A DNA stretch of 64,000 bases from a bacterium (GCA_021787855.1 JAJYLI010000001.1:3274-67273); one strand, 5' to 3'; shown: positions 1-64,000, numbered from the stretch's first letter. Numbers and translations are program-made. Notes: generated from the sequence alone by a model not told the origin.

Positions 1-1894
1 TGATGGCCGAGATGGTGACCTCGCCGCTCGTGCGGGAAACCCCGGGACCGGCGTTGATGCACGCGCCGCAGGAGGGCTCGATGAAGGTCGCGCCCACCTC
101 GGCGAACAGCCGGTCGTAGCCCTGCGCCTGGCAGTAGCGGAATACGTCCTGCGAACCGCACTGGATGTAGCAGCGCACTCCGGGCGCGACGCGGCGGCCG
201 TCGCGGGCCGCCTCCCGGAACACGCTGGCGTACATGTCCATGTCCTCCCGCTTTCCCGCCGTGCACGACCCGGCGTAGGCGGTGTCAATCTTCACGCGGG
301 CACCGAGCTCGGCGACCTCCATCCCGTTGCCCGGATCGCCGGGAAGAGCCACCATCGGGCGGAGGGTGTCCGCGTCAATGACGATCTCCTTCACGTACTC
401 CGCGTCGCGGTCCGATGCCAGCCCCTCGCACCACCGCACGGCCGCTTCGCGCGGCAGGCCGCGCTGCTCCACCAGGAAGTCCACCGTCCGCGCATCGGGC
501 GCGATGATCCCCGTGAACGCCCCGACCTCGGCCGCCATGTTGGTCATGGTGGCGCGCTCGTCCACGCCGAGCGACTCCACCACCTCGCCGCAGTACTCCA
601 CCACCTGGCCGATGGCGTCCCCGTTGCGCACGTAGGGGTGCCGCAGCAGCTGCAGCATGATGTCCTTGGCCGTCACGTGGCGCGGCCGCCGGCCGCGCAC
701 CACCACGCGGAAGGTCGGCGGGACCCGCACCCGGACGTCGCGGGTGAGCCAGCTGTTGAAGATCGCCGTCGTCCCGACGCCGAAGGCCACGGCCCCCACG
801 GCCCCCGCGTGCGGCGTGTGGGAGTCGCTCCCGATGATCACCTGCCCGGGCAGCGCGTGGGCCTCCAGGATCTTGGAGTGGCAGATGGCCTCCGAACCCA
901 GGCGGCCGAGCCCCAGCTCGCCGTACAGCTTGACGCCCTTGGCAGCCGCGAATTCCCGCTGCTTGACCTCGAGCTGGTTGGCGACGTCCAGCAGGCCCTC
1001 CTTGATGCGCTCCGGGGTCATGGCGTCGCGCAGGAAGGTCAGGTGGTCGCGGAAGAAGAAGATGGAGCCGGGGTCGTTGAGGGGCTCGTCGCGGCCGAGA
1101 TACTGCTCGAAGAAGATGGCCGACATCGGGGTGACGTACTCGTGACTGAAGCGGATGTCGGTCGCGATGAACCCCTCGTCGCCGGGCGCGACGGTGGGCA
1201 CCCCGCGACGGCCGGTGCTCGCGTCCGTCACCCAGTGGCGGGCGAAGATCTTCTCGGCGATGGTCATGGGTCGCGGCGGCGTGGTCACGACCGGCACGCG
1301 CACCGCGCCCTGCAGCCGCGCCACGTTGTAGTTGAACAGCCCGCCGAAGCTGATGATGTCCCGCGTGATCTGGCCCTCGCCCTCCATGAACACGGCGAGC
1401 GGGATCGGCTCCCCCCGCTTCACCCGCGCGAGGACCGAGAAGTCGGTGGTCGTCAACAGGCCCAGGTTCTGGCAGTTCTCCCGGTAGATGCGCTCGATGC
1501 TCTCGCCGACCACCAGGCGGATCCCCGCCTGCATCTCCGCGTACGGCGACTGCTCGCGCGACGAACCCTTGCCGCGGCGCTTGCCGGCGACGGACGCCAC
1601 GAATCCCCCCGCCTTCACCGAGCCGCGCGCGACGGGGAACCGGTCGCCCGCCTTCAGGCCCAGGTAGGGGAACTCGCCCAGGGTCTCGTCGAAGTAGTAG
1701 CAGATGTAGGCCGGCGTGATCTCGTCCGTGGAGATGTTGTCCCGCAGCCTCATGGCCGGATCCCACGCCAGCTCCTCGCCCCGGAGCTGCCGCTCCAGGA
1801 GCTCGGGGTCCTCGGTCAGGTACAGCACCCGTCCCGCCAGGCGCACCTGGTCCGGCAGCCGGCTGACCCGCCGCTTGAGCACGGATGAGGGCAT
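1..1894 (-). CDS. Aconitase/3-isopropylmalate-dehydratase family protein with the LeuD-like swivel domain N-terminal to the LeuC-like catalytic domains; C-terminus cut by the window edge
   Basis: Own translation of the minus strand from the ATG at 1894. It is absent from the ORF track because it runs off the window. Sequence begins MPSSVLKRRVSRLPDQV. Motifs: swivel GKGSSREQSP, catalytic GSDSHTPHAG, cluster-ligand contexts AGSCTAGK and PSCGACINAGPG. GC3 bias is strong. Listed ORFs 375..1958(-) and 638..1888(+) are shadow frames. Confidence 0.85.
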   Translation of the reverse strand, partial: MPSSVLKRRVSRLPDQVRLAGRVLYLTEDPELLERQLRGEELAWDPAMRLRDNISTDEITPAYICYYFDETLGEFPYLGLKAGDRFPVARGSVKAGGFVASVAGKRRGKGSSREQSPYAEMQAGIRLVVGESIERIYRENCQNLGLLTTTDFSVLARVKRGEPIPLAVFMEGEGQITRDIISFGGLFNYNVARLQGAVRVPVVTTPPRPMTIAEKIFARHWVTDASTGRRGVPTVAPGDEGFIATDIRFSHEYVTPMSAIFFEQYLGRDEPLNDPGSIFFFRDHLTFLRDAMTPERIKEGLLDVANQLEVKQREFAAAKGVKLYGELGLGRLGSEAICHSKILEAHALPGQVIIGSDSHTPHAGAVGAVAFGVGTTAIFNSWLTRDVRVRVPPTFRVVVRGRRPRHVTAKDIMLQLLRHPYVRNGDAIGQVVEYCGEVVESLGVDERATMTNMAAEVGAFTGIIAPDARTVDFLVEQRGLPREAAVRWCEGLASDRDAEYVKEIVIDADTLRPMVALPGDPGNGMEVAELGARVKIDTAYAGSCTAGKREDMDMYASVFREAARDGRRVAPGVRCYIQCGSQDVFRYCQAQGYDRLFAEVGATFIEPSCGACINAGPGVSRTSGEVTISAI

Positions 1895-2029
1895 GGGCGT
1901 AAGATCGGCGGCGGGGCGGGGACAGGCAAGGATTGGCGCCACGCGGGGAGCCGCTCACAGGGCCGCAAAGCCGCGCCCGGGCGTCCCGCGGCGGCGGCCC
2001 CTGGCAAGCCGCGCGCGCGCCGGGTAAGT

Positions 2030-3178
2030 TTGGCGCCCGAGCGCCACGTGCCCCGTTCCGTTTTCCGGGAGGCGAGCCTGACCTTCCCCACGTCGCACCG
2101 CGTCCCCGTCTCCTGGCTGCTCCAGTACGGCTGCGCCGCGATCAAGTACCGGACGCTGACGGAGATCGTCGGCACCGCCGACCCCGGCCAGCTGGCCGCC
2201 CTGCGCTCCGAACTGGAGGCGTACCCCCCGGCCCGGCAGATCGCCAAGAAGCAGAAGGACTCCGGCGTTTGGGGCGGCAACCTGCTGGGGGTCGCCCCGA
2301 ACAAGAGCACCGGGATCCGCGATGTCGGGACACTGCAGCAGTACCGGCGGCTGGTGGAGCTGGGCTGGACGCCGGAGAGCCGGCCGCTGAAGCTCGGGAC
2401 CCGTCTGCTGTTCCGCCTCCTGTCGCGCGACGAAGACCCGGAACTGCTGTTCGAGTACCAGAAGTACGGCGTCTCCGAACCGGGGACGGAGCCTTGGGTC
2501 CGGGAGATCGTGCGCGAAGCCTCGGCCACCGCCCTCGCCCACGCCGGGTTCGGCGAGGATCCGCGTGTCCGCGGCGCCGCGCACCGGATCGCGAACTCCG
2601 TCTCCCAGTTCCTGCGCAGCGACCTGGTGGAGCAACCGCTGGTCAAGGCGGCCGGATCCTGGGTTCTGCACCCGCAGGCCTATCCGCCGACCTTCTTTTC
2701 CGTGGCGCTGCTGGCTTTGCTGCCCGCCGTGCAGCGCGAACGAGCCGGCCTCGTGGAGCGGCTCGGCACCTACCTGGCCCGGCCTCCACTCAAGAAGACT
2801 TTCGGCGTGCTGTGCGGCAAGAAGGTTCTCAAGCCGAGCTTCGTGCTGCTGGGCGATCCGCTCAAGGTTTCCCCCTCCGGCCAGACCGACGATCTCCCGC
2901 TGGCCCTGTACTGGATGGAACTGCTCGCCCGACTCGGGGTGCTCCACCTATCCCCCGGGGCCGCGCGTCTCTGGGTGCGGCTGCAGAAGGACAGTGACGA
3001 GCGCGGCGTGTGGAGCCCCAAGAACCTTCGCGTGATCCCGCGCGGGCCCTCGCCCTGGTCGTATCACGCTTTCCCGCTCCAGGCGGACGGCAAGACCCTC
3101 GAGAACCGCCAGGTTGACGTCACGTTCCGCATGGCCCACATCGCCCGTCTGGCCGGCTGGGAGATCACGACCAACTAG
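2030..3178 (+). CDS. Conserved hypothetical protein (about 380 aa); the repeated D-x-G-V-W motifs faintly resemble alpha/alpha-toroid repeat proteins
   Basis: The ORF-track protein has a normal amino-acid composition (KDSGVWGGN, DERGVWSPK, YWMELLARLG). I recognise no catalytic motif. The start is uncertain: TTG at 2030 or GTG at about 2048. Confidence 0.6.
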   Translation: MAPERHVPRSVFREASLTFPTSHRVPVSWLLQYGCAAIKYRTLTEIVGTADPGQLAALRSELEAYPPARQIAKKQKDSGVWGGNLLGVAPNKSTGIRDVGTLQQYRRLVELGWTPESRPLKLGTRLLFRLLSRDEDPELLFEYQKYGVSEPGTEPWVREIVREASATALAHAGFGEDPRVRGAAHRIANSVSQFLRSDLVEQPLVKAAGSWVLHPQAYPPTFFSVALLALLPAVQRERAGLVERLGTYLARPPLKKTFGVLCGKKVLKPSFVLLGDPLKVSPSGQTDDLPLALYWMELLARLGVLHLSPGAARLWVRLQKDSDERGVWSPKNLRVIPRGPSPWSYHAFPLQADGKTLENRQVDVTFRMAHIARLAGWEITTN

Positions 3179-3222
3179 CCTGCCGGGCTGGCTGGCGAAC
3201 GCGTTGGCTTGACGGAGATGGT

Positions 3223-3244
3223 GGTAGTAGCTATCGCTACTACC
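3223..3244. promoter_or_regulatory. Perfect 9-bp inverted repeat GGTAGTAGC-N4-GCTACTACC directly abutting the ATG (3245) of the TrmB-family gene; candidate operator or RBS-region hairpin
   Basis: Read directly from the sequence. All 9 arm positions pair, and the element sits in a locally AT-richer patch. Confidence 0.45.
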
Positions 3245-3964
3245 ATGAGCCTCGAGCGGTTCGGGTTCACAGCCACCCAAAGCAAGGTGTATCTGGCACT
3301 GCTCGAGATGTCTCCCGCGAGCGGCTATGCGCTCGCCAGGGGCACCGGCCTGGCACGAGCCAATGTGTACGGGGCGCTCGAGGTGCTGGCCACTCGGGGT
3401 GCCGTGGCCCGATTGCCGGGCCGCCCAGCGCGCTTCGCCGCCACCGAGCCCGGCGCGCTCCTGAGCCGCCTGGAGCGGGAAGCCAAGAGCGACCTGCGCC
3501 TGCTGGGCCGGCAACTGGCCGCTGTCGCTCGCGCCGGCGTCGTCGCCGTGACGCCGGCGGTGGAAGCGCTCGGGAGCACGGCCTCCGTCCTGGAGCGCGT
3601 GGCATCGTGCGCGACCGGCGCCGAGTCGGAGCTGGTGGCCGTGGTGGGGCCGTGGGTTTCGGATATCTACGCGGATCTCGCCACCACCGAGGGACGCCGC
3701 TGGGCGCGGGTCCTGTCGCTCGGCGTGCCGGCTCCCGCCGGCGCGCTGGTGCGCCCTGTTTCGGAGGGCGACCTTCGGGCGTATTGGGGAGGCTTCCCCG
3801 TCGCCGCAGTCGCGGACCGGCGCCGCGCCGTTTGCGCGGTGCTCGAGGGAGGCGGTGGAGCAGGGGCGGGGAGAGCGGCCAGCGGCATCGCGACGGAGCA
3901 CCCCGTCCTGGTGCGCTTTCTGCGCCACCTGCTGAGGCGCGAGCTCGCCGCACCAGCCCGCTAG
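3245..3964 (+). CDS. TrmB-family HTH transcriptional regulator
   Basis: The N-terminus MSLERFGFTATQSKVYLALLEMSPASGYALARGTGLARANVYGALEVLATRG matches the TrmB winged-helix pattern. The ORF track starts at TTG 3209; ATG 3245 fits the family N-terminus better. Confidence 0.75.
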   Translation: MSLERFGFTATQSKVYLALLEMSPASGYALARGTGLARANVYGALEVLATRGAVARLPGRPARFAATEPGALLSRLEREAKSDLRLLGRQLAAVARAGVVAVTPAVEALGSTASVLERVASCATGAESELVAVVGPWVSDIYADLATTEGRRWARVLSLGVPAPAGALVRPVSEGDLRAYWGGFPVAAVADRRRAVCAVLEGGGGAGAGRAASGIATEHPVLVRFLRHLLRRELAAPAR

Positions 3965-4003
3965 CCGGTATCTTCCAAGACGTCGCAAGCCTGGAGCGCC
4001 GAC

Positions 4004-4381
4004 GTGCCGTCCGATGCTGACGGGGTTCTGGCCGAGCAACTGCGCGCGCTGCGTCGCGAGTATCTCGCGGCGTCCGCCGCCCGCATTGAAGAGCTGAAGC
4101 GGTTGCGCACCGAACTCGCCCTCGGCTCGGGTGTCGGGGCGCCGGGGCTGGAGCCGCTCAACAGCCTGCGCCAGGCGTTCCACCGCCTGGCCGGTTCCGG
4201 TGGCTCGTACGGCTTCCCGCAGATCAGCGTGCGCAGCCGGGAAGGGGAGACGCTCGTCCAGAACCTGGCCGCGGCCGCGGCTCCTCTCTCCTCGGCCGAC
4301 CTGCGCTCCATTGACGGCGCCATAGAGAGCATCGCGGCGGCGTTCTCTCTGGCTGCCCAACAGGCGAGTCCGCAGCGCTGA
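4004..4381 (+). CDS. Stand-alone Hpt (histidine phosphotransfer) domain protein
   Basis: Contains the Hpt signature around the phospho-His: LRQAFHRLAGSGGSYGFPQIS. Size is 125 aa and the sequence looks helical throughout. Confidence 0.7.
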   Translation: MPSDADGVLAEQLRALRREYLAASAARIEELKRLRTELALGSGVGAPGLEPLNSLRQAFHRLAGSGGSYGFPQISVRSREGETLVQNLAAAAAPLSSADLRSIDGAIESIAAAFSLAAQQASPQR

Positions 4382-4407
4382 CCGCTGCCGGCTTGCCCCG
4401 GCACGTG

Positions 4408-4983
4408 ATGACGTTAAAATTGGTGCTCAACCATTCGGTTGAGAGCGCCGTGAACAGCCCAAGCCGACAGCCATCCAGACGGGAGCGGATCCTCGCGGCG
4501 GCGGAACTGGAATTCGCGGGCGGGTTCGATGGAGCACGGGTGGACCGCATCGCCGCCAGGGCTGGCGTCAATAAGCAGTTGGTTTTTCACTACTTCGGCT
4601 CAAAGGCTGGGCTCTACCAGGCAGTCGCCACTGACGTCTCGGAGAGGCTGGGCGCCGCGACGGCCTCCGGAGAGACGACCTCCAGACAACTCCGAAGCCT
4701 GGTGGCGGCGCTGGCCGCCGCTGCGGCGGACCAGCGCGGCTTGTTGACGCCGGCTTGGAGACAGCGCGCCCTCGAGAGCGCACATGAGGTCCTCAGATCC
4801 GGCCAGGCGCGAGGTTACATCCGCGATACCGTCGAGCCGAAGGTCATCGCGGAACTCGTTGTCTCCGCATCAGTTGGATGGCAAGCGTCGCCTGAAGCTG
4901 CGCCAGGAGCCGCGCAGGCCGCGAGAGAGAGCTACTGCGACCTGATCGTTCAGGTCATCGCGGACTACTGCGCCTGGCGCTAG
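4408..4983 (+). CDS. TetR/AcrR family transcriptional regulator
   Basis: HTH region RRERILAAAELEFAGGFDGARVDRIAARAGVNKQLVFHYFGSK. The start is ambiguous: TTG 4393, ATG 4408 or GTG 4450, all in frame. Confidence 0.85.
   Translation: MTLKLVLNHSVESAVNSPSRQPSRRERILAAAELEFAGGFDGARVDRIAARAGVNKQLVFHYFGSKAGLYQAVATDVSERLGAATASGETTSRQLRSLVAALAAAAADQRGLLTPAWRQRALESAHEVLRSGQARGYIRDTVEPKVIAELVVSASVGWQASPEAAPGAAQAARESYCDLIVQVIADYCAWR
4426..4443. promoter_or_regulatory. Perfect 7-bp inverted repeat CTCAACC-N4-GGTTGAG at the 5' end of the TetR gene; candidate TetR operator
   Basis: Read from the sequence. It lies upstream of the GTG 4450 start option, or within the first codons if ATG 4408 is used. An AT-richer patch (acgttaaaattgg) lies just upstream. 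Confidence 0.4.
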
Positions 4984-5006
4984 CGATCAACTGCCCGGTT
5001 GATCGC
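4983..5006. terminator. Hairpin between the convergent TetR and lon genes (GCGATCAAC-N6-GTTGATCGC; 9-bp perfect stem)
   Basis: The stem was verified base by base. It overlaps both stop codons. No U-tract is present, so its function as a terminator is uncertain. Confidence 0.4.
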
Positions 5007-7452
5007 CAGCGCGCTTACGCGAGGGCGACGAGCCTGCGGAGAGCAGTTCGTCCACCACGGTGGCCTCGCGGCTCCTCAGCGCCAGCGACAGCACCTCCTC
5101 CAGGGACTCCACGGGGTGGAAGACGAGGCTCTTGCGGACCTCTTCCGGCAGGTCGGCCAGCTCCGGCTCGTTCTCCTTGGGCAGCACGATCTCCGCGATC
5201 CCGGCTCGCGCGGCGCCGAGCACCTTCTCTTTGAGGCCGCCGATCGGCAGGACGCGGCCGCTCAGCGTGATCTCGCCCGTCATGGCCAGGTCGTGGCGTG
5301 CGCTCCGCTGGGTCATGGCGCTCACCAGGGCTGTGGCCATGGTGACTCCGGCCGAGGGGCCATCCTTGGGAATGGCGCCGGCGGGCACGTGGATGTGGAC
5401 CTCGCGCTCCTTGAGCATCGCCTCGCCGACGCCAAGCTCGGTGGCGTGGGTCTTGGCGTAGGTCAGCGCGGCCCGCGCTGACTCCTTCATGACGTCGCCG
5501 AGATGGCCGGTCAGAACGAGCTCGCCCTTGCCGGGCATCAGCGAGGCTTCGACGAACATGATGTCGCCGCCGGTGGGCGTGTAGTACATGCCGGTGGCGG
5601 TGCCCACGAGGTCGCTCACGGCCGCGCGTTCCGGCCTCACCTTGGCCCGCCCGAGGCGCTCGCGGATCTCCGTGCCGGTCACCACGATCGGCGCGCCGCC
5701 GTCGCTGGCGACCTGGCGCGCGATCTTCCGCGCCAGCCGGCCGAGCTCGCGCTCGAGCTGCCGGACCCCGGCTTCCCGGGTGTAGCCGGAGATGATCTCA
5801 CGGACCGCGGAGTCCTCGATCTGGAGCCGCTCGCTCGTCAACCCGTTCTCGCTCAGCTGCCGCGGCACCAGGTACTGGCGCGCGATGGCCAGCTTCTCCT
5901 GCTCCGTGTACCCGGTGAACTCCACCGTTTCCAGCCGGTCCAGCAGCGGCCCGGGGATGTTCTGCGGGAAGTTGGCGGTGGCGATGAACAGCACCTCGGA
6001 GAGGTCGAAGGGCACGCCGAGATAGTGGTCCGTGAAGGAGTCGTTCTGCGCGGGGTCCAGCACCTCGAGCAGCGCCGCCGCGGGGTCACCCTGGAAGGAG
6101 ACGCCGAGCTTGTCCACCTCGTCCAGCAGGAACACCGGGTTCTTCGTGCCCGCCTGCTTCATGCCCTGAATGATCCGGCCCGGCATCGCGCCCACGTAGG
6201 TGCGCCGGTGGCCCCGGATGTCGGCCTCGTCCCGCGCGCCGCCCAGGGAGATGCGCACGTACTTGCGGCCCATCGCCCGGGCGATGGACTTCGCGATGGA
6301 CGTCTTCCCGGTGCCCGGCGGGCCGACGAACAGCAGGATCGGCCCCTTGGCCAGGACCCGGTCGTCCGCCTGGCCCGGCGGCTCCGCGGCGGCCTTCGCC
6401 CGCTCGGCGCTCTCCTCCCGCGCGCGCAGCTGGCGCACCGCCAGGAACTCCAGCACCCGATCCTTGACGTCGCGCAACCCGTAGTGGTCCTCCTCCAGCA
6501 CCTGCTCCGCGTGCGCCAGATCCAGCGAATCGTCGGAGCGGCGGTTCCAAGGCAGCTCCGCGATCCACTCCAGATAGGTGCGGATCACCTGAGCTTCCAT
6601 CGAATCCTTGGCGGTCCGATCCAGCCGCCCCAGCTCGCGCTCGACCTCCTCCTTGGCCGCCTCCGGCAGCTCCAGCTTCTCCAGCTTCTCGCGCAGGGCC
6701 GCGGCGTCGCGATCGTCCTCGCTCTCCCCCAGCTCGCGCCGGATGGCCTTGAGCTGCTCCCGCAGGTACATCTCGCGCTGCCGTTCGCCCAGTTCCTCCT
6801 GCACCTGCGACTTGATGTCCTCCTGGGCGTTGATGACCCCGATCTGCCGCTGCACCAGGACCAGGATCCGGCGCAGCCGCTCCTCCACGGGCAGCATCTC
6901 CAGCAGGTGCTGGCGCTCCGGCGTCTTGGCGTCGAGATAGCCCGCCACCAGGTCCGCGAACCGTCCCGCGTCGGTGACCGACGCCAGCACCTGCTGCACC
7001 ATCTCCTCGGGCAGGCCGCTCTTCTGCCCCAGCTCCGCCGCGCGCTCGCGCCCCTCCTTGTACAGCGCGACGAACGCCGCGTCGTTCGCGTCCGCCGGCG
7101 GCTGGTCGCTCAGCTCCAGGACGGACGCCTCGAGGAAGCCGTCCTTCTCCACCACGTGCACCGCGCTCGCGCGGTACTCGCCCTGCAGCAGCAGCTGCAC
7201 GCCGGCCAGCCCGCGCTGCATCTGCCCGATGCGCGCCACGGTGCCGATCTGGTAGAGGTTCTCAGGCGTGACCTGCTCGGTGTTCTCCCGCTGCGCCACC
7301 GCGAAGATCTGCCGCTTCTCACCCTTCAGCGCGGCCTCGATGGCCCGCAGCGTCCCCGTGCGCCCCGCGCTGATGGGCGCGGTCACGCCGGGGAATAGCA
7401 CCATGTCCCGCAGCGGCAGCACGGGCAGACTCAGTCGCTCGCTCATCGTCAT
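4987..7452 (-). CDS. lon: ATP-dependent Lon protease (LonA type)
   Basis: Lon N-domain LPVLPLRDMVLFPGV, Walker A GPPGTGKTS, and protease domain with the catalytic-Ser context KDGPSAGVTMATAL. Start trimmed to MTMSERL (ATG 7452); the ORF-track extension to 7524 looks non-coding. Confidence 0.95.
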   Translation of the reverse strand: MTMSERLSLPVLPLRDMVLFPGVTAPISAGRTGTLRAIEAALKGEKRQIFAVAQRENTEQVTPENLYQIGTVARIGQMQRGLAGVQLLLQGEYRASAVHVVEKDGFLEASVLELSDQPPADANDAAFVALYKEGRERAAELGQKSGLPEEMVQQVLASVTDAGRFADLVAGYLDAKTPERQHLLEMLPVEERLRRILVLVQRQIGVINAQEDIKSQVQEELGERQREMYLREQLKAIRRELGESEDDRDAAALREKLEKLELPEAAKEEVERELGRLDRTAKDSMEAQVIRTYLEWIAELPWNRRSDDSLDLAHAEQVLEEDHYGLRDVKDRVLEFLAVRQLRAREESAERAKAAAEPPGQADDRVLAKGPILLFVGPPGTGKTSIAKSIARAMGRKYVRISLGGARDEADIRGHRRTYVGAMPGRIIQGMKQAGTKNPVFLLDEVDKLGVSFQGDPAAALLEVLDPAQNDSFTDHYLGVPFDLSEVLFIATANFPQNIPGPLLDRLETVEFTGYTEQEKLAIARQYLVPRQLSENGLTSERLQIEDSAVREIISGYTREAGVRQLERELGRLARKIARQVASDGGAPIVVTGTEIRERLGRAKVRPERAAVSDLVGTATGMYYTPTGGDIMFVEASLMPGKGELVLTGHLGDVMKESARAALTYAKTHATELGVGEAMLKEREVHIHVPAGAIPKDGPSAGVTMATALVSAMTQRSARHDLAMTGEITLSGRVLPIGGLKEKVLGAARAGIAEIVLPKENEPELADLPEEVRKSLVFHPVESLEEVLSLALRSREATVVDELLSAGSSPSRKRAGDQPGS

Positions 7453-7498
7453 CTCGGTTGCTGGTTCGGATTGTCCCTTGGCCCTTCGGATCCCCCAG

Positions 7499-7515
7499 TG
7501 GCACCGATCGTGCCA
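7499..7515. promoter_or_regulatory. Inverted repeat TGGCAC-N5-GTGCCA in the lon/kinase divergent region; also matches the sigma54 -24/-12 pattern (TGGCACG-N4-GTGC) when read toward lon
   Basis: Read from the sequence, 47 nt upstream of the lon ATG. GG and GC are spaced as in the consensus TGGCACG-N4-TTGC, with one mismatch. Confidence 0.3.
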
Positions 7516-7651
7516 TGGGACCACGGCCGTTTCGTGCCATTCTGGCAGCGGCGGCGCTGGGGCGTCGGCGGCCCGCGCGCTTTCGGCGGGCCCGGACCCG
7601 CGGCGACGGCCTCCATGCGGTGTTGCCCTGCCTGTGCGGCGGCGCTAATCT

Positions 7652-9610
7652 ATGCGCCGCCATGACGCTATCCGGCCAGTGAACCCGACCGAAGGCGACC
7701 GCGCGCTGGAGGCCCGGCTGGCGGCGGCCTTCGCCGGCGCGTACACGATCGAGAGCGAGATCGGCCGCGGGGGCATGGGCGTGGTGTACCGCGCGCACGA
7801 CGAGAAGCTCAAGCGCACGGTCGCCGTGAAGGTGCTGCCCCCCGAGCTGGCGTACCGGCGCGACATTCGTGCGCGCTTCGTGCGTGAGGCCGAAACGGCC
7901 GCCCGGCTCTCCCATCCGAACATCGTGCCGATTCACACCGTTGGCGACGCCCACGACCTGGTCTATTTCGTGATGGGCTATGTGGACGGCGAGTCGCTGG
8001 CCGTCCGCATCAAGCGCCGGGGCCGGCTGTCGGTGGACGAGGTGCGCCGGATCATGCGGGAGACGGCCGACGCGCTCGGCGCCGCCCATCAGCAGGGGGT
8101 GATTCATCGCGACGTGAAGCCCGACAACATCCTGCTGGAGGGCACGCGCGGACGGGTGATGGTCACCGACTTCGGGATCGCGAAGGCGCTGAGCGCCGAG
8201 GGCGGCACCCTGACCGACACGGGCATCGCCATCGGCACGCCGGCCTTCATGAGCCCGGAGCAGGCCGCGGGCGAGCGGACGATTGACGGCCGCTCCGATC
8301 TCTACTCGCTCGGCGTTGTGGCCTTCCAGATGCTCACCGGGGAGCTGCCCTTCCAGGCGCCCACCGTCCCCGGGTTGTTGATGAAGCAGATCAGCGCGAC
8401 GCCGACGCCGGTGGACCGGCTCCGGCCGGACACGCCCACGGACCTGGCGCGCACGGTGATGCGCTGCCTCGAGAAGGACCCGCAGGACCGCTGGGCGACG
8501 GCGGACGCGCTGCGCCGCGCGCTCGAGTCCGGCAATTACGAGCCCCCCCCTTCCGCGCGCCCGGCCGAGGCGCGCGAGGAGCCCGCCCAAGCGCGCCGCT
8601 CACGGGACCCGGCGCCCGCCCTGGCTGAAGCGGATGCGGTCCGCTGGCTCGAGCAGCGCCGCGACCGACGCGCCGTGCGGGCCCGGCACGTCCGCGACCG
8701 GCTGGAGCGCCGGCTCGACAAGGCGGAGCGCCGCCTGGACCGCCAGCGGAACGAGGAGCGGGAGGTCGCGCAGCAGGCGGCGCAGTCGGGCGAGGCGCTG
8801 ATGGTGGTGCAGATGCGGCACCGCGTGGCCCGGTACCTGTCCGCCAACGGGATGCTGATGCTGATCAACGTCACCGTTGCCGGCGGCATCGGCCACCCCT
8901 GGTTCCTCGTTCCGGCGGTCTTCATGGGCTGGGGACTGGCGCGGGACTACTCGCGCCTGTGGACCGCGGGCTATTCGTGGCGGGACGTGCTGCATCGCCC
9001 GCCGGCGCCGGACGCCGTCGAGGCCAAGATGCACCGCGGCGCCCGCGGGGCCCTGTCGCCCGCCGAGGAGTTCGGCTCGCACGCCGCCGGGGTCGAGCAG
9101 GCCGGGCGCGACCGCGCGGCCATCCACGACATGCTCGAGCGGCTGCCCGCCTCGGAGCGGAAGCTGCTTCCGGACATCGCCCCCACGGTGCAGCAACTCG
9201 AGGAGCGCGCCACCGATCTGGCGCGGACGCTGGCGGCGCTGGAGCGCGACCTCGACACGGCCGCGGAAGACAAGCTCGACGGGCGCATCGCGGCGCTGGA
9301 GCAGGAGCCGCGCGGCCCCGAGACGGAGCGCCGGCTGGCGCTGCTGCAGCGGCAGCGGCAGACGATCCACGACTTGAGCGGGCGCCGCGCCGCCCTCGAG
9401 TCCCAGCTCGACGCCTGCCTGCTGGCGATGCAGAACGTGCGGTTCGACCTGCTGCGGCTGCGCTCGGCGGGCGTGTCGGAAGCCCTCGGCGATCTGACTC
9501 AGGCCACCCAGCAGGCCCGGGCGCTCTCGCGCGATGTGGACGCCGCGGTCTCGGCGGCGGCCGAGATTCGCCGCCTCACCGGCCAGGACTCGGAGTCGCC
9601 GCGGCCCTGA
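7652..9610 (+). CDS. Ser/Thr protein kinase (Hanks type) with an Arg-rich linker, a C-terminal 2TM-like membrane hairpin and a coiled-coil tail
   Basis: Kinase motifs GRGGMGVVY, AVKVL, HRDVKPDNILL, DFGIAK and SPEQ. Membrane hairpin MLMLINVTVAGGIGHPWFLVPAVFMGWGLARDY. Long heptad-like tail (LEERATDLARTLAALERDL). Confidence 0.9.
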   Translation: MRRHDAIRPVNPTEGDRALEARLAAAFAGAYTIESEIGRGGMGVVYRAHDEKLKRTVAVKVLPPELAYRRDIRARFVREAETAARLSHPNIVPIHTVGDAHDLVYFVMGYVDGESLAVRIKRRGRLSVDEVRRIMRETADALGAAHQQGVIHRDVKPDNILLEGTRGRVMVTDFGIAKALSAEGGTLTDTGIAIGTPAFMSPEQAAGERTIDGRSDLYSLGVVAFQMLTGELPFQAPTVPGLLMKQISATPTPVDRLRPDTPTDLARTVMRCLEKDPQDRWATADALRRALESGNYEPPPSARPAEAREEPAQARRSRDPAPALAEADAVRWLEQRRDRRAVRARHVRDRLERRLDKAERRLDRQRNEEREVAQQAAQSGEALMVVQMRHRVARYLSANGMLMLINVTVAGGIGHPWFLVPAVFMGWGLARDYSRLWTAGYSWRDVLHRPPAPDAVEAKMHRGARGALSPAEEFGSHAAGVEQAGRDRAAIHDMLERLPASERKLLPDIAPTVQQLEERATDLARTLAALERDLDTAAEDKLDGRIAALEQEPRGPETERRLALLQRQRQTIHDLSGRRAALESQLDACLLAMQNVRFDLLRLRSAGVSEALGDLTQATQQARALSRDVDAAVSAAAEIRRLTGQDSESPRP

Positions 9611-9623
9611 GAGCCGCTTCCCG

Positions 9624-12600
9624 CTAGACGATCCCCCGGGCGGGGCAGGCCCCGAGCAGCCGCACGATCTCCTGCCTGGTCCAGCCGAACCGCCTCAGCA
9701 CCAGGGCCGACCGCACGGCGCCCGCGCACGCGACTCCACCCGCCCGGCCATTCACCACCGCGGTACCCCAGTAGCCAAGCTGCCACGAGGGTCGTTCCGC
9801 CTCCGCCCGGGCGAACAGCGGCGCGGCGACCTCGGCCGGCGCCCGCTGGGCGAGCACCACCATCGCGCGCGCCAGCGCCATCGGGAAGGGCCGGGCGAGG
9901 GTCGGCTTGAGGCCGGCCATCGCCCGGGCCGCCTCGCTCTCCGCCACGGCGAACCGGCCCCCGCTCGCATCCAGTTCCGCCAGGGTCGCCAGGGCGAAGC
10001 TCGAATCGCCGCCGACGCGCTCCACCCGCTCCAGCAGCGCGCGCCCCCCGGTCTCGTCGTGGAGCTGGAGCCGGATCAGGCCGCCGACCAGGAGCAGCCG
10101 CGGGTCATCCGGGCGGCCCGCCAACCCCGCGTCCAGGTGCGGGGCCGCCCGGGCGAAGTCGCCCCGGTCGAACAGCACGGTGGCCAGCAGCGCCTCCCGT
10201 GCGGCGTCCCGCGGCGCCGCCGCCAGCGCCAGCTCGGCGGAGCGCAGCGCCTCGAGCTGGTCGTGCGGCAGCGCGCGCGCGTAGGCCGCGCGCCACTCGC
10301 CCGGGGCGAGCGGCCAGGCCGTGAGCGGCGGCAGCGAGTCGCCCACCGCGGCCTTGAGCACGACCAGCGAGTCGAACACCGGCCCCGTGGCGGGCCCCGC
10401 CAGCAGCGAGCGGGCGGCCTCGAACTCCAGCGCCGGGTGGTCGTCGGTGTGCGCGAACGGCGCGCCCGCGGCCAGGGCCGCGGTGCCGCGCGAACCCAGC
10501 AGGAAGTGGCCCAGCAGGTCCGCGGGCCGAGTCAGCCGCAGCCAGTCCCGCGCCGCCGCGCCCGGACGGGTTCCGGAGCGCAGCACCGCCGCCACCCGCG
10601 CGCGATCCCAGCGGATCGGCGCGGCCGAAGCGAGCACGATCAGGTCGCTGGCGTTCGAGAACCACACCTGCACGTGGGGGAAGACCGCGCGCAGGTTGGC
10701 GATCACCACCGCCACCAGGCCCGGCGTCACCCGGTAGGTCTGCAGCCACTGGCAGAAGATCCCGCCGGGCGCGAGCCGGCGCGCCACCACCGCGAAGTAG
10801 TCCCGGGTGAACAGCGCCGCCACCCCCGCGATCCAGGGATTGGACGGCTCTGAGACCACGACGTCATACGGCTTCCGAGCCAGCAGCAGCGCACTGCGCG
10901 CGTCGTCCTCGATCACGTGGACCCGCGGATCGGCCAGCACGTCCCGGTTGACGTCCCGGAAGTCCGGGCTCGCCCGCAGCACCGCGCGCTCGATCTCCGC
11001 CACGTCGATCCGGGTGATTCCCGGGATGTCCGCGAGCGTTCGCGCGGTGGCCCCGCTGCCGAATCCCACCACGAACGCGCGGCGGGGATCGGGGTGCGCC
11101 AGGGCCGGCAGCAGGCCCAGCGACACCTGGGTGTCCATGTCGGCCACGCTGGAGGCGTCCACCTTGCCGTTGACCTTGAGCCAGGTCTGGCCGCCGTCCC
11201 GCCACACCGACACGGCCGAATTCCACCCCTCCTCGAAGCTGAGCTGCCGGGCGCCGTAGCCGCGCAGGTAGCGATTCACGGCCGCGGGCGACATCGGCGT
11301 GCCGCCGTACACGGCGGGCGCGCGGTCCAGCAGGCGCTCGGACCAGGGCGGCGTCCCCAGGACGATCAGCAGCGCGAGCGCGGCCAGCGCCGCGGGTGCC
11401 ACCTCCGCGGCACCGGGATAGCCGCCGCCGCGGCGCCGGTACGCCCACCAGGCGAGCGCCGCGGCGGCCGCGACGTTCACCGCCACGCCCAGCACCAGGG
11501 TGTGCTCGCTGCCCAGCACGTGGATGAGCACGAAGCCGGTGAGCGCCGCGCCGGCGATGCTGCCGAGCGTATTGGCCAGGTACGCCCTCCCGACCTCGCG
11601 CCCGGTCGCGCCGCTCCGTGCCGAGGTCAGCTCCGCCAGCAGCGGGAAGCTGATCCCCATGCCGACCGCGGGCGGAACGACCACCAGCGCCACCGCCGCG
11701 CCGTGCAGCGCGAGCAGCTCCGGCACCGTCAGCGAAGGATGCTGGAGCGTTTCCACGACATACGCCGGCAGCAGGCGAAAGAACGGGAACAGCAGCGCGG
11801 CCAGCACCGCGATCGCGCCCTGTACGGCCGCGGCGCGGAGCAACAACTCCGGCGGCGTCCGGCCGCGGCCGGTGGCCGCAAGACTGCCGAGCCCGATGCC
11901 GAGCAGGAAGCACCCCAGGATGGTCGTGAACGCGTACGTGGAGCTGCCGACCACCAGAATGAGGACCCGCGTCCAGGCGATCTCGTAGAGCAGGGAGGCG
12001 AAGGCCGTGGCCGCGATCAGGACGAGCGCCAGGCGCCGCGTCGCGGCCTCCGCCTCCACTCCGGCGGCCTGCGTGGCCGTGGCGGCTGCCGCTCCGGGTG
12101 TGGCGACGGGTCCCCGCGCCAGGAGCAAGGCCCCCGTGCCCAGCGCCAGGTTCACGACGCCGGTGCCGAGCAGCGAGGCGCGCAGCCCGATCAGCTCGAT
12201 CAGCAGGTAGCCGGCGGCGAGGCACCCCAGCACGCCGCCGGCCGTATTGAGCCCGTAGAACAGCGCCAGCTCGCCGCGCAGGGCCTCGCTCCGGTCGCGC
12301 GCGAACGCGCGGATCAGCACCGGCAGCGTCCCGCCCATGAGGAAGGTGGGGACCAGCAGCGCCACGAACGCGAAGGCGAACTTGATCGCGGTGCTCGCCC
12401 ACAGCCCCGGTTCCAGGGTCCGCGCCACGCCCAGGTAGGCCGCCTCCACCCCCCGCAGCACCCACGGCGACGCGAGCGCGAACAGGCCGATCGCGATCTC
12501 CAGCATCCCGTACAGCGCGGCGGGACGGGCGTGCCGGTCGGCGCGGCGGCCGAGCAGCCAGGCGCCGAGACCGAGGCCGCCCATGTAGGCGGCCACCACC

Positions 12601-12746
12601 GTGGTCACGGAGTGGATGGTGGAGCCGAAGACGTCGTAGAGATCCCGGACCCACACCAGCTCGTACACGAGGCCGGCGGCACCCGATACGGCGAAGATCA
12701 GTCCGAACAGCCCGCGCCGGGCACGCTGGCCGGCGAAGCCGGACAT
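9624..12746 (-). CDS. Fused polytopic-membrane/spermidine-synthase-like protein with a C-terminal TPR-like region (about 1040 aa)
   Basis: N-terminal multi-TM region (FAVSGAAGLVYELVWVR). Central aminopropyl/methyltransferase fold (VVGFGSGATARTLA...VVVSEPSNPW). Ala/Leu-rich helical repeats at the C-terminus. Start placed at ATG 12746, which overlaps the upstream stop (TGATG). Confidence 0.8.
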   Translation of the reverse strand: MSGFAGQRARRGLFGLIFAVSGAAGLVYELVWVRDLYDVFGSTIHSVTTVVAAYMGGLGLGAWLLGRRADRHARPAALYGMLEIAIGLFALASPWVLRGVEAAYLGVARTLEPGLWASTAIKFAFAFVALLVPTFLMGGTLPVLIRAFARDRSEALRGELALFYGLNTAGGVLGCLAAGYLLIELIGLRASLLGTGVVNLALGTGALLLARGPVATPGAAAATATQAAGVEAEAATRRLALVLIAATAFASLLYEIAWTRVLILVVGSSTYAFTTILGCFLLGIGLGSLAATGRGRTPPELLLRAAAVQGAIAVLAALLFPFFRLLPAYVVETLQHPSLTVPELLALHGAAVALVVVPPAVGMGISFPLLAELTSARSGATGREVGRAYLANTLGSIAGAALTGFVLIHVLGSEHTLVLGVAVNVAAAAALAWWAYRRRGGGYPGAAEVAPAALAALALLIVLGTPPWSERLLDRAPAVYGGTPMSPAAVNRYLRGYGARQLSFEEGWNSAVSVWRDGGQTWLKVNGKVDASSVADMDTQVSLGLLPALAHPDPRRAFVVGFGSGATARTLADIPGITRIDVAEIERAVLRASPDFRDVNRDVLADPRVHVIEDDARSALLLARKPYDVVVSEPSNPWIAGVAALFTRDYFAVVARRLAPGGIFCQWLQTYRVTPGLVAVVIANLRAVFPHVQVWFSNASDLIVLASAAPIRWDRARVAAVLRSGTRPGAAARDWLRLTRPADLLGHFLLGSRGTAALAAGAPFAHTDDHPALEFEAARSLLAGPATGPVFDSLVVLKAAVGDSLPPLTAWPLAPGEWRAAYARALPHDQLEALRSAELALAAAPRDAAREALLATVLFDRGDFARAAPHLDAGLAGRPDDPRLLLVGGLIRLQLHDETGGRALLERVERVGGDSSFALATLAELDASGGRFAVAESEAARAMAGLKPTLARPFPMALARAMVVLAQRAPAEVAAPLFARAEAERPSWQLGYWGTAVVNGRAGGVACAGAVRSALVLRRFGWTRQEIVRLLGACPARGIV

Positions 12747-14869
12747 CAGAAGGCCGCCAGCTCCCGGATCGCGTCGGCGACGTCCGCGACCTGTGGCAGG
12801 ATGCGGTCCTCGAGCTGGGGCGCGTACCCCACGAACGTGTCCATCGAGGCGACCCGGCGCACCGGGGCGTCGAGCCAGGGGAACAGCTCGTCGGCCGCGC
12901 GCGCAGCCAGCTCCGCCCCGTAGCCCCACGACAGGGCGTCTTCGTGGACGATCAGCAGGCGACTGGTGCGCCGGACCGATTCCGCCAGGCGCTCCCAGTC
13001 CACGGGGGCCAGCGAGCGCAGATCAATGACTTCCGCCCGGATCCCGGCGTGTTCCTCCACCTCCTTGGCCGCGACCAGCGAGCGCTGGACCAGCGCACCG
13101 TAGGTCACCACGGTCAGGTCGGTGCCCGGCCGGACCACCTTCGCCTTGCCGAACGGGATCAGGTAGTCCGGGCCCGGGTTCGGCGCCTTGTTGTAGGTCT
13201 GCCGGTAGAGATGCTTGTGCTCCAGGAACAGCACCGGATCGTCGCACCGGATCGCGGTCCGCAGCAGCCCGTTGGCGTCCAGCGCGGTTGACGGGCACAC
13301 GACGCGCAGGCCGGGCACGTGGGTGAACAGCGACGCGCCGGTCTGCGAGTGGTAGATCGCGCCGCCCTTGAGGTACCCCCCGTACGCCACCCGCACCACG
13401 ACGGGCGCGCTGAACGCGTTGTTGGACCGCCAGCGCAGCGTCGCGAGCTCGTTCCGAATCTGCATGTACGCCGGCCAGATGTAGTCGAAGAACTGGATCT
13501 CCACGACCGGCTTCAGCCCCCGCGTGGCCATTCCGATCGCGCGGCCCACGATGTTCGCCTCGGCCAGCGGGCTGTTGAACACGCGGTCGCCGCCGAACCG
13601 CTTCTGCAGGCCCCAGGTGACCTTGAACACCCCGCCCTTGCCCTTGACCCGGTCCAGGTAGGCCTCGCGCGACGCGTCGGCGACGTCCTCGCCAAACACC
13701 ACGATGCGCGGGTCGCGCGCCATCTCGTCGCGGAGGCACCCGTTGAGCAGGTCCACCATCGTGGTCGGGTCCCCGGTGAACCGCGGCCGGTCCTCGGTGT
13801 CGAAGGCGGCGGCGGCGGGGTCCACGTCCGGCGAATACACGAAGTCCATCACCGTTTCCGGCGGCGGCGGCGGCGCGGCGAGCGCCGCTTCGCTCGCGGC
13901 CTCCACCGCGGCCGCCACCTCCGCCTGCACCCGCTCGATCTCCTCCGCCGTCGCCATTCCCTCGGCCAGCAGCCGTTCCGGGAAGCGCTGCACGGGATCG
14001 CGCGCGGCCTCCGCCGCGCGCTCCTCGGGCGGCCGGTACATGACCTCGTCGTCGGACAGGGAGTGCGAGTAGGGCCGGATCACGTGGGCGTGCACCAGCG
14101 CGGGACCCCGCCGGGCGCGGCAGTGCGCCACCGCGCGGCGCAGCACGTCGTAGGAGGCGATCGGATCGCAGCCGTCCACCTCCTCGACCAGCAGATCGGG
14201 GAAGGCCGCCACCAGCTTCGAGACGGACTGCCCGGCCGTCTGGACCTCGATCGGCACCGAGATCGCGTACCCGTTGTCCTCCACCAGGTACAGCACCGGA
14301 AGCTTGAGGTTCGAGGCGGTGTTCAGCGATTCCCAGAATTCCCCTTCGCTCACGGTCCCGTCGCCCAGCGAGCAGTACACGACCTCGTCGCGCTGCATGC
14401 GCGAGGCGCGGTCCGCGATGGCCGGGATGCGGTCGTAGCGGTACCACGCTTCGGCGCAGCCGGCGGCCTGCAGGCACTGGGTGCCGGTGGGGCTCGACTG
14501 GCTCACGATGTGCAGCTGGCGGTGGCCCCAGTGCGACGGCATCTGCCGGCCGCCCGAGTTCGGGTCGGCGGCGGCCCCGACGGCCGCCAGCAGCATCTCC
14601 GTGGGTGTCATGCCGAGCGCGAGACACAGCGCCCGGTCGCGGTAGTACGGGTAGAACCAGTCGTAGCCCGGCTTCAGGGCCATGCCGGCGGCCACCAGCA
14701 CCGCCTCGTGGCCGGCGCCCGAGATCTGGAAGAAGATCTTGTTCTGCCGCTTGAGCTGGATCTCCCGGTCATCGAGCCGCCGGGACAGCAGCATGAGGCG
14801 GTAGAGACCCAGCAGGTCTGCCCGGCTGAGCCGCCGCGGCTCCGCCTGGTGCTTGACACGGGTGGCCAT
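12746..14869 (-). CDS. 2-oxoacid (branched-chain type) dehydrogenase E1 component, alpha and beta subunits fused
   Basis: Alpha part: [18 protein letters not shown] motif [15 protein letters not shown]. Beta part: FGEDVAD...[31 protein letters not shown]. Start trimmed to MATRVKH (ATG 14869). Confidence 0.9.
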
Positions 14870-14980
14870 GGAGGACGCAAGATAGCCGCGGCCCCAATCC
14901 CGCTCAACGCCGTCCCCGCTCTCTCGCGTCCGGCCGCGGCCGGGGCTAGCTTTGCGGATCTCCCCGGAGCAAGGCCGAGC

Positions 14981-15466
14981 GTGAACGACACCGCCAGACA
15001 GACCGTCCTGCGCCATTTCCCCTACGGGCTCTACGCCGTGACCGTGATGAGCGAAGGGGAGGACCACGCCATCACGGCGAACTGGGTCATGCAGGCGGCC
15101 TTCACGCCGCCCATGCTCGTGACGGCCCTCCAGAACGAGTCCAAGTGCCTGCCGATGATCCGGGACGCCCGCGGGTTCGCGGTGAACGTGCTGGCCGCGG
15201 GCCAGCGCGAGCTGGCGCTCCAGTTGGGGCGTTCCTCACGCCACGTCCCGTACAAGCTGCGGGGCGTGCCGACCCGCCCGGCGCCGATCACCGGCGCGCC
15301 GATCCTGACCGAGGGCCTGGGCTGGGTGGAGTGCCGGCTGGTCGCGACGATGCCGGCGGGCGACCACACGCTGGTGTTGGGCGAGGTGGTCGAGGCCGGC
15401 GTGGAGCGCCCCGGGACGCCCCTCGCGCCGGACGCGGCGGGGATGCGGTACGCCGGCGCGAAGTGA
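14981..15466 (+). CDS. Flavin reductase-like domain protein
   Basis: [42 protein letters not shown] fits the FMN-binding split-barrel flavin reductase pattern. GTG 14981 is in frame and upstream of the domain. It is hidden at the end of shadow ORF 13319..15466. Confidence 0.75.
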
Positions 15467-15467
15467 C

Positions 15468-16907
15468 CTGACGGCGGCCGCGCTCGTCCTCGCGGCCGCC
15501 TGCGCCCCGCTGGCTCCCGTCGCGGCCCAGGCGCCGCCCGACACCCTCATCTACGATCTGCTGGTCATCCCCGCCGCGCCGCCGCACCTGGACGTCGAGG
15601 GACGGCTGACCGTCCGCCGGGCGGGTGACGTCCGGTTCGCGGGGCCGCCCGCCGCGCCGAGCGCCGGCACGCGGGTCGAGGGCTTCACGGCTACGGACGA
15701 CCGCGGCGTCCCGCTCCCCGTGCGCGCCGGGGGCGACGGGTACGCCGTCGCGGCCCGCGCGGGCGCGATCCGGTTCCGCTACCGGCTGACCTTCGACGAC
15801 ACCGTTCCCGTCTCCACCGGAGCCGCCCTCTCGCCGTCCCACCTCTACGCCGTGACCGGCGCCCTGTTCGCCGCGCCCGAGGCCGCGAATCCGGCCGGGG
15901 AGGCCCCCCTCCGGCTGCGGCTTCACGTCGGCGTGCCACCGGGCTGGGAGGTGGTCACGGGCTGGGGCGTGGGCGACCGCACGTTCACTCCGCCCAACCG
16001 CCGCGCGCTGCTCGGGTCCACCCTCGCCGCCGCCCCCGACTTCCGGCTGTACCGCGACACGGCCGCGGGCACCCGGTTCGTGCTCGCGATCCGGGGCGAG
16101 CGCCGCTTCGCGGACACGGCGCTGGCGCGCGTCATCGCCGCGAGCCTCCGCGAGGCCCGCGCCCTGCTCGGGCCCGTCCCGGTGCCGCGCGTCACCTACG
16201 TCGCGGACGTGGGCGCGACCGGCAGCACCTCCGCCAGTCTCCAGGGCCGCGCCACCGTCGGGCTGCTGTGGGGAAGCGGCGACTCCCTGGGGCTGCCGCG
16301 CATCCATGACGTGTTTCACGAAACGCTGCACCTGTGGTTCGGCGGCGTTCTCCAGACGGCCCGCTGGTGGACGGAGGGCGTAACCGACTACTACGCCGCG
16401 CGCCTGCAGTCCGAGTGGAGCGGCCGGGCGGGCGACCTCGCCACGCTCATCTTCCGGTCGCTGGACGACTACCTGCGGATTCCCCGGCGCACCCGCATGA
16501 CGATGGACCAGGAGGCGCGGGCGAACGTGCTGGGCGACAACACGACGCTGCTGGTCTACCGCAAGGGCATGCTCGCGGCCCTGCTGCTGGACGCCGCGAT
16601 CCGCCGCTCCACCGGCGGGTCGGCCAGCCTGGACGACGTGGCCCGCGAGGCGCTCGCGCTCGCGCGCTCGCGGGCCGACGGCCGCGTGGCCGAGTCGGAA
16701 CTGCGCGCGCTGGCCATCGCGGCCGGCGGCCCCGCCGTGGGGGCGCTCTGGACGCGGGTCGTCGCCGGTGACACACTGCTGAGCAGGGAGGAGGTGGCCG
16801 CCGCCCTGCGGGCGGTCACGCGCCGGCGGGCCGTCGCCGACCCGGCGGGCGGGGCCTCACGCGGGCGGCGGCGGCGGACACGTCAAACCATGAGGCGGAC
16901 GTCATGA
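15468..16907 (+). CDS. Putative secreted zinc metallopeptidase (gluzincin, M1/M61-like HExxH...E)
   Basis: HETLHLWFG...WWTEGVTDYYA. The ORF track starts at GTG 15720, but the frame stays coding-like (GC3-rich) back to about 15468. There it encodes a signal-peptide-like LTAAALVLAAACAPLAPVAAQA. No ATG, GTG or TTG is available; CTG 15468 is the only near-cognate start. Confidence 0.65.
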   Translation: MTAAALVLAAACAPLAPVAAQAPPDTLIYDLLVIPAAPPHLDVEGRLTVRRAGDVRFAGPPAAPSAGTRVEGFTATDDRGVPLPVRAGGDGYAVAARAGAIRFRYRLTFDDTVPVSTGAALSPSHLYAVTGALFAAPEAANPAGEAPLRLRLHVGVPPGWEVVTGWGVGDRTFTPPNRRALLGSTLAAAPDFRLYRDTAAGTRFVLAIRGERRFADTALARVIAASLREARALLGPVPVPRVTYVADVGATGSTSASLQGRATVGLLWGSGDSLGLPRIHDVFHETLHLWFGGVLQTARWWTEGVTDYYAARLQSEWSGRAGDLATLIFRSLDDYLRIPRRTRMTMDQEARANVLGDNTTLLVYRKGMLAALLLDAAIRRSTGGSASLDDVAREALALARSRADGRVAESELRALAIAAGGPAVGALWTRVVAGDTLLSREEVAAALRAVTRRRAVADPAGGASRGRRRRTRQTMRRTS

Positions 16908-17434
16908 CGCTCGAGGGACGGACGGTGCTGTTCTTCGCGGGCCCGCACTACGAGGACCTGGAGCTGTGGTACCCGAAGATCCGGCTGGAGGAGGAGGGGG
17001 CCAGGACGGTGGTGGTCGGGCTGGGCGAACCCGTCTACGTCGGCAAGAAGGGCTACCCGGTCACCGTGGATCGGCAGGTGGACGACATCCTTCCCGAGGT
17101 GTACGACGGCCTGGTCATCCCGGGCGGGTACGCCCCCGATCACATCCGGCGTTCGGAGAAGGCGCTCGCCATCACGCGCGCGATCGCGGACGCCGGCAAG
17201 CCGGTGGCGTTCATCTGCCACGCGGCGTGGGTGCCCGTTTCGGCGGGGTTGCTGAAGGGCCGCAAGGTGACGTGCGTTCGCGCGATCCGGGACGACGTGG
17301 TCAACGCCGGGGCGCAGTACCTCGACGAGCCCGTGGTGGTGGACGGCAACCTGATCTCGTCGCGCACGCCCGCCGACCTGCCCCAGTTCTGCCGCGCCAT
17401 CATCCGGGCGCTGGCCGCCACCCCCACGAACTAG
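16904..17434 (+). CDS. DJ-1/PfpI family intracellular protease/amidase
   Basis: Nucleophile-elbow motif KPVAFICHAAW plus GGYAPD. ATGA overlap with the upstream peptidase stop. Confidence 0.85.
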   Translation: MTLEGRTVLFFAGPHYEDLELWYPKIRLEEEGARTVVVGLGEPVYVGKKGYPVTVDRQVDDILPEVYDGLVIPGGYAPDHIRRSEKALAITRAIADAGKPVAFICHAAWVPVSAGLLKGRKVTCVRAIRDDVVNAGAQYLDEPVVVDGNLISSRTPADLPQFCRAIIRALAATPTN

Positions 17435-18663
17435 GCCGGGCCGTCCAGCGGCCGCAGCACCACGCCGGTCGGCACCTTGGGCGCGAAGAAGGTGGACTTG
17501 GGGGGCATGATCTGGCCGGCGTCCGCCACGCGGCGCACCGCTTCGAGGCGGGTCGGCGGCAGGAGCAGCGCGCAGGCACAGCGCGCTCCGCTCGCCGCGG
17601 CGCGCGCCTCCGCCGCGTCGGCGGTGTAGCTCAGCTCCGGCACGCGGCCCAGCAGCGCCTTCCCCACCACCCCCACCGCCACGCCGTCGGCCGCCGCGAC
17701 CTCCAGAGCCCGGAGGGCCGGATGGAGCGGGCGCCCCTCGGGCCCCGGGATCTCCGCCTCCGGTTTGAGCAGCAGCGGCACTTCCGCCCCCCCGGCAAAC
17801 ACGGCCGTGAGGGTTGGCGCCGCGCCGGGCGGCGCGGGCGCGAAGTACGGTGCCGCCGCGGCCACGAAGGCGTCGCGATCGAGCGGCGGCCCCGCGAGCA
17901 TCCGGTGGGTGGGCAGAATCACCAGGCCAGGGTCGCGGAACGAGACCACGTAGGCCAGCGTCCGCGCGGCGCCCGCGCGCCATGACTCCGGGGCCTCGTC
18001 GCGGAACAGCACCGACGTCTCGAACCGGTGATGGCCGTCCGCGACGTACACCGGCTCCGCGCCGGCGACCTCCGCGAGGCTCCGGGCCTCCTCGCCCGCG
18101 ATGATCCACACCGTCTGCTCGAATCCCAGCGCCTCGCACGCGGCCCACGGCGCCCGCGCCGTCGCCGAGCGCAGGGCCGCGGCCAGGGACCCCGCCGGGT
18201 CCGGCGCGAGCAGGAACACCGGGCTGAGGTTGGCGCCGGTCGCGTGCATCAGCCGGCGGCGGTCCTCCTTCGCCGCGCCGTGGGTCCGCTCGTGCGGCCG
18301 GATCCGGCCGCGGGCGAACGGCTCCGCCGCGGCCGCCAGGAACACGCCGGTGCGCGCCCGCACCACGCCGTCGGGGAACCGCCCCGCCGTGCGCAGCACA
18401 CAGGCCGTGGGTTCGGCGTCCCGGGCCAGGATGCGGGCGTCACGCCAGCTTCGCAGGGTCCGCGCGGCCTCCGCGTACGGGTCCGCGCCGGCGGGCGCCG
18501 CCGGCAGGTCCACCGCCGCGATGTTGTACGGATCGCCGCGGACCAGCTCCGCGCGCTCCGCCGGCCCGATCACGTCGTAGGGGGGCGCCAGCCGCCGGGC
18601 CAGCGCGCCCGGGTCGGCGTAGCGCTCGCCGCGGAACGGCGCGAACAGGGCCTGCCCGCTCAC
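17431..18663 (-). CDS. DUF1015 domain-containing protein
   Basis: FAPFRGERY...PPYDVI N-terminus, IRPHERT, and YVADGHHRFETS, all typical of DUF1015. GTG start overlaps the upstream stop (GTGA). Confidence 0.8.
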   Translation of the reverse strand: MSGQALFAPFRGERYADPGALARRLAPPYDVIGPAERAELVRGDPYNIAAVDLPAAPAGADPYAEAARTLRSWRDARILARDAEPTACVLRTAGRFPDGVVRARTGVFLAAAAEPFARGRIRPHERTHGAAKEDRRRLMHATGANLSPVFLLAPDPAGSLAAALRSATARAPWAACEALGFEQTVWIIAGEEARSLAEVAGAEPVYVADGHHRFETSVLFRDEAPESWRAGAARTLAYVVSFRDPGLVILPTHRMLAGPPLDRDAFVAAAAPYFAPAPPGAAPTLTAVFAGGAEVPLLLKPEAEIPGPEGRPLHPALRALEVAAADGVAVGVVGKALLGRVPELSYTADAAEARAAASGARCACALLLPPTRLEAVRRVADAGQIMPPKSTFFAPKVPTGVVLRPLDGPA

Positions 18664-18986
18664 GTGACCGGCCCCCCCTGCCGCGCGACGATCAGCGCGT
18701 CGAGGATGCGCTTCACCTCCGCCAGCGGCAGCCGCCCCACCGCAGCCTCCGCGGCCGAAGCGTCCACGGCAAACGCCAGGTAGTCGCTCTCGAGATGGCC
18801 CTCGGGACTGTTCCCCGCGGACCAGCGGATGAACAGCAGCGCCGCGCCGAACCGACCGTCGGGCCCCGGATCGTCGTCGGAGAACACCCCCACCGAGTAG
18901 GCCCCGCCGTCGCAGCCGGTGAATCCGGGCGGCCGGCCGTGCACGCTCACGTACCCCGCCAGGGTGTCGTCGCCGCCCACCGTCAC
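18660..18986 (-). CDS. Hypothetical protein (about 108 aa), family not recognised
   Basis: Own translation: VTVGGDDTLAGYVSVHGRPPGFTGCDGGAYSVGVFSDDDPGPDGRFGAALLFIRWSAGNSPEGHLESDYLAFAVDAS...KRILDALIVARQGGPVT. Third-position GC is strong. It fills the 320-nt space between PRODH and DUF1015, with GTGA overlaps at both ends. The start is one of several in-frame GTGs. Confidence 0.55.
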   Translation of the reverse strand: MTVGGDDTLAGYVSVHGRPPGFTGCDGGAYSVGVFSDDDPGPDGRFGAALLFIRWSAGNSPEGHLESDYLAFAVDASAAEAAVGRLPLAEVKRILDALIVARQGGPVT

Positions 18987-19912
18987 GAGCGCAGGGATTC
19001 CCGGATCACGTTGCCCGCGATGAACGCCACGTTCGCGGGGCGCTCGGCCAGCCGCCGCATCAGGTAGGGATACCACTGGGTCCCGAACGGGACGTACACC
19101 CGCATCCGGTAGCCGGCGCGGCGGAGCTCCTCCTGGAGGTCGCGCCGGATGCCGTACAGCATCTGGAACTCGAACCGCTCCGCCGCGATGCCCTTCGCCT
19201 CCGCGAACCGCCGCGCCCGGCCGATGAGGGCGGGGTCGTGCGTCGCCACGGCCGGGCGATGGCCCCGCTCGAGCAGTTGCTCCATCAGCGCCCCGTAGCT
19301 CCGGTCCACGTCCGCCTTGGCGGGGAAGGCCACCGCCGCCGGTTCCTGGTAGGCGCCCTTGCAGAGCCGGACCCGGGCCTTGAGCCCGATGAGCCGCTCG
19401 ATGTCGGCGGCGCTTCGGCGCAGGTACGCCTGGATCACGATGCCCACCCCGTCGCCATAGACCGGCAGGAGATCCCGCTCGAACAGCTCCAGCGTGCGCT
19501 CGGTGTGGGCGCTGCTCTCCATATCTATCCGGACGGGAAGGCCGAGCTCGCGGCCGCGGTCCAGGATGCGTCGCATGTTCTCGACGCACAGCTCCCGCCC
19601 CAGATCGAGGCCCATCTGCGTGAGCTTCACCGACACGTTGCAGTCCAGGCGTTCGGCCGCGATGCGCTCCAGCACCTGCACGACCGTCGCCGCGGCGGCG
19701 CGGGCGTCGTCGGCCGCCGTGACGCTCTCCCCCAGCAGGTCGAGGCTGGCCATGATGCCGCGGCCGTTGAGCTCGCGCACGGCGGCGACCGCCGTGTCGA
19801 GCGTCTCACCCGCCACGAAGCGCGAGGCGAGGCGCCGCGCCAGGGCATTGCCCCGGATGAAGGAAAAGACTCTGGGCTGCTCGCTGAGATACAGGAAGGT
19901 CCGGCGCAACAT
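18983..19912 (-). CDS. Proline dehydrogenase (monofunctional PutA-like PRODH)
   Basis: The family pattern runs throughout: SLDLLGE, VSVKLTQMG, RIDMESS, QAYLRRS, RLCKGAY, ATHD, EFQMLYGI. Confidence 0.9.
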   Translation of the reverse strand: MLRRTFLYLSEQPRVFSFIRGNALARRLASRFVAGETLDTAVAAVRELNGRGIMASLDLLGESVTAADDARAAAATVVQVLERIAAERLDCNVSVKLTQMGLDLGRELCVENMRRILDRGRELGLPVRIDMESSAHTERTLELFERDLLPVYGDGVGIVIQAYLRRSAADIERLIGLKARVRLCKGAYQEPAAVAFPAKADVDRSYGALMEQLLERGHRPAVATHDPALIGRARRFAEAKGIAAERFEFQMLYGIRRDLQEELRRAGYRMRVYVPFGTQWYPYLMRRLAERPANVAFIAGNVIRESLRS

Positions 19913-19919
19913 GGATGGC

Positions 19920-22064
19920 TTACCGGTCCGATGGATAGAAGGAGCCTCCGCGGGCCGCCAGCTCGACCAGCGAGGGGGCGGGCTGAAACCGATCGCCGTG
20001 CGTGTTCGCGAGGCGCTCCAGCGTCGCGACCGCGACCGGCGCGCCCAGCGCGTCGAGGGCGCGGAACGGGCCGCCGCGCCACGGCGGGAAACCGATGCCG
20101 AAGATCGCGCCCACGTCGCCGTCCCGCGGCTGCCGCACCACCCGGTCCTCGAGCGCCCGCGCCGCCTCGTTGAGCATGGCGAACGCCAGCCGCTCGGCCA
20201 GGGGATGCGCGTCGGGCGGCGCCGGCCGGGGCGTGACGCCCAGGACCGGGTACACCGACGGGTCCACGCCCGCGCGCTTCCCCGCCTTGTAGCGGTAGAA
20301 CCCCCGCCCGTTCTTGCGGCCGAGACGCCCGTCGGCCACCAGGGCGTGGAGGCCGATCGCCTGCCGCAGCCGGTCGCCGAAGGCTTCCTGCATGACGCCG
20401 CCCGCCTTGGTCCCGACGTCGAGGCCCACCTCGTCGAGCAGGGTGAAGGGGCCGACGGGGAATCCCCAGCGGGTCATCGCCCGGTCCACCGACTCGATCG
20501 GCACGCCCTCGGCCAGCAGGTGTCCGGCCTCGTTGATGTACGGCGCCAGAATGCGGTTGACGAAGAAGCCGGGGAGGTCGCGCACCACGATGACCGTCTT
20601 GCCCATCCGCCGCCCGAACGCGACCGCCGTCACGACGGTTTGAGGCGCGGTGCGCTCGCCCACGACCACCTCGAGCAGCGGCATCCGGTGCACCGGCGAG
20701 AAGAAGTGCATCCCGATCACCGTCTCGGGGCGGCACGACGCCTCGGCGATGCGGGAGATCGGGATCGTGGACGTGTTGGAGGCGAACACGCAGCCGGCGC
20801 CGGTGACCGCTTCCACCTCACGCAGCACCTGCTGCTTGAGCGCCAGATCCTCGAACACCGCCTCGATGATCAGGTCGGCCCTGTGGAAGCCCGCGAAGTC
20901 GGTCCCGCCGGAGATCAGCAGCTGCGCCCGCGCACCCTCGCGCCGAGTCAGGCTGCGGCGCCGCACCCGTTCGCCGACGATCCCGGCGGCCGCCTTGAGC
21001 CCGGCGCCGACCCGCGGCAGCTCGGCGTCCTTGAGGCGCACGCCGACGCCCGCCGTGAGCGCCGCCGTGGCCGCGATGCCCGAGCCCATGAATCCGGCGC
21101 CGAGGATCCCCAGCCGCTCCACCGGCCGGGGCGCCGGCGCGGGCGGCGTCACGCCCGGGTCCTTCTTGAGCGCGGTCGTCGCGAAGAACACCTCGACCAG
21201 GCGGCGGGACACCGAGGTCACGGCCAGCTTCCCGAACTGCTCCGCCTCGTAGCGCAGGCCGTGCTCGAGGCCCTGGGCCAGGCTCACGCGGATGGTATCC
21301 AGCGCGGCCAGGGGGGCCGGGTAGTGGCCGCCGGTCTGGTGGAGGGTCATGGCGCGCGCCTTCCGGAGCACCACCGCCTGACCAAGCGCGGTCCGGTCCA
21401 GGAACCAGCTCCCCGGCTGGCGCCGCCGCGGGCGCCGCTCGGCGAGCCGCCGGGCCGCCGCCACCGCCACCGACCGGAGGATCGCGGGAGCCACCAGCTC
21501 GTCCACCAGGCCCATCTTGAGCGCCTTGGCGGCGCGGATGTTCTTGCCGGTGAGGGCCATGTCCAGCGCGCCCCGCAGGCCCACGGTCCGCGGCAGCCGG
21601 TTGCAGCCGCCGGCGCCCGGAATGATGCCGAGCTGCACTTCCGGCGAGGCCAGCACCGTCTTGGGATGGTCGGTGGCGATCCGGTACTGGCAGGCGAGCG
21701 CCAGCTCCAGTCCGCCCCCGAGGCAGGTGCCGTGGATCGCCGCGACGACCGGCTTGGGCGACGCAGCCACCCGGTCCAGCATCGCCTGGCCCTGGCGCGA
21801 CAGCGCCGTCGCCTCCTCCGCCGTGCGCAACGCGACGAACTCCTCGATGTCCGCGCCCGCCACGAACATGTCTTCCTTGCCCGAGATGACCACCACCGCG
21901 CGCACGGCGCCGTCGCGCTCCAGCGCGTCGAAGGTGGCCTCGAACTCCTCGCGCACCGCCCGGGAGAGCTTGTTCACGCTCTCGCCCGGCAGGTCGAGGG
22001 TGACGACGGCGACCCCGTCCTCGACGGTGGTCGTGAGCGCCCGCGATCCGGCTTCGTCACTCAT
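19920..22064 (-). CDS. fadJ: Fatty-acid oxidation multifunctional protein (enoyl-CoA hydratase / 3-hydroxyacyl-CoA dehydrogenase), FadJ/FadB-like
   Basis: Crotonase part: VISGKEDMFVAGADI, GTCLGGGLELALAC. HADH Rossmann GILGAGFMGSGIA. Start trimmed to MSDEAG (ATG 22064), 10 nt after the thiolase stop. Confidence 0.9.
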   Translation of the reverse strand: MSDEAGSRALTTTVEDGVAVVTLDLPGESVNKLSRAVREEFEATFDALERDGAVRAVVVISGKEDMFVAGADIEEFVALRTAEEATALSRQGQAMLDRVAASPKPVVAAIHGTCLGGGLELALACQYRIATDHPKTVLASPEVQLGIIPGAGGCNRLPRTVGLRGALDMALTGKNIRAAKALKMGLVDELVAPAILRSVAVAAARRLAERRPRRRQPGSWFLDRTALGQAVVLRKARAMTLHQTGGHYPAPLAALDTIRVSLAQGLEHGLRYEAEQFGKLAVTSVSRRLVEVFFATTALKKDPGVTPPAPAPRPVERLGILGAGFMGSGIAATAALTAGVGVRLKDAELPRVGAGLKAAAGIVGERVRRRSLTRREGARAQLLISGGTDFAGFHRADLIIEAVFEDLALKQQVLREVEAVTGAGCVFASNTSTIPISRIAEASCRPETVIGMHFFSPVHRMPLLEVVVGERTAPQTVVTAVAFGRRMGKTVIVVRDLPGFFVNRILAPYINEAGHLLAEGVPIESVDRAMTRWGFPVGPFTLLDEVGLDVGTKAGGVMQEAFGDRLRQAIGLHALVADGRLGRKNGRGFYRYKAGKRAGVDPSVYPVLGVTPRPAPPDAHPLAERLAFAMLNEAARALEDRVVRQPRDGDVGAIFGIGFPPWRGGPFRALDALGAPVAVATLERLANTHGDRFQPAPSLVELAARGGSFYPSDR

Positions 22065-22074
22065 GGTGGTCGCC

Positions 22075-23370
22075 TCAGCGTCGCTCGAGGACCATGGCAA
22101 AGCCCATGCCGCCTTGCGCGCAGACCGACACCAGCCCGAACTGCACGTCGCGGCGCCGCATCTCGTGGGCCAGCGTCGTCACCAGCCGCGCGCCGGTCGC
22201 GCCGAACGGGTGGCCGATGGCGATCGAGCCGCCCATCACATTGAGCGTCTCCGGGTTCACCTCGCCGATTCGTCCGCTCCGGCCCAGCTGCTCGCGCGCC
22301 CAGCGATCCGACTCGATCGCCTGGATGTTCGAGAGCACCTGGACGGCGAACGCCTCGTGCATCTCGACCAGACCCAGCTCCCGCCAGTCGAGCCCGGCCC
22401 GCTCCAGGGCCTTGGGCACCGCGAAGCCGGGGCCCATCAGCAGCTGCCCGCCGGGATCCACCGCGGCCACCGCGAAGGCGCGTACGTACGCCAGCGGCTC
22501 GTAGCCCAGGGCTCGCGCGGCCTCAGCGCTCATCACCAGGACGGCCGCCGCGCCGTCGGTGAGTGGCGAGGCGTTGGCGGCCGTCACCGTCCCGTAGCGG
22601 CGGTCGAACACCGGCTTGAGCCTGGCCATCTGCTCCAGGGTGCTGTCCGCCCGGATGCCGTTGTCGCTGGTCACGACGGTGTCGTAGCCCGGCGGGACGA
22701 ACAGCGGCACGATCTCGGCCGTGAGCCGGCCGTCGGCCGTGCCCGCCGCGGCGCGCTGGTGCGAGCGCAGCGCGAAGCGGTCCTGCGCTTCCCGGGTGAT
22801 GCCGTTCTCCTTGGCCATCTTTTCCGCCGACTGGCCCATCGTCAGGCCGGTCGAAGGCTCCGCGATGGCCGGCGTCACCGGGATCAGGTCCCGCGGCCGG
22901 GTCTTGGCGAGGGTCTTGAGCCGGCCGCCGAGGCTCTTCGCCTTGCTGGCCTCGACGAGCAGCTCCGCGAACCGCCGGGAGTGCAGGATGGGCACGTCGG
23001 ACAGCGACTCCGTGCCGCCGGCGAGCACCACGTCCGCGCGGCCCAGGACGATCTCGTCGTGCGCCACCGCGATCGCCTGCCCCGAGGAGGCGCAGGCCCG
23101 GTTGAGCGAGAAGGCCGGCACCGTCCTGGGGAGCTGCGGCAGGAGGCTCACCTCCCGCGCGACGTTGGGCGCCAGCACCGACGGAATGACCTGCCCGAAG
23201 ACGACCTGGTCCACCCGCTTCGGCTCGAGCTCCGTGCGCGCCAGCAGCTCCCGGGCGGCGAGCCGTGCCAGCTCGACCGCGGCGATGTCCTTGAGTACGG
23301 TTCCGGATTTCGCGAAGGGCGTGCGGCAGCCCGCGACGATGGCGACCCGACGACCATTCTGCGCGACCAT
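22075..23370 (-). CDS. fadI: Acetyl-CoA C-acyltransferase (3-ketoacyl-CoA thiolase), FadI/FadA-like
   Basis: Active-site contexts LNRACASSGQAI, NVMGGSIAIGHPFGATG and CAQGGMG. Start trimmed to MVAQNGRRVAIV (ATG 23370). Confidence 0.9.
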   Translation of the reverse strand: MVAQNGRRVAIVAGCRTPFAKSGTVLKDIAAVELARLAARELLARTELEPKRVDQVVFGQVIPSVLAPNVAREVSLLPQLPRTVPAFSLNRACASSGQAIAVAHDEIVLGRADVVLAGGTESLSDVPILHSRRFAELLVEASKAKSLGGRLKTLAKTRPRDLIPVTPAIAEPSTGLTMGQSAEKMAKENGITREAQDRFALRSHQRAAAGTADGRLTAEIVPLFVPPGYDTVVTSDNGIRADSTLEQMARLKPVFDRRYGTVTAANASPLTDGAAAVLVMSAEAARALGYEPLAYVRAFAVAAVDPGGQLLMGPGFAVPKALERAGLDWRELGLVEMHEAFAVQVLSNIQAIESDRWAREQLGRSGRIGEVNPETLNVMGGSIAIGHPFGATGARLVTTLAHEMRRRDVQFGLVSVCAQGGMGFAMVLERR

Positions 23371-23485
23371 GGCCTCACTCCGGCTCCGCGCGCGGCGCGC
23401 GGTGCAGCCAAAGCTACCCGGCCGGGCGGGCCCGGGCCAGCCGGTTGGGGCGTGCGCGACTCCCGTTTCGGTGCCAGATTGAGCC

Positions 23486-25153
23486 ATGGACCCGCTGTTT
23501 TCCGCGCAGACGCGGCGGGCGGATCTCGCGGCGATGGCCGCCGCGCCCGTGGACCTGCTGGTGGTCGGCGCGGGCATCACGGGCGCGGGAATCGCGCGAG
23601 ACGCGGCGCTGCGGGGCATCCGCACGGCGGTGGTGGACGCGGGAGACTTCGGCGGCGGCACGTCGAGCCGCTCGACCCGGCTGGTCCACGGCGGCCTGCG
23701 TTACCTCGAGCACGGCTGGCTCCGCCTGGTGTTCGAGGCCAGCCGCGAGCGGCGCATCCTGCTCAGAATCGCCCCGCACCTGGTCCGCCCGCTGCCGCTG
23801 CTGTTCCCGGTGCACGCCGGCAGCCGCGTGGGCCGGCTCCGCCTGGCCGCGGGGCTGTGGCTGTACGATCTGCTCGCCCTGTTCCGCAACGTCCGCACGC
23901 ACCGCGGGCTGTCGCGGCAGGCCGTGGGCCGGGCCGAGCCGGGGCTGCGGGAGCGGGATCTGCGGGGCGGCGCCGTCTATTACGACGCCTGGTGCGACGA
24001 CGCGCGGCTGGTCCTGGCGAACGTGCGGGCCGCACACCGGGGTGGGGCACTGGTGGCGAGCTACGCCGCGGTCGCGTCGCTCGAGAAGGCCGGCGGCGCG
24101 CTGCGCGGCGCGGTGGTCCACGACGTGCTCGACGACCGGCGGTACGCCGTCCACGCGCACGTGGTGGTGAACGCCACCGGCCCCTGGAGCGACACGCTCC
24201 GGCGCCTGGACGATCCCGCCGCCGCGCCCCTGCTGCGGCCCACCAAGGGCGTGCACCTCGCCGTCCCGCGCCGCCGGGTCGGCAACGTCGGCGCGCTCAC
24301 CATGACCTCCCCGCTCGACGGCCGGATCCTGTTCGCCCTGCCGGTCGGCGCCATCACGGTCATCGGTACCACCGACACCGACTATGACGGCGACCCCGCG
24401 GAGGCCGGGCCGACCGCGGCCGACGTCATCTATCTGCTCCGCTCGGTGAACGCCTTCTTCCCGGACGCGCGGCTCGGACCCGAGGATGTCGTCGCCGCGT
24501 GGGCCGGACTGCGCCCCCTGCTCCGCACCGAGCCCGGCGTGGCGACGGCGGCCGTGCCGCGGGAGCACCGCATCGTCGAGAGCGCCAGCGGCCTGTTGTC
24601 CATCGCCGGCGGCAAGCTCACGACCTTCCGCGCCATGGCCGCCGAGCTGGTGGACGTCGTGGCCCGGCGGCTGCAGCGCCTCGACGGCCGGCGGCGGCCC
24701 GCCCGGGCAGCGACCGCGGCGCTGCCGCTGCCCGGCGGCGAAGTCGCGGATCTCGACCTGCTCGTCCAGGAGCTGGTGAAGGAAGCGGTGCCGGAGGCGA
24801 CCGCGCGGCACCTCGTGGCGCGCTACGGCTCCGAGGCGCTGGCGGTGGCGAACCTGGCCGCCCTGGACCCGGATCTGGCGCAGCCCCTGGCCCCGGGCTT
24901 CGCGACCCTCCGCGCCGAAGTGCCGTACCAGGCCCGCCGCGAGATGGCGCTGACCGTGAGCGACGTCATGATGCGCCGCACCCGGATGTTCCACGAGCAC
25001 CCCGGCCAGGGCACCGAGGCGTCCCCGGTCGTGGCCGGCCTGCTGGCGCGGGAGCTGGACTGGGACGCGGCCCGCGAGGCGGAGTCGCTGGCCGACTACC
25101 TCGGCGAGGTGCGCCGGATGCGGGAGGCGCTCACGCCGGCTCCGCCGGCCTGA
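23486..25153 (+). CDS. glpD: FAD-dependent glycerol-3-phosphate dehydrogenase
   Basis: DLLVVGAGITGAGIARDAALRG, TSSRSTRLVHGGLRYLE and GGKLTTFRAMA. Confidence 0.85.
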   Translation: MDPLFSAQTRRADLAAMAAAPVDLLVVGAGITGAGIARDAALRGIRTAVVDAGDFGGGTSSRSTRLVHGGLRYLEHGWLRLVFEASRERRILLRIAPHLVRPLPLLFPVHAGSRVGRLRLAAGLWLYDLLALFRNVRTHRGLSRQAVGRAEPGLRERDLRGGAVYYDAWCDDARLVLANVRAAHRGGALVASYAAVASLEKAGGALRGAVVHDVLDDRRYAVHAHVVVNATGPWSDTLRRLDDPAAAPLLRPTKGVHLAVPRRRVGNVGALTMTSPLDGRILFALPVGAITVIGTTDTDYDGDPAEAGPTAADVIYLLRSVNAFFPDARLGPEDVVAAWAGLRPLLRTEPGVATAAVPREHRIVESASGLLSIAGGKLTTFRAMAAELVDVVARRLQRLDGRRRPARAATAALPLPGGEVADLDLLVQELVKEAVPEATARHLVARYGSEALAVANLAALDPDLAQPLAPGFATLRAEVPYQARREMALTVSDVMMRRTRMFHEHPGQGTEASPVVAGLLARELDWDAAREAESLADYLGEVRRMREALTPAPPA

Positions 25154-26633
25154 CCCTGGCCATGTCGCGCGCCACCGTCGGCACGGCCAGCAGCAGCAGC
25201 GCGCCGCCCAGCAGGCCCACCGCCGGCAGGGTCATCAGCGCGAGGCGCAACCCGTAGCGGTCCGACAGGTAGCCCACCACGGGCAGGGCGATGGCGTCCC
25301 CGCCGATGTGGATGAAGAACACGTACACGCCCATCACCGTGGCGGCGATCCCGCGCGGCACGACGTCGAACAGCACCGCGGCGATCGGGCCGTTGTACCA
25401 CGTGAAGCAGAAGACGACCACGAAGAACAGCGCCGAGAACAGCCGCACGTCGCTCACCAGCAGCAGCACCACGCACACCGGCGCCCCGAGCAGGAAGCCC
25501 ATCGCGCTGGCGATCACCCGCCCCGCGGGGGTCACCTCCATGAGGCGGTCGCCGAGCCGCCCCCCGATCCACGAGCCGAGCACGCCGGCCACCAGGCCGA
25601 CCAGCCCGATCTGCCGGCCCGCCTGGACGAGCGTGAGGTCGAGCACGCGCTGCAGGTAGCTCGCGGACCAGGCCACCAGCGAGTTCATCGCCGCCGCGGT
25701 CAGGGCGCCGCCCACGAACATCCAGATGAGCGTCGGCGTCCGCAGCACGACGCCGGCCGCCTCCAGCATCTCGTCCACCGCGTCGGCCGGCGCGGAGGCC
25801 AGGAGCGGGCGCCGCCGCAGCGCGATGCGCACCCACTTGACCACGGTCCACACCAGGCCCAGGCCGACGACCGAGACGAACACGGCGGTGTCGAGCCGCG
25901 GTGGCAGGCCCCGCGCCAGCCCCAGGAACCCGAACGCCGCGGCGCCCACCAGGATCGCCACCAGGAGCGGCAGCGCGGCCCGGAACACCAGCCGGGTGGT
26001 GATCGGGAAGGGCCGCGCGGGCGGCTTCCCGGAGGGCGCGCGCCGCGGGCGCGGATCCTCGAGCCGCCGCAGGAGCAGCGCGAACAGCAGCCCCGGCAGG
26101 CCCACGACGACCAGCGCCGTACGCCATCCGAAGGTGGTCGCCAGGCGGCCTCCCAGCCACACGGCCAGGACGCCCCCCACGGCGAGCCCGATCCAGAAGA
26201 TGCCCATCGCCTGCGCGCGGCCCTTGCGGGGGAAGTAGTCGGCGAGCAGCGCCTGCGCCGAGGGCAGGTACGACGACTCCGCGAAGCCGACCACCCCACG
26301 CGTGGTGAGCAGGTGCCAGTACGACCCCGCCACGCCGCCCAGCGCGGTGAACCCGCTCCACACCGCCAGCCCGCCCGCGATGATGGTGCGCCGCGACCAC
26401 AGGTCGGAGAGCACGCCGGTGATCAGGGCGCCGAGCGCGAAGGTGATGGCGAACGAGGAGCCCAGCCACCCGAGCTGGGTGTCGGTGATGTGGAGTTCGT
26501 GCTTGATCGGCTCGAACAGCGCCAGGATGATGTTGCGGTCGAGGTAGTTCAGCAGGTTCCCGAAGGCCAGCAGCCCGAGGGCGTACCAGACGTAGCGGCT
26601 GCCGTGGCGGGGAGCGGCGCGGTCGGGGCTCAT
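25131..26633 (-). CDS. MFS transporter (Spinster-like)
   Basis: About 12 predicted TM segments. MFS motif LSDLWSRRTIIAGG and LNYLDRNI near the N-terminus. Its 3' end overlaps the glpD 3' end by 23 nt. Confidence 0.85.
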   Translation of the reverse strand: MSPDRAAPRHGSRYVWYALGLLAFGNLLNYLDRNIILALFEPIKHELHITDTQLGWLGSSFAITFALGALITGVLSDLWSRRTIIAGGLAVWSGFTALGGVAGSYWHLLTTRGVVGFAESSYLPSAQALLADYFPRKGRAQAMGIFWIGLAVGGVLAVWLGGRLATTFGWRTALVVVGLPGLLFALLLRRLEDPRPRRAPSGKPPARPFPITTRLVFRAALPLLVAILVGAAAFGFLGLARGLPPRLDTAVFVSVVGLGLVWTVVKWVRIALRRRPLLASAPADAVDEMLEAAGVVLRTPTLIWMFVGGALTAAAMNSLVAWSASYLQRVLDLTLVQAGRQIGLVGLVAGVLGSWIGGRLGDRLMEVTPAGRVIASAMGFLLGAPVCVVLLLVSDVRLFSALFFVVVFCFTWYNGPIAAVLFDVVPRGIAATVMGVYVFFIHIGGDAIALPVVGYLSDRYGLRLALMTLPAVGLLGGALLLLAVPTVARDMARVRPAEPA

Positions 26634-26656
26634 GCCGGATGGCGACGCGCGCCGGC

Positions 26657-27439
26657 CTACGGCAATCCCCGCACGGAGCGGCCGCCGGTCCCGGGCTTCG
26701 CGCGCGAGGCTTCCAGCCGCTCGCGGGCGTGCGTGACGACTTCCACGGCGTCCCGCGGATCGTCGGTCAGGTGGAAGATGTCGAGGTCGGCGGACCCGAT
26801 GTTGTGCGCGGCGGCCACCGTTCCGCGCAGCCAGTCGAGCAGCCCCTTCCAGTACGCGGTCCCGAACAGCACCAGCGGGAAGTGCTTGATCTTGCCCGTC
26901 TGAATGAGGGTGAGCGCCTCGAACAGCTCGTCGAGGGTGCCGTAGCCGCCGGGGAACACGACGAACCCCATCGAGTACTTCACGAACATCGTCTTGCGCA
27001 CGAAGAAGTACCGGAAGTGCATCGCGGTATCCACGTACGCATTGGTGCCCTGCTCGAAGGGAAGCTCGATGTTCAGTCCGATCGACGGGCCGTTGCCCAG
27101 CTGCGCACCCCGGTTGGCCGCCTCCATGATCCCCGGCCCGCCGCCGGTGATGACGGCGAACCCGGCCTCCGCGAACAGTCGCGCCGTCTCGGTCGCGGCC
27201 GCGTAGTGCGGATCGTCCTGCCGGGTGCGCGCCGAGCCGAAGAAGGTGACGCCCGAGCGCACTCCCGCGAGGGTGTCGAAGCCCTCCACGAACTCGCCCA
27301 TGATCCGGAGCACCCGCCAGGGGTCGCTGGAGAGCATCGCGGACTTCCGCTCGGCGGGCTGCGGAACGCTGAACAACCGCTCGTCCTCGGTCGGTCCGAG
27401 GCGCCTCGGCCCGCTCCGCCGGTCGTCTGGTGATGGCAT
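26657..27439 (-). CDS. LOG family protein (TIGR00730; nucleotide 5'-monophosphate nucleosidase / lysine-decarboxylase-like)
   Basis: GGGPGIMEAANRGA and PGGYGTLDELFEALTLIQTGK motifs. Start trimmed to MPSPDD (ATG 27439). Confidence 0.85.
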   Translation of the reverse strand: MPSPDDRRSGPRRLGPTEDERLFSVPQPAERKSAMLSSDPWRVLRIMGEFVEGFDTLAGVRSGVTFFGSARTRQDDPHYAAATETARLFAEAGFAVITGGGPGIMEAANRGAQLGNGPSIGLNIELPFEQGTNAYVDTAMHFRYFFVRKTMFVKYSMGFVVFPGGYGTLDELFEALTLIQTGKIKHFPLVLFGTAYWKGLLDWLRGTVAAAHNIGSADLDIFHLTDDPRDAVEVVTHARERLEASRAKPGTGGRSVRGLP

Positions 27440-27509
27440 CCGTGGCCCTCTTGCGACGGGGAGAAGGCGCGAATATACAGATTCACGGAACGCCGCACAA
27501 AGGAATGTG

Positions 27510-27767
27510 ATGCGCTCGTGGCGCTCGCTGTCGCTCGCGCTGTTCGCGCGCGCCTTGGTCAATCCGCGGGTGGCCGTGGACCTCGTGAGCCTCGCCTGGT
27601 CGCTGCGCCGGCGCGGCTGGCACCGCGCGTTCCCCTTCCTGCCCCTGCCGCCGCCGGAGTACCTGCGGTGGCGCATGCATACCGCCTACGGCGACGAGAC
27701 GGCCGTTCCCCCGGTGGCGGACGTGCTGCGGATGGCGCGCTGGCGGCGCGAGCTGCTGCGCGGGTGA
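27510..27767 (+). CDS. Hypothetical small protein (85 aa), Trp/Arg-rich
   Basis: ATG 27510 is preceded by AGGA. Sequence MRSWRSLSLALFARALVNPRVAVDLVSLAWSLRRRGWHRAFPFLPLPPPEYLRWRMHTAYGDE..., with strong GC3 bias. Its stop overlaps the queG GTG (GTGA). Confidence 0.5.
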   Translation: MRSWRSLSLALFARALVNPRVAVDLVSLAWSLRRRGWHRAFPFLPLPPPEYLRWRMHTAYGDETAVPPVADVLRMARWRRELLRG

Positions 27768-28759
27768 CGCCCACGGCCGCGGTGTCGCCCACGGCGCTCG
27801 CCGCCACCGCGAAGCGGGCCGCCCGCGCGCTGGGCTTCGCCGCCTGCGGCGTCACCGACCTCGCGCCCTCGGGCGCGGCGGCGGCGCTCGACCGCTGGCT
27901 CGCCGCCGGCTTCCAGGGAGAGATGGCCTATCTCGAGCGCCAGGCGCCGGTGCGCCGCGCGCCGGCGCTGGCCTGGCCCGAGGCGAGGAGCGCCGTCGTG
28001 GTGCTGCACGGCTACTACCACGCCGACGTGGATCCGGCGCCGGGCCGGGGGCGCGTCGCCCGCTACGCCCTGGGAGACGACTATCACGCCGTGATGAAGG
28101 AGCGGTTGGCGCGGCTCGGCGCCGCGCTCGCCGCGGCCGCCGGCACCGGACGGTTCCGCGCCTGGGCGGACGCGGGGCCGCTGCCGGAGCGCGAGCTGGC
28201 CCGCCGCGCCGGGCTGGGCTGGGTGGGCAAGAACACGATGCTCATCGCGCCGGGACTCGGCTCCTGGACGTTCATCGGCGTGCTGCTCACCGATCTGGCG
28301 CTGGCGCCTGACGCGCCGTTCGACGCGGACCGCTGCGGCACCTGCCGGCGCTGTCTCGAGGCCTGCCCGACGCAGGCGTTCCCGGCGCCGGGCGTGCTGG
28401 ACGCCACGCGCTGCGTTTCCTATCTGACCATCGAGGCGCGCGGCCCGATCCCGCCGGAGCTGGAGCGCGGCCTCGGCGACCGCCTGTTCGGCTGCGACGT
28501 CTGCCAGGACGTGTGCCCCTGGAACGTGCGGTTCGCGCGCGAGGCGGAGGAGCCCCGGTTCCGCCCGCGGCCCGCCGTGGAGTGGCCCACCCTGGCGGAG
28601 CTGGCGGCGATGACCGAGCGGGAGTTCGACGAGGCCCTGGGCGCCACCGCGCTGGAGCGCGCGGGCCGCGCCGGTCTGGCCCGCAACGCGGCGGCGGTGC
28701 TCCGCAACACCCGGCGCGAGGTCGGCGCCACGCAGGCGGCTCGATGCCCGGCGGCGTGA
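27764..28759 (+). CDS. queG: Epoxyqueuosine reductase
   Basis: GWVGKNTMLI plus two ferredoxin-type motifs, CGTCRRCLEACP and CDVCQDVCPWN. Start moved to GTG 27764; the ORF-track N-terminal 82 aa look non-coding. Confidence 0.85.
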   Translation: MTPTAAVSPTALAATAKRAARALGFAACGVTDLAPSGAAAALDRWLAAGFQGEMAYLERQAPVRRAPALAWPEARSAVVVLHGYYHADVDPAPGRGRVARYALGDDYHAVMKERLARLGAALAAAAGTGRFRAWADAGPLPERELARRAGLGWVGKNTMLIAPGLGSWTFIGVLLTDLALAPDAPFDADRCGTCRRCLEACPTQAFPAPGVLDATRCVSYLTIEARGPIPPELERGLGDRLFGCDVCQDVCPWNVRFAREAEEPRFRPRPAVEWPTLAELAAMTEREFDEALGATALERAGRAGLARNAAAVLRNTRREVGATQAARCPAA

Positions 28760-29034
28760 AGCAGCAGGGGCCCGAGGCCCGGGTCGCGGCGGTGAAGGAG
28801 AGCCTGGCCGCCGGCCTCGCCCGCGTGGACCCCTACCACCGCCTGCGCGGCCGGCCGGTGCGCTACGAGACCACGGCCGGGCAGACGCTCGAGATCACCT
28901 TCCGCGACGTCCCCAGCATCGGGGAAGCCGAGGTCAACGGGATCAAGAAGCTCCTGGGCGGCAAGTCGTTCTGCACCGTGAGCCCGCAGAGCCGCGAGCG
29001 CCTGATCGTCCGCTTCGTCGTGCCGCTGGAGTAG
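28744..29034 (+). CDS. Hypothetical small protein (96 aa)
   Basis: MPGGVKQQGPEARVAAVKESLAAGLARVDPYHRLRGRPVRYETTAGQTLEITFRDVPSIGEAEVNGIKKLLGGKSFCTVSPQSRERLIVRFVVPLE. Composition and GC3 are normal. It overlaps the queG end by 16 nt. Confidence 0.55.
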   Translation: MPGGVKQQGPEARVAAVKESLAAGLARVDPYHRLRGRPVRYETTAGQTLEITFRDVPSIGEAEVNGIKKLLGGKSFCTVSPQSRERLIVRFVVPLE

Positions 29035-29059
29035 TCTACAGCCATGGGAGTCCCCGCCC

Positions 29060-29950
29060 TCAGGCGGGATGCAGGACCAGCAGCGTGATTTCCGGCGGGC
29101 AGCGCCAGCGGATCGGCGCCGTGATGGCGCCGACCCCGCGCGAGACGTACAGCCGGCGGCCGTCCGCCTCGAACGCTCCGGCGAGGTAGCGGAAACCGAA
29201 CTGCGACGGCACGAACGGCGGCCCCAGCAGGGGCAGGTGCGCCTGGCCCCCGTGCGTGTGCCCGGACAGCATCAGATCCAGCCGGACCGCGGGCGGCCAG
29301 TAGGCGAACACGTCCGGATCGTGCGAGAGCACGATCCGCGGCACCCGCTCCGGCACACCGCGCAACGCCGCGTCGAAGTGGATTGCGTCATACCGCAGAT
29401 CGCCGACGCCGGCGACCGCCAGCGCCCCCTCCCTCCCCGCGCCGCGGCGGATGGTGACGGCCGCGTTCCACAGCTCGGTCACCCCGGCGCGCGCCAGCGC
29501 GTCCCGGACCGCCGCGGCGCCGACGTAGTGATCGTGGTTGCCCAGCACCGCGAGGACGCCATCCGGCGCGGTGAGCGGCCGCAACAAATCCACCAGCGCT
29601 TCGGTGTAGTCGGGACGATGCGACACGTAGTCGCCGCCCAGCAGGATCAGGTCCGGGGCGAGCTCCATGGCTACCGCCACCGCGCGGGCGATCCACGCGC
29701 GGGGCACCACCGCCGAGTAGTGCAGGTCGGTCAGGAAGGCGATCCTGTAGCCGTCGAAGGCGGGGGCCAGGTCGCGCAGCCGCACGTCCTGCCGCTCCAC
29801 CACCAGCGGCTTCTTGTGCCAGCGCCCCAGCGGGGCCGTGAGCCGCTCCACCCAGTGCGTCGCCGCGCTCTCCAGCCGCCGAACGGGACCGGGCAGCAGC
29901 GGCGCGCTCCGCGGCTCGCGCCGGGGCGCATGCAGGAGCGGGCCGATCAC
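29060..29950 (-). CDS. Calcineurin-like metallophosphoesterase
   Basis: Motifs: FLTDLHY, LLGGDYV, LGNHD, SHDP, GHTHGG. Confidence 0.85.
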   Translation of the reverse strand: MIGPLLHAPRREPRSAPLLPGPVRRLESAATHWVERLTAPLGRWHKKPLVVERQDVRLRDLAPAFDGYRIAFLTDLHYSAVVPRAWIARAVAVAMELAPDLILLGGDYVSHRPDYTEALVDLLRPLTAPDGVLAVLGNHDHYVGAAAVRDALARAGVTELWNAAVTIRRGAGREGALAVAGVGDLRYDAIHFDAALRGVPERVPRIVLSHDPDVFAYWPPAVRLDLMLSGHTHGGQAHLPLLGPPFVPSQFGFRYLAGAFEADGRRLYVSRGVGAITAPIRWRCPPEITLLVLHPA

Positions 29951-29992
29951 GCCTGGGGGGGCGCCGCGGATGCCGCGGCGCGCGACCCCCGC

Positions 29993-30745
29993 CTACAGTC
30001 CCGTGGGATGGTCAACGAACGACCAGGGCAGCCGGAACCGCTCGGCGAGATGCTCGGCCAGGGCCTGGACGCCAAGGGTCTCCGTCGCGTAGTGCCCCGC
30101 GTAGTACACGTTCAGCCCGAGCTCTTCCGCGTCGAAGTACGTCCAGTGCTGCCCTTCACCGGTGATGAAGGAATCGAGGTCGGCCGCGCGGGCCTGCGCG
30201 ATCATCGAACCGGCGCTGCCGGTGATGATGCCCACCCGCCGCGTGCGCGGCGGCCCCCCGGCGATCAACCGCACCGGCGTGCCCAGGCTCTCGGCCAGCC
30301 GGTCGCGCAGCGCCTCCCGCGCCAAATCGAGCTCTCCCCACGCGCCGATCGGCGCCCCGCGGTACTCCCCGAACCAGCCCCGCACCTCCATTCCCAGCTT
30401 CCGCGCCAGCACCACGTTGTTGCCCACTTCGGGGTGGCGATCCAGCGGAAGATGCGCCGCGTACAGCGCGATACCGTGCCGCACCAGCGACGCCACCCTC
30501 CGGAAGTGCCGTCCCACCAGCGGCTCCAGCCCCGACCAGAACACTCCATGATGCACCAGCAACAGATCCGCGCCGCGTTCGGCGGCCTGCTCGATGACCG
30601 CCTGGCAGGCGTCCACCGCGACGACCACGCTCCCGACCTCGCCGCTGTTCTCGACCTGCAGCCCGTTCAAGGCGTGCGGGTCGTCAGCGATCTCGCGCGT
30701 GCGCAGATAGCCGTCCAGGTACTGCACCAGATCGTCGAGACGCAC
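29993..30745 (-). CDS. Nif3-like dinuclear metal centre protein (YbgI/YqfO family)
   Basis: DPHALNGLQV, LLLVHHGVFW, LYAAHLPLD and YAGHYATE. GTG start with GGAGG 11 nt upstream. Confidence 0.85.
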   Translation of the reverse strand: MRLDDLVQYLDGYLRTREIADDPHALNGLQVENSGEVGSVVVAVDACQAVIEQAAERGADLLLVHHGVFWSGLEPLVGRHFRRVASLVRHGIALYAAHLPLDRHPEVGNNVVLARKLGMEVRGWFGEYRGAPIGAWGELDLAREALRDRLAESLGTPVRLIAGGPPRTRRVGIITGSAGSMIAQARAADLDSFITGEGQHWTYFDAEELGLNVYYAGHYATETLGVQALAEHLAERFRLPWSFVDHPTGL

Positions 30746-30828
30746 CCGGCATCAACCTCCGGCCGTGACTAAAATGACCGTCGCGTCACCGTCTGTATTG
30801 TGACGTGGCATCCACACGACACTTCGCG

Positions 30829-31356
30829 CTATTGGGCTTGGGTCTGGCCCGCCGATCGCGGCGGCGCCGCGATGCGCGCCAGCGGCACCGTAGCGACGCG
30901 GCCCGCTCCGGGTTGAGGCTTCGGCTCCGCCTGCCTGCCGATCGGACGCTCGTCGCGCTCCGGCGCGCCGCCCCCCATGCGAATCAGGCCGTTGAGGCTT
31001 CCCCCCTCCGCCACGGTGATGCGGTTGGTGGTGATGTCGCCCTGGACGGACGCTCCGGCCTGGACCTCGACGCGGTCGTGGGCGTGGATGGCGCCGTTGA
31101 CCGTGCCGCCCACCACCACCTCGGTGGTCTCGATGTCGCCGTGCACGACGCCTCCCTTGGCCACCAGGACCTGGGCCTGCGCGCGCACGGCGCCGTCCAC
31201 GATGCCTTCAACCTTCACGACGCCGTTGCTCTCAAGGTCGCCGTGCACCGTCATGCCGGCGCCTACGATGGAGAGGCCCGGTGCGGCGGGGGCGCCCTTG
31301 TGCTCGGGGCGCGACGTCTCCCGCCCCGATGCTGGATCCTTGCCGAACATGCCCAT
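30829..31356 (-). CDS. Bactofilin (DUF583 polymer-forming cytoskeletal protein)
   Basis: Beta-helical repeat core: IVGAGMTVHGDLESNGVVKVEGIVDGAVRAQAQVLVAKGGVVHGDIETTEVVVGGTVNGAIHAHDRVEVQAGASVQGDITTNRITVAEGGSLNG. Disordered tails flank the core. Confidence 0.9.
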   Translation of the reverse strand: MGMFGKDPASGRETSRPEHKGAPAAPGLSIVGAGMTVHGDLESNGVVKVEGIVDGAVRAQAQVLVAKGGVVHGDIETTEVVVGGTVNGAIHAHDRVEVQAGASVQGDITTNRITVAEGGSLNGLIRMGGGAPERDERPIGRQAEPKPQPGAGRVATVPLARIAAPPRSAGQTQAQ

Positions 31357-31358
31357 CG

Positions 31359-32183
31359 TTACGGTCCCTCCCGGACCAGCGACAGCGGGTCCACCGAACG
31401 GCCGTCGTGGCGCACCTCGAAATGGAGATGGGGTGCGGTCGAGCGGCCGGTGTTTCCGGAAAGCGCGATCACCTGTCCCGCGGAGACGTCCTGCCCGGCG
31501 GCGACGAGCACCCGAGAGAGGTGGCCGTACATGGTCTCGTAGCCGTCGGGGTGCTGCAGCAGGACGAACAACCCGTACGAGGAGTCGGTACCGGTGCGCT
31601 CGACGACGCCGCCGCCGGCGGCCCGCACGTCCGAGCCCTCCGGGACCGCGAGGTCAATGCCGGGGTGCAGCTCCTCCCCGTTCGCGCTCGTCACCATGCC
31701 GCGGGTGCGGTACGACGGGACGTCGAGCGGCCAGCGGTGCGGAACGGACGGGCCCGCGGAGTCCGCGCCGGACGTTGATGCGGCCGCGGGCGAGAGGGCG
31801 AGGATGGGAGGCGCCACGTACAGTTGCGCGGTGCTCACCTCGCCGGCCGGCGCGCCCGCAGAGTCCGACGGCAGGGGGGGAATCGCCGCGCCCAGCATCC
31901 CTCTGAGGTGGGCGTAGCGGGCCTCGGCCGCGGCGAGGGCCCGCGCCAGGTCGTCCACCCGCGCGTTCTCGCGGGTCAGGACCGTGACCCGGTGCTCCAG
32001 CCACGGGGCACGGGCCGCGGCGCCCAGGATCGGCCCGTAGGCGGCGACCACGATCACGCTGGCGACCAGAGCGACGCTCAAGACGATGGCGGCGGCACGC
32101 ACCAGCCAGGAGGAAACCGCGAACTGACGCGTCTGGAGCGCGCCGTTCTTGTGGATGATGATCGTGTAGCCGGGGCCGCGCAC
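31359..32183 (-). CDS. Membrane-anchored M23/LytM endopeptidase (short cytoplasmic tail, TM helix, coiled coil, M23 domain; LmdC-like architecture)
   Basis: TM helix WLVRAAAIVLSVALVASVIVVAAY. Coiled coil [33 protein letters not shown]23 metal ligands HPGID and APHLHFEV. GTG start overlaps the parB stop by 1 nt. Confidence 0.85.
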   Translation of the reverse strand: MRGPGYTIIIHKNGALQTRQFAVSSWLVRAAAIVLSVALVASVIVVAAYGPILGAAARAPWLEHRVTVLTRENARVDDLARALAAAEARYAHLRGMLGAAIPPLPSDSAGAPAGEVSTAQLYVAPPILALSPAAASTSGADSAGPSVPHRWPLDVPSYRTRGMVTSANGEELHPGIDLAVPEGSDVRAAGGGVVERTGTDSSYGLFVLLQHPDGYETMYGHLSRVLVAAGQDVSAGQVIALSGNTGRSTAPHLHFEVRHDGRSVDPLSLVREGP

Positions 32184-33079
32184 TAGCCGTCCCAGCGCCG
32201 GCCCAGGATCAGCTCGAGCAACCGGACGAGATCCTCGGAGGAGTAGAAGCGCAACTGCAGATGACCCTTGGCCTTCCCGGTCAGGACCACGACGGCGTCG
32301 GTACCCAGTTTCTTGCGCAGCGCGGCCTCGATCCGCACCGCCTCGGGTGATACCCCGTGACGCGTGGCGCGGCCCCCTCCCCCTTTGCGCCGCTGGGTCG
32401 CGCCGCCGCGCGCATGCCGCTCCATCTCGCGGACCGACCAGCCCTGGGCCACGCCCAGCCGGGCCAGCCGTTCCATCTGACGCTCGTCATCCAGGCTGAG
32501 TAACGCCCGGGCGTGCCCGGCCGTCAACGCGTCGGCCGCGATCAACTCCTGCACGGAGGCGGGGAGGTTCAACAGCCGGATGGCGTTGGCCACCGTGGAG
32601 CGGTCGCGGCCCACAGCCTCGGCGATGGCGGCGTGGGGGAGGGCGAACTCCCGCGCCAGCCGCTCGTAGCCCTGCGCCTCGTCAATGGCGCTCAGCGACG
32701 CTCGCTGCAGGTTCTCGACGAGGGCGAGCGTGAGGAGCGTGCGGTCGTCCACGTCGCGCACGACGGCCGGGATGTGCTTCCACCCCAGTTCCCGCACCGC
32801 CCGCCAGCGCCGCTCGCCCGCCACCAGCTCGTAGCCCGCGCCGTTCTGACGGACCACGACCGGCTGCAACAGGCCGCTGGCCGCGATGGAGGCCTTGAGC
32901 TCGGCCAGGGACGCGGGGTCCACCGTCCGGCGGGGCTGGAAGCGGTTGGGCTCGAGCGCCTCGACGGGCAGCTGGCGCAGCATCCCCTCGCGCTCGGCCT
33001 CGTCCACCGTTCCGACGCCGAGCAGCGCTTCGAGACCGCGGCCCAGGCGGCGGCGCGGGGAGGGGGCGGCGGGGCTCAC
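32183..33079 (-). CDS. parB: Chromosome partitioning protein ParB
   Basis: LGRGLEALLG, the GLLQPVVVR box, GERRWRA and an HTH region. Overlaps parA by 4 nt. Confidence 0.95.
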   Translation of the reverse strand: MSPAAPSPRRRLGRGLEALLGVGTVDEAEREGMLRQLPVEALEPNRFQPRRTVDPASLAELKASIAASGLLQPVVVRQNGAGYELVAGERRWRAVRELGWKHIPAVVRDVDDRTLLTLALVENLQRASLSAIDEAQGYERLAREFALPHAAIAEAVGRDRSTVANAIRLLNLPASVQELIAADALTAGHARALLSLDDERQMERLARLGVAQGWSVREMERHARGGATQRRKGGGGRATRHGVSPEAVRIEAALRKKLGTDAVVVLTGKAKGHLQLRFYSSEDLVRLLELILGRRWDG

Positions 33080-33903
33080 CTGGCCACCTCGGGGATCGCG
33101 GCGCGGGCCGGCTCGCGGCCGTCGCCCGCCAGCTTGGACGCGGTGCGCCGGATCAGCTCCTCCGCGACGCTGAGGTAGCTCTGCGCCCCGACCGAGCCGA
33201 TGTCGTAGAGCAGGATCGGCTTGCCGAAGCTCGGCGCTTCGGCCAGCCGCACGTTCCGCGGCACCGCCGTCGAGAACATCCGCGGGCCGAAGTACTCCTT
33301 GGCCTCGGCGGCGACCTGGCGGGAGAGATTGAGCCGCGCGTCGTACATGGTCAGCAGCACCCCGTCAATCGCCAGCCGCGGATTGAAGTTGCGCTGGACC
33401 AGGCGCACGGTATTGAGCAGCTGGGACAGCCCCTCGAGGGCGTAGTACTCGCACTGGATCGGAATGATGACCGAGTCGGCGGCCGTGAGCATGTTGAGCG
33501 TCAGCAGGCCCAGCGAGGGCGGGCAGTCCATCAGGATGTAGTCGTACGACCGCCGCACCCCCTCCAGGGCTCCCCGCATGATCGTCTCGCGGTGGGCTCG
33601 CGCGACCAGCTCGACCTCGGCACCCACCAGATCCCGCGACGCGGGAGCCACGTCCAGATGAGGGAAGTGGACGGAGCGCCGGACGACGTCCGCGAGGGGG
33701 CGGTTGTCGAGCAGCACCTCGTAGACCGTGAGCTGGAGCCCGTCGCGCTCGAGGCCGACGCCGCTGGTCGCGTTGGCCTGCGGATCGGCGTCCACCAGCA
33801 GCGTGCGCTTCTCCGCCGCGGCCAGGGACGCGGCGAGGTTGACGGCCGAGGTGGTCTTCCCGACGCCGCCCTTCTGATTGGCGATTGCGATCACGCGGGC
33901 CAT
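33076..33903 (-). CDS. parA: Chromosome partitioning ATPase ParA (Soj)
   Basis: Deviant Walker A: MARVIAIANQKGGVGKTTSAVNLA, then LLVDADPQANAT. Start taken at ATG 33903; the track start at 33927 is a TTG. The C-terminal tail is about 20 aa longer than typical. Confidence 0.95.
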   Translation of the reverse strand: MARVIAIANQKGGVGKTTSAVNLAASLAAAEKRTLLVDADPQANATSGVGLERDGLQLTVYEVLLDNRPLADVVRRSVHFPHLDVAPASRDLVGAEVELVARAHRETIMRGALEGVRRSYDYILMDCPPSLGLLTLNMLTAADSVIIPIQCEYYALEGLSQLLNTVRLVQRNFNPRLAIDGVLLTMYDARLNLSRQVAAEAKEYFGPRMFSTAVPRNVRLAEAPSFGKPILLYDIGSVGAQSYLSVAEELIRRTASKLAGDGREPARAAIPEVAR

Positions 33904-33947
33904 GAGGGGGCAGAATCTAGCCCGCAACTGCCGCCGGCTACAAGAGT

Positions 33948-33963
33948 TGTTTCACGTGCAACA
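33948..33963. other. parS: parS centromere-like site TGTTTCACGTGCAACA
   Basis: A 16-bp palindrome, 15/16 identical to the canonical parS TGTTNCACGTGAAACA, 45 nt upstream of the parA ATG. It is the only such site I found in the window. Confidence 0.75.
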
Positions 33964-33990
33964 CGGCCTGGAGCTGGCGGCGGGAGCCCC

Positions 33991-35265
33991 TCAGCTCTGC
34001 CTGGTCCAGCGCCATAACTCCTTCAGGCTCGGGCGCTTGCCGTACATCAGGATGCCGACTCGATAGACCCTGGCCGACAGCCATACCACCAACAGGCTGG
34101 TCGCGGCGCTGATCGCCAGGGACAGCGCGAGCTGGGCCGCCGGCACATCCGAGGTGGCCACCCGCACCGGCATGATGATGGGGGAGGAGAAGGGGATCAG
34201 GGACGTCACCACGGCCATCCGGCCGCCGGGGTCGTTCAGGGCCGCGAACGACACGATCAGCGAGAAGACCAGCAGCATCATCACCGGCTGCTGGGCCTGC
34301 TGGGCCTCGGAGTCCGCCGTGACCGACGCCCCCACGACCGCGAACATCGCCGAATAGAGCAGGTAGCCCAGGAGGAAGTACGCCGCGACCACCACCAACA
34401 GGCTCGCGCTGATGGCCGGCATGGTGATCGCGCTGACCTGCGCGGCCGGGACGTGGAACGCCCCGAGCACCTGCACGCGGAAGTGCACCACGAGCCAGCC
34501 GGTCAGGCCCCAGATGACGAACTGGAACAGCCCCACCCCGCCGACGCCGACGACCTTGCCCAGCATGAGCTGGAAGGGGCGCAGGCTGGAGACCAGCACC
34601 TCGATGATCCGGGTCTGCTTCTCCTCCAGGACGCTGCGCATCACGTTGATGCCGTAGATCAGGATGATCATGTACAACACGATCCCCACCCCGTAGCCCA
34701 GGAAGAACGTCACGGTGCCGGACTGCCCCGTGGCACCGTGCTTCGTGATCCGGACCGTCTCCAGGCTGATGCCCCGCTGCGCCCCCTGCACCAGGGCGGG
34801 ATCCACCCCCAGACGCGTCAGCCGCTCGGTGACGATCGTCTGGCGCAGCAGGTTCTCCAGCACGGCCATGTCCCGGAGCGAGGACACATTCCGGCCCTCG
34901 TACTCGGCCAGCCCGGAGTCCACCGTGGCCGCCGAGATCGTCAGGAAGCCGTCCAGCGTCTCCAGCCGCACCGCGCGGGTCAGCGAGTCCTTGAGCGCCG
35001 CCAGCCGCCCGGTGCTCGCGGGGATCACCGTCACGCGGAACCGCCCCGAGCCCTCGAGCTGCGACTGGAGACGGGCCGCGAAGGGGCCCGACCCCTGGTC
35101 CACGAGCGCGATGTCGTTGACGCCCCCCGCCCGCGTCATCAGCAGGCCCGGCAGCACGGTCACCCCGATCATGAACAGGGGCCCCAGGATCGTGGACACC
35201 AGGAACCATTTCGAGCGGACGCGCTCGACGAACTCGCGGCGGATTACGGCCCAGACCTTACGCAT
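33991..35265 (-). CDS. ABC-2 type transporter permease (NatB-like)
   Basis: N-terminal TM helix, large extracytoplasmic domain and five C-terminal TM segments. MRKVWAVIRREFVERVRSKWFLVSTILGPLFM is typical of the family. Confidence 0.8.
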   Translation of the reverse strand: MRKVWAVIRREFVERVRSKWFLVSTILGPLFMIGVTVLPGLLMTRAGGVNDIALVDQGSGPFAARLQSQLEGSGRFRVTVIPASTGRLAALKDSLTRAVRLETLDGFLTISAATVDSGLAEYEGRNVSSLRDMAVLENLLRQTIVTERLTRLGVDPALVQGAQRGISLETVRITKHGATGQSGTVTFFLGYGVGIVLYMIILIYGINVMRSVLEEKQTRIIEVLVSSLRPFQLMLGKVVGVGGVGLFQFVIWGLTGWLVVHFRVQVLGAFHVPAAQVSAITMPAISASLLVVVAAYFLLGYLLYSAMFAVVGASVTADSEAQQAQQPVMMLLVFSLIVSFAALNDPGGRMAVVTSLIPFSSPIIMPVRVATSDVPAAQLALSLAISAATSLLVVWLSARVYRVGILMYGKRPSLKELWRWTRQS

Positions 35266-36211
35266 GGGCCACCTCCGCCGCCGCCGCGCCGTCCGGCCCC
35301 GCCTTGTCGAGGAAGATCCGGTTCAAGGACGGCTCGATGCGCTCGAAGCGTCGGATCCGCGCGCCCGTGCCCATCAGCCGCTCCAGCACCAGCTGCGGGT
35401 CCACGCCGTCCTTGAGCCTCAGCTCGGCGTACACCCCCGAGTCGTCGGCCGCCGCCACCAGGTCCGTCACCGCCGTCATCGCCTGGGCCCCCGCCGCGCC
35501 GTCCTCGAACGCCACGGCCACGTGGGTGCCGCCGTGGACCTGTTTCACCTCCGCCAGGCCTCCGTCCAGCACCTTCCGGCCCCGCGCGATGATGCACACG
35601 TGGTCGCAGATCTTCTCGGCCACGTCCATCTGGTGGGTCGAGAAGACGATCGTGGTCCCGCCCCGGGCGAGATGGACGACGATGTCCTTGAGCACCTGCT
35701 GGTTGATCGGGTCGAGGCCCGCGAACGGCTCGTCGAGGATCACCAGCTCGGGCTCGTGCAGCATGGTCCCGATGAACTGCACCTTCTGCTGCATCCCCTT
35801 GGACAGCTCCTCCACTTTGCGCAGTCCCCAGTCGGCCAGGTCCAGCCGCCGCAGCCACTCGTCCGCCTTCGCGGCGCCCCGCGCACGCCCCACGCCCTTG
35901 GCCTCCGCCAGGAACACCAGCATGTCCCGCACGCGCATCTTCCTGTACAGCCCCCGTTCCTCGGGCAGGTACCCGATGCGCGCACTGTGATGGCGGCCGC
36001 CGCGGCGGTCCCCGAACAGCTCGATGGTCCCCTCGTCCGGCATGGTGATGTTCATGATCATCCGGATCGTGGTCGTCTTCCCCGCGCCGTTGGGCCCGAG
36101 GAGTCCGTACACGGCCCCCCGGGGCACACTCAGGGAGAGATCGGCCACGGCGACGTGTCCCGCGAACCGCTTCGCGACGCCGCTCAAGGCGATGACGCTG
36201 GTGCTGGTCAT
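35258..36211 (-). CDS. ABC transporter ATP-binding protein (NatA-like, partner of the ABC-2 permease)
   Basis: Walker A GPNGAGKTTT, signature LSKGMQQKV, Walker B LVILDEPFAGLD. Overlaps the permease gene by 8 nt. Confidence 0.9.
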   Translation of the reverse strand: MTSTSVIALSGVAKRFAGHVAVADLSLSVPRGAVYGLLGPNGAGKTTTIRMIMNITMPDEGTIELFGDRRGGRHHSARIGYLPEERGLYRKMRVRDMLVFLAEAKGVGRARGAAKADEWLRRLDLADWGLRKVEELSKGMQQKVQFIGTMLHEPELVILDEPFAGLDPINQQVLKDIVVHLARGGTTIVFSTHQMDVAEKICDHVCIIARGRKVLDGGLAEVKQVHGGTHVAVAFEDGAAGAQAMTAVTDLVAAADDSGVYAELRLKDGVDPQLVLERLMGTGARIRRFERIEPSLNRIFLDKAGPDGAAAAEVAHA

Positions 36212-36726
36212 GGGGCTCCTGGTTTGAGCAGCCGGGCCAGCGCTGCGCCGAAGGCGGCCGCGGCTTCCGGCCCGCTGGCGGTGACGATCGTGCCGTCGCG
36301 CACCACGGGATCGCGTACGTAGACGGCGCCGCCGCGCCTCAACTCCGCGATCGCGCGGTCAGTAGGAAAGGTGGTGGCGCGCCGGCCCGCAAGGACCCCC
36401 GCGCGCGCCAGCACGGGGGGCGCAAGACAGATGGCGGCCACCGGCTTCCCCGCGCGATGCGCCGCGCGGACCAGCGAGGCCAGTGGAGCGCTGTCCCACA
36501 GGTGCGCCGGCGCGCCCGACCCGCCGGCGAGCGCCACGGCGTCGTACCGGGCGGGATCCGCCTGCCGCACGGTGCAGGCGACGGCGACCCGCGCGCCGCG
36601 CATCCCCGTGGCCACGCCGGGCCGGGTCGAGGCCACCGTCACGCGCACGCCCTGCGCCTCGAGCACTCGCCGGGGCTCCTCCAGCTCCTCGTCGCGGAAT
36701 CGTTCGGGGGCTACGACGTACAACAC
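36208..36726 (-). CDS. DJ-1/PfpI family protein (second paralogue in the window)
   Basis: KPVAAICLAPPVLARAGVL nucleophile elbow. Size is 172 aa. Overlaps the ABC ATPase start by 4 nt. Confidence 0.75.
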   Translation of the reverse strand: MLYVVAPERFRDEELEEPRRVLEAQGVRVTVASTRPGVATGMRGARVAVACTVRQADPARYDAVALAGGSGAPAHLWDSAPLASLVRAAHRAGKPVAAICLAPPVLARAGVLAGRRATTFPTDRAIAELRRGGAVYVRDPVVRDGTIVTASGPEAAAAFGAALARLLKPGAP

Positions 36727-36795
36727 CGTGGGTGGAACGCGCGCCTCCGAGCCGATGCCCGAGAGAGAATAACAGGCGCGCCGGGCGGCGGCGAA

Positions 36796-37242
36796 CTACG
36801 GATGGTCCCTGGTGCTCTCCTCGAGGGCGCTCCAGCCCAGGAGCGCGCACTTCACCCGCACGGGAAACCGGGCGACGCCCGCCAGAGCCCGCGCCTCGCC
36901 CAGCGCGCGGTCGTGCGCGGCGTCGGCCGATCCGCGCATCATCTCGCTGAACCGCGCGGCGAGCCGCCGCGCCTCGTCCAGCGTCTTCCCCTTGATCAGT
37001 TGCGTCATCATCGAGGCGGACGCCTGACTGATGGAGCAGCCGTGACCCGAGAACCGCACGTCGCGGATCGTCCCGCCCTCAAGGAGCAGATCCAGCTCCA
37101 GCTCGTCGCCGCAGGTCGGGTTGGCCAGCGCGACCCGGCTGGTATGCGCCTCGAGGCTGCCCTGGTTCCGCGGCCGACGATAGTGGTCCAGGATCAGTTC
37201 CTGGTACAGCTCGGCCAGGCCGTCGCCCTCGGCCTCAGGCAC
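36796..37242 (-). CDS. sufU: Fe-S cluster assembly scaffold/sulfur acceptor SufU (NifU N-terminal-like)
   Basis: LYQELILDHYRRPRN, NPTCGDELEL, GHGCSISQASASMM and VKCALL. Confidence 0.9.
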   Translation of the reverse strand: MPEAEGDGLAELYQELILDHYRRPRNQGSLEAHTSRVALANPTCGDELELDLLLEGGTIRDVRFSGHGCSISQASASMMTQLIKGKTLDEARRLAARFSEMMRGSADAAHDRALGEARALAGVARFPVRVKCALLGWSALEESTRDHP

Positions 37243-38452
37243 GCGCGTACCCGAACAGCGCCCGCGCCTTCTCGAGCGCCCCCGCCAGCGCGTCCACGTC
37301 CTCGCGCGTGTTGTACACGTAGAAGCTCGCCCGCGCCGTGGCGGGCACGTCCAGGCGGCGCATCAGCGGCTGCGCGCAGTGGTGCCCGGCGCGAATCGCG
37401 ACCCCTTCGCTGTCCACGATGGTCGCCAAATCGTGCGGGTGGATGTCGGCCAGCGTGAACGACACCACGCCCGCCCGCTCCTCGGGTCCGTACAGCCGCA
37501 GGCCTTCGATCGCCGCCAGCCGCTCGCGCGCGTAGCCGGTGAGCGCGCGCTCGTGCGCCGCCACCTCCGCCATGCCGAGCGCGCCCAGGTAGGCGATCGC
37601 CGCCTTGAGCCCGACGGCCCCCGCCACGTTGGGCGTGCCGGCCTCGAACTTGTGCGGAATCGGCGCATAGGTCGCCGTGGTGTCCTGCACCGTCCGGATC
37701 ATCTCGCCGCCGCCGTGGTAGGGCGGCATGGCATCGAGCAGCTCCGGCGTTCCGACCAGCACGCCGACGCCCATCGGGCCGAGCATCTTGTGGCCGGAGA
37801 AGGCGTACAGGTCCGCGCCCAGCTCCGCGACGTTCACCGCCAGGTGCGGCACGGCCTGCGCTCCATCCACCACCACCACGGCCCCCGCCTCGTGCGCCAA
37901 TCGCGCCAGCTCCGCCACCGGATTGATCGTGCCGAGCACGTTGGAGACGTGGGTGAAGGCTACGATCTTCGGCCGCCGCTCCAGCGCGCGCCGGTAGCCG
38001 TCCACGTCCAGCTCGCCCTGCGGCGTCAGCTCCACCATCTCCAGCCGCGCCGCCCGCTCCTGGGCCAGCAGCTGCCACGGGATGAGGTTCGAGTGATGCT
38101 CCATCGCGGTGACCACGATGCCGTCGCCGGCGCGCACCTTCAAACGCCCCAGGGACGAGGCCGCGAGATTCAGCGCTTCCGTCGTGCCGCGCACGAACAC
38201 CACGCCCCGCGGGTCCGGCGCGCCGACAAACGCCGCCACCGCCGCCCGCGCGTCTTCGTAGGCCTCCGTCGCCCGTACCGCGAGGTCGTACGCGCCGCGG
38301 TGCACGTTGGCGTTGAGCCGCCGGTAGTAATCCGCCACGGCCTCGATCACCTGACGCGGCTTCTGGGTGGTCGCGGCCGAGTCCAGATAGACCAGCCGGC
38401 GGCCGTGGACCGGCTCGCCGAGGATGGGGAAGTCGGCGCGCGGGTCGCGCAC
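37235..38452 (-). CDS. sufS: Cysteine desulfurase SufS (class II aminotransferase V)
   Basis: YLDSAATTQKP, NANVHRG, FSGHKMLGPMGVGVL (PLP Lys) and RAGHHCAQPL (active-site Cys). Confidence 0.95.
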   Translation of the reverse strand: MRDPRADFPILGEPVHGRRLVYLDSAATTQKPRQVIEAVADYYRRLNANVHRGAYDLAVRATEAYEDARAAVAAFVGAPDPRGVVFVRGTTEALNLAASSLGRLKVRAGDGIVVTAMEHHSNLIPWQLLAQERAARLEMVELTPQGELDVDGYRRALERRPKIVAFTHVSNVLGTINPVAELARLAHEAGAVVVVDGAQAVPHLAVNVAELGADLYAFSGHKMLGPMGVGVLVGTPELLDAMPPYHGGGEMIRTVQDTTATYAPIPHKFEAGTPNVAGAVGLKAAIAYLGALGMAEVAAHERALTGYARERLAAIEGLRLYGPEERAGVVSFTLADIHPHDLATIVDSEGVAIRAGHHCAQPLMRRLDVPATARASFYVYNTREDVDALAGALEKARALFGYARA

Positions 38453-38496
38453 TCAGCCGCCGGTCCGTCGGGGCGCGGCGCGGCGCGCGGCGCTGA

Positions 38497-39870
38497 TCAC
38501 AAATCTGCTCTCAGGTGCGCGGCGGCGGCGAGCCGCGCGCGCACCACCGCGTCCAGCTCGGCCCTGAGGCCCGGGTGCGCCACCCGGCCCAGGATCTCGG
38601 CGCCGAAGCCGTAGGTCAGCAGCGCGCGCGCGTCGCCCGGCGCGAGGCCGCGGCTCTGCAGGTAGAACAGCTCCCGGGCGTCGAGCGGGCCGAGGGTCGC
38701 CCCGTGGGTGCACTTGACGTCGTCGGCGTAGATCTCGAGCTGCGGCTGGCTGTCGGCCCGGGCTTCCTCCGACAGCACCAGGTTGTGGTTGGTCTGCTTG
38801 GAGTCCGTGCGCTGCGCGCCCGGCCGCACGATGATGCGGCCGTTGAACACGCCGCGGGCGCGGCCGTCCAGCACCCCGTTCATGAATTCGTGGCTCTGGC
38901 AGTCCGGCTGCGCGTGATCAATGACCGTGTGATGGTCCGCGTGCTGCGCCCCGCCGAGCAGGTAGAGACCGTTGAGGATCAGGCTCGCGCCCGGGCCGTC
39001 CAGCACCGCCGTGATGTCGTGCCGCGCCAGGCGCGCCCCCAGCACGATGGGGTGCAGCAGGAGCTCGCTGTCGCGCCCCTGCCGCGTGTGGGTGGTGGCC
39101 ACGTGCCAGGCGGCCGCCCCCTCGTCCTGGACGCGGACCAGCTCGAGCCGCGCGCCGTCCCCGACGACGACCTCCGTCACTTCGTTGGTCCAGTACGGGG
39201 CGGACGCCCCGCCCTGGAACCGCTCGACCAGCGTGGCCCGCGCGTCCTGGTCCAGGATCACCAGCGCCCGCGGGTGCGCCACGGCAGCCGCCGTCCCCGG
39301 CACGGTGACGAACAGCAACTCCAGCGGGCGCTCCAGCGCGAGGCCGGGCGGCACGTGCACGAACGCGCCGTCGGCGAGGAACGCGGTGTTGAGCGCCGCG
39401 AACGCGTTGTCGGCGAATCCGGCATGCCGCGCCAGATGCTGCTCGACCAGGTGCGCGTCGCCGCCGCCCCCCCCCAGGGCCGCGGGCAGGCCGCCCACCC
39501 GCACGCCCGCAGGCAGCCCACCCAGCGAGGAGATCTCGGGCGCGAACCGCCCGTTGACGAACACCAGCCGCGCGGCCCCCTCCCGCTCCGCCAGCGCCGG
39601 CGCGGCCGCTCCCGCGGGGGGCGGCGCCGGCACGAAGGCCGTCTCCGCCAGGGGCGCCACGCTGGTGAAGCGCCACGCCTCCTCCCGGGTCGTCGGAAAC
39701 CCCAGCTCGGCGAACCGCGCGATCGCGGCGGCGCGCAGCGAGCGCAGCCACGCCGGCGAACGCCCGGCACCGTTCGCCGCGAACGCCTCGAACTGCGCGA
39801 GAAAGCGCTCCACCGCCTCCGGCGGCCGGCCCGTAGTGCGGCCGGCCTCCCCGCCCCCGCCCGCTCCCAC
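38497..39870 (-). CDS. sufD: Fe-S cluster assembly protein SufD
   Basis: The C-terminal beta-helix region reads QTNHNLVLSEEARADSQPQLEIYADDVKCTHGATLGPLD...LFYLQSRGL. Its position between sufC and sufS supports the call. GTG start. Confidence 0.9.
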   Translation of the reverse strand: MGAGGGGEAGRTTGRPPEAVERFLAQFEAFAANGAGRSPAWLRSLRAAAIARFAELGFPTTREEAWRFTSVAPLAETAFVPAPPPAGAAAPALAEREGAARLVFVNGRFAPEISSLGGLPAGVRVGGLPAALGGGGGDAHLVEQHLARHAGFADNAFAALNTAFLADGAFVHVPPGLALERPLELLFVTVPGTAAAVAHPRALVILDQDARATLVERFQGGASAPYWTNEVTEVVVGDGARLELVRVQDEGAAAWHVATTHTRQGRDSELLLHPIVLGARLARHDITAVLDGPGASLILNGLYLLGGAQHADHHTVIDHAQPDCQSHEFMNGVLDGRARGVFNGRIIVRPGAQRTDSKQTNHNLVLSEEARADSQPQLEIYADDVKCTHGATLGPLDARELFYLQSRGLAPGDARALLTYGFGAEILGRVAHPGLRAELDAVVRARLAAAAHLRADL

Positions 39871-39878
39871 CCCGGCCG

Positions 39879-40666
<788 letters not shown>

Positions 40667-40670
<4 letters not shown>

Positions 40671-42100
40671 CCGACGCTCCCCTCGAGGCTGATCCCCAGC
40701 AGCCGCTGCGCCTCCACCGCGAACTCCATCGGCAGCTCGCGGAACACCTCCTTGCAGAACCCGTTCACGATCATGCTGGTCGCATCCTCGGCCGACAGCC
40801 CGCGCTGCCGGCAGTAGAAGATCTGGTCCTCGCCGATCTTCGACGTGGACGCCTCGTGCTCCATGATGGCCGTGCTGTTGCGCACGTCAATGTACGGGAA
40901 GGTGTGCGCCCCGCACTTCTCCCCGATGAGCATCGAATCGCACTGCGAGTAGTTCCGCGCCCCCGTCGCCCCCTTGAGGATCTTCACCAGCCCCCGGTAG
41001 GTGTTCTGGCCCTGGCCCGCCGAGATCCCCTTCGAGACGATGGTGCTCCGGGTGTTCTTCCCCAGGTGGATCATCTTGGTGCCGGTGTCCGCCTGCTGGC
41101 GGTGGTTCGTCACCGCCACCGAGTAGAACTCCCCCACCGAGTTGTCCCCCTGCAGAATGCACCCGGGGTACTTCCAGGTGATGGCCGACCCGGTCTCCAC
41201 CTGCGTCCACGAGATCTTGGCGTTGCGTCCCGCGCACTTCCCCCGCTTGGTCACGAAATTGTAGATCCCGCCCCGCCCCTGCTCGTCCCCCGGGTACCAG
41301 TTCTGCACCGTCGAGTACTTGATCTGCGCGTCGTCCAGCGCGACCAGCTCCACCACCGCCGCGTGCAGCTGGTTGGCGTCCCGCATCGGCGCCGAGCACC
41401 CCTCGAGGTAACTGACGTAGCTCCCCTCGTCCGCGATGATCAGGGTCCGCTCGAACTGCCCCGACGCCGCCGCGTTGATGCGGAAGTAGGTCGAGAGCTC
41501 CAGCGGGCAGCGCACCCCCTTGGGGATGTACGCGAACGAGCCGTCGCTGAACACCGCCGAGTTCAGCGCCGCGAAGTAGTTGTCGTTGTACGGCACCACC
41601 GAGCCCAGCCAGCGCTCGACCAGCTCCGGGTGCTCGCGCACCGCCTCCGAGAACGAGCCGAAGATGATCCCCTGTTGCGCCAGCGTCTCCTTGAACGTGG
41701 TCGCCACCGACACGCTGTCGAACACCGCGTCCACCGCCACCCCCGCCAGCCGCTTCTGCTCCGCCAGCGGGATCCCCAGCTTCTCGAAGGTCTCCAGCAG
41801 CTTCGGGTCCACCTGGGCCAGGCTGTCCTTCGGCTTGGCCTGCTTCGGCGCCGCGTAGTAGACGATGGACTGGTAGTCAATCGGCGGGTACTTCACGTTC
41901 GCCCACGTCGGCTCGCGCATCGTCACCCACTGCCGGTACGCCTTGAGCCGCCACTCCAGCATGAACGCCGGCTCCCCCTTCTTGGCCGAGATCAGCCGGA
42001 TGACGTCCTCGTTCAACCCGGGCGGCACCTCATCCGATTCGATGTCGGTGACGAACCCGTACTTGTACGGCTGCAGGACCTGCGCCTCGATGCTCGTCAT
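40667..42100 (-). CDS. sufB: Fe-S cluster assembly protein SufB
   Basis: [16 protein letters not shown]... and the SufB core: [31 protein letters not shown]. Start at ATG 42100 overlaps the sufR stop (ATGA). The ORF-track extension to 42847 is a shadow of sufR. Confidence 0.95.
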
Positions 42101-42795
42101 GTCAGCTCCCGCGGCGATTCGTCGCTCGCGCTCCGCTCGCCCGCCCCACCCAGGTCGCCCGGCGTGACCGAATACTCGCACGCGTTCGAGCCCTCGGTGA
42201 TGTGGGTGCGGCGCTCCACCTGGGCCGCCAGCACCTCGGTCAGGAACCGCCGCTCCGCCGCGCACACCTCGGGGTAGCGCTCCGCCACCGCGCGGATCGC
42301 GCAGTTGTGCTCCGCCAGCCGGATGCTGCCGTCCCGGCTGTCCCACTCCGCCATGTACCCTTCCTCCGACAACAGCCGCACCAGCCGCTGCAGCCGCACC
42401 TCCACCGGCTGGTCCGCCAGCTCGACCTTGAGCTGCGCGGCACGCTCCCGGAACTGCCGCAGGAACACCCGGCTCACCTCCCCGCGCCCCGCGCGCTCCT
42501 CGATGTGCTGCAACAGCACCTTCAGCGCCTCCTCGTAGCGGTTGGGGAACAGCGCCTCGCCGCGGGCCGTGAGCCGGTAGGCATTCGCTGGAGCCCCCAG
42601 GCCGCGCTGCTGCCGCCCGTACGCCACGGAGCCGTCCAACTCCAGCTCCTTGAGGTGCCGCCGGACCGCGTTCGCCGACACCCCGAACGCCTCGCCAAGC
42701 TCTCTGGCTGTAACGGGTTGCGATCGCTTGATGTGGACCAGGATCTGGCCGCGTAGCCCGCGGTGCCCGGCGATGCCCTGCGTGGAGTCCGTCAT
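42097..42795 (-). CDS. sufR: SufR-like HTH transcriptional regulator with a C-terminal Cys cluster
   Basis: Winged-helix [44 protein letters not shown]-terminal Cys residues: [20 protein letters not shown]...SNACEY. Lies directly upstream of sufB. Start trimmed to MTDSTQG (ATG 42795). Confidence 0.75.
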
Positions 42796-42815
42796 GCGGT
42801 CTTTCCCCAGTTCGC

Positions 42816-42829
42816 CAATACTTATGTTG
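42816..42829. promoter_or_regulatory. CAAT-N6-GTTG imperfect palindrome upstream of sufR; candidate SufR operator
   Basis: Read from the sequence, in an AT-richer patch 21-34 nt upstream of the sufR ATG. It differs by one base from the CAAC-N6-GTTG repeat that I recall being reported for cyanobacterial SufR. Confidence 0.35.
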
Positions 42830-43015
42830 ACGAAAGAACCTAACCACAAGAGGCGGGAATCGGAATGGGCCGGCCCCCTGAACGGGGAGGCCCTGACGCG
42901 ATCACGTGGGGAGGGGATGGAGTGATGGGGCGACGAGGTGAGCCCGGCGCAGCCGCGTGGCGCCCGCGGCCCGATCCTACAAGTCCGATCGAAAGCGCGC
43001 TACATTGGCGGGCCG

Positions 43016-43660
43016 ATGTTCCTGCTGACGCCCTTCCTGCTCGGCATCGCCGTGGGCGCGTTGTACTGCGCCCCCGTCGGTCCGGTGAACCTCGAGATCA
43101 TGCGTCGCGGTCTGACGATCGGTTTCCTGGCGGCGTTCCTGGTCGCGCTGGGGGCGGTGATCGGCGACGCGTTCTGGGCGGCGGTGGGCATCCTGGGCTC
43201 GAGCCTGGTGACGGAGTTCGTGGTGCTCCGCGCGGGGATCGGCTTCGTCGGGGTCCTGATCCTCCTGTTCGTGGCCTGGAACGCCTACCGGGCGTCGAAG
43301 CAGGATCCCGACCTCCATTTGGGCGAGCCGCCGCGCAAGCGGGTCGGTTTCGTCGTCGGCGCGGCGCTTTCGATGGCCAATCCCTTCGCGGTGCTGTTCT
43401 GGCTGTGGCTCGCGGCGTCGGGCGCCATGGCCAGCGTGGGCGTGGATCCGAGCCATCACGTGGCCCGGGTGTGGTTCTTCCTCGGGCTGGTGGCGGGCGC
43501 GATCCTCTACGGGCTGGCGCTCTCGGCCCTGGTCGCCCGGACCCGGCGGTTCGTTTCCGCGCACGTCATGCGGAAGATCAACCTCGGCGCCGCCGTCGGG
43601 CTCCTGGCTCTGGCGGTCGTGATGACCGTCCGGGTGCTCCGGATGATCCGCCACCTGTGA
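43016..43660 (+). CDS. LysE/RhtB family amino-acid exporter
   Basis: MFLLTPFLLGIAVGALYCAPVGPVNLEIMRRGL is the typical LysE N-terminus, followed by 5-6 TM segments. Start trimmed from 42938. Confidence 0.8.
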   Translation: MFLLTPFLLGIAVGALYCAPVGPVNLEIMRRGLTIGFLAAFLVALGAVIGDAFWAAVGILGSSLVTEFVVLRAGIGFVGVLILLFVAWNAYRASKQDPDLHLGEPPRKRVGFVVGAALSMANPFAVLFWLWLAASGAMASVGVDPSHHVARVWFFLGLVAGAILYGLALSALVARTRRFVSAHVMRKINLGAAVGLLALAVVMTVRVLRMIRHL

Positions 43661-43664
43661 GCGC

Positions 43665-45194
43665 GTGGCTCTGATGCCGGAGGCGGCCGCGGTGGGGAGC
43701 GGCCCCCTGCTGGCGCTCGAGGCCGTGACCAAGCGGTTCCCGGGCGTGACGGCGCTGGATGCCGTGGATCTGTCCGTGGCCCCGGGGCGGGTGCACGCGC
43801 TGGTGGGGGAGAACGGGGCCGGGAAGTCCACGCTCCTCAAGATCGTGGCCGGCGCGCAGCGGCCGGACGCGGGGAAGCTGTTGCTGGCGGGCCGGGAGGT
43901 GCGGTTCGCCGCCCCGCGCGACGCCCTGAAGGCCGGGGTCACGGTCATGTACCAGGAGCTGTCGCTGGTCCCGCAACTCAGCGCCGAGGCCAACATCTTC
44001 CTGGGCATGGAGCCGGAGCGCCGCGGTGTTCTGGACCGCCGGACCGCCCGCGCGCGAGCCCAAGACGCGCTGCGCGCCCTGGGCGCGGAGTTCGACCCCG
44101 GGATTCTCGCGAGTGATCTGTCGGTCGCCGAGCAGCAGCTGGTCGAGCTGGCCCGAGCGCTGGTGCGCGACGCGCGGCTCATCGCCCTGGACGAGCCGAC
44201 CGCGGCGCTCTCGCAGGTGGAGGCGGGCCGCCTGTTCGAGCAGGTCCGGGGACTGTGCGGACGCGGCATCGCGGTGATCTTCGTGTCGCACCGGCTGGAA
44301 GAGGTGCGGCGGATCGCCGAGGACGTCACCGTGTTGCGCGACGGGCGCCGGGTGTTCAGCAGTCGGATCGCCGCGGTGAGCGATGCGGAGCTGATCCGCC
44401 ACATGGTGGGCCGCGACGTGGAGTACGCCCGGCTGAACGCCGCGGCCGCGCCGGCGGCCGTCCCGCGGCTGGAGGTCCGGGGCCTTACACGGCGCGGGCA
44501 CTTCACCGACGTCTCGCTGGCGCTGCGCCGCGGCGAGATCGTGGGACTGGCGGGCCTGGTGGGCGCGGGACGGACGGAGGTGGCCCGGTGCGTGGCGGGC
44601 GCGGACCGGAGTGACGGCGGCACCATGCTGCTGAGCGGCGCGCCCTACCGGCCCCGGTCGCCGCGGGAGGCGATCCGGCGCGGCGTGGTCTACCTCCCGG
44701 AGGACCGGAAGACCCAGGGCCTGGTGCTGGGCATGAGCGTGCGCGAGAACGTCACGCTCGCGACCCTGGAGCGTTACAGCCGGCGCGGGGTGATTCGCCG
44801 GCGCACCGAGCGCGAGGCGGCGGCGCGCGAGACCGCGGCCGTGGACCTGCGCCCTCCCGAGATCGAGCGGGAGGCCGGGACGCTGTCGGGAGGCAACCAG
44901 CAGAAGGTCGTGCTGGCCAAGTGGCTGCTGGCCGACGCCGACGTGCTCATCTTCGACGAGCCCACCCGCGGAGTGGATGTCGCGACCAAGGTGGACCTGC
45001 ACCGGCAGGTGCGCGCCCTGGCCGACGCCGGCAAGGCGATCCTGGTGATTTCCTCGGAACTCCCCGAGATCCTCGCCCTGGCCGACCGCATCGTGGTGAT
45101 GCGCGAGGGCAGGGTGGCGGGCGCCCTGGAGGCGGCCGGGGCCACGGCCGAGCGGGTACTCGAGCTGGCGCTGCCGGGCGCGCACGCGGCATGA
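43665..45194 (+). CDS. Sugar ABC transporter ATP-binding protein, duplicated ATPase (CUT2/RbsA-like)
   Basis: Two cassettes. First: GENGAGKSTLLKI, LSVAEQQLVELARAL, IALDEPTAAL. Second: GAGRTEVARC, LSGGNQQKVVLAKWL, LIFDEPTRGVDV. Confidence 0.9.
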   Translation: MALMPEAAAVGSGPLLALEAVTKRFPGVTALDAVDLSVAPGRVHALVGENGAGKSTLLKIVAGAQRPDAGKLLLAGREVRFAAPRDALKAGVTVMYQELSLVPQLSAEANIFLGMEPERRGVLDRRTARARAQDALRALGAEFDPGILASDLSVAEQQLVELARALVRDARLIALDEPTAALSQVEAGRLFEQVRGLCGRGIAVIFVSHRLEEVRRIAEDVTVLRDGRRVFSSRIAAVSDAELIRHMVGRDVEYARLNAAAAPAAVPRLEVRGLTRRGHFTDVSLALRRGEIVGLAGLVGAGRTEVARCVAGADRSDGGTMLLSGAPYRPRSPREAIRRGVVYLPEDRKTQGLVLGMSVRENVTLATLERYSRRGVIRRRTEREAAARETAAVDLRPPEIEREAGTLSGGNQQKVVLAKWLLADADVLIFDEPTRGVDVATKVDLHRQVRALADAGKAILVISSELPEILALADRIVVMREGRVAGALEAAGATAERVLELALPGAHAA

Positions 45195-46246
45195 GGGCGC
45201 CCCGGCTGGCGCGCTTCGGCGTCCCGCTGGTGCTGGCGGGGCTGGTGGTGGTATCCGGCATCCTGATTCCCGGGTTCATGTCCCGGTCGAACCTGACCAC
45301 GATCCTGCTGCACGTTTCCATCAACGGCATCATCACGCTCGGGGCGGTCTACGTCATCATCACGGCCGGCATTGACCTGTCGGTCGGGTCCATCGTCGGC
45401 TTCGCCGGCGTCCTTACGGCGGCGACGCTCACCAGCGGCGCGGTGCTGCACCTGTTGGGGCCGGTGGGGGCGGCGGTGCTGGCGGGCGTCGTGGGCGTGG
45501 CGGCGGGCGCGGCGGTCGGTCTGCTGAACGGCGGGGTGGTCGCCTGGCTCGGGGTCGCGCCGTTCATCGTGACGCTCGCCACGATGACCGCGGCGCGGGG
45601 CGCCGCACGCCTCGTCACGGGGGGCATCCCCGTCGGCTACCCGGACCCCAGCGATCCCATGCAAGCGCAGAAGATCGCCGCGCTGAACGCGCTTCACACG
45701 GTGGGCGGCGGGCGCCTCCCGATGCCGGGCCTGCCGACCGGCTTCCCGGTCCCCGCGCTGGTGATGCTGGCGATCGTGGCCCTCGGCGGGTTCGTCCTCG
45801 TGCGTACCCGCTTCGGGCGCCATGTGTACGCCGTGGGCGGCAACGAGGAGGCGTCGCGCCTGTCGGGCGTGGCCGTGGGGCGCGTCAAGCTGGCCACCTA
45901 CGTCATCAGCGGTGCCTGTGCCGGGGTGGCCGCGGTCCTGCTGGTCGGGCAGCTCCGCAGCGGCGGTCCGGACGCCGGCATGCTCTACGAGCTGAACGCG
46001 ATCGCGGCGGCCGTGATCGGCGGCACCTCCCTGTTCGGGGGCATCGGAACGGCGTGGGGGGCGCTGACCGGCGCGCTGCTGATCGGCGTGTTGAACAACG
46101 GCCTCGATCTCCTGGGCGTACCTTCGTTCTGGCAGGAGATCGCCAAGGGCGTCATCATCCTCCTGGCCGTGCTGTTCGACGTGTGGATGAAGAAGGCGGA
46201 CGCGCGCCGGCGGGCGCAGGCGGGCCGCGCCGCGGCGGGAGGGTAG
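45191..46246 (+). CDS. Sugar ABC transporter permease (CUT2/RbsC-like)
   Basis: NLTTILLHVSINGIITLGAVYVIITAGIDLSVGS, then NAIAAAVIGGTSLFGGIGT. ATG 45191 overlaps the ATPase stop (ATGA). The ORF-track start at 44921 is a shadow. Confidence 0.9.
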   Translation: MRAPRLARFGVPLVLAGLVVVSGILIPGFMSRSNLTTILLHVSINGIITLGAVYVIITAGIDLSVGSIVGFAGVLTAATLTSGAVLHLLGPVGAAVLAGVVGVAAGAAVGLLNGGVVAWLGVAPFIVTLATMTAARGAARLVTGGIPVGYPDPSDPMQAQKIAALNALHTVGGGRLPMPGLPTGFPVPALVMLAIVALGGFVLVRTRFGRHVYAVGGNEEASRLSGVAVGRVKLATYVISGACAGVAAVLLVGQLRSGGPDAGMLYELNAIAAAVIGGTSLFGGIGTAWGALTGALLIGVLNNGLDLLGVPSFWQEIAKGVIILLAVLFDVWMKKADARRRAQAGRAAAGG

Positions 46247-46266
46247 GCTTCAGGCGGGGGGGTATC

Positions 46267-49200
46267 ATGCTCGCTCGGCTCACGCGTGCCTCGTGGTGCG
46301 CGGTGGCGGCCCTGGTGGCGGCCGCGACCGTGCAGGCGCAGGATCTGCCGATCAGGCGCTGGCTGCTCCTGGGCCCGGTTCCCGTGACGGCCGGGCCGCC
46401 GCACGACTACCTGAACGGCGCGGCCGGCGTCCTTCCGGACTCCGGCGAGCGGCTCGCGGGTCACGAGTTCCTGCCGGCGGATGCCGACTCGCTGGGCGGC
46501 GTGGACTTGAACCGGGTGTTCGCGGGACCCACCGACCACACGGCCGCCTACGCGCACGCCTACGTGTACTCGCCGGACGACCGCACGGTCCTGCTGGTGA
46601 TGGACAGCGACGACTACCTGCTGGCCTGGCTGAACGGGCAGCAGATCTGGGTCCATCTCGAGGAGCGCGGCCTGCGCTCCGGCAGTGACACGGTGGCCGT
46701 GCGCCTGGCGGCGGGCTGGAACAGCGTGCTGCTCGAGGCCGTGAACGTGACCGGCGGCTTCGGCGTGCTCGGACGGCTGGCCCGGGCGCCGGGGGAGCCC
46801 GGGCTCGACGGCATCCGGGTGCAGGACCGCCGGCCGCCGGGCCTCGTGGCCCAGCAGTATCCGGCCGCCACGCTCACCGCCTCCATGCCGCGGCCGGACG
46901 GTCCGGCGACCTGGACCGGGGACCGCATCGAGCTGCCCGCGACGGTCGCCGTGACCCTGTGGGGACGCGACACGCTGCGCGGGGCCGTGCCGCGCGTCAG
47001 CCAGGACACCACCACGTGGTCAGCGGATTCGGCGCTGGCGCTGCCGCCGGGCGCCGCCCGGGCGGTGAGCTTCCGGCCCACGTTCGAGGAGCTGCGGCGC
47101 GCCGCGCTGGGCCTGGCGCCGCTGGTGGTCACGGCCGGCGCGGGCCCCGCCGCGCGGCAGGCCCTCCTCGCCGTGGATCCCGCGTGGCTGCTGCGCCTCG
47201 TCGGCGGGCGCCTGGCGACCGGTGGCTGGGCGGGTGACTCCTCCGCGGACGGCGAGCGCCGGCTGCGGACGACGCTGATCGTCCCGCGGGCCCTCGCGGG
47301 CCGCACGGTGGATCTGGTGGTGGGCCAGTTCGGGGACTCGGCGACGTACCGGGTCAACGGCCGCGCCGTCCCATGGCGGGCCGGCAACGTGGAGCTGTGC
47401 GGGCCCTGCCGCGCGGGCGACACCCTCTCGGTCGCGATGCGGCTGGTGCCGGGACGGCCGTGGTGGACGTTCCCCGACGCGCGGGTGCGCGACCTCGGCT
47501 ATGCCGAGTACGCGGACGGGTACGCCTACGCCCGGGAGCTGACCGGCCAGGCGCCGGCCATCTCGCCGCCCGACCCCCGGCAGTGGCTGAGCCTGCTCGA
47601 GGGCGATCCGGCGGCGTACGGGCAGCTGCTGCAACGCTACGCCGCCGCCTACGCGCCGCTCGAACAGCGGATTCACCGCGACACGCTGCATCTGGTCGGC
47701 AACTCGCACATTGACGCGGCGTGGCTGTGGCCGTGGAGCGAGACCGAGCACGAGGTGCTCCCCAACACCTGGCGCTCGTCGCTGAAGCTGGCGTCCATGT
47801 TCCCCGGCTACGTCTTCGCGGCCAGCTCCGCGGTGTTCTTCCGGGCGATGGACCGCCTGTTCCCCACGCTCGCCGACTCGCTCCACGCCGCGGTGCGCTC
47901 GGGGCAGTGGGCCATCGTGGGCGGGTGGTGGCTGGAGCCGGACCAGAACATCCCCTCCGGCGAGGATCTGGCCCGCCAGGGGCTGTACGGCCAGCGGTAC
48001 TTCCAGCGCCACTACGGCCGGCGCGCCACGGTGGGCTGGACCCCGGACTCGTTCGGCTACCCGTGGACCCTGCCGCAGATCTACCGCCAGGCGGGCCTGG
48101 ACTATTTCGTGACCCAGAAGATCCGCTGGAACGACTCCACCCAGCTGCCCTACGACGCGTTCTACTGGAAGGGCCGCGACGGCACGCGGCTGTTCACCTA
48201 CAACCCGTACGGCTACGACTCCGACCTCGAGCCGCGGCAGCTGATCCGCAACCGGCTCGACGACGCCCGGCGGAACCACGGGATCCACAATCAGCTGGTG
48301 CTGTACGGCGTGGGGGACCACGGCGGCGGCCCCACGATCGCGATGCTGGAGCGGGCGGAGGAGTTGTGGCGGGTGCCGACGTTCCCGGTGGTGAAGTTCG
48401 ACTCGCCGGACCGCGCCCTGGCGGACATGCGCCGCTCCATGCCGGACTCCGCCTTCCCGGTGTGGCGCGACGAGCTGTACCTCGAGTATCACCGCGCGAC
48501 CTACACGACCCAGGCGTACCAGAAGTGGGCGGCGCGCCACAGCGACGCGCTGCTGCGGACGGCGGAGGCGCTGGCCGCGGTGGACACCGCGGCCTATCCG
48601 CGGGCGCGGCTGGAGCACGCGTGGCACCAGGTGCTGTTCAACGAGTTCCACGACATCCTGCCGGGGTCGGGCATTCACGAGAACTACGTGGTCGCCGACC
48701 AGTGGTACGACAGCGCGTGGGCGGCGCTCGACACCGTGAGCGCGAAGGCGTTGACGGATCTCGCCTCCCGGATGGACACCCGCGGCGCGCCGCGCGGCAC
48801 GGTGCCCGTGGTGGTCTTCAACCCGCTGACCTGGGCGCGCGGCGCGGTCGTGCGGGTGGGACTCGGCGACGGAACGGGGGGGAGGAGCGGAGACAGCGCG
48901 ACGTTCCTGGCGCGCAACGTCCCGGCCCTGGGCGCCCGCGTCTATTACGTCCGCCCCGGAACGGTGCGGGCCGCGAGTCCGCTGCCCGCGCCGCGGGTGG
49001 GGCCGGACTGGCTGGAGAACGCCTACCTGCGCGTCGAGGTGGACACCACCACCGGTGACATCACCCGCCTCTACGACAAGCGGAATCGCCGGGAGGCGCT
49101 GGCGCCCGGCGGCCGCGCCAACGTGCTCCAGATCCTCTACGACAAGCCCAGGGAGTGGGACGCCTGGAACCTGGGCTTCAACGGCCAGGAGTGGGACGTC

Positions 49201-50055
49201 ACGCGGACGGGCGCGCTGTCGCGGCACGCCGACGCGGCCGAGGCGACGATGGCCTTCACCCGCCGCTGGGGCGCGTCCACCTTCCACCAGACCCTCGTGC
49301 TCGGGCGCCAGACGCCGTACGTGGACGTGGTCAACGACGTGGACTGGCACGAGACGCACAAGATGCTGAAGGTCGCGATCACCGCCGCGGTGCACCCCGA
49401 CTCGGCGACCTACGAGATTCCGTACGGCACCATCGGACGCTCGTGCAACCCGCGCACCAAGGCCGAGCGCGCCAAGTACGAGGTGCCCGGCCAGCGGTGG
49501 GCGGACCTGTCGGACGCCGGCTACGGGGTGAGCATCCTCAACGACGGCAAGTACGGCTGGGACTGCCACGGCAACGTGCTGCGGCTGTCGCTGCTGGTGG
49601 CGCCCCTGTGGCCGGACTCCCTGGCCGACCGCGGAACGAATCGCTTCCGCTACGCGTACTACCCCCACGCCGGCGACTGGCGCGCCGCCCGCACCGAGCA
49701 CGTGGCCGCCGAGTACAACACGCCCGTGGTGGCGATGCGCGCGGGCCCGCACGCCGGCGCCCTCGGCGCTGGCGTGAGCTTCGCCTCGGTGGCCGCCCCC
49801 GGGGGTGGCGTCGAGCTGAGCTGGGTCAAGCGGGCCGAGGACTCCCCGGACCTGGTGCTGCGGCTGGTCGAGTGGAACGGCCGGTCCGAGACCGCGACGG
49901 TCACGCTGCGCCCCGCCATTCGCGCCGCGCACCTGTCCAACTTCCTCGAGGACCCCGGCCCCGCCGTGCCGCACACCGCGCACACCCTGCGCGTCGCCCT
50001 GCACCCGTACCAGATCGCCACCGTCGTGGTCGCGACCGCCCCGGAGAGGAGATAA
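46267..50055 (+). CDS. Secreted GH38 alpha-mannosidase with an N-terminal extension of about 475 aa (1262 aa total)
   Basis: Signal peptide MLARLTRASWCAVAALVAAATVQAQD. GH38 catalytic start HLVGNSHIDAAWLWPW at about nt 47700. Further motifs: GGWWLEPDQNIPSGE, WTPDSFGYPWTLPQI, FVTQKIRWN and YGVGDHGGGP. Confidence 0.9.
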   Translation: MLARLTRASWCAVAALVAAATVQAQDLPIRRWLLLGPVPVTAGPPHDYLNGAAGVLPDSGERLAGHEFLPADADSLGGVDLNRVFAGPTDHTAAYAHAYVYSPDDRTVLLVMDSDDYLLAWLNGQQIWVHLEERGLRSGSDTVAVRLAAGWNSVLLEAVNVTGGFGVLGRLARAPGEPGLDGIRVQDRRPPGLVAQQYPAATLTASMPRPDGPATWTGDRIELPATVAVTLWGRDTLRGAVPRVSQDTTTWSADSALALPPGAARAVSFRPTFEELRRAALGLAPLVVTAGAGPAARQALLAVDPAWLLRLVGGRLATGGWAGDSSADGERRLRTTLIVPRALAGRTVDLVVGQFGDSATYRVNGRAVPWRAGNVELCGPCRAGDTLSVAMRLVPGRPWWTFPDARVRDLGYAEYADGYAYARELTGQAPAISPPDPRQWLSLLEGDPAAYGQLLQRYAAAYAPLEQRIHRDTLHLVGNSHIDAAWLWPWSETEHEVLPNTWRSSLKLASMFPGYVFAASSAVFFRAMDRLFPTLADSLHAAVRSGQWAIVGGWWLEPDQNIPSGEDLARQGLYGQRYFQRHYGRRATVGWTPDSFGYPWTLPQIYRQAGLDYFVTQKIRWNDSTQLPYDAFYWKGRDGTRLFTYNPYGYDSDLEPRQLIRNRLDDARRNHGIHNQLVLYGVGDHGGGPTIAMLERAEELWRVPTFPVVKFDSPDRALADMRRSMPDSAFPVWRDELYLEYHRATYTTQAYQKWAARHSDALLRTAEALAAVDTAAYPRARLEHAWHQVLFNEFHDILPGSGIHENYVVADQWYDSAWAALDTVSAKALTDLASRMDTRGAPRGTVPVVVFNPLTWARGAVVRVGLGDGTGGRSGDSATFLARNVPALGARVYYVRPGTVRAASPLPAPRVGPDWLENAYLRVEVDTTTGDITRLYDKRNRREALAPGGRANVLQILYDKPREWDAWNLGFNGQEWDVTRTGALSRHADAAEATMAFTRRWGASTFHQTLVLGRQTPYVDVVNDVDWHETHKMLKVAITAAVHPDSATYEIPYGTIGRSCNPRTKAERAKYEVPGQRWADLSDAGYGVSILNDGKYGWDCHGNVLRLSLLVAPLWPDSLADRGTNRFRYAYYPHAGDWRAARTEHVAAEYNTPVVAMRAGPHAGALGAGVSFASVAAPGGGVELSWVKRAEDSPDLVLRLVEWNGRSETATVTLRPAIRAAHLSNFLEDPGPAVPHTAHTLRVALHPYQIATVVVATAPERR

Positions 50056-50058
50056 CCC

Positions 50059-51033
50059 GTGCCCCAGCCGAGCGCCGTTTCCCGCAGCCGGTGGGCCGCC
50101 GTCGTCGCGCTCGCCGTCCTCCTCGCTCCGACCGGGTGCGCCAGGCGCGCCGCCTCGACCCGGCCGCAGATCGGCGTCACGCTGCTCACCGAGGCGCACG
50201 TCTTCTACCAGGACCTCCAGCGCGGCATGCGCGCGGAGGCCGACAGCCTGGGGCTGGACCTGCACGTCGTGGCGGGGGAGTGGGACCTGGCCCGGCAGAC
50301 CAGCCAGGTCGAGAACTTCATCACGCAGAAGATGAACGCGATCATCATCGCGCCGGTGGACTCGCGCGGCATCGTCTCGGCCATCGAGGAGGCCAACCGG
50401 GCCAAGATCCCGGTGTTCACCGTGGACATCGCCTCCGCCGGCGGCCACGTCGTCTCGCACATCGCCTCCGACAACGAGCAGGGCGGCGAGCTGGTCGGCG
50501 AGTACCTGGCCAAGCTGCTCCACGGCAAAGGCAACATCGCCATACTCGACCAGCCCACGCTGACCAGCGTGATTGACCGGGTACGGGGCTTCCGGGAGGC
50601 GATCGCGAAGTACCCCGGCATCCACATCGTCGCCGACGCGGCCGTGGACCGCGGGCTCAGGGATGTCGCCAAGAACAAGACCGACAACCTGCTCCAGGCG
50701 CACCCCGACCTCAACGCCATCTTCGGCAGCAACGACGACTGCGCCCTGGGGGCGCTGGCCTCGGTGCGCGCCGCCGGCAAGCGCAACGTCCTCATCGTCG
50801 GCTTCGACGCCACGCCCGAGGCCCGCGCGGCCATCGCCGGCGGCGGCCCCCTCAAGGCCGACGCCATCCAGCACCCCACGACCATCGGGCGCCAGGCCAT
50901 CCTGACGGTCTACCGCTACCTGCACGGCGACACCGTGCCGCCGTTCGTCGCCGTCCCGGTGGGGATCGTGGATCGCGGCACGCTGGCCCAGCAGGCGCTG
51001 GGCCACGACACCAGCGGCACGCCGGCTCACTGA
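50059..51033 (+). CDS. Sugar ABC transporter substrate-binding protein (RbsB-like periplasmic binding protein, probable lipoprotein)
   Basis: Signal sequence plus Cys: AVVALAVLLAPTGCARR. PBP type I pattern: IGVTLLTEAHVFYQDL...IIIAPVDS...VFTVD...DNEQGG...IVGFDATPEA. Confidence 0.85.
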   Translation: MPQPSAVSRSRWAAVVALAVLLAPTGCARRAASTRPQIGVTLLTEAHVFYQDLQRGMRAEADSLGLDLHVVAGEWDLARQTSQVENFITQKMNAIIIAPVDSRGIVSAIEEANRAKIPVFTVDIASAGGHVVSHIASDNEQGGELVGEYLAKLLHGKGNIAILDQPTLTSVIDRVRGFREAIAKYPGIHIVADAAVDRGLRDVAKNKTDNLLQAHPDLNAIFGSNDDCALGALASVRAAGKRNVLIVGFDATPEARAAIAGGGPLKADAIQHPTTIGRQAILTVYRYLHGDTVPPFVAVPVGIVDRGTLAQQALGHDTSGTPAH

Positions 51034-51103
51034 ACAGTCGCACGACGGAGGGGAGCGGGGGGACGCTTGCCCCCCATCTCCGAGCGGTCTAATTTGCTTT
51101 TCA

Positions 51104-52623
<1,520 letters not shown>

Positions 52624-52687
52624 TGGTGCGGCGCTAGCGTCGAGACGCCGGCCGCGGACCCGGGCGCCGGTCGCGAGCGAAGCGGAC

Positions 52688-52726
52688 GAAAGCCCTCCCC
52701 GAACATGGGGAGGGCTTTCTTCGTCT
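52688..52726 (+). terminator. Rho-independent terminator downstream of thiC
   Basis: Perfect 13-bp stem GAAAGCCCTCCCC / GGGGAGGGCTTTC with a 6-nt loop, followed by TTCGTCT. Verified base by base. Confidence 0.65.
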
Positions 52727-52807
52727 ATGCGCGCACCCGTCCAGGCGCGGCATCGTTCTTGCTTGGCCTCGGGACGAGGACCAGGGCGCGTCTCGGAGAG
52801 GGGCCGC

Positions 52808-53920
52808 ATGATAGACGTCGAGCTGCTGGACGGCGGACCTGCCGCACCGCGCTACGATCTCGTTTCCGGCAATCGGATGGTGGCCGAGGGGGCATTGCGG
52901 GCGGGGTGCCGTTTCTTCGCCGGTTACCCCATCGCGCCCGCGCTGGAGATCTTCCGCGCCATGGGCGAGGAGTTGCCCCTGGGTGGCGGCCTCGCCGTGA
53001 GCGCTCCGGACGACATCACCGCGCTCCAGTACGCCATCGGCGCCTCGATGGCGGGGTACAAGGCCATGAGCGCGACCTCCGGCCCCGGATGGAGCCTGAT
53101 GGTCGAGTCGGTGCAGTACGCCCTGATGACCGAGACGCCCCTGGTCGTGGCGGTCGTGCAGCGGCTCGGCCCGGCGACCGGGGGAGCCACCCACGGGGCG
53201 CAGGGTGACGTCCGGCTGGTCGAGTCCTGCACCTCGGGCGGCTACACGGTGCCGGTGTTCGCGCCGAGCACGGCCGCCGAGGCCTACGAGCTGACCATCG
53301 AGGCGTTCAACTGGGCGGAACGGCTGCGCATGCCCGTGGTCCTGCTCTCCGACAAGGAGGTCGGCACCACGACCGAGCGCGTGGACCGCGCCGCGCTGGC
53401 CGGGGCGGAGCCGGTCACGCGGCAGGCGCCGTTCGCGCCCGTGGGGGGCCCGGCGCGGGTCGCCTTGACCGGCTCGGCGCACGACCGGGCAGGACGGCTG
53501 ATGAAGCCGGCCGGCGAGGCCCTTGAGCTGCTGCGCGAGCTGGAGGCCAAGGTGGTGGCGCGCGCGCCGGCCATGGCGCGGTTCGAATACCGGCCCATCT
53601 CGAACGCCGAAGTCGTCGTGATGTCGTACGGGGTGACCGCGCGGGCGATGAAGGAGGCGTGCCGCCACTTCCACGAGACCGGCCGTCTCGCCGTGTCGTG
53701 CCTCAAGCTCCAGACGCTCTTCCCGGTTCCCGACCGGATCATCCGCCACGCCGCCGCCACGGCCCGCCGCGTGCTGGTGGCGGAGGAGAATCTCACCGGC
53801 CAGTACGCTGCCGTGGTCGAGTCGGTGCTGGGACGCCCGGTCGAGCGGCTGGCGCGCCTCGGCAGCCTCATCACACCGCAGGAGATCATCGCGGCCGTCG
53901 AGCGCGGAGGCCCGGTGTGA
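52808..53920 (+). CDS. 2-oxoacid:ferredoxin oxidoreductase alpha subunit (domains I-II only)
   Basis: GNRMVAEGALRAGCRFFAGYPIAPALEI and SATSGPGWSLMVESV. Start trimmed to MIDVELL (ATG 52808). Confidence 0.85.
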   Translation: MIDVELLDGGPAAPRYDLVSGNRMVAEGALRAGCRFFAGYPIAPALEIFRAMGEELPLGGGLAVSAPDDITALQYAIGASMAGYKAMSATSGPGWSLMVESVQYALMTETPLVVAVVQRLGPATGGATHGAQGDVRLVESCTSGGYTVPVFAPSTAAEAYELTIEAFNWAERLRMPVVLLSDKEVGTTTERVDRAALAGAEPVTRQAPFAPVGGPARVALTGSAHDRAGRLMKPAGEALELLRELEAKVVARAPAMARFEYRPISNAEVVVMSYGVTARAMKEACRHFHETGRLAVSCLKLQTLFPVPDRIIRHAAATARRVLVAEENLTGQYAAVVESVLGRPVERLARLGSLITPQEIIAAVERGGPV

Positions 53921-55254
53921 GCGCCACCCGCCCGTCCTACCTGTCACCCGGCGCCCCGCTGCCGTACTGCGAGGGCTGCGGGCATCCGTGGGTGCTGCGC
54001 GCCCTGGACGACGCGCTGCTCGCGCTCGACACCGATCCCGCCGACGTCGCGATCGTCACGGACATCGGCTGCGTCGGACTGGCGGGTGAGCTGCTCCACG
54101 GGTTGCACACGGTGCACACGCTCCACGGGCGCTCCCCCGCCCTCGCCACCGGCCTCGCGCTGGCCGACGGCGCGCTGGGCCCCGGGAGGCTCAAACCCGT
54201 CGTCCTGATCGGCGACGGCGGCGCGATGGTCGGCATCGCGCACCTGGTGCATGCGGCCCTGCTCAACGCCGACATCACCGTGCTCGTCCACAACAACGGC
54301 CTGTTCGGGATCAGCGGCGGGCAGGCCGCCTCTCTCGCCGCGGACGAAGCCTTCAACCTCAGCGCCGTCGCCGGCCACTTCACGCCGCCGGCGGACCTGG
54401 TGCGGCTGCTGGCGGCGGCCCGCGCCGGCTTCCTCGCCCGCAGCTACGCCGACGATCCGGAGCTGGCCGCGACCATCCAGGCGGCGATCATCCATCCCGG
54501 TTTCGCGATGGTCGAGATCCTCGAGTACTGCCCGGAGCGCTCGCTGAGGCAGGAGGAGATTCGCGACCGTCGGCTGGAGGATACCGTCACCGCCCGCGGC
54601 CTGCGCGTCCAGCCGCAGCGCCTGGAGCGGGCGCCGTTCGTCCAGACCTACCGCGAACGCCACGGCATTCTCCGGCGCGAACCGGCCCGGCGCCCGCCGC
54701 TCGCCCCCCGCTACGAGGCGAACCTGGATCGCCCCGTCGCCATCGTCCTGGCCGGCACCGCGGGCGAGCACGTGCAGAGCGCCGCGCGCGACCTGTGCGC
54801 GGCCGCCGTCGCCGCCGGTCTCGACTGCACGCAGAAGAACGACCACCCCGTCACCATGCGGAGCGGCTACTCGTTCTCCGAGGTCATCCTCAGCCCCTTC
54901 GAGATCTCGTTCACGGGCGTGGAGCATCCGGACGCGATCATCGTCACGTCGTCCGACGGGCTCGCCGAGGTGCAGCGGCGCCAGCTGCTCTCCCGCCTCG
55001 CTCCCGCGGGCGTGGTCATCGCCGACGATTCCCTGGCACTCGACGGTGCGCGCCGCCTGCCGCTGCGCGAGATCGCCGGCGCCCCGTGCGCCGCCCTCGC
55101 CGGCGTCGTCGCCTGGGTCGCGCAAACCGAGATCTTCAACGTGGACGCGCTCCTGGAGGCGGTCCGGGCGCGGGATGCCGGTTGCGACATCGCCGCGCTG
55201 ACGGCGGCCTTCGCGTCCGTCCGGGCCGCCGCCGCGGCTGCCTCGCACCCTTGA
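53917..55254 (+). CDS. 2-oxoacid:ferredoxin oxidoreductase beta (TPP-binding) subunit fused to a C-terminal gamma (POR) domain
   Basis: Beta part: PYCEGCGHPWVL, VTDIGC, IGDGGAMVG. Gamma-like part from about aa 290: VAIVLAGTAGEHVQSAARDLCAAAVAAGLDCTQKNDHPVTMRSGYSFSEVILSP...HPDAIIVTS. GTG 53917 overlaps the alpha stop (GTGA). Confidence 0.8.
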   Translation: MSATRPSYLSPGAPLPYCEGCGHPWVLRALDDALLALDTDPADVAIVTDIGCVGLAGELLHGLHTVHTLHGRSPALATGLALADGALGPGRLKPVVLIGDGGAMVGIAHLVHAALLNADITVLVHNNGLFGISGGQAASLAADEAFNLSAVAGHFTPPADLVRLLAAARAGFLARSYADDPELAATIQAAIIHPGFAMVEILEYCPERSLRQEEIRDRRLEDTVTARGLRVQPQRLERAPFVQTYRERHGILRREPARRPPLAPRYEANLDRPVAIVLAGTAGEHVQSAARDLCAAAVAAGLDCTQKNDHPVTMRSGYSFSEVILSPFEISFTGVEHPDAIIVTSSDGLAEVQRRQLLSRLAPAGVVIADDSLALDGARRLPLREIAGAPCAALAGVVAWVAQTEIFNVDALLEAVRARDAGCDIAALTAAFASVRAAAAAASHP

Positions 55255-55332
55255 CAGTGCCAACGCCGCCATCCCAATTTGCGGTCGGTCAGTCGGAATT
55301 GAGGGTTGGCGGCCTGCGCTGAGGAGCCGGAC

Positions 55333-55605
55333 ATGCCGTATGTGATCGCCGAGCCGTGTATCGGGGTGAAGGACCGCGCGTGCGTCGAGGTCTGCCCGGT
55401 GGACTGCATCTATGAAGACGAGAAGATGCTCTACATCCACCCCGACGAGTGCATTGACTGCGGCGCCTGTGAGCCCGAGTGCCCGGTGACCGCGATCTTC
55501 CCGGAAGAGGACGTGCCCCCGCAGTGGAAGGACTACGTCGCCTTGAATCGCGACGTCTTCAGCCGGCCGACGCCTCCCGGCAAGCCGCAGAAGAAGACCG
55601 CCTAG
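55333..55605 (+). CDS. fdxA: 7Fe ferredoxin ([3Fe-4S][4Fe-4S], FdxA type)
   Basis: [27 protein letters not shown]...[12 protein letters not shown]. Start trimmed from 55306. Confidence 0.9.
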
Positions 55606-55630
55606 CCAGCGGCGCACGGATCGAGCGAAC

Positions 55631-55670
55631 GACAGCCCCGGGGAGCCCGCCTTCCCGGGGCTGTCGCTTG
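55631..55670. terminator. Hairpin between the convergent fdxA and hydrolase genes (12-bp perfect stem GACAGCCCCGGG / CCCGGGGCTGTC)
   Basis: Verified base by base. The loop is 11 nt and the stem is followed by GCTTGTG on the plus strand. Confidence 0.55.
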
Positions 55671-55685
55671 TGGGGGCCCGCTTCC

Positions 55686-56501
55686 CTATGCGCCCGGGAT
55701 CGTCTCGAGGAACTCCCCCACCACGCGATTCACGGTGGCGGGTGCCTCCAGCGGCGAGAGGTGGCCGGCTCCGGGAATGGTGGCCATGACGGCCGACGGC
55801 ACGGCGGCGACCATGGAGCGCGCGACCGCCGGCGGCGTCACCTCGTCTTCCTCCCCCACCACGACGAGCACCGGAACGTCAATCGCCGGCAGGAGCGCCG
55901 TAGAGTCCGGCCGATCACGCATCGCGCCCAGGGCGCCGACGATTCCCGGCACGCTCGAACGGCCGACCATCTCGCGCACCTGCTCCACGAGCGCGGGCTG
56001 CGTGCGGCGTGTGGAGCGTCCGAGCAGCCTGGGGAGCATCCGCTCGGCGACGCCGGCCGGTCCCTCGGCGCGCGCGACCGCCGCCAACTCGTCTCTCCCG
56101 CGCCTGGCGTCGCCGCCGTCCGCGTCGGAGCGCGTGTCCACCAGGACGAGTCCCATGATGCGGTCGCGGTGCCGGCGCCACAACTCGAAGGCGACATAGC
56201 CCCCCATCGAGAGGCCCGCCACCACCGCCCGCGCGACTCCAAGACGGTCCAGCAGGCCGGCGACGTCGTCCGCGTAGGCGGCCATGGAGTAGCCGGATTC
56301 CGGCGCGTCGGACGCCCCCGCGCCGCGAAGATCGGGCGCGATCCGCCGCCACCGGGTCAGCGCGACCACTTGATGCCTCCACATCGTCCGATCGAGCGGG
56401 AAGCCGTGGAGCAGCAGCAGCGCAGGCCCCTCTCCCCGCACCTCCGCCGCAAGGCCGACGGCGCCCACCCGATAGCGCCCCACCTCACGGCCGGTAGGCA
56501 T
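55686..56501 (-). CDS. Alpha/beta hydrolase fold protein
   Basis: LLLLHGFPLD, nucleophile elbow GLSMGG, and C-terminal GAGHLSPLE. The start is either ATG 56501 or ATG 56555. Confidence 0.85.
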   Translation of the reverse strand: MPTGREVGRYRVGAVGLAAEVRGEGPALLLLHGFPLDRTMWRHQVVALTRWRRIAPDLRGAGASDAPESGYSMAAYADDVAGLLDRLGVARAVVAGLSMGGYVAFELWRRHRDRIMGLVLVDTRSDADGGDARRGRDELAAVARAEGPAGVAERMLPRLLGRSTRRTQPALVEQVREMVGRSSVPGIVGALGAMRDRPDSTALLPAIDVPVLVVVGEEDEVTPPAVARSMVAAVPSAVMATIPGAGHLSPLEAPATVNRVVGEFLETIPGA

Positions 56502-56894
56502 CGCACCCCCAGGGTACCCGGTGACTCCGACTGCGGGCCGTTCGCTCGCGGGCATTGCCGTTCGCCTTTCGCCTTCAAAGGTAGCGCGGCCCCGGCTGGC
56601 CCAGTGAGGCTGCGCCGGCCGTTCAGCACCACCTGGCGGACGATCGCCAGCATCCGACGGCGCCAAGAGCCGCCCTGTGAGCGATCGGTCAATATCGGCA
56701 CGGTGTCGCTATAGAGTTTCAAGCCTCACGCGATAGCGTCGTGTTACAGTCGCGGCATTTTGCCTCAAGCAGCGCAACCTGCCGCTATTTCAACACTTTG
56801 TTGTCGAACATTTTAGTCACTTTTCTGTTGACATGTGGACAAGCACACATGGCCGTAGTTGCGCCGCATCGGCGCCACGGGCAAGCTTTCAGCC

Positions 56895-58046
56895 ATGGTG
56901 CGGACCGCCGACCGGCATCCTCCCCGACGCTACGTGCGCAGCAGTGACGAGTTGCGCACCCTGATGCGGCGGGTGGGGCGTGAGAGCCTCGTGGCAATGG
57001 ACACGGAGGCGGCGAGTTTTCACCGCTTCGTGGATCGCATCTACCTCATCCAGCTCTCGACTTCGCGCGAGACGGCCATCATTGATCCCCTGACGGTGGA
57101 GGACGTCACGACGTTGGGGGCGGTGCTGGCGGACCCGGCGATCGAGGTGGTCTTCCACGACGCCGACTACGATCTGCGCATTCTCGATCGCGATTACGGC
57201 TTCCATGCGCGGCGTCTGTTCGACACGCGCGTCGCGGCGCAGCTGCTGGGAGAGCCGGCCGTGGGGCTGGCCGCGCTGCTGGAGAAGCACGTCGGGGTCG
57301 CCGTGGACAAGAAATATCAGCGGGCCGACTGGTCGCGGCGGCCGTTGCCGCCGGAGATGCTGGAATACGCCGCGACCGACACCTCGCACCTGCTGGCGCT
57401 GCGCGAGCGCCTGCGGGCGGAGTTGGAGGCGCGCGGCCGGCTGTCCTGGGCCGAGGAAGAATTCGCCCGCCTGGAAGGCGTGCGGTGGAACCCGGTCGAG
57501 GCCAACGGGGGCGCGTTCCTGCGCGTCAAGGGCGCGCGGAGGCTGAGCCGGCGCGGTCTGGCGGTGTTGCGGGAGCTGGTTCCCTGGCGCGAGGCCATCG
57601 CGGCCGAGCTGGATCGGGCGAGCTTCCGGGTGGTATCGAACGACGCCCTGCTGGCGTTGTCCGCCGCGCCGCCCCATTCCGCGGAGGAGTTGTCGCAGGT
57701 CAAGGGCCTGTCACCGCGGCTGGTGGTCGAACGCGGCGCCTCGCTCCTCACGGTCATCGCGCGCGGCCTCGCCGTGCCGGACAAGGACCTGCCGCGGTTC
57801 CCGCGCGCCGCCCGCCGGGCCCCGGATCCCGCCTTCGACCAGGCCGTGGACCGGCTGAAGCGGGTGCGCAACCAGATGGCCGAGCGCTTGAACCTCGATC
57901 CCGGAGTCCTGTGCCCCAACGGAACGCTGGAGGCGGTGGCCCGCGCCCGCCCCGCGACGCGGGATGCGCTGCGGGACGTGCCGGAGCTGCGCCAGTGGCA
58001 GATGGAAACGCTGGGGGCGGAGTTTCTTTCGGCCCTCGGAAGCTAG
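56895..58046 (+). CDS. rnd: Ribonuclease D (DEDD 3'-5' exonuclease plus HRDC domains)
   Basis: VAMDTEAASF, FHDADYDLRIL and YAATDTSHLL. Start taken at ATG 56895. Confidence 0.85.
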   Translation: MVRTADRHPPRRYVRSSDELRTLMRRVGRESLVAMDTEAASFHRFVDRIYLIQLSTSRETAIIDPLTVEDVTTLGAVLADPAIEVVFHDADYDLRILDRDYGFHARRLFDTRVAAQLLGEPAVGLAALLEKHVGVAVDKKYQRADWSRRPLPPEMLEYAATDTSHLLALRERLRAELEARGRLSWAEEEFARLEGVRWNPVEANGGAFLRVKGARRLSRRGLAVLRELVPWREAIAAELDRASFRVVSNDALLALSAAPPHSAEELSQVKGLSPRLVVERGASLLTVIARGLAVPDKDLPRFPRAARRAPDPAFDQAVDRLKRVRNQMAERLNLDPGVLCPNGTLEAVARARPATRDALRDVPELRQWQMETLGAEFLSALGS

Positions 58047-58342
58047 CCCCAGAGCAGGGAACGGACGCGCGGATCCATCTTGTCCGGCGTCCAGTACGGC
58101 TCCCAGACCAGCTCGACGTCCGCCTTCGATACGCCCTCGAGCCCCTCGAGCACGCCTTGCGCCTCCGACAGCATCTCCGGGCCGGCGGGGCAGCCGGGCG
58201 ACGTGAGGGTCATCTGGACGTGCACGGCTCCGCCCTCGGCAACCTCGATCTCATAGACCAGACCGAGGTCAACGACGTTGAGGTTGAGCTCCGGATCCTT
58301 GACGGCGCGCAACGCGTCGCGCACCTGCTCGACGCTGACCAT
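58043..58342 (-). CDS. DUF59 / MIP18-family Fe-S assembly protein (SufT/PaaD-like)
   Basis: VKDPELNLNVVDLGLVYEI...MTLTSPGCPAG. Size is 99 aa. It shares a CTAG stop overlap with rnd. Confidence 0.85.
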   Translation of the reverse strand: MVSVEQVRDALRAVKDPELNLNVVDLGLVYEIEVAEGGAVHVQMTLTSPGCPAGPEMLSEAQGVLEGLEGVSKADVELVWEPYWTPDKMDPRVRSLLWG

Positions 58343-58393
58343 GGTTCCCGTTCCCGAGTGGATGCAGCAACCTAGCCCGTTGTCGCCTGTCCA

Positions 58394-58762
58394 TCAATCG
58401 TCCCGGCGGCAGGCAGGCGAGCCGCAGCCGAGCTGGTGCCGGTGGCGGGCCACCCACGCGTAGACCATGGCGGCGGCCCGCGGCATGAGCGGCAGGGCGA
58501 GAGGCCCGGCGAGCCAGCGCCCGCCCGGCAGCAGCCCGAGCAGCGGCCGGGCGGCCGCTGCCCCGGCATACACGCGGCCGTCCGGTGCCACCAGGTGCGC
58601 GGCGGCGGCCAGGGCGCCGCGGGAGAGGTCCGGCCGGTCCCGCCACGCCGTTTCCTCCTGCCACGGCACACAACGCACCAGGGCCCCGCGGTCCCAGCGC
58701 TTGAGCCGTGCCACCCAGCGCCGGCAGAAGGCGCACTGTCCGTCGTAGAGCAGGGTCCACAC
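58394..58762 (-). CDS. DCC-family thiol-disulfide oxidoreductase (DUF393)
   Basis: N-terminal WTLLYDGQCAFCRRWV motif. GTG 58762 is the only in-frame start after the upstream stop at 58816. The ORF-track extension to 59098 overlaps the radical SAM gene. Confidence 0.75.
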   Translation of the reverse strand: MWTLLYDGQCAFCRRWVARLKRWDRGALVRCVPWQEETAWRDRPDLSRGALAAAAHLVAPDGRVYAGAAAARPLLGLLPGGRWLAGPLALPLMPRAAAMVYAWVARHRHQLGCGSPACRRDD

Positions 58763-58815
58763 CGCCGCCGCGGCGGGCGGAGCGGGGATCGCAGACCGCG
58801 CGGACCGGGCGGCGG

Positions 58816-59925
58816 CTACGACCAGAGTCCCGGAATCCGCGCGCCGCACGAGGGACACAAGCCTTCCGGGCCGATCCGCTGCCGCCGGATCTGATAGCCG
58901 AATCGCTCGATCAGCAGGTCGCCGCAGTCCGGGCACCAGGTGTGCTCCCAGCGCCCGACCCGGCCCGGCAGGTTGCCCGCGTACACGAACTTGAGACCGG
59001 TGTCGCGGCCGATCTCGCACGCGCGCACCAGATCCGCCGCCGTGGTGTTGCGCGGATCGGTCATCCGGTAGTCCTGATGGAACGCGGTGAGGTGCCACGG
59101 AATCGTGGGCGAGACCGCCGCGATGGCCTCAGCCATCCGGCGCAGATCGTCGGTCGCGTCGTTGAAGCCCGGTACGACCAGCGTCACCACTTCGACCCAG
59201 AACCCGCGCTGGTGGGCCATCCGGATGGCGTCGAGGACGTGCTCGAGCACGCCGCCCAGCGAGCGGTAGGCTCGGCTCTGCATCGCCTTGAGGTCAATCT
59301 TGTAGCCGTCGGTCCAGGGGCGGATGTAGTCGAGCGCCTCGGGGGTCGCGTTGCCGTTCGAGACGAAGGCCGTCTTGAGTCCGGCCGCCCGCGCCAGCCG
59401 GAAGACCTCCACACCCCACTCCGCCGTGATCAGCGGTTCGTTGTAGGACGACGCGACGGAGCGCGCCCCGTGCTGGAGGCCCAGCCCGACGAGCGTCTCC
59501 GCCGACACGTCGCTCGCCGGGGTGCCCGCCGTAGGGTCCCGCAGCGCCTGGGATGTGAGCCAGTTCTGGCAGTAGCCGCAGTGAAAGTCGCAGCCCAGCA
59601 TCCCGAACGTGAGGCAGTCCGATCCCGGCAGCAGATGGTAGAACGGCTTCTTCTCGATCGGATCCACCTGGACGCCCGCGGCATAGCCGTGCGGCACCAT
59701 GAGCGTGCCCGCGCGGTTGAACCGGACCTTGCAGATGCCCCGGCGCTCCGCCCGGATGAGGCACCGGTGCCCGCAGGCCACGCAGCGGACCGATCCCTCG
59801 GCGCCCTCGGGGTGCCACAACTCGCCCGCCCGCGCGCGCTGGTCGAGCAGGTCTTCGAGGAGCGCGGTCGGGCCGCCATGTCCCTGCAGCACCGGGACGG
59901 CTCGACGCGGTGAGACGGGGGCCAT
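58816..59925 (-). CDS. AmmeMemoRadiSam-system-type radical SAM enzyme
   Basis: Radical SAM motif CDFHCGYCQNW, N-terminal VRCVACGHRCLI...GICKVR, and C-terminal CPDCG...CPSCG ribbon. Start trimmed to MAPVSPRR (ATG 59925). Confidence 0.8.
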   Translation of the reverse strand: MAPVSPRRAVPVLQGHGGPTALLEDLLDQRARAGELWHPEGAEGSVRCVACGHRCLIRAERRGICKVRFNRAGTLMVPHGYAAGVQVDPIEKKPFYHLLPGSDCLTFGMLGCDFHCGYCQNWLTSQALRDPTAGTPASDVSAETLVGLGLQHGARSVASSYNEPLITAEWGVEVFRLARAAGLKTAFVSNGNATPEALDYIRPWTDGYKIDLKAMQSRAYRSLGGVLEHVLDAIRMAHQRGFWVEVVTLVVPGFNDATDDLRRMAEAIAAVSPTIPWHLTAFHQDYRMTDPRNTTAADLVRACEIGRDTGLKFVYAGNLPGRVGRWEHTWCPDCGDLLIERFGYQIRRQRIGPEGLCPSCGARIPGLWS

Positions 59926-60250
59926 GACCGAATACTGGGGAAGCGCTTGCCGCGGCGCCAGGGGGTTGGCCGGGATCCCCGCGTGTCGTTGAAACCGCTT
60001 GCGGCGCTTGCGCTTGGCCCGGTTGGCGCCGGCCCCAAGTCCCCGCCGCCCGGCGGCCCGCGCGCGCCGGCCTGCCGCAGGGATCCCGAGCCAGCCGTCG
60101 CCCCGCCCTCCCCGCCGCGGGCATGGGCGCCCGCGGCTATCCCGAGGTCCGACGCGCGGTTGCGCATCGGCGCCTGAACGCGCAATATGCGCCCCTCTGA
60201 GTGCAGCAACCGGGGCGCCGCTGGGGAGCTGAGTTGACGGGAATGTCCGT

Positions 60251-62548
60251 GTGATCAGACTGCCGGCCCGGACCATCGTCCGCTGGCGCTGGCCGATCGT
60301 GGTAGGCTGGGTCGCGCTCACCGCGGCCATGGTCCCGCTGGGACGCAACCTGCACGAGCGCCTGCACGTCGGCGGGCAGAACCTGTCGCACACGGAGTCC
60401 ACCCGGGCCGAAGACATCATCCGGGACGACTTCGACTCGCCCTACGCCGCGTTCGCGGCGGTCGCCATCCAGCATCCCACCCTCACGCTCGGGAGCCGCC
60501 GCTACCGGGCGTACGTGGACTCGATCACCGCGGCGTTGCGCCGGCTGCCGTTCGTGCTCCAGACCCTCAACTGGCGGAACTCCGACGACCCGTCGTTCCG
60601 GAGCCGGGACGGGCGGACCACGTTCGTGCTGGTGGGCCTGTCGGCCGACAGCTCGGCGACCACCGACACGCCGTTGCTGCGCAGCACGGTCGCCGGCGTG
60701 CAGCAGCGCCTCGGCAGCGATTTCAAGACGTACGTGACCGGCGATCCCGCGTTCGACTACGACCTCAGGACGACCGCCGCGGACGATTCGCGCCGGATGG
60801 AGCAGCGGCTGGTGCCCGCCACCATCGTGCTGCTGCTGCTGACCTTCGGCGCCCTGGTGGCCGTTCTGCTCCCGATCTCCGTCGGCGTCATCGCGATCAC
60901 CGTCAGCCTCGGCCTGGTGGCCCTGGCCGCGACCGTGATCCCGATGTCCATCTTCGTGCTGAACCTGACGACGATGATCGGGCTCGGAGTGGGCATTGAC
61001 TACTCGCTCCTGGTGGTCACCAGGTTCCGGGAGGAGCTGGAGTACGCGCCGAGCCGGCTGGAGGCGGCGGAGGAGACGATCCGCACGGCCTCGCGCACGG
61101 TGGTGGCCTCGGGCGGCACGGTCATCGTGGGGTTCGTCGCCCTGATGTTCGTGCCGCTGCAGGAGACCCGCTCGGTCGGGCTGGCGGGCGTGTTCGTGGT
61201 GGCGACCTCCATCGCGCTGGCGGTGACCTTCCTGCCGGCCGTGCTGGCGATTCTCGGCCGCCACGTGGACCAGCCGCAGTGGCTGGAGCGCCGGCTCCGG
61301 CGGCTGCGCTTCGGCCGGGGCTGGAACCGCTACGCCCGGGCAATCTCCCGCCACCCGTGGCGCGCCATCACCCTCTCCGGCGCGATCGCGGTGACGCTGG
61401 CGCTCCCGGCCCTGTGGCTGCGGATGGGTCTGCCGGTGGTCGGGTTCTTCCCCGCCAACACCGACTCGGCGCGGGGGCTGGCCGTGCTCGAGGACATGGG
61501 GCATGGCGGCGCGCTGCGGCCGCTGAAGCTGGTGCTCCAGACGACCGACGGCAGCCCGATGCTGGAGCTGGACCGGCTGCGCGGACTGCGCGTGCTCTCC
61601 GATTCGCTCCGCGCCAATCCCCGCGTGGCCCAGGTGCGCGGCCTGGTGGACCTGCGGCCCGGGGTGCCGCTGTGGCAGTACATCGAGCTGTACGGCGATA
61701 CCGCGGCCGCGCGGCGGCGCATGCCGATCGTCTTCAAGGAGTTCCTGAGCCACGACGGCCGCGCGACCGCCTTCGACGTGGTGCTGCAGGACTCGGTCTC
61801 GCTCCAGGGCTCCATGGAGCTGGTGCGCGAGGTGCGCCGCATCAACGTCCGGGCGCTGCCCATGATGGGCGATGTCCGCATGCTGATCGGGGGGTTCTCC
61901 GCCTCGAACCTCGACTTCAGGACCAAGGTCGAGGGGCTGTTCCCGCTGCTCGCCGTCCTGGTGCTCGGGATCACCGCGATCATGCTGGCGCTGGTGTTCC
62001 GGTCGGTGCTGGTGCCCATCAAGGCCGTGGTGATGAACTCGCTGACGGTGTCCGCGTCCTTCGGCCTGATGGTGCTGGTGTTCCAGTGGGGGCTGGGCGG
62101 GTCGTTCTTCGGCCTCCCGGGCCCCACGCAGGCGATCTTCTCGATCACCCCGGTCCTGGTGTTCGCGATCGTGTTCGGGCTCTCGATGGACTACGAGGTG
62201 TTCCTGCTGTCGCGCATCAAGGAGGAGTTCGACGCCTCCCACGACAACGACGAGGCGACCGTGTCCGGCCTCACCGCCACCGGGGCGACGATCACCAATG
62301 CGGCGCTGATCATGATCCTGGTGTTCGGAGCGTTCGCGTTCGCCCGCGTGATGGCGGTGCAGATGATCAGTTTCGGGCTCGCGGTGGCGGTGCTCCTCGA
62401 CGCCACCGTGATCCGCATCGCCATGGTCCCGGGGGTGATGTACCTCGCCGGCCACCTGAACTGGTGGCCCGGCTACCGGCGCCCCGCGGGCGGCTCGCTG
62501 CGCCGCGCCAGCGGCGAGGTCGGAGGGAGCGGGCGCCCCACCACCTGA
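60251..62548 (+). CDS. MMPL family (RND superfamily) membrane transporter
   Basis: Two 6-TM bundles with large loops, and GIDYSLLVVTRFREEL and GLSMDYEVFLLSRIKEE motifs. Confidence 0.9.
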   Translation: MIRLPARTIVRWRWPIVVGWVALTAAMVPLGRNLHERLHVGGQNLSHTESTRAEDIIRDDFDSPYAAFAAVAIQHPTLTLGSRRYRAYVDSITAALRRLPFVLQTLNWRNSDDPSFRSRDGRTTFVLVGLSADSSATTDTPLLRSTVAGVQQRLGSDFKTYVTGDPAFDYDLRTTAADDSRRMEQRLVPATIVLLLLTFGALVAVLLPISVGVIAITVSLGLVALAATVIPMSIFVLNLTTMIGLGVGIDYSLLVVTRFREELEYAPSRLEAAEETIRTASRTVVASGGTVIVGFVALMFVPLQETRSVGLAGVFVVATSIALAVTFLPAVLAILGRHVDQPQWLERRLRRLRFGRGWNRYARAISRHPWRAITLSGAIAVTLALPALWLRMGLPVVGFFPANTDSARGLAVLEDMGHGGALRPLKLVLQTTDGSPMLELDRLRGLRVLSDSLRANPRVAQVRGLVDLRPGVPLWQYIELYGDTAAARRRMPIVFKEFLSHDGRATAFDVVLQDSVSLQGSMELVREVRRINVRALPMMGDVRMLIGGFSASNLDFRTKVEGLFPLLAVLVLGITAIMLALVFRSVLVPIKAVVMNSLTVSASFGLMVLVFQWGLGGSFFGLPGPTQAIFSITPVLVFAIVFGLSMDYEVFLLSRIKEEFDASHDNDEATVSGLTATGATITNAALIMILVFGAFAFARVMAVQMISFGLAVAVLLDATVIRIAMVPGVMYLAGHLNWWPGYRRPAGGSLRRASGEVGGSGRPTT

Positions 62549-62555
62549 GCGGGAA

Positions 62556-62581
62556 GGCCGCGGGGCGCTCCGCCCCCGGCC
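62556..62581. terminator. GC-rich hairpin between the convergent MMPL and DUF4031 genes
   Basis: GGCCG(C)GGGGC-loop-GCCCC-CGGCC: 5+5 bp with one bulge and no U-tract. Its function is uncertain. Confidence 0.3.
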
Positions 62582-62593
62582 TCCAGACCGGGC

Positions 62594-62860
62594 TCACCGC
62601 GGCGGCAGCAGGTCTCCCCACAGGTCCCAGTGCCACGCCGGCACGCGCTCGCCGGTCCGGGGATCGCGCAGCGGCTTGAACTGCAGCCACCGCGGGTCGA
62701 GGCCGGCCGACTGCCCCCACGCCACCAGCCTGGCGCGGTCGCTGCTCACCAGGTGCGCCATCGGCCGGTGATCGAGCGTGAACCGGTGCAGCCACAGCCC
62801 GCCGTCCAGGGCGTGGAGGAGCCCTTCGCGCCGACGGGAAAACTCCCGCCACTCCGCCAC
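62594..62860 (-). CDS. DUF4031-like small protein
   Basis: MAHLVSSDRARLVAWGQSAGLDPRWLQF...WHWDL resembles the DUF4031 pattern (xHLxxD..eL..fA..lGl.r.W.q....HyDl). The gene begins 2 nt after the polA stop. Confidence 0.5.
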   Translation of the reverse strand: MAEWREFSRRREGLLHALDGGLWLHRFTLDHRPMAHLVSSDRARLVAWGQSAGLDPRWLQFKPLRDPRTGERVPAWHWDLWGDLLPPR

Positions 62861-62861
62861 G

Positions 62862-64000
<1,139 letters not shown>

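Follow-up and report, generated by a model that had tools for sequence, protein, structure and literature searches.

The locus under study occupies positions 30829-33963 on the minus strand of a 64,000-nt stretch of bacterial DNA (hereafter the window). On this strand a predicted parS site is followed, in this order, by parA, parB, a gene for an M23 endopeptidase and a bactofilin gene (Table 1). Pfam matches agree with the identities that the original prediction had given to ParA, ParB, the M23 protein and the bactofilin.

Table 1. Features of the parS-parA-parB-M23-bactofilin block and its flanking genes, listed in the direction of the genes
Feature	Position	Strand	Evidence and remarks
ABC-2 permease gene, co-directional, upstream	33991..35265	-	Pfam ABC2_membrane_3 2.4e-47
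parS centromere site (predicted)	33948..33963	-	reads TGTTGCACGTGAAACA on the gene strand; consensus TGTTNCACGTGAAACA
parA, Soj-type Walker ATPase, 275 aa, ATG start	33076..33903	-	Pfam AAA_31 1.6e-66; N-terminus MARVIAIANQKGGVGKTT
parB, 298 aa, GTG start	32183..33079	-	Pfam ParB_N 3.5e-34, HTH_ParB 3e-31
LmdC-type bitopic M23 metalloendopeptidase, 274 aa, GTG start	31359..32183	-	Pfam Peptidase_M23 7e-35, residues 172-266
Cytoplasmic beta-hairpin of the M23 protein, residues 5-24 (predicted)	32112..32171	-	AlphaFold; GYTIIIHKNGALQTRQFAVS
TM helix (~residues 26-49) running into long periplasmic helix (50-96) (predicted)	31896..32108	-	AlphaFold, hydrophobic stretch
M23 (LytM) catalytic domain, HxxxD + H221 + HxH intact	31386..31670	-	Pfam, residues 172-266
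Bactofilin, 175 aa, ATG start	30829..31356	-	Pfam Bactofilin PF04519 8.6e-23, residues 29-124
NIF3/DUF34 gene, co-directional, downstream	29993..30745	-	Pfam DUF34_NIF3 1.8e-61

Read on the gene (minus) strand, the parS site matches the consensus exactly, and no consensus match appeared in 100 shuffles of the window. The site had originally been described as a palindrome that precedes the parA start codon by 45 nt and has one mismatch to the canonical sequence; the distance, counted from the 3' end of parS, is correct, the mismatch is not, and the palindrome is imperfect, with 14 of 16 positions symmetric. The ABC-2 permease gene upstream ends 27 nt before the 5' end of parS. ParA is a Walker ATPase of the deviant type (KGGVGKTT at residues 10-17) and has no N-terminal HTH; further Pfam matches are CbiA and ParA. 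ParB carries an N-terminal LGRGLEALLG motif, a GERRWRA box of the GERRxRA type and an HTH domain, and scores 177.7 bits against NCBIfam TIGR00180 (cut-off 58.45). Both proteins look canonical, with no extra domains in Pfam or NCBIfam. A parS site close to parAB, a Soj-type ParA and a ParB with CTPase and HTH domains together mark the locus, by sequence, as a ParABS system. We found no DnaA-box cluster, dnaA or gidA within the 64-kb window.

The reading frames of the block are packed against each other. parA and parB overlap by 4 nt (33903..33076 and 33079..32183), the GTG start of parB and the stop of parA sharing GTGA; the GTG of the M23 gene sits within TAGTG at the TAG stop of parB, giving a 1-nt overlap (both at 32183); and 2 nt separate the TAA stop of the M23 gene from the bactofilin ATG (31356). 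All three junctions are as first described, and the tight coupling of the four reading frames is real in these coordinates. Since the frames overlap, translational coupling is likely. Inside the block we saw no terminator-like sites on the gene strand, and no promoter-like sites in a sigma-70 consensus scan, which does not extend to the promoter type of Gemmatimonadota. Co-directional genes run on past the block both upstream and downstream: the ABC-2 permease gene ends 87 nt before parA, and 83 nt separate the bactofilin gene from the NIF3/DUF34 gene. Neither gap shows a terminator-like fold, and the NIF3/DUF34 gene may share a transcript with the block.

Gene order was compared in a synteny sample of 80 species-level genomes, which belong to Gemmatimonadota and Zixibacteria or are, in a few cases, unclassified MAGs. 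The M23 gene had parB as its immediate upstream neighbour in all 74 loci that could be evaluated and the bactofilin gene as its immediate downstream neighbour in all 78, and parA lay upstream of parB in all 69 loci evaluable for that pair; the loci were picked through the M23 orthologue, and these counts do not give the share of all parAB loci that carry the module. This gene-neighbourhood survey shows the proposed linkage to be conserved, with the order parS-parA-parB-M23-bactofilin kept in every evaluable locus and in two phyla. Of 67 evaluable loci, 45 carried a parS site with at most one mismatch in the 300 nt preceding parA, and all 87 parS sites in the relatives were upstream of parA, with none downstream of its start. 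The packing of the genes is likewise similar, the median junctions in relatives being -4 nt (parA-parB), -4 nt (parB-M23) and +1 nt (M23-bactofilin).

The flanks vary between lineages, and parA-parB-M23-bactofilin stay contiguous. In most Gemmatimonadota loci gidA is directly upstream of parA; in the clade of the window the ABC-2 permease gene stands beside parA, gidA is absent within 64 kb, and the M23-bactofilin extension is retained. NIF3/DUF34 followed the bactofilin gene in 66 of the 70 Gemmatimonadota loci that could be evaluated, and none of the 8 Zixibacteria or unclassified loci had it there. The Zixibacteria order is rnpA-yidC-mnmE-gidA-gidB-parA-parB-M23-bactofilin-moxR, which places the block at the end of the canonical, origin-proximal rnpA-yidC-mnmE-gidA-gidB-parA-parB cluster; unlike that cluster, the loci described here have the M23 and bactofilin genes added, and the clade of the window has lost the gidA part.

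Such a pattern might also arise if the M23-bactofilin pair had been inserted once beside parB and then kept by inertia, transcribed mainly from a promoter of its own in the 3' end of parB. Gemmatimonadota and Zixibacteria seem to be related lineages, so that a single ancestral insertion could explain the distribution, and the parB-M23 gap exceeds 50 nt in 8 of the 74 loci (sometimes reaching 60-200 nt in more distant loci), which leaves room for a promoter. However, the four genes are still contiguous after repeated reshuffling of their flanks, and the parB-M23 junction is overlapping in 46 of 74 loci and no longer than 10 nt in 60 of 74, which is typical of selected co-translation and not of drift. 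Co-transcription across the parB-bactofilin junction is, moreover, documented in two other phyla (see below). We regard historical adjacency without shared regulation as very unlikely.

The M23 protein was modelled by AlphaFold with a mean pLDDT of 87.5. The model predicts a hairpin (residues 5-24, with strands at 5-11 and 18-24; pLDDT 84-92), a continuous helix (residues 25-96; pLDDT 94-98), a disordered linker and the M23 domain (residues 150-270). The transmembrane part of the helix corresponds to the hydrophobic stretch WLVRAAAIVLSVALVASVIVVAAY in the sequence, and residues 50-96, judging from the single long helix, are a candidate coiled coil. The layout that had been proposed for this protein (tail, TM helix, coiled coil, M23 domain with an intact LytM site) agrees with this confident model, in which the coiled coil is a prediction from helix length, and with the conservation of the active site: 39 homologues, with identity down to 31%, all keep the catalytic and zinc residues H173/D177 (HPGID), H221 and H252/H254 (HLHFE).

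Foldseek pairs the protein with the LytM domains of EnvC and DipM as well, as would be expected of a catalytically dead amidase activator of the EnvC/NlpD type. The presence of the zinc ligands and catalytic histidines, invariant as they are in the 39 homologues, argues against such a role, as do the best structural and profile matches, which are to the active DD-endopeptidases ShyA, MepM and Csd1 (best Foldseek matches ShyA 6ue4 and Csd1 5j1l_C, the latter with E 3e-12), and we consider it extremely unlikely. No NCBIfam equivalog scored above its cut-off for the M23 protein. In its tail and at the edge of the TM helix, residues T7, R19 and W26 are invariant among 24 homologues and G5, Y6, G14 and S18 nearly so. 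By analogy with LmdC, the hairpin is a candidate bactofilin-binding tail; a profile of the tail shows weak similarity to the peptide of H. neptunium LmdC for which BacA binding was defined by experiment (5.2 bits, a score reached or exceeded in 14 of 2000 shuffles).

The bactofilin gene is preceded by a GGAGG, 10 nt upstream of its ATG. The beta-helical core of the protein (residues 29-124) covers positions 1-96 of the 98 in the Pfam profile PF04519, its PDB matches are BacA (2n3d) and the T. thermophilus bactofilin (6ria), and its C-terminal tail is proline-rich. The N-terminus MGMFGK (MGMFGKDPAS) resembles a membrane-targeting sequence, for which the bactofilin consensus is MFSKKKK with F2 and K4/K7 critical (PMC12448750). 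Bactofilins of Gemmatimonadales relatives begin with M-[GAS]-[IM]-F-[SGTN], in some followed by KK, and a motif of this type is absent from the Longimicrobiales and Zixibacteria bactofilins.

Each part of the block, and each pairwise link, is already known elsewhere. The pairing of bactofilin and M23 peptidase is established for BacA-LmdC of Hyphomonas neptunium and Rhodospirillum rubrum, in which LmdC binds BacA via its cytoplasmic tail and beta-hairpin; adjacency of the two genes was surveyed in 226 species, with no Gemmatimonadota among them (Pohl et al. 2024, PMC10945521). As in BacA-LmdC, the bactofilin gene here adjoins the M23 gene, and the M23 protein resembles LmdC in its bitopic build, with a short hairpin tail, one TM helix, a long helical (putative coiled-coil) stretch and, at the C-terminus, an intact M23 domain. 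Unlike BacA-LmdC, the pair described here belongs to another phylum and is attached to the 3' end of a parABS operon; its M23 tail is weakly similar in sequence to that of LmdC, and the locus is known from sequence. In Helicobacter pylori, according to the literature, the M23 peptidase Csd1 is tied to the bactofilin CcmA in cell-shape control, and CcmA may affect Csd1 indirectly, via Csd1 stability. The M23 domain of our locus is structurally close to Csd1 (5j1l_C), whereas no par link is reported for Csd1-CcmA. The link of an M23-bactofilin pair to par is lineage-specific: in Thermus thermophilus the pair is far from parAB.

The second pairing, of chromosomal parAB and a bactofilin gene immediately behind it, is known from two species (PMC3899335, PMC5703909, PMC7186360, PMC10547168): from Myxococcus xanthus, where co-transcription is reported for the operon parA-parB-bacM-MXAN_7474 (PMC3899335), and from Bdellovibrio bacteriovorus, where parA3-parB-bd3904 are co-transcribed according to RT-PCR (PMC7186360). 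In our block, by contrast, the M23 gene stands between parB and the bactofilin gene; none is reported in those operons. BacM of M. xanthus has a role in cell shape, and neither segregation nor ParB/ParA positioning requires it (PMC3899335, PMC5703909). Other bactofilins of M. xanthus, BacNOP, do scaffold ParABS, via the adaptor PadC with its ParB-like CTPase domain (PMC5703909). Bactofilins and ParABS are functionally tied in that organism, where, unlike in our block, bacNOP-padC are located away from parAB.

Taken together, we propose that the block represents the chromosomal parABS locus in a Gemmatimonadales bacterium and that its operon has been extended at the 3' end by a bactofilin and LmdC-type M23 morphogenetic module, one transcript serving canonical segregation and a bactofilin-guided wall hydrolase; we assign this reading a probability of about 0.68. 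A single mRNA starting near the parS-bearing upstream region would give rise to all four proteins. ParB would load at parS and ParA would move the origin region in the canonical manner, while the bactofilin would polymerise on the cytoplasmic face of the membrane and capture the beta-hairpin tail of the bitopic M23 protein. Such capture, which we infer from the architecture shared with LmdC, would confine periplasmic DD-endopeptidase activity to a defined zone of the wall, as with BacA-LmdC in Hyphomonas and Rhodospirillum. The segregation half and the wall half are most probably joined by shared expression, which could mean the same promoter and the same timing or dosage; as parS sits in the upstream region, the block is possibly under ParB-dependent autoregulation. 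An obligatory physical complex of the par proteins with bactofilin and M23 protein is less likely. The original prediction had gone further, with segregation and wall remodelling functionally hard-wired into one unit. We do not uphold that claim, which was drawn from shared transcription only; in the M. xanthus parA-parB-bacM operon, the one system known to us in which the matter has been put to the test, BacM is dispensable.

Conservation this strict, even where the gidA-parA link broke, could nevertheless mean more than shared expression. A bactofilin polymer anchored in the membrane by the M23 protein might act as a positional anchor or landmark for ParB-parS or ParA, like BacNOP-PadC, PopZ or HubP; or ParB-parS might mark the site of the hydrolase, such as a bud or a constriction. 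This would fit a linkage that has no exception in two phyla (74/74 and 78/78 loci) and outlasts the loss of gidA, the recurrence of parAB-bactofilin linkage in Myxococcota and Bdellovibrionota, and the scaffolding of ParABS by BacNOP in M. xanthus (PMC5703909). But the parAB-linked bactofilin of M. xanthus, BacM, has no effect on ParA/ParB localisation, and its scaffolding paralogues require PadC; a phmmer search of the 64-kb window with ParB brought up no further ORF of ParB-like or PadC-like type; ParA and ParB look canonical, with no domain added; and in Thermus the M23-bactofilin pair has no linkage to parAB. We consider a direct coupling of this kind rather unlikely.

A bolder version is distinctly unlikely. 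In it, the bactofilin and its M23 client would be the missing ParABS anchor of Gemmatimonadota and Zixibacteria, origin capture and wall opening at the bud or division site would be the work of one machine, and the recurring parAB-bactofilin operons of Myxococcota and Bdellovibrionota would be what is left of that same ancient coupling.

What is new here is that two known pairings are united in one block that is conserved across two phyla. The original prediction knew of no characterisation of the four-gene unit; the unit does have precedents, parA-parB-bactofilin and bactofilin-M23 linkages having already been published. Should the common operon stand for genuine coordination, it would offer a simple genetic handle on the tie between segregation and local wall remodelling in little-studied phyla; some cultured Gemmatimonadota are reported to bud. 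If the link is one of co-expression only, the locus is a further, well-conserved example of the BacA-LmdC module. More broadly, at least four phyla have bactofilin genes right behind parAB: Gemmatimonadota and Zixibacteria, both with the M23 gene between, Myxococcota and Bdellovibrionota. The literature that we searched mentions this parAB-bactofilin pattern only in passing and offers no explanation for it, and it merits a systematic test.

The four genes parA, parB, an M23 peptidase gene and a bactofilin gene follow a parS site on the minus strand, with the identities and layout that the original prediction had described. All four proteins gave strong Pfam matches, ParB also scored above the cut-off of NCBIfam TIGR00180, and the re-read junctions confirmed how tightly the genes are packed. 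The GTG start of parB overlaps the parA stop within GTGA, the M23 gene starts at the GTG of TAGTG (32181-32185), and the bactofilin ATG lies 2 nt past the M23 stop, with a GGAGG 10 nt upstream of it. A consensus scan of the gene strand found no promoter-like or terminator-like site inside the block, with nothing above shuffled controls; this includes the parB-M23 boundary, at which the original prediction would have been broken in two. The gaps that flank the block, 87 nt ahead of parA and 83 nt beyond the bactofilin gene, folded as RNA no better than shuffled sequence.

Features of the parS-parA-parB-M23-bactofilin block and other elements of the window
Feature	Position	Strand	Remarks
parS	33948-33963	-	16 bp; gene strand TGTTGCACGTGAAACA; no mismatch to the consensus TGTTNCACGTGAAACA
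parA	33903-33076	-	
parB	33079-32183	-	
M23 gene	32183-31359	-	
Bactofilin gene	31356-30829	-	
Direct repeats, families D2 and D9	31026-31248		within the bactofilin gene; spacing ~99-102 nt
NIF3/DUF34 gene	29993-30745		
parS-like site	25394-25409		TGTACCACGTGAAGCA; 2 mismatches to the consensus
TPP riboswitch RF00059	51098-51193	+	68.1 bits against a gathering score of 54.3; unrelated to the block

Co-transcription of comparable genes has been reported in two other phyla, for parA, parB, bacM and MXAN_7474 of M. xanthus (PMC3899335, PMC5703909) and, by RT-PCR, for parA3, parB and the bactofilin gene bd3904 of Bdellovibrio (PMC7186360, PMC10547168). Given these precedents, the overlaps, the lack of terminators and the short junctions conserved among relatives, it is very likely that the four genes are co-transcribed. 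Upstream, ABC-2 transporter genes point the same way, as does NIF3 downstream, and all of these could be carried on the same RNA.

The single mismatch formerly ascribed to parS came from reading the plus strand, and is absent on the gene strand. When the window was shuffled 100 times with its dinucleotides preserved, no match to the consensus arose, and the parA ATG (33903) begins 44 nt past the site. Among related loci from other genomes, a parS with at most one mismatch was present within 300 nt upstream of parA in 45 of 67 and at 300-1600 nt in 15 of 67; in no case, among 87 sites, did parS fall downstream of where parA begins. Longimicrobiales and some other Gemmatimonadota (related loci L055, L061, L066-L069, L071, L080 and L086) carry a fully symmetric variant, TGTTCCACGTGGAACA, often as two copies ~44 nt apart upstream of parA. 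The sole other candidate in the window, for which no occurrence is expected by chance at the 2-mismatch stringency, appears from collinearity with the gene calls of locus L001 to fall within a gene for an MFS transporter, at a distance of ~8.5 kb from the main site.

The neighbourhood survey proposed with the original prediction was run by searching 1.84 billion representative proteins, which yielded 38 further full-length M23 homologues, and by scanning one genome per species with their alignment. The names of the organisms from which the closest homologues come place the bacterium itself in Gemmatimonadales. The best 80 loci came from Gemmatimonadales, Longimicrobiales, other Gemmatimonadota, five Zixibacteria and three unclassified MAGs, with M23 proteins down to 32% identical to that of the window, and the order parA-parB-M23-bactofilin was kept in every evaluable one. 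The bactofilin gene was immediately downstream of the M23 gene in 78 of 78 loci, parA upstream of parB in 69 of 69, and parB immediately upstream of the M23 gene in all 74 evaluable cases; as the loci were chosen through their M23 orthologue, these counts show that the M23 gene always stands behind parB, not that the module accompanies each parAB locus of these phyla. With start codons picked crudely, the median junctions in these loci were -4 nt for parA-parB, -4 nt for parB-M23 (10 nt or less in 60/74) and +1 nt for M23-bactofilin. In two MAGs parB was split over two frames or had its best start deep inside the ORF (L009, ~5100-6000; L052, ~4590-5850), which could reflect frameshifts or assembly errors.

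The surroundings of the block are more variable. Four close relatives retain the whole region, Suf-DJ-1-ABC-2-parA-parB-M23-bactofilin-NIF3. In most Gemmatimonadota loci gidA (mnmG) adjoins parA upstream and NIF3 follows the bactofilin gene, and in Zixibacteria gidA-gidB holds that upstream place, the order on one chromosome being rnpA-yidD-yidC-mnmE-gidA-gidB-parA-parB-M23-bactofilin-moxR. The window and its closest relatives have an ABC-2 permease gene next to parA in place of gidA, and gidA, gidB and mnmE are absent across the 64 kb. The flanks thus change while the block persists, and its linkage is accordingly tighter than the classical one between gidA and parA. A NIF3/DUF34 gene comes after the bactofilin gene in 66 of 70 evaluable loci from Gemmatimonadota, where it may belong to the unit as a fifth gene, and in none of the 8 loci that are from Zixibacteria or unclassified.

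A profile built from the remotest M23 orthologues reached only Zixibacteria among its best 120 matches. Thermus thermophilus, considered as one more candidate, did not qualify: it has the M23-bactofilin pair, flanked by a thymidine phosphorylase gene on one side and accD/accA on the other, away from parAB. The par link is therefore lineage-specific. A published survey of bactofilin-M23 adjacency in 226 species included no Gemmatimonadota (PMC10945521). In the literature searched, we found nothing substantive tying bactofilins to Gemmatimonadota and no description of the four-gene unit. The locus joins two gene pairings that had each been described before, and none of its components is new; what had gone unreported, and offers a real lead, is that it is strictly conserved in two phyla.

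The M23 protein has the architecture published for LmdC, the endopeptidase paired with the bactofilin BacA in Hyphomonas and Rhodospirillum (PMC10945521). An AlphaFold model built on a diverse alignment of 39 full-length homologues (mean pLDDT 87.5) places strands 5-11 and 18-24 in a hairpin, followed by a single helix (25-96) whose first 24 residues form a hydrophobic membrane span, a disordered linker and the M23 domain. It replaced a poor model from a shallow alignment of homologues at 60-79% identity, which had a mean pLDDT of 59 and lacked the hairpin. The closest solved folds are ShyA, Csd1 and NMB0315, and the NCBIfam matches, to MepM, ShyA and DipM, were all generic and below threshold. 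Because the zinc ligands and catalytic histidines (H173, D177, H221, H252 and H254) are invariant down to 31% identity, the protein is probably an active endopeptidase and not an EnvC-like regulator.

In LmdC, the cytoplasmic region, with a conserved beta-hairpin within it, binds BacA (PMC10945521). Among relatives there is strong conservation of the corresponding tail, GYTIIIHKNGALQTRQFAVSSW, which by eye resembles the H. neptunium LmdC peptide (…IYHRSGGTVRYISISPWQ); the profile match is weak (5.2 bits, equalled or bettered by 14 of 2000 shuffles), making the likeness suggestive only. Adjacency, architecture and the conserved hairpin together indicate that the bactofilin and the M23 protein are likely to interact.

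The bactofilin has a complete core domain by Pfam, and its PDB matches are BacA and the Thermus bactofilin. Its N-terminus, MGMFGK (31339-31356), fits the motif M-[GAS]-[IM]-F-[SGTN] of Gemmatimonadales. With an offset of two residues, this motif is similar to MFSKKKK, a published consensus for membrane targeting (PMC12448750). Across loci L009-L088 the N-terminus differs by lineage, and those of Longimicrobiales (MAK..R..) and Zixibacteria (MKYQSNKSEGG or MIKK...) lack both phenylalanine and this motif. A membrane-spanning client has been shown to supply the membrane contact in the PbpC-BacA pair (PMC12448750), and by analogy such a client might do so for these bactofilins. The direct repeats in the bactofilin gene reflect the repeated windings of the beta-helix; beyond this periodicity, a repeat search of the locus gave nothing more than the chance matches usual in high G+C DNA.

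On the best-supported reading, a single operon encodes a canonical ParABS system together with a wall-remodelling module of the BacA-LmdC type. The tight packing on which the original prediction built has stood and the linkage proved to be conserved; its functional tie between segregation and wall remodelling has fared less well. The one experimental test of a bactofilin encoded next to par gave a negative outcome: BacM of M. xanthus is dispensable for segregation and for ParA/ParB positioning, and BacNOP, the bactofilins that do serve as a scaffold, are encoded at another site and require the ParB-like adaptor PadC (PMC3899335, PMC5703909). No second ParB or PadC-like gene, and no extra bactofilin or M23 gene, was found in the 64-kb window. 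A direct tie of ParAB to the M23-bactofilin module, functional or physical, is possible.

A search of the window for an oriC found five DnaA-box-like 9-mers, with one mismatch to TTATCCACA (18102, 25307, 32150, 46182 and 56834; 1.15 expected), scattered without a cluster. One of the five lies where the conserved IIIHK of the M23 tail is encoded. GC skew reverses locally at ~42000-48000, from -0.10 to +0.065, before turning negative again, with a cumulative local minimum at ~44 kb; this reversal may reflect a switch in gene strand.
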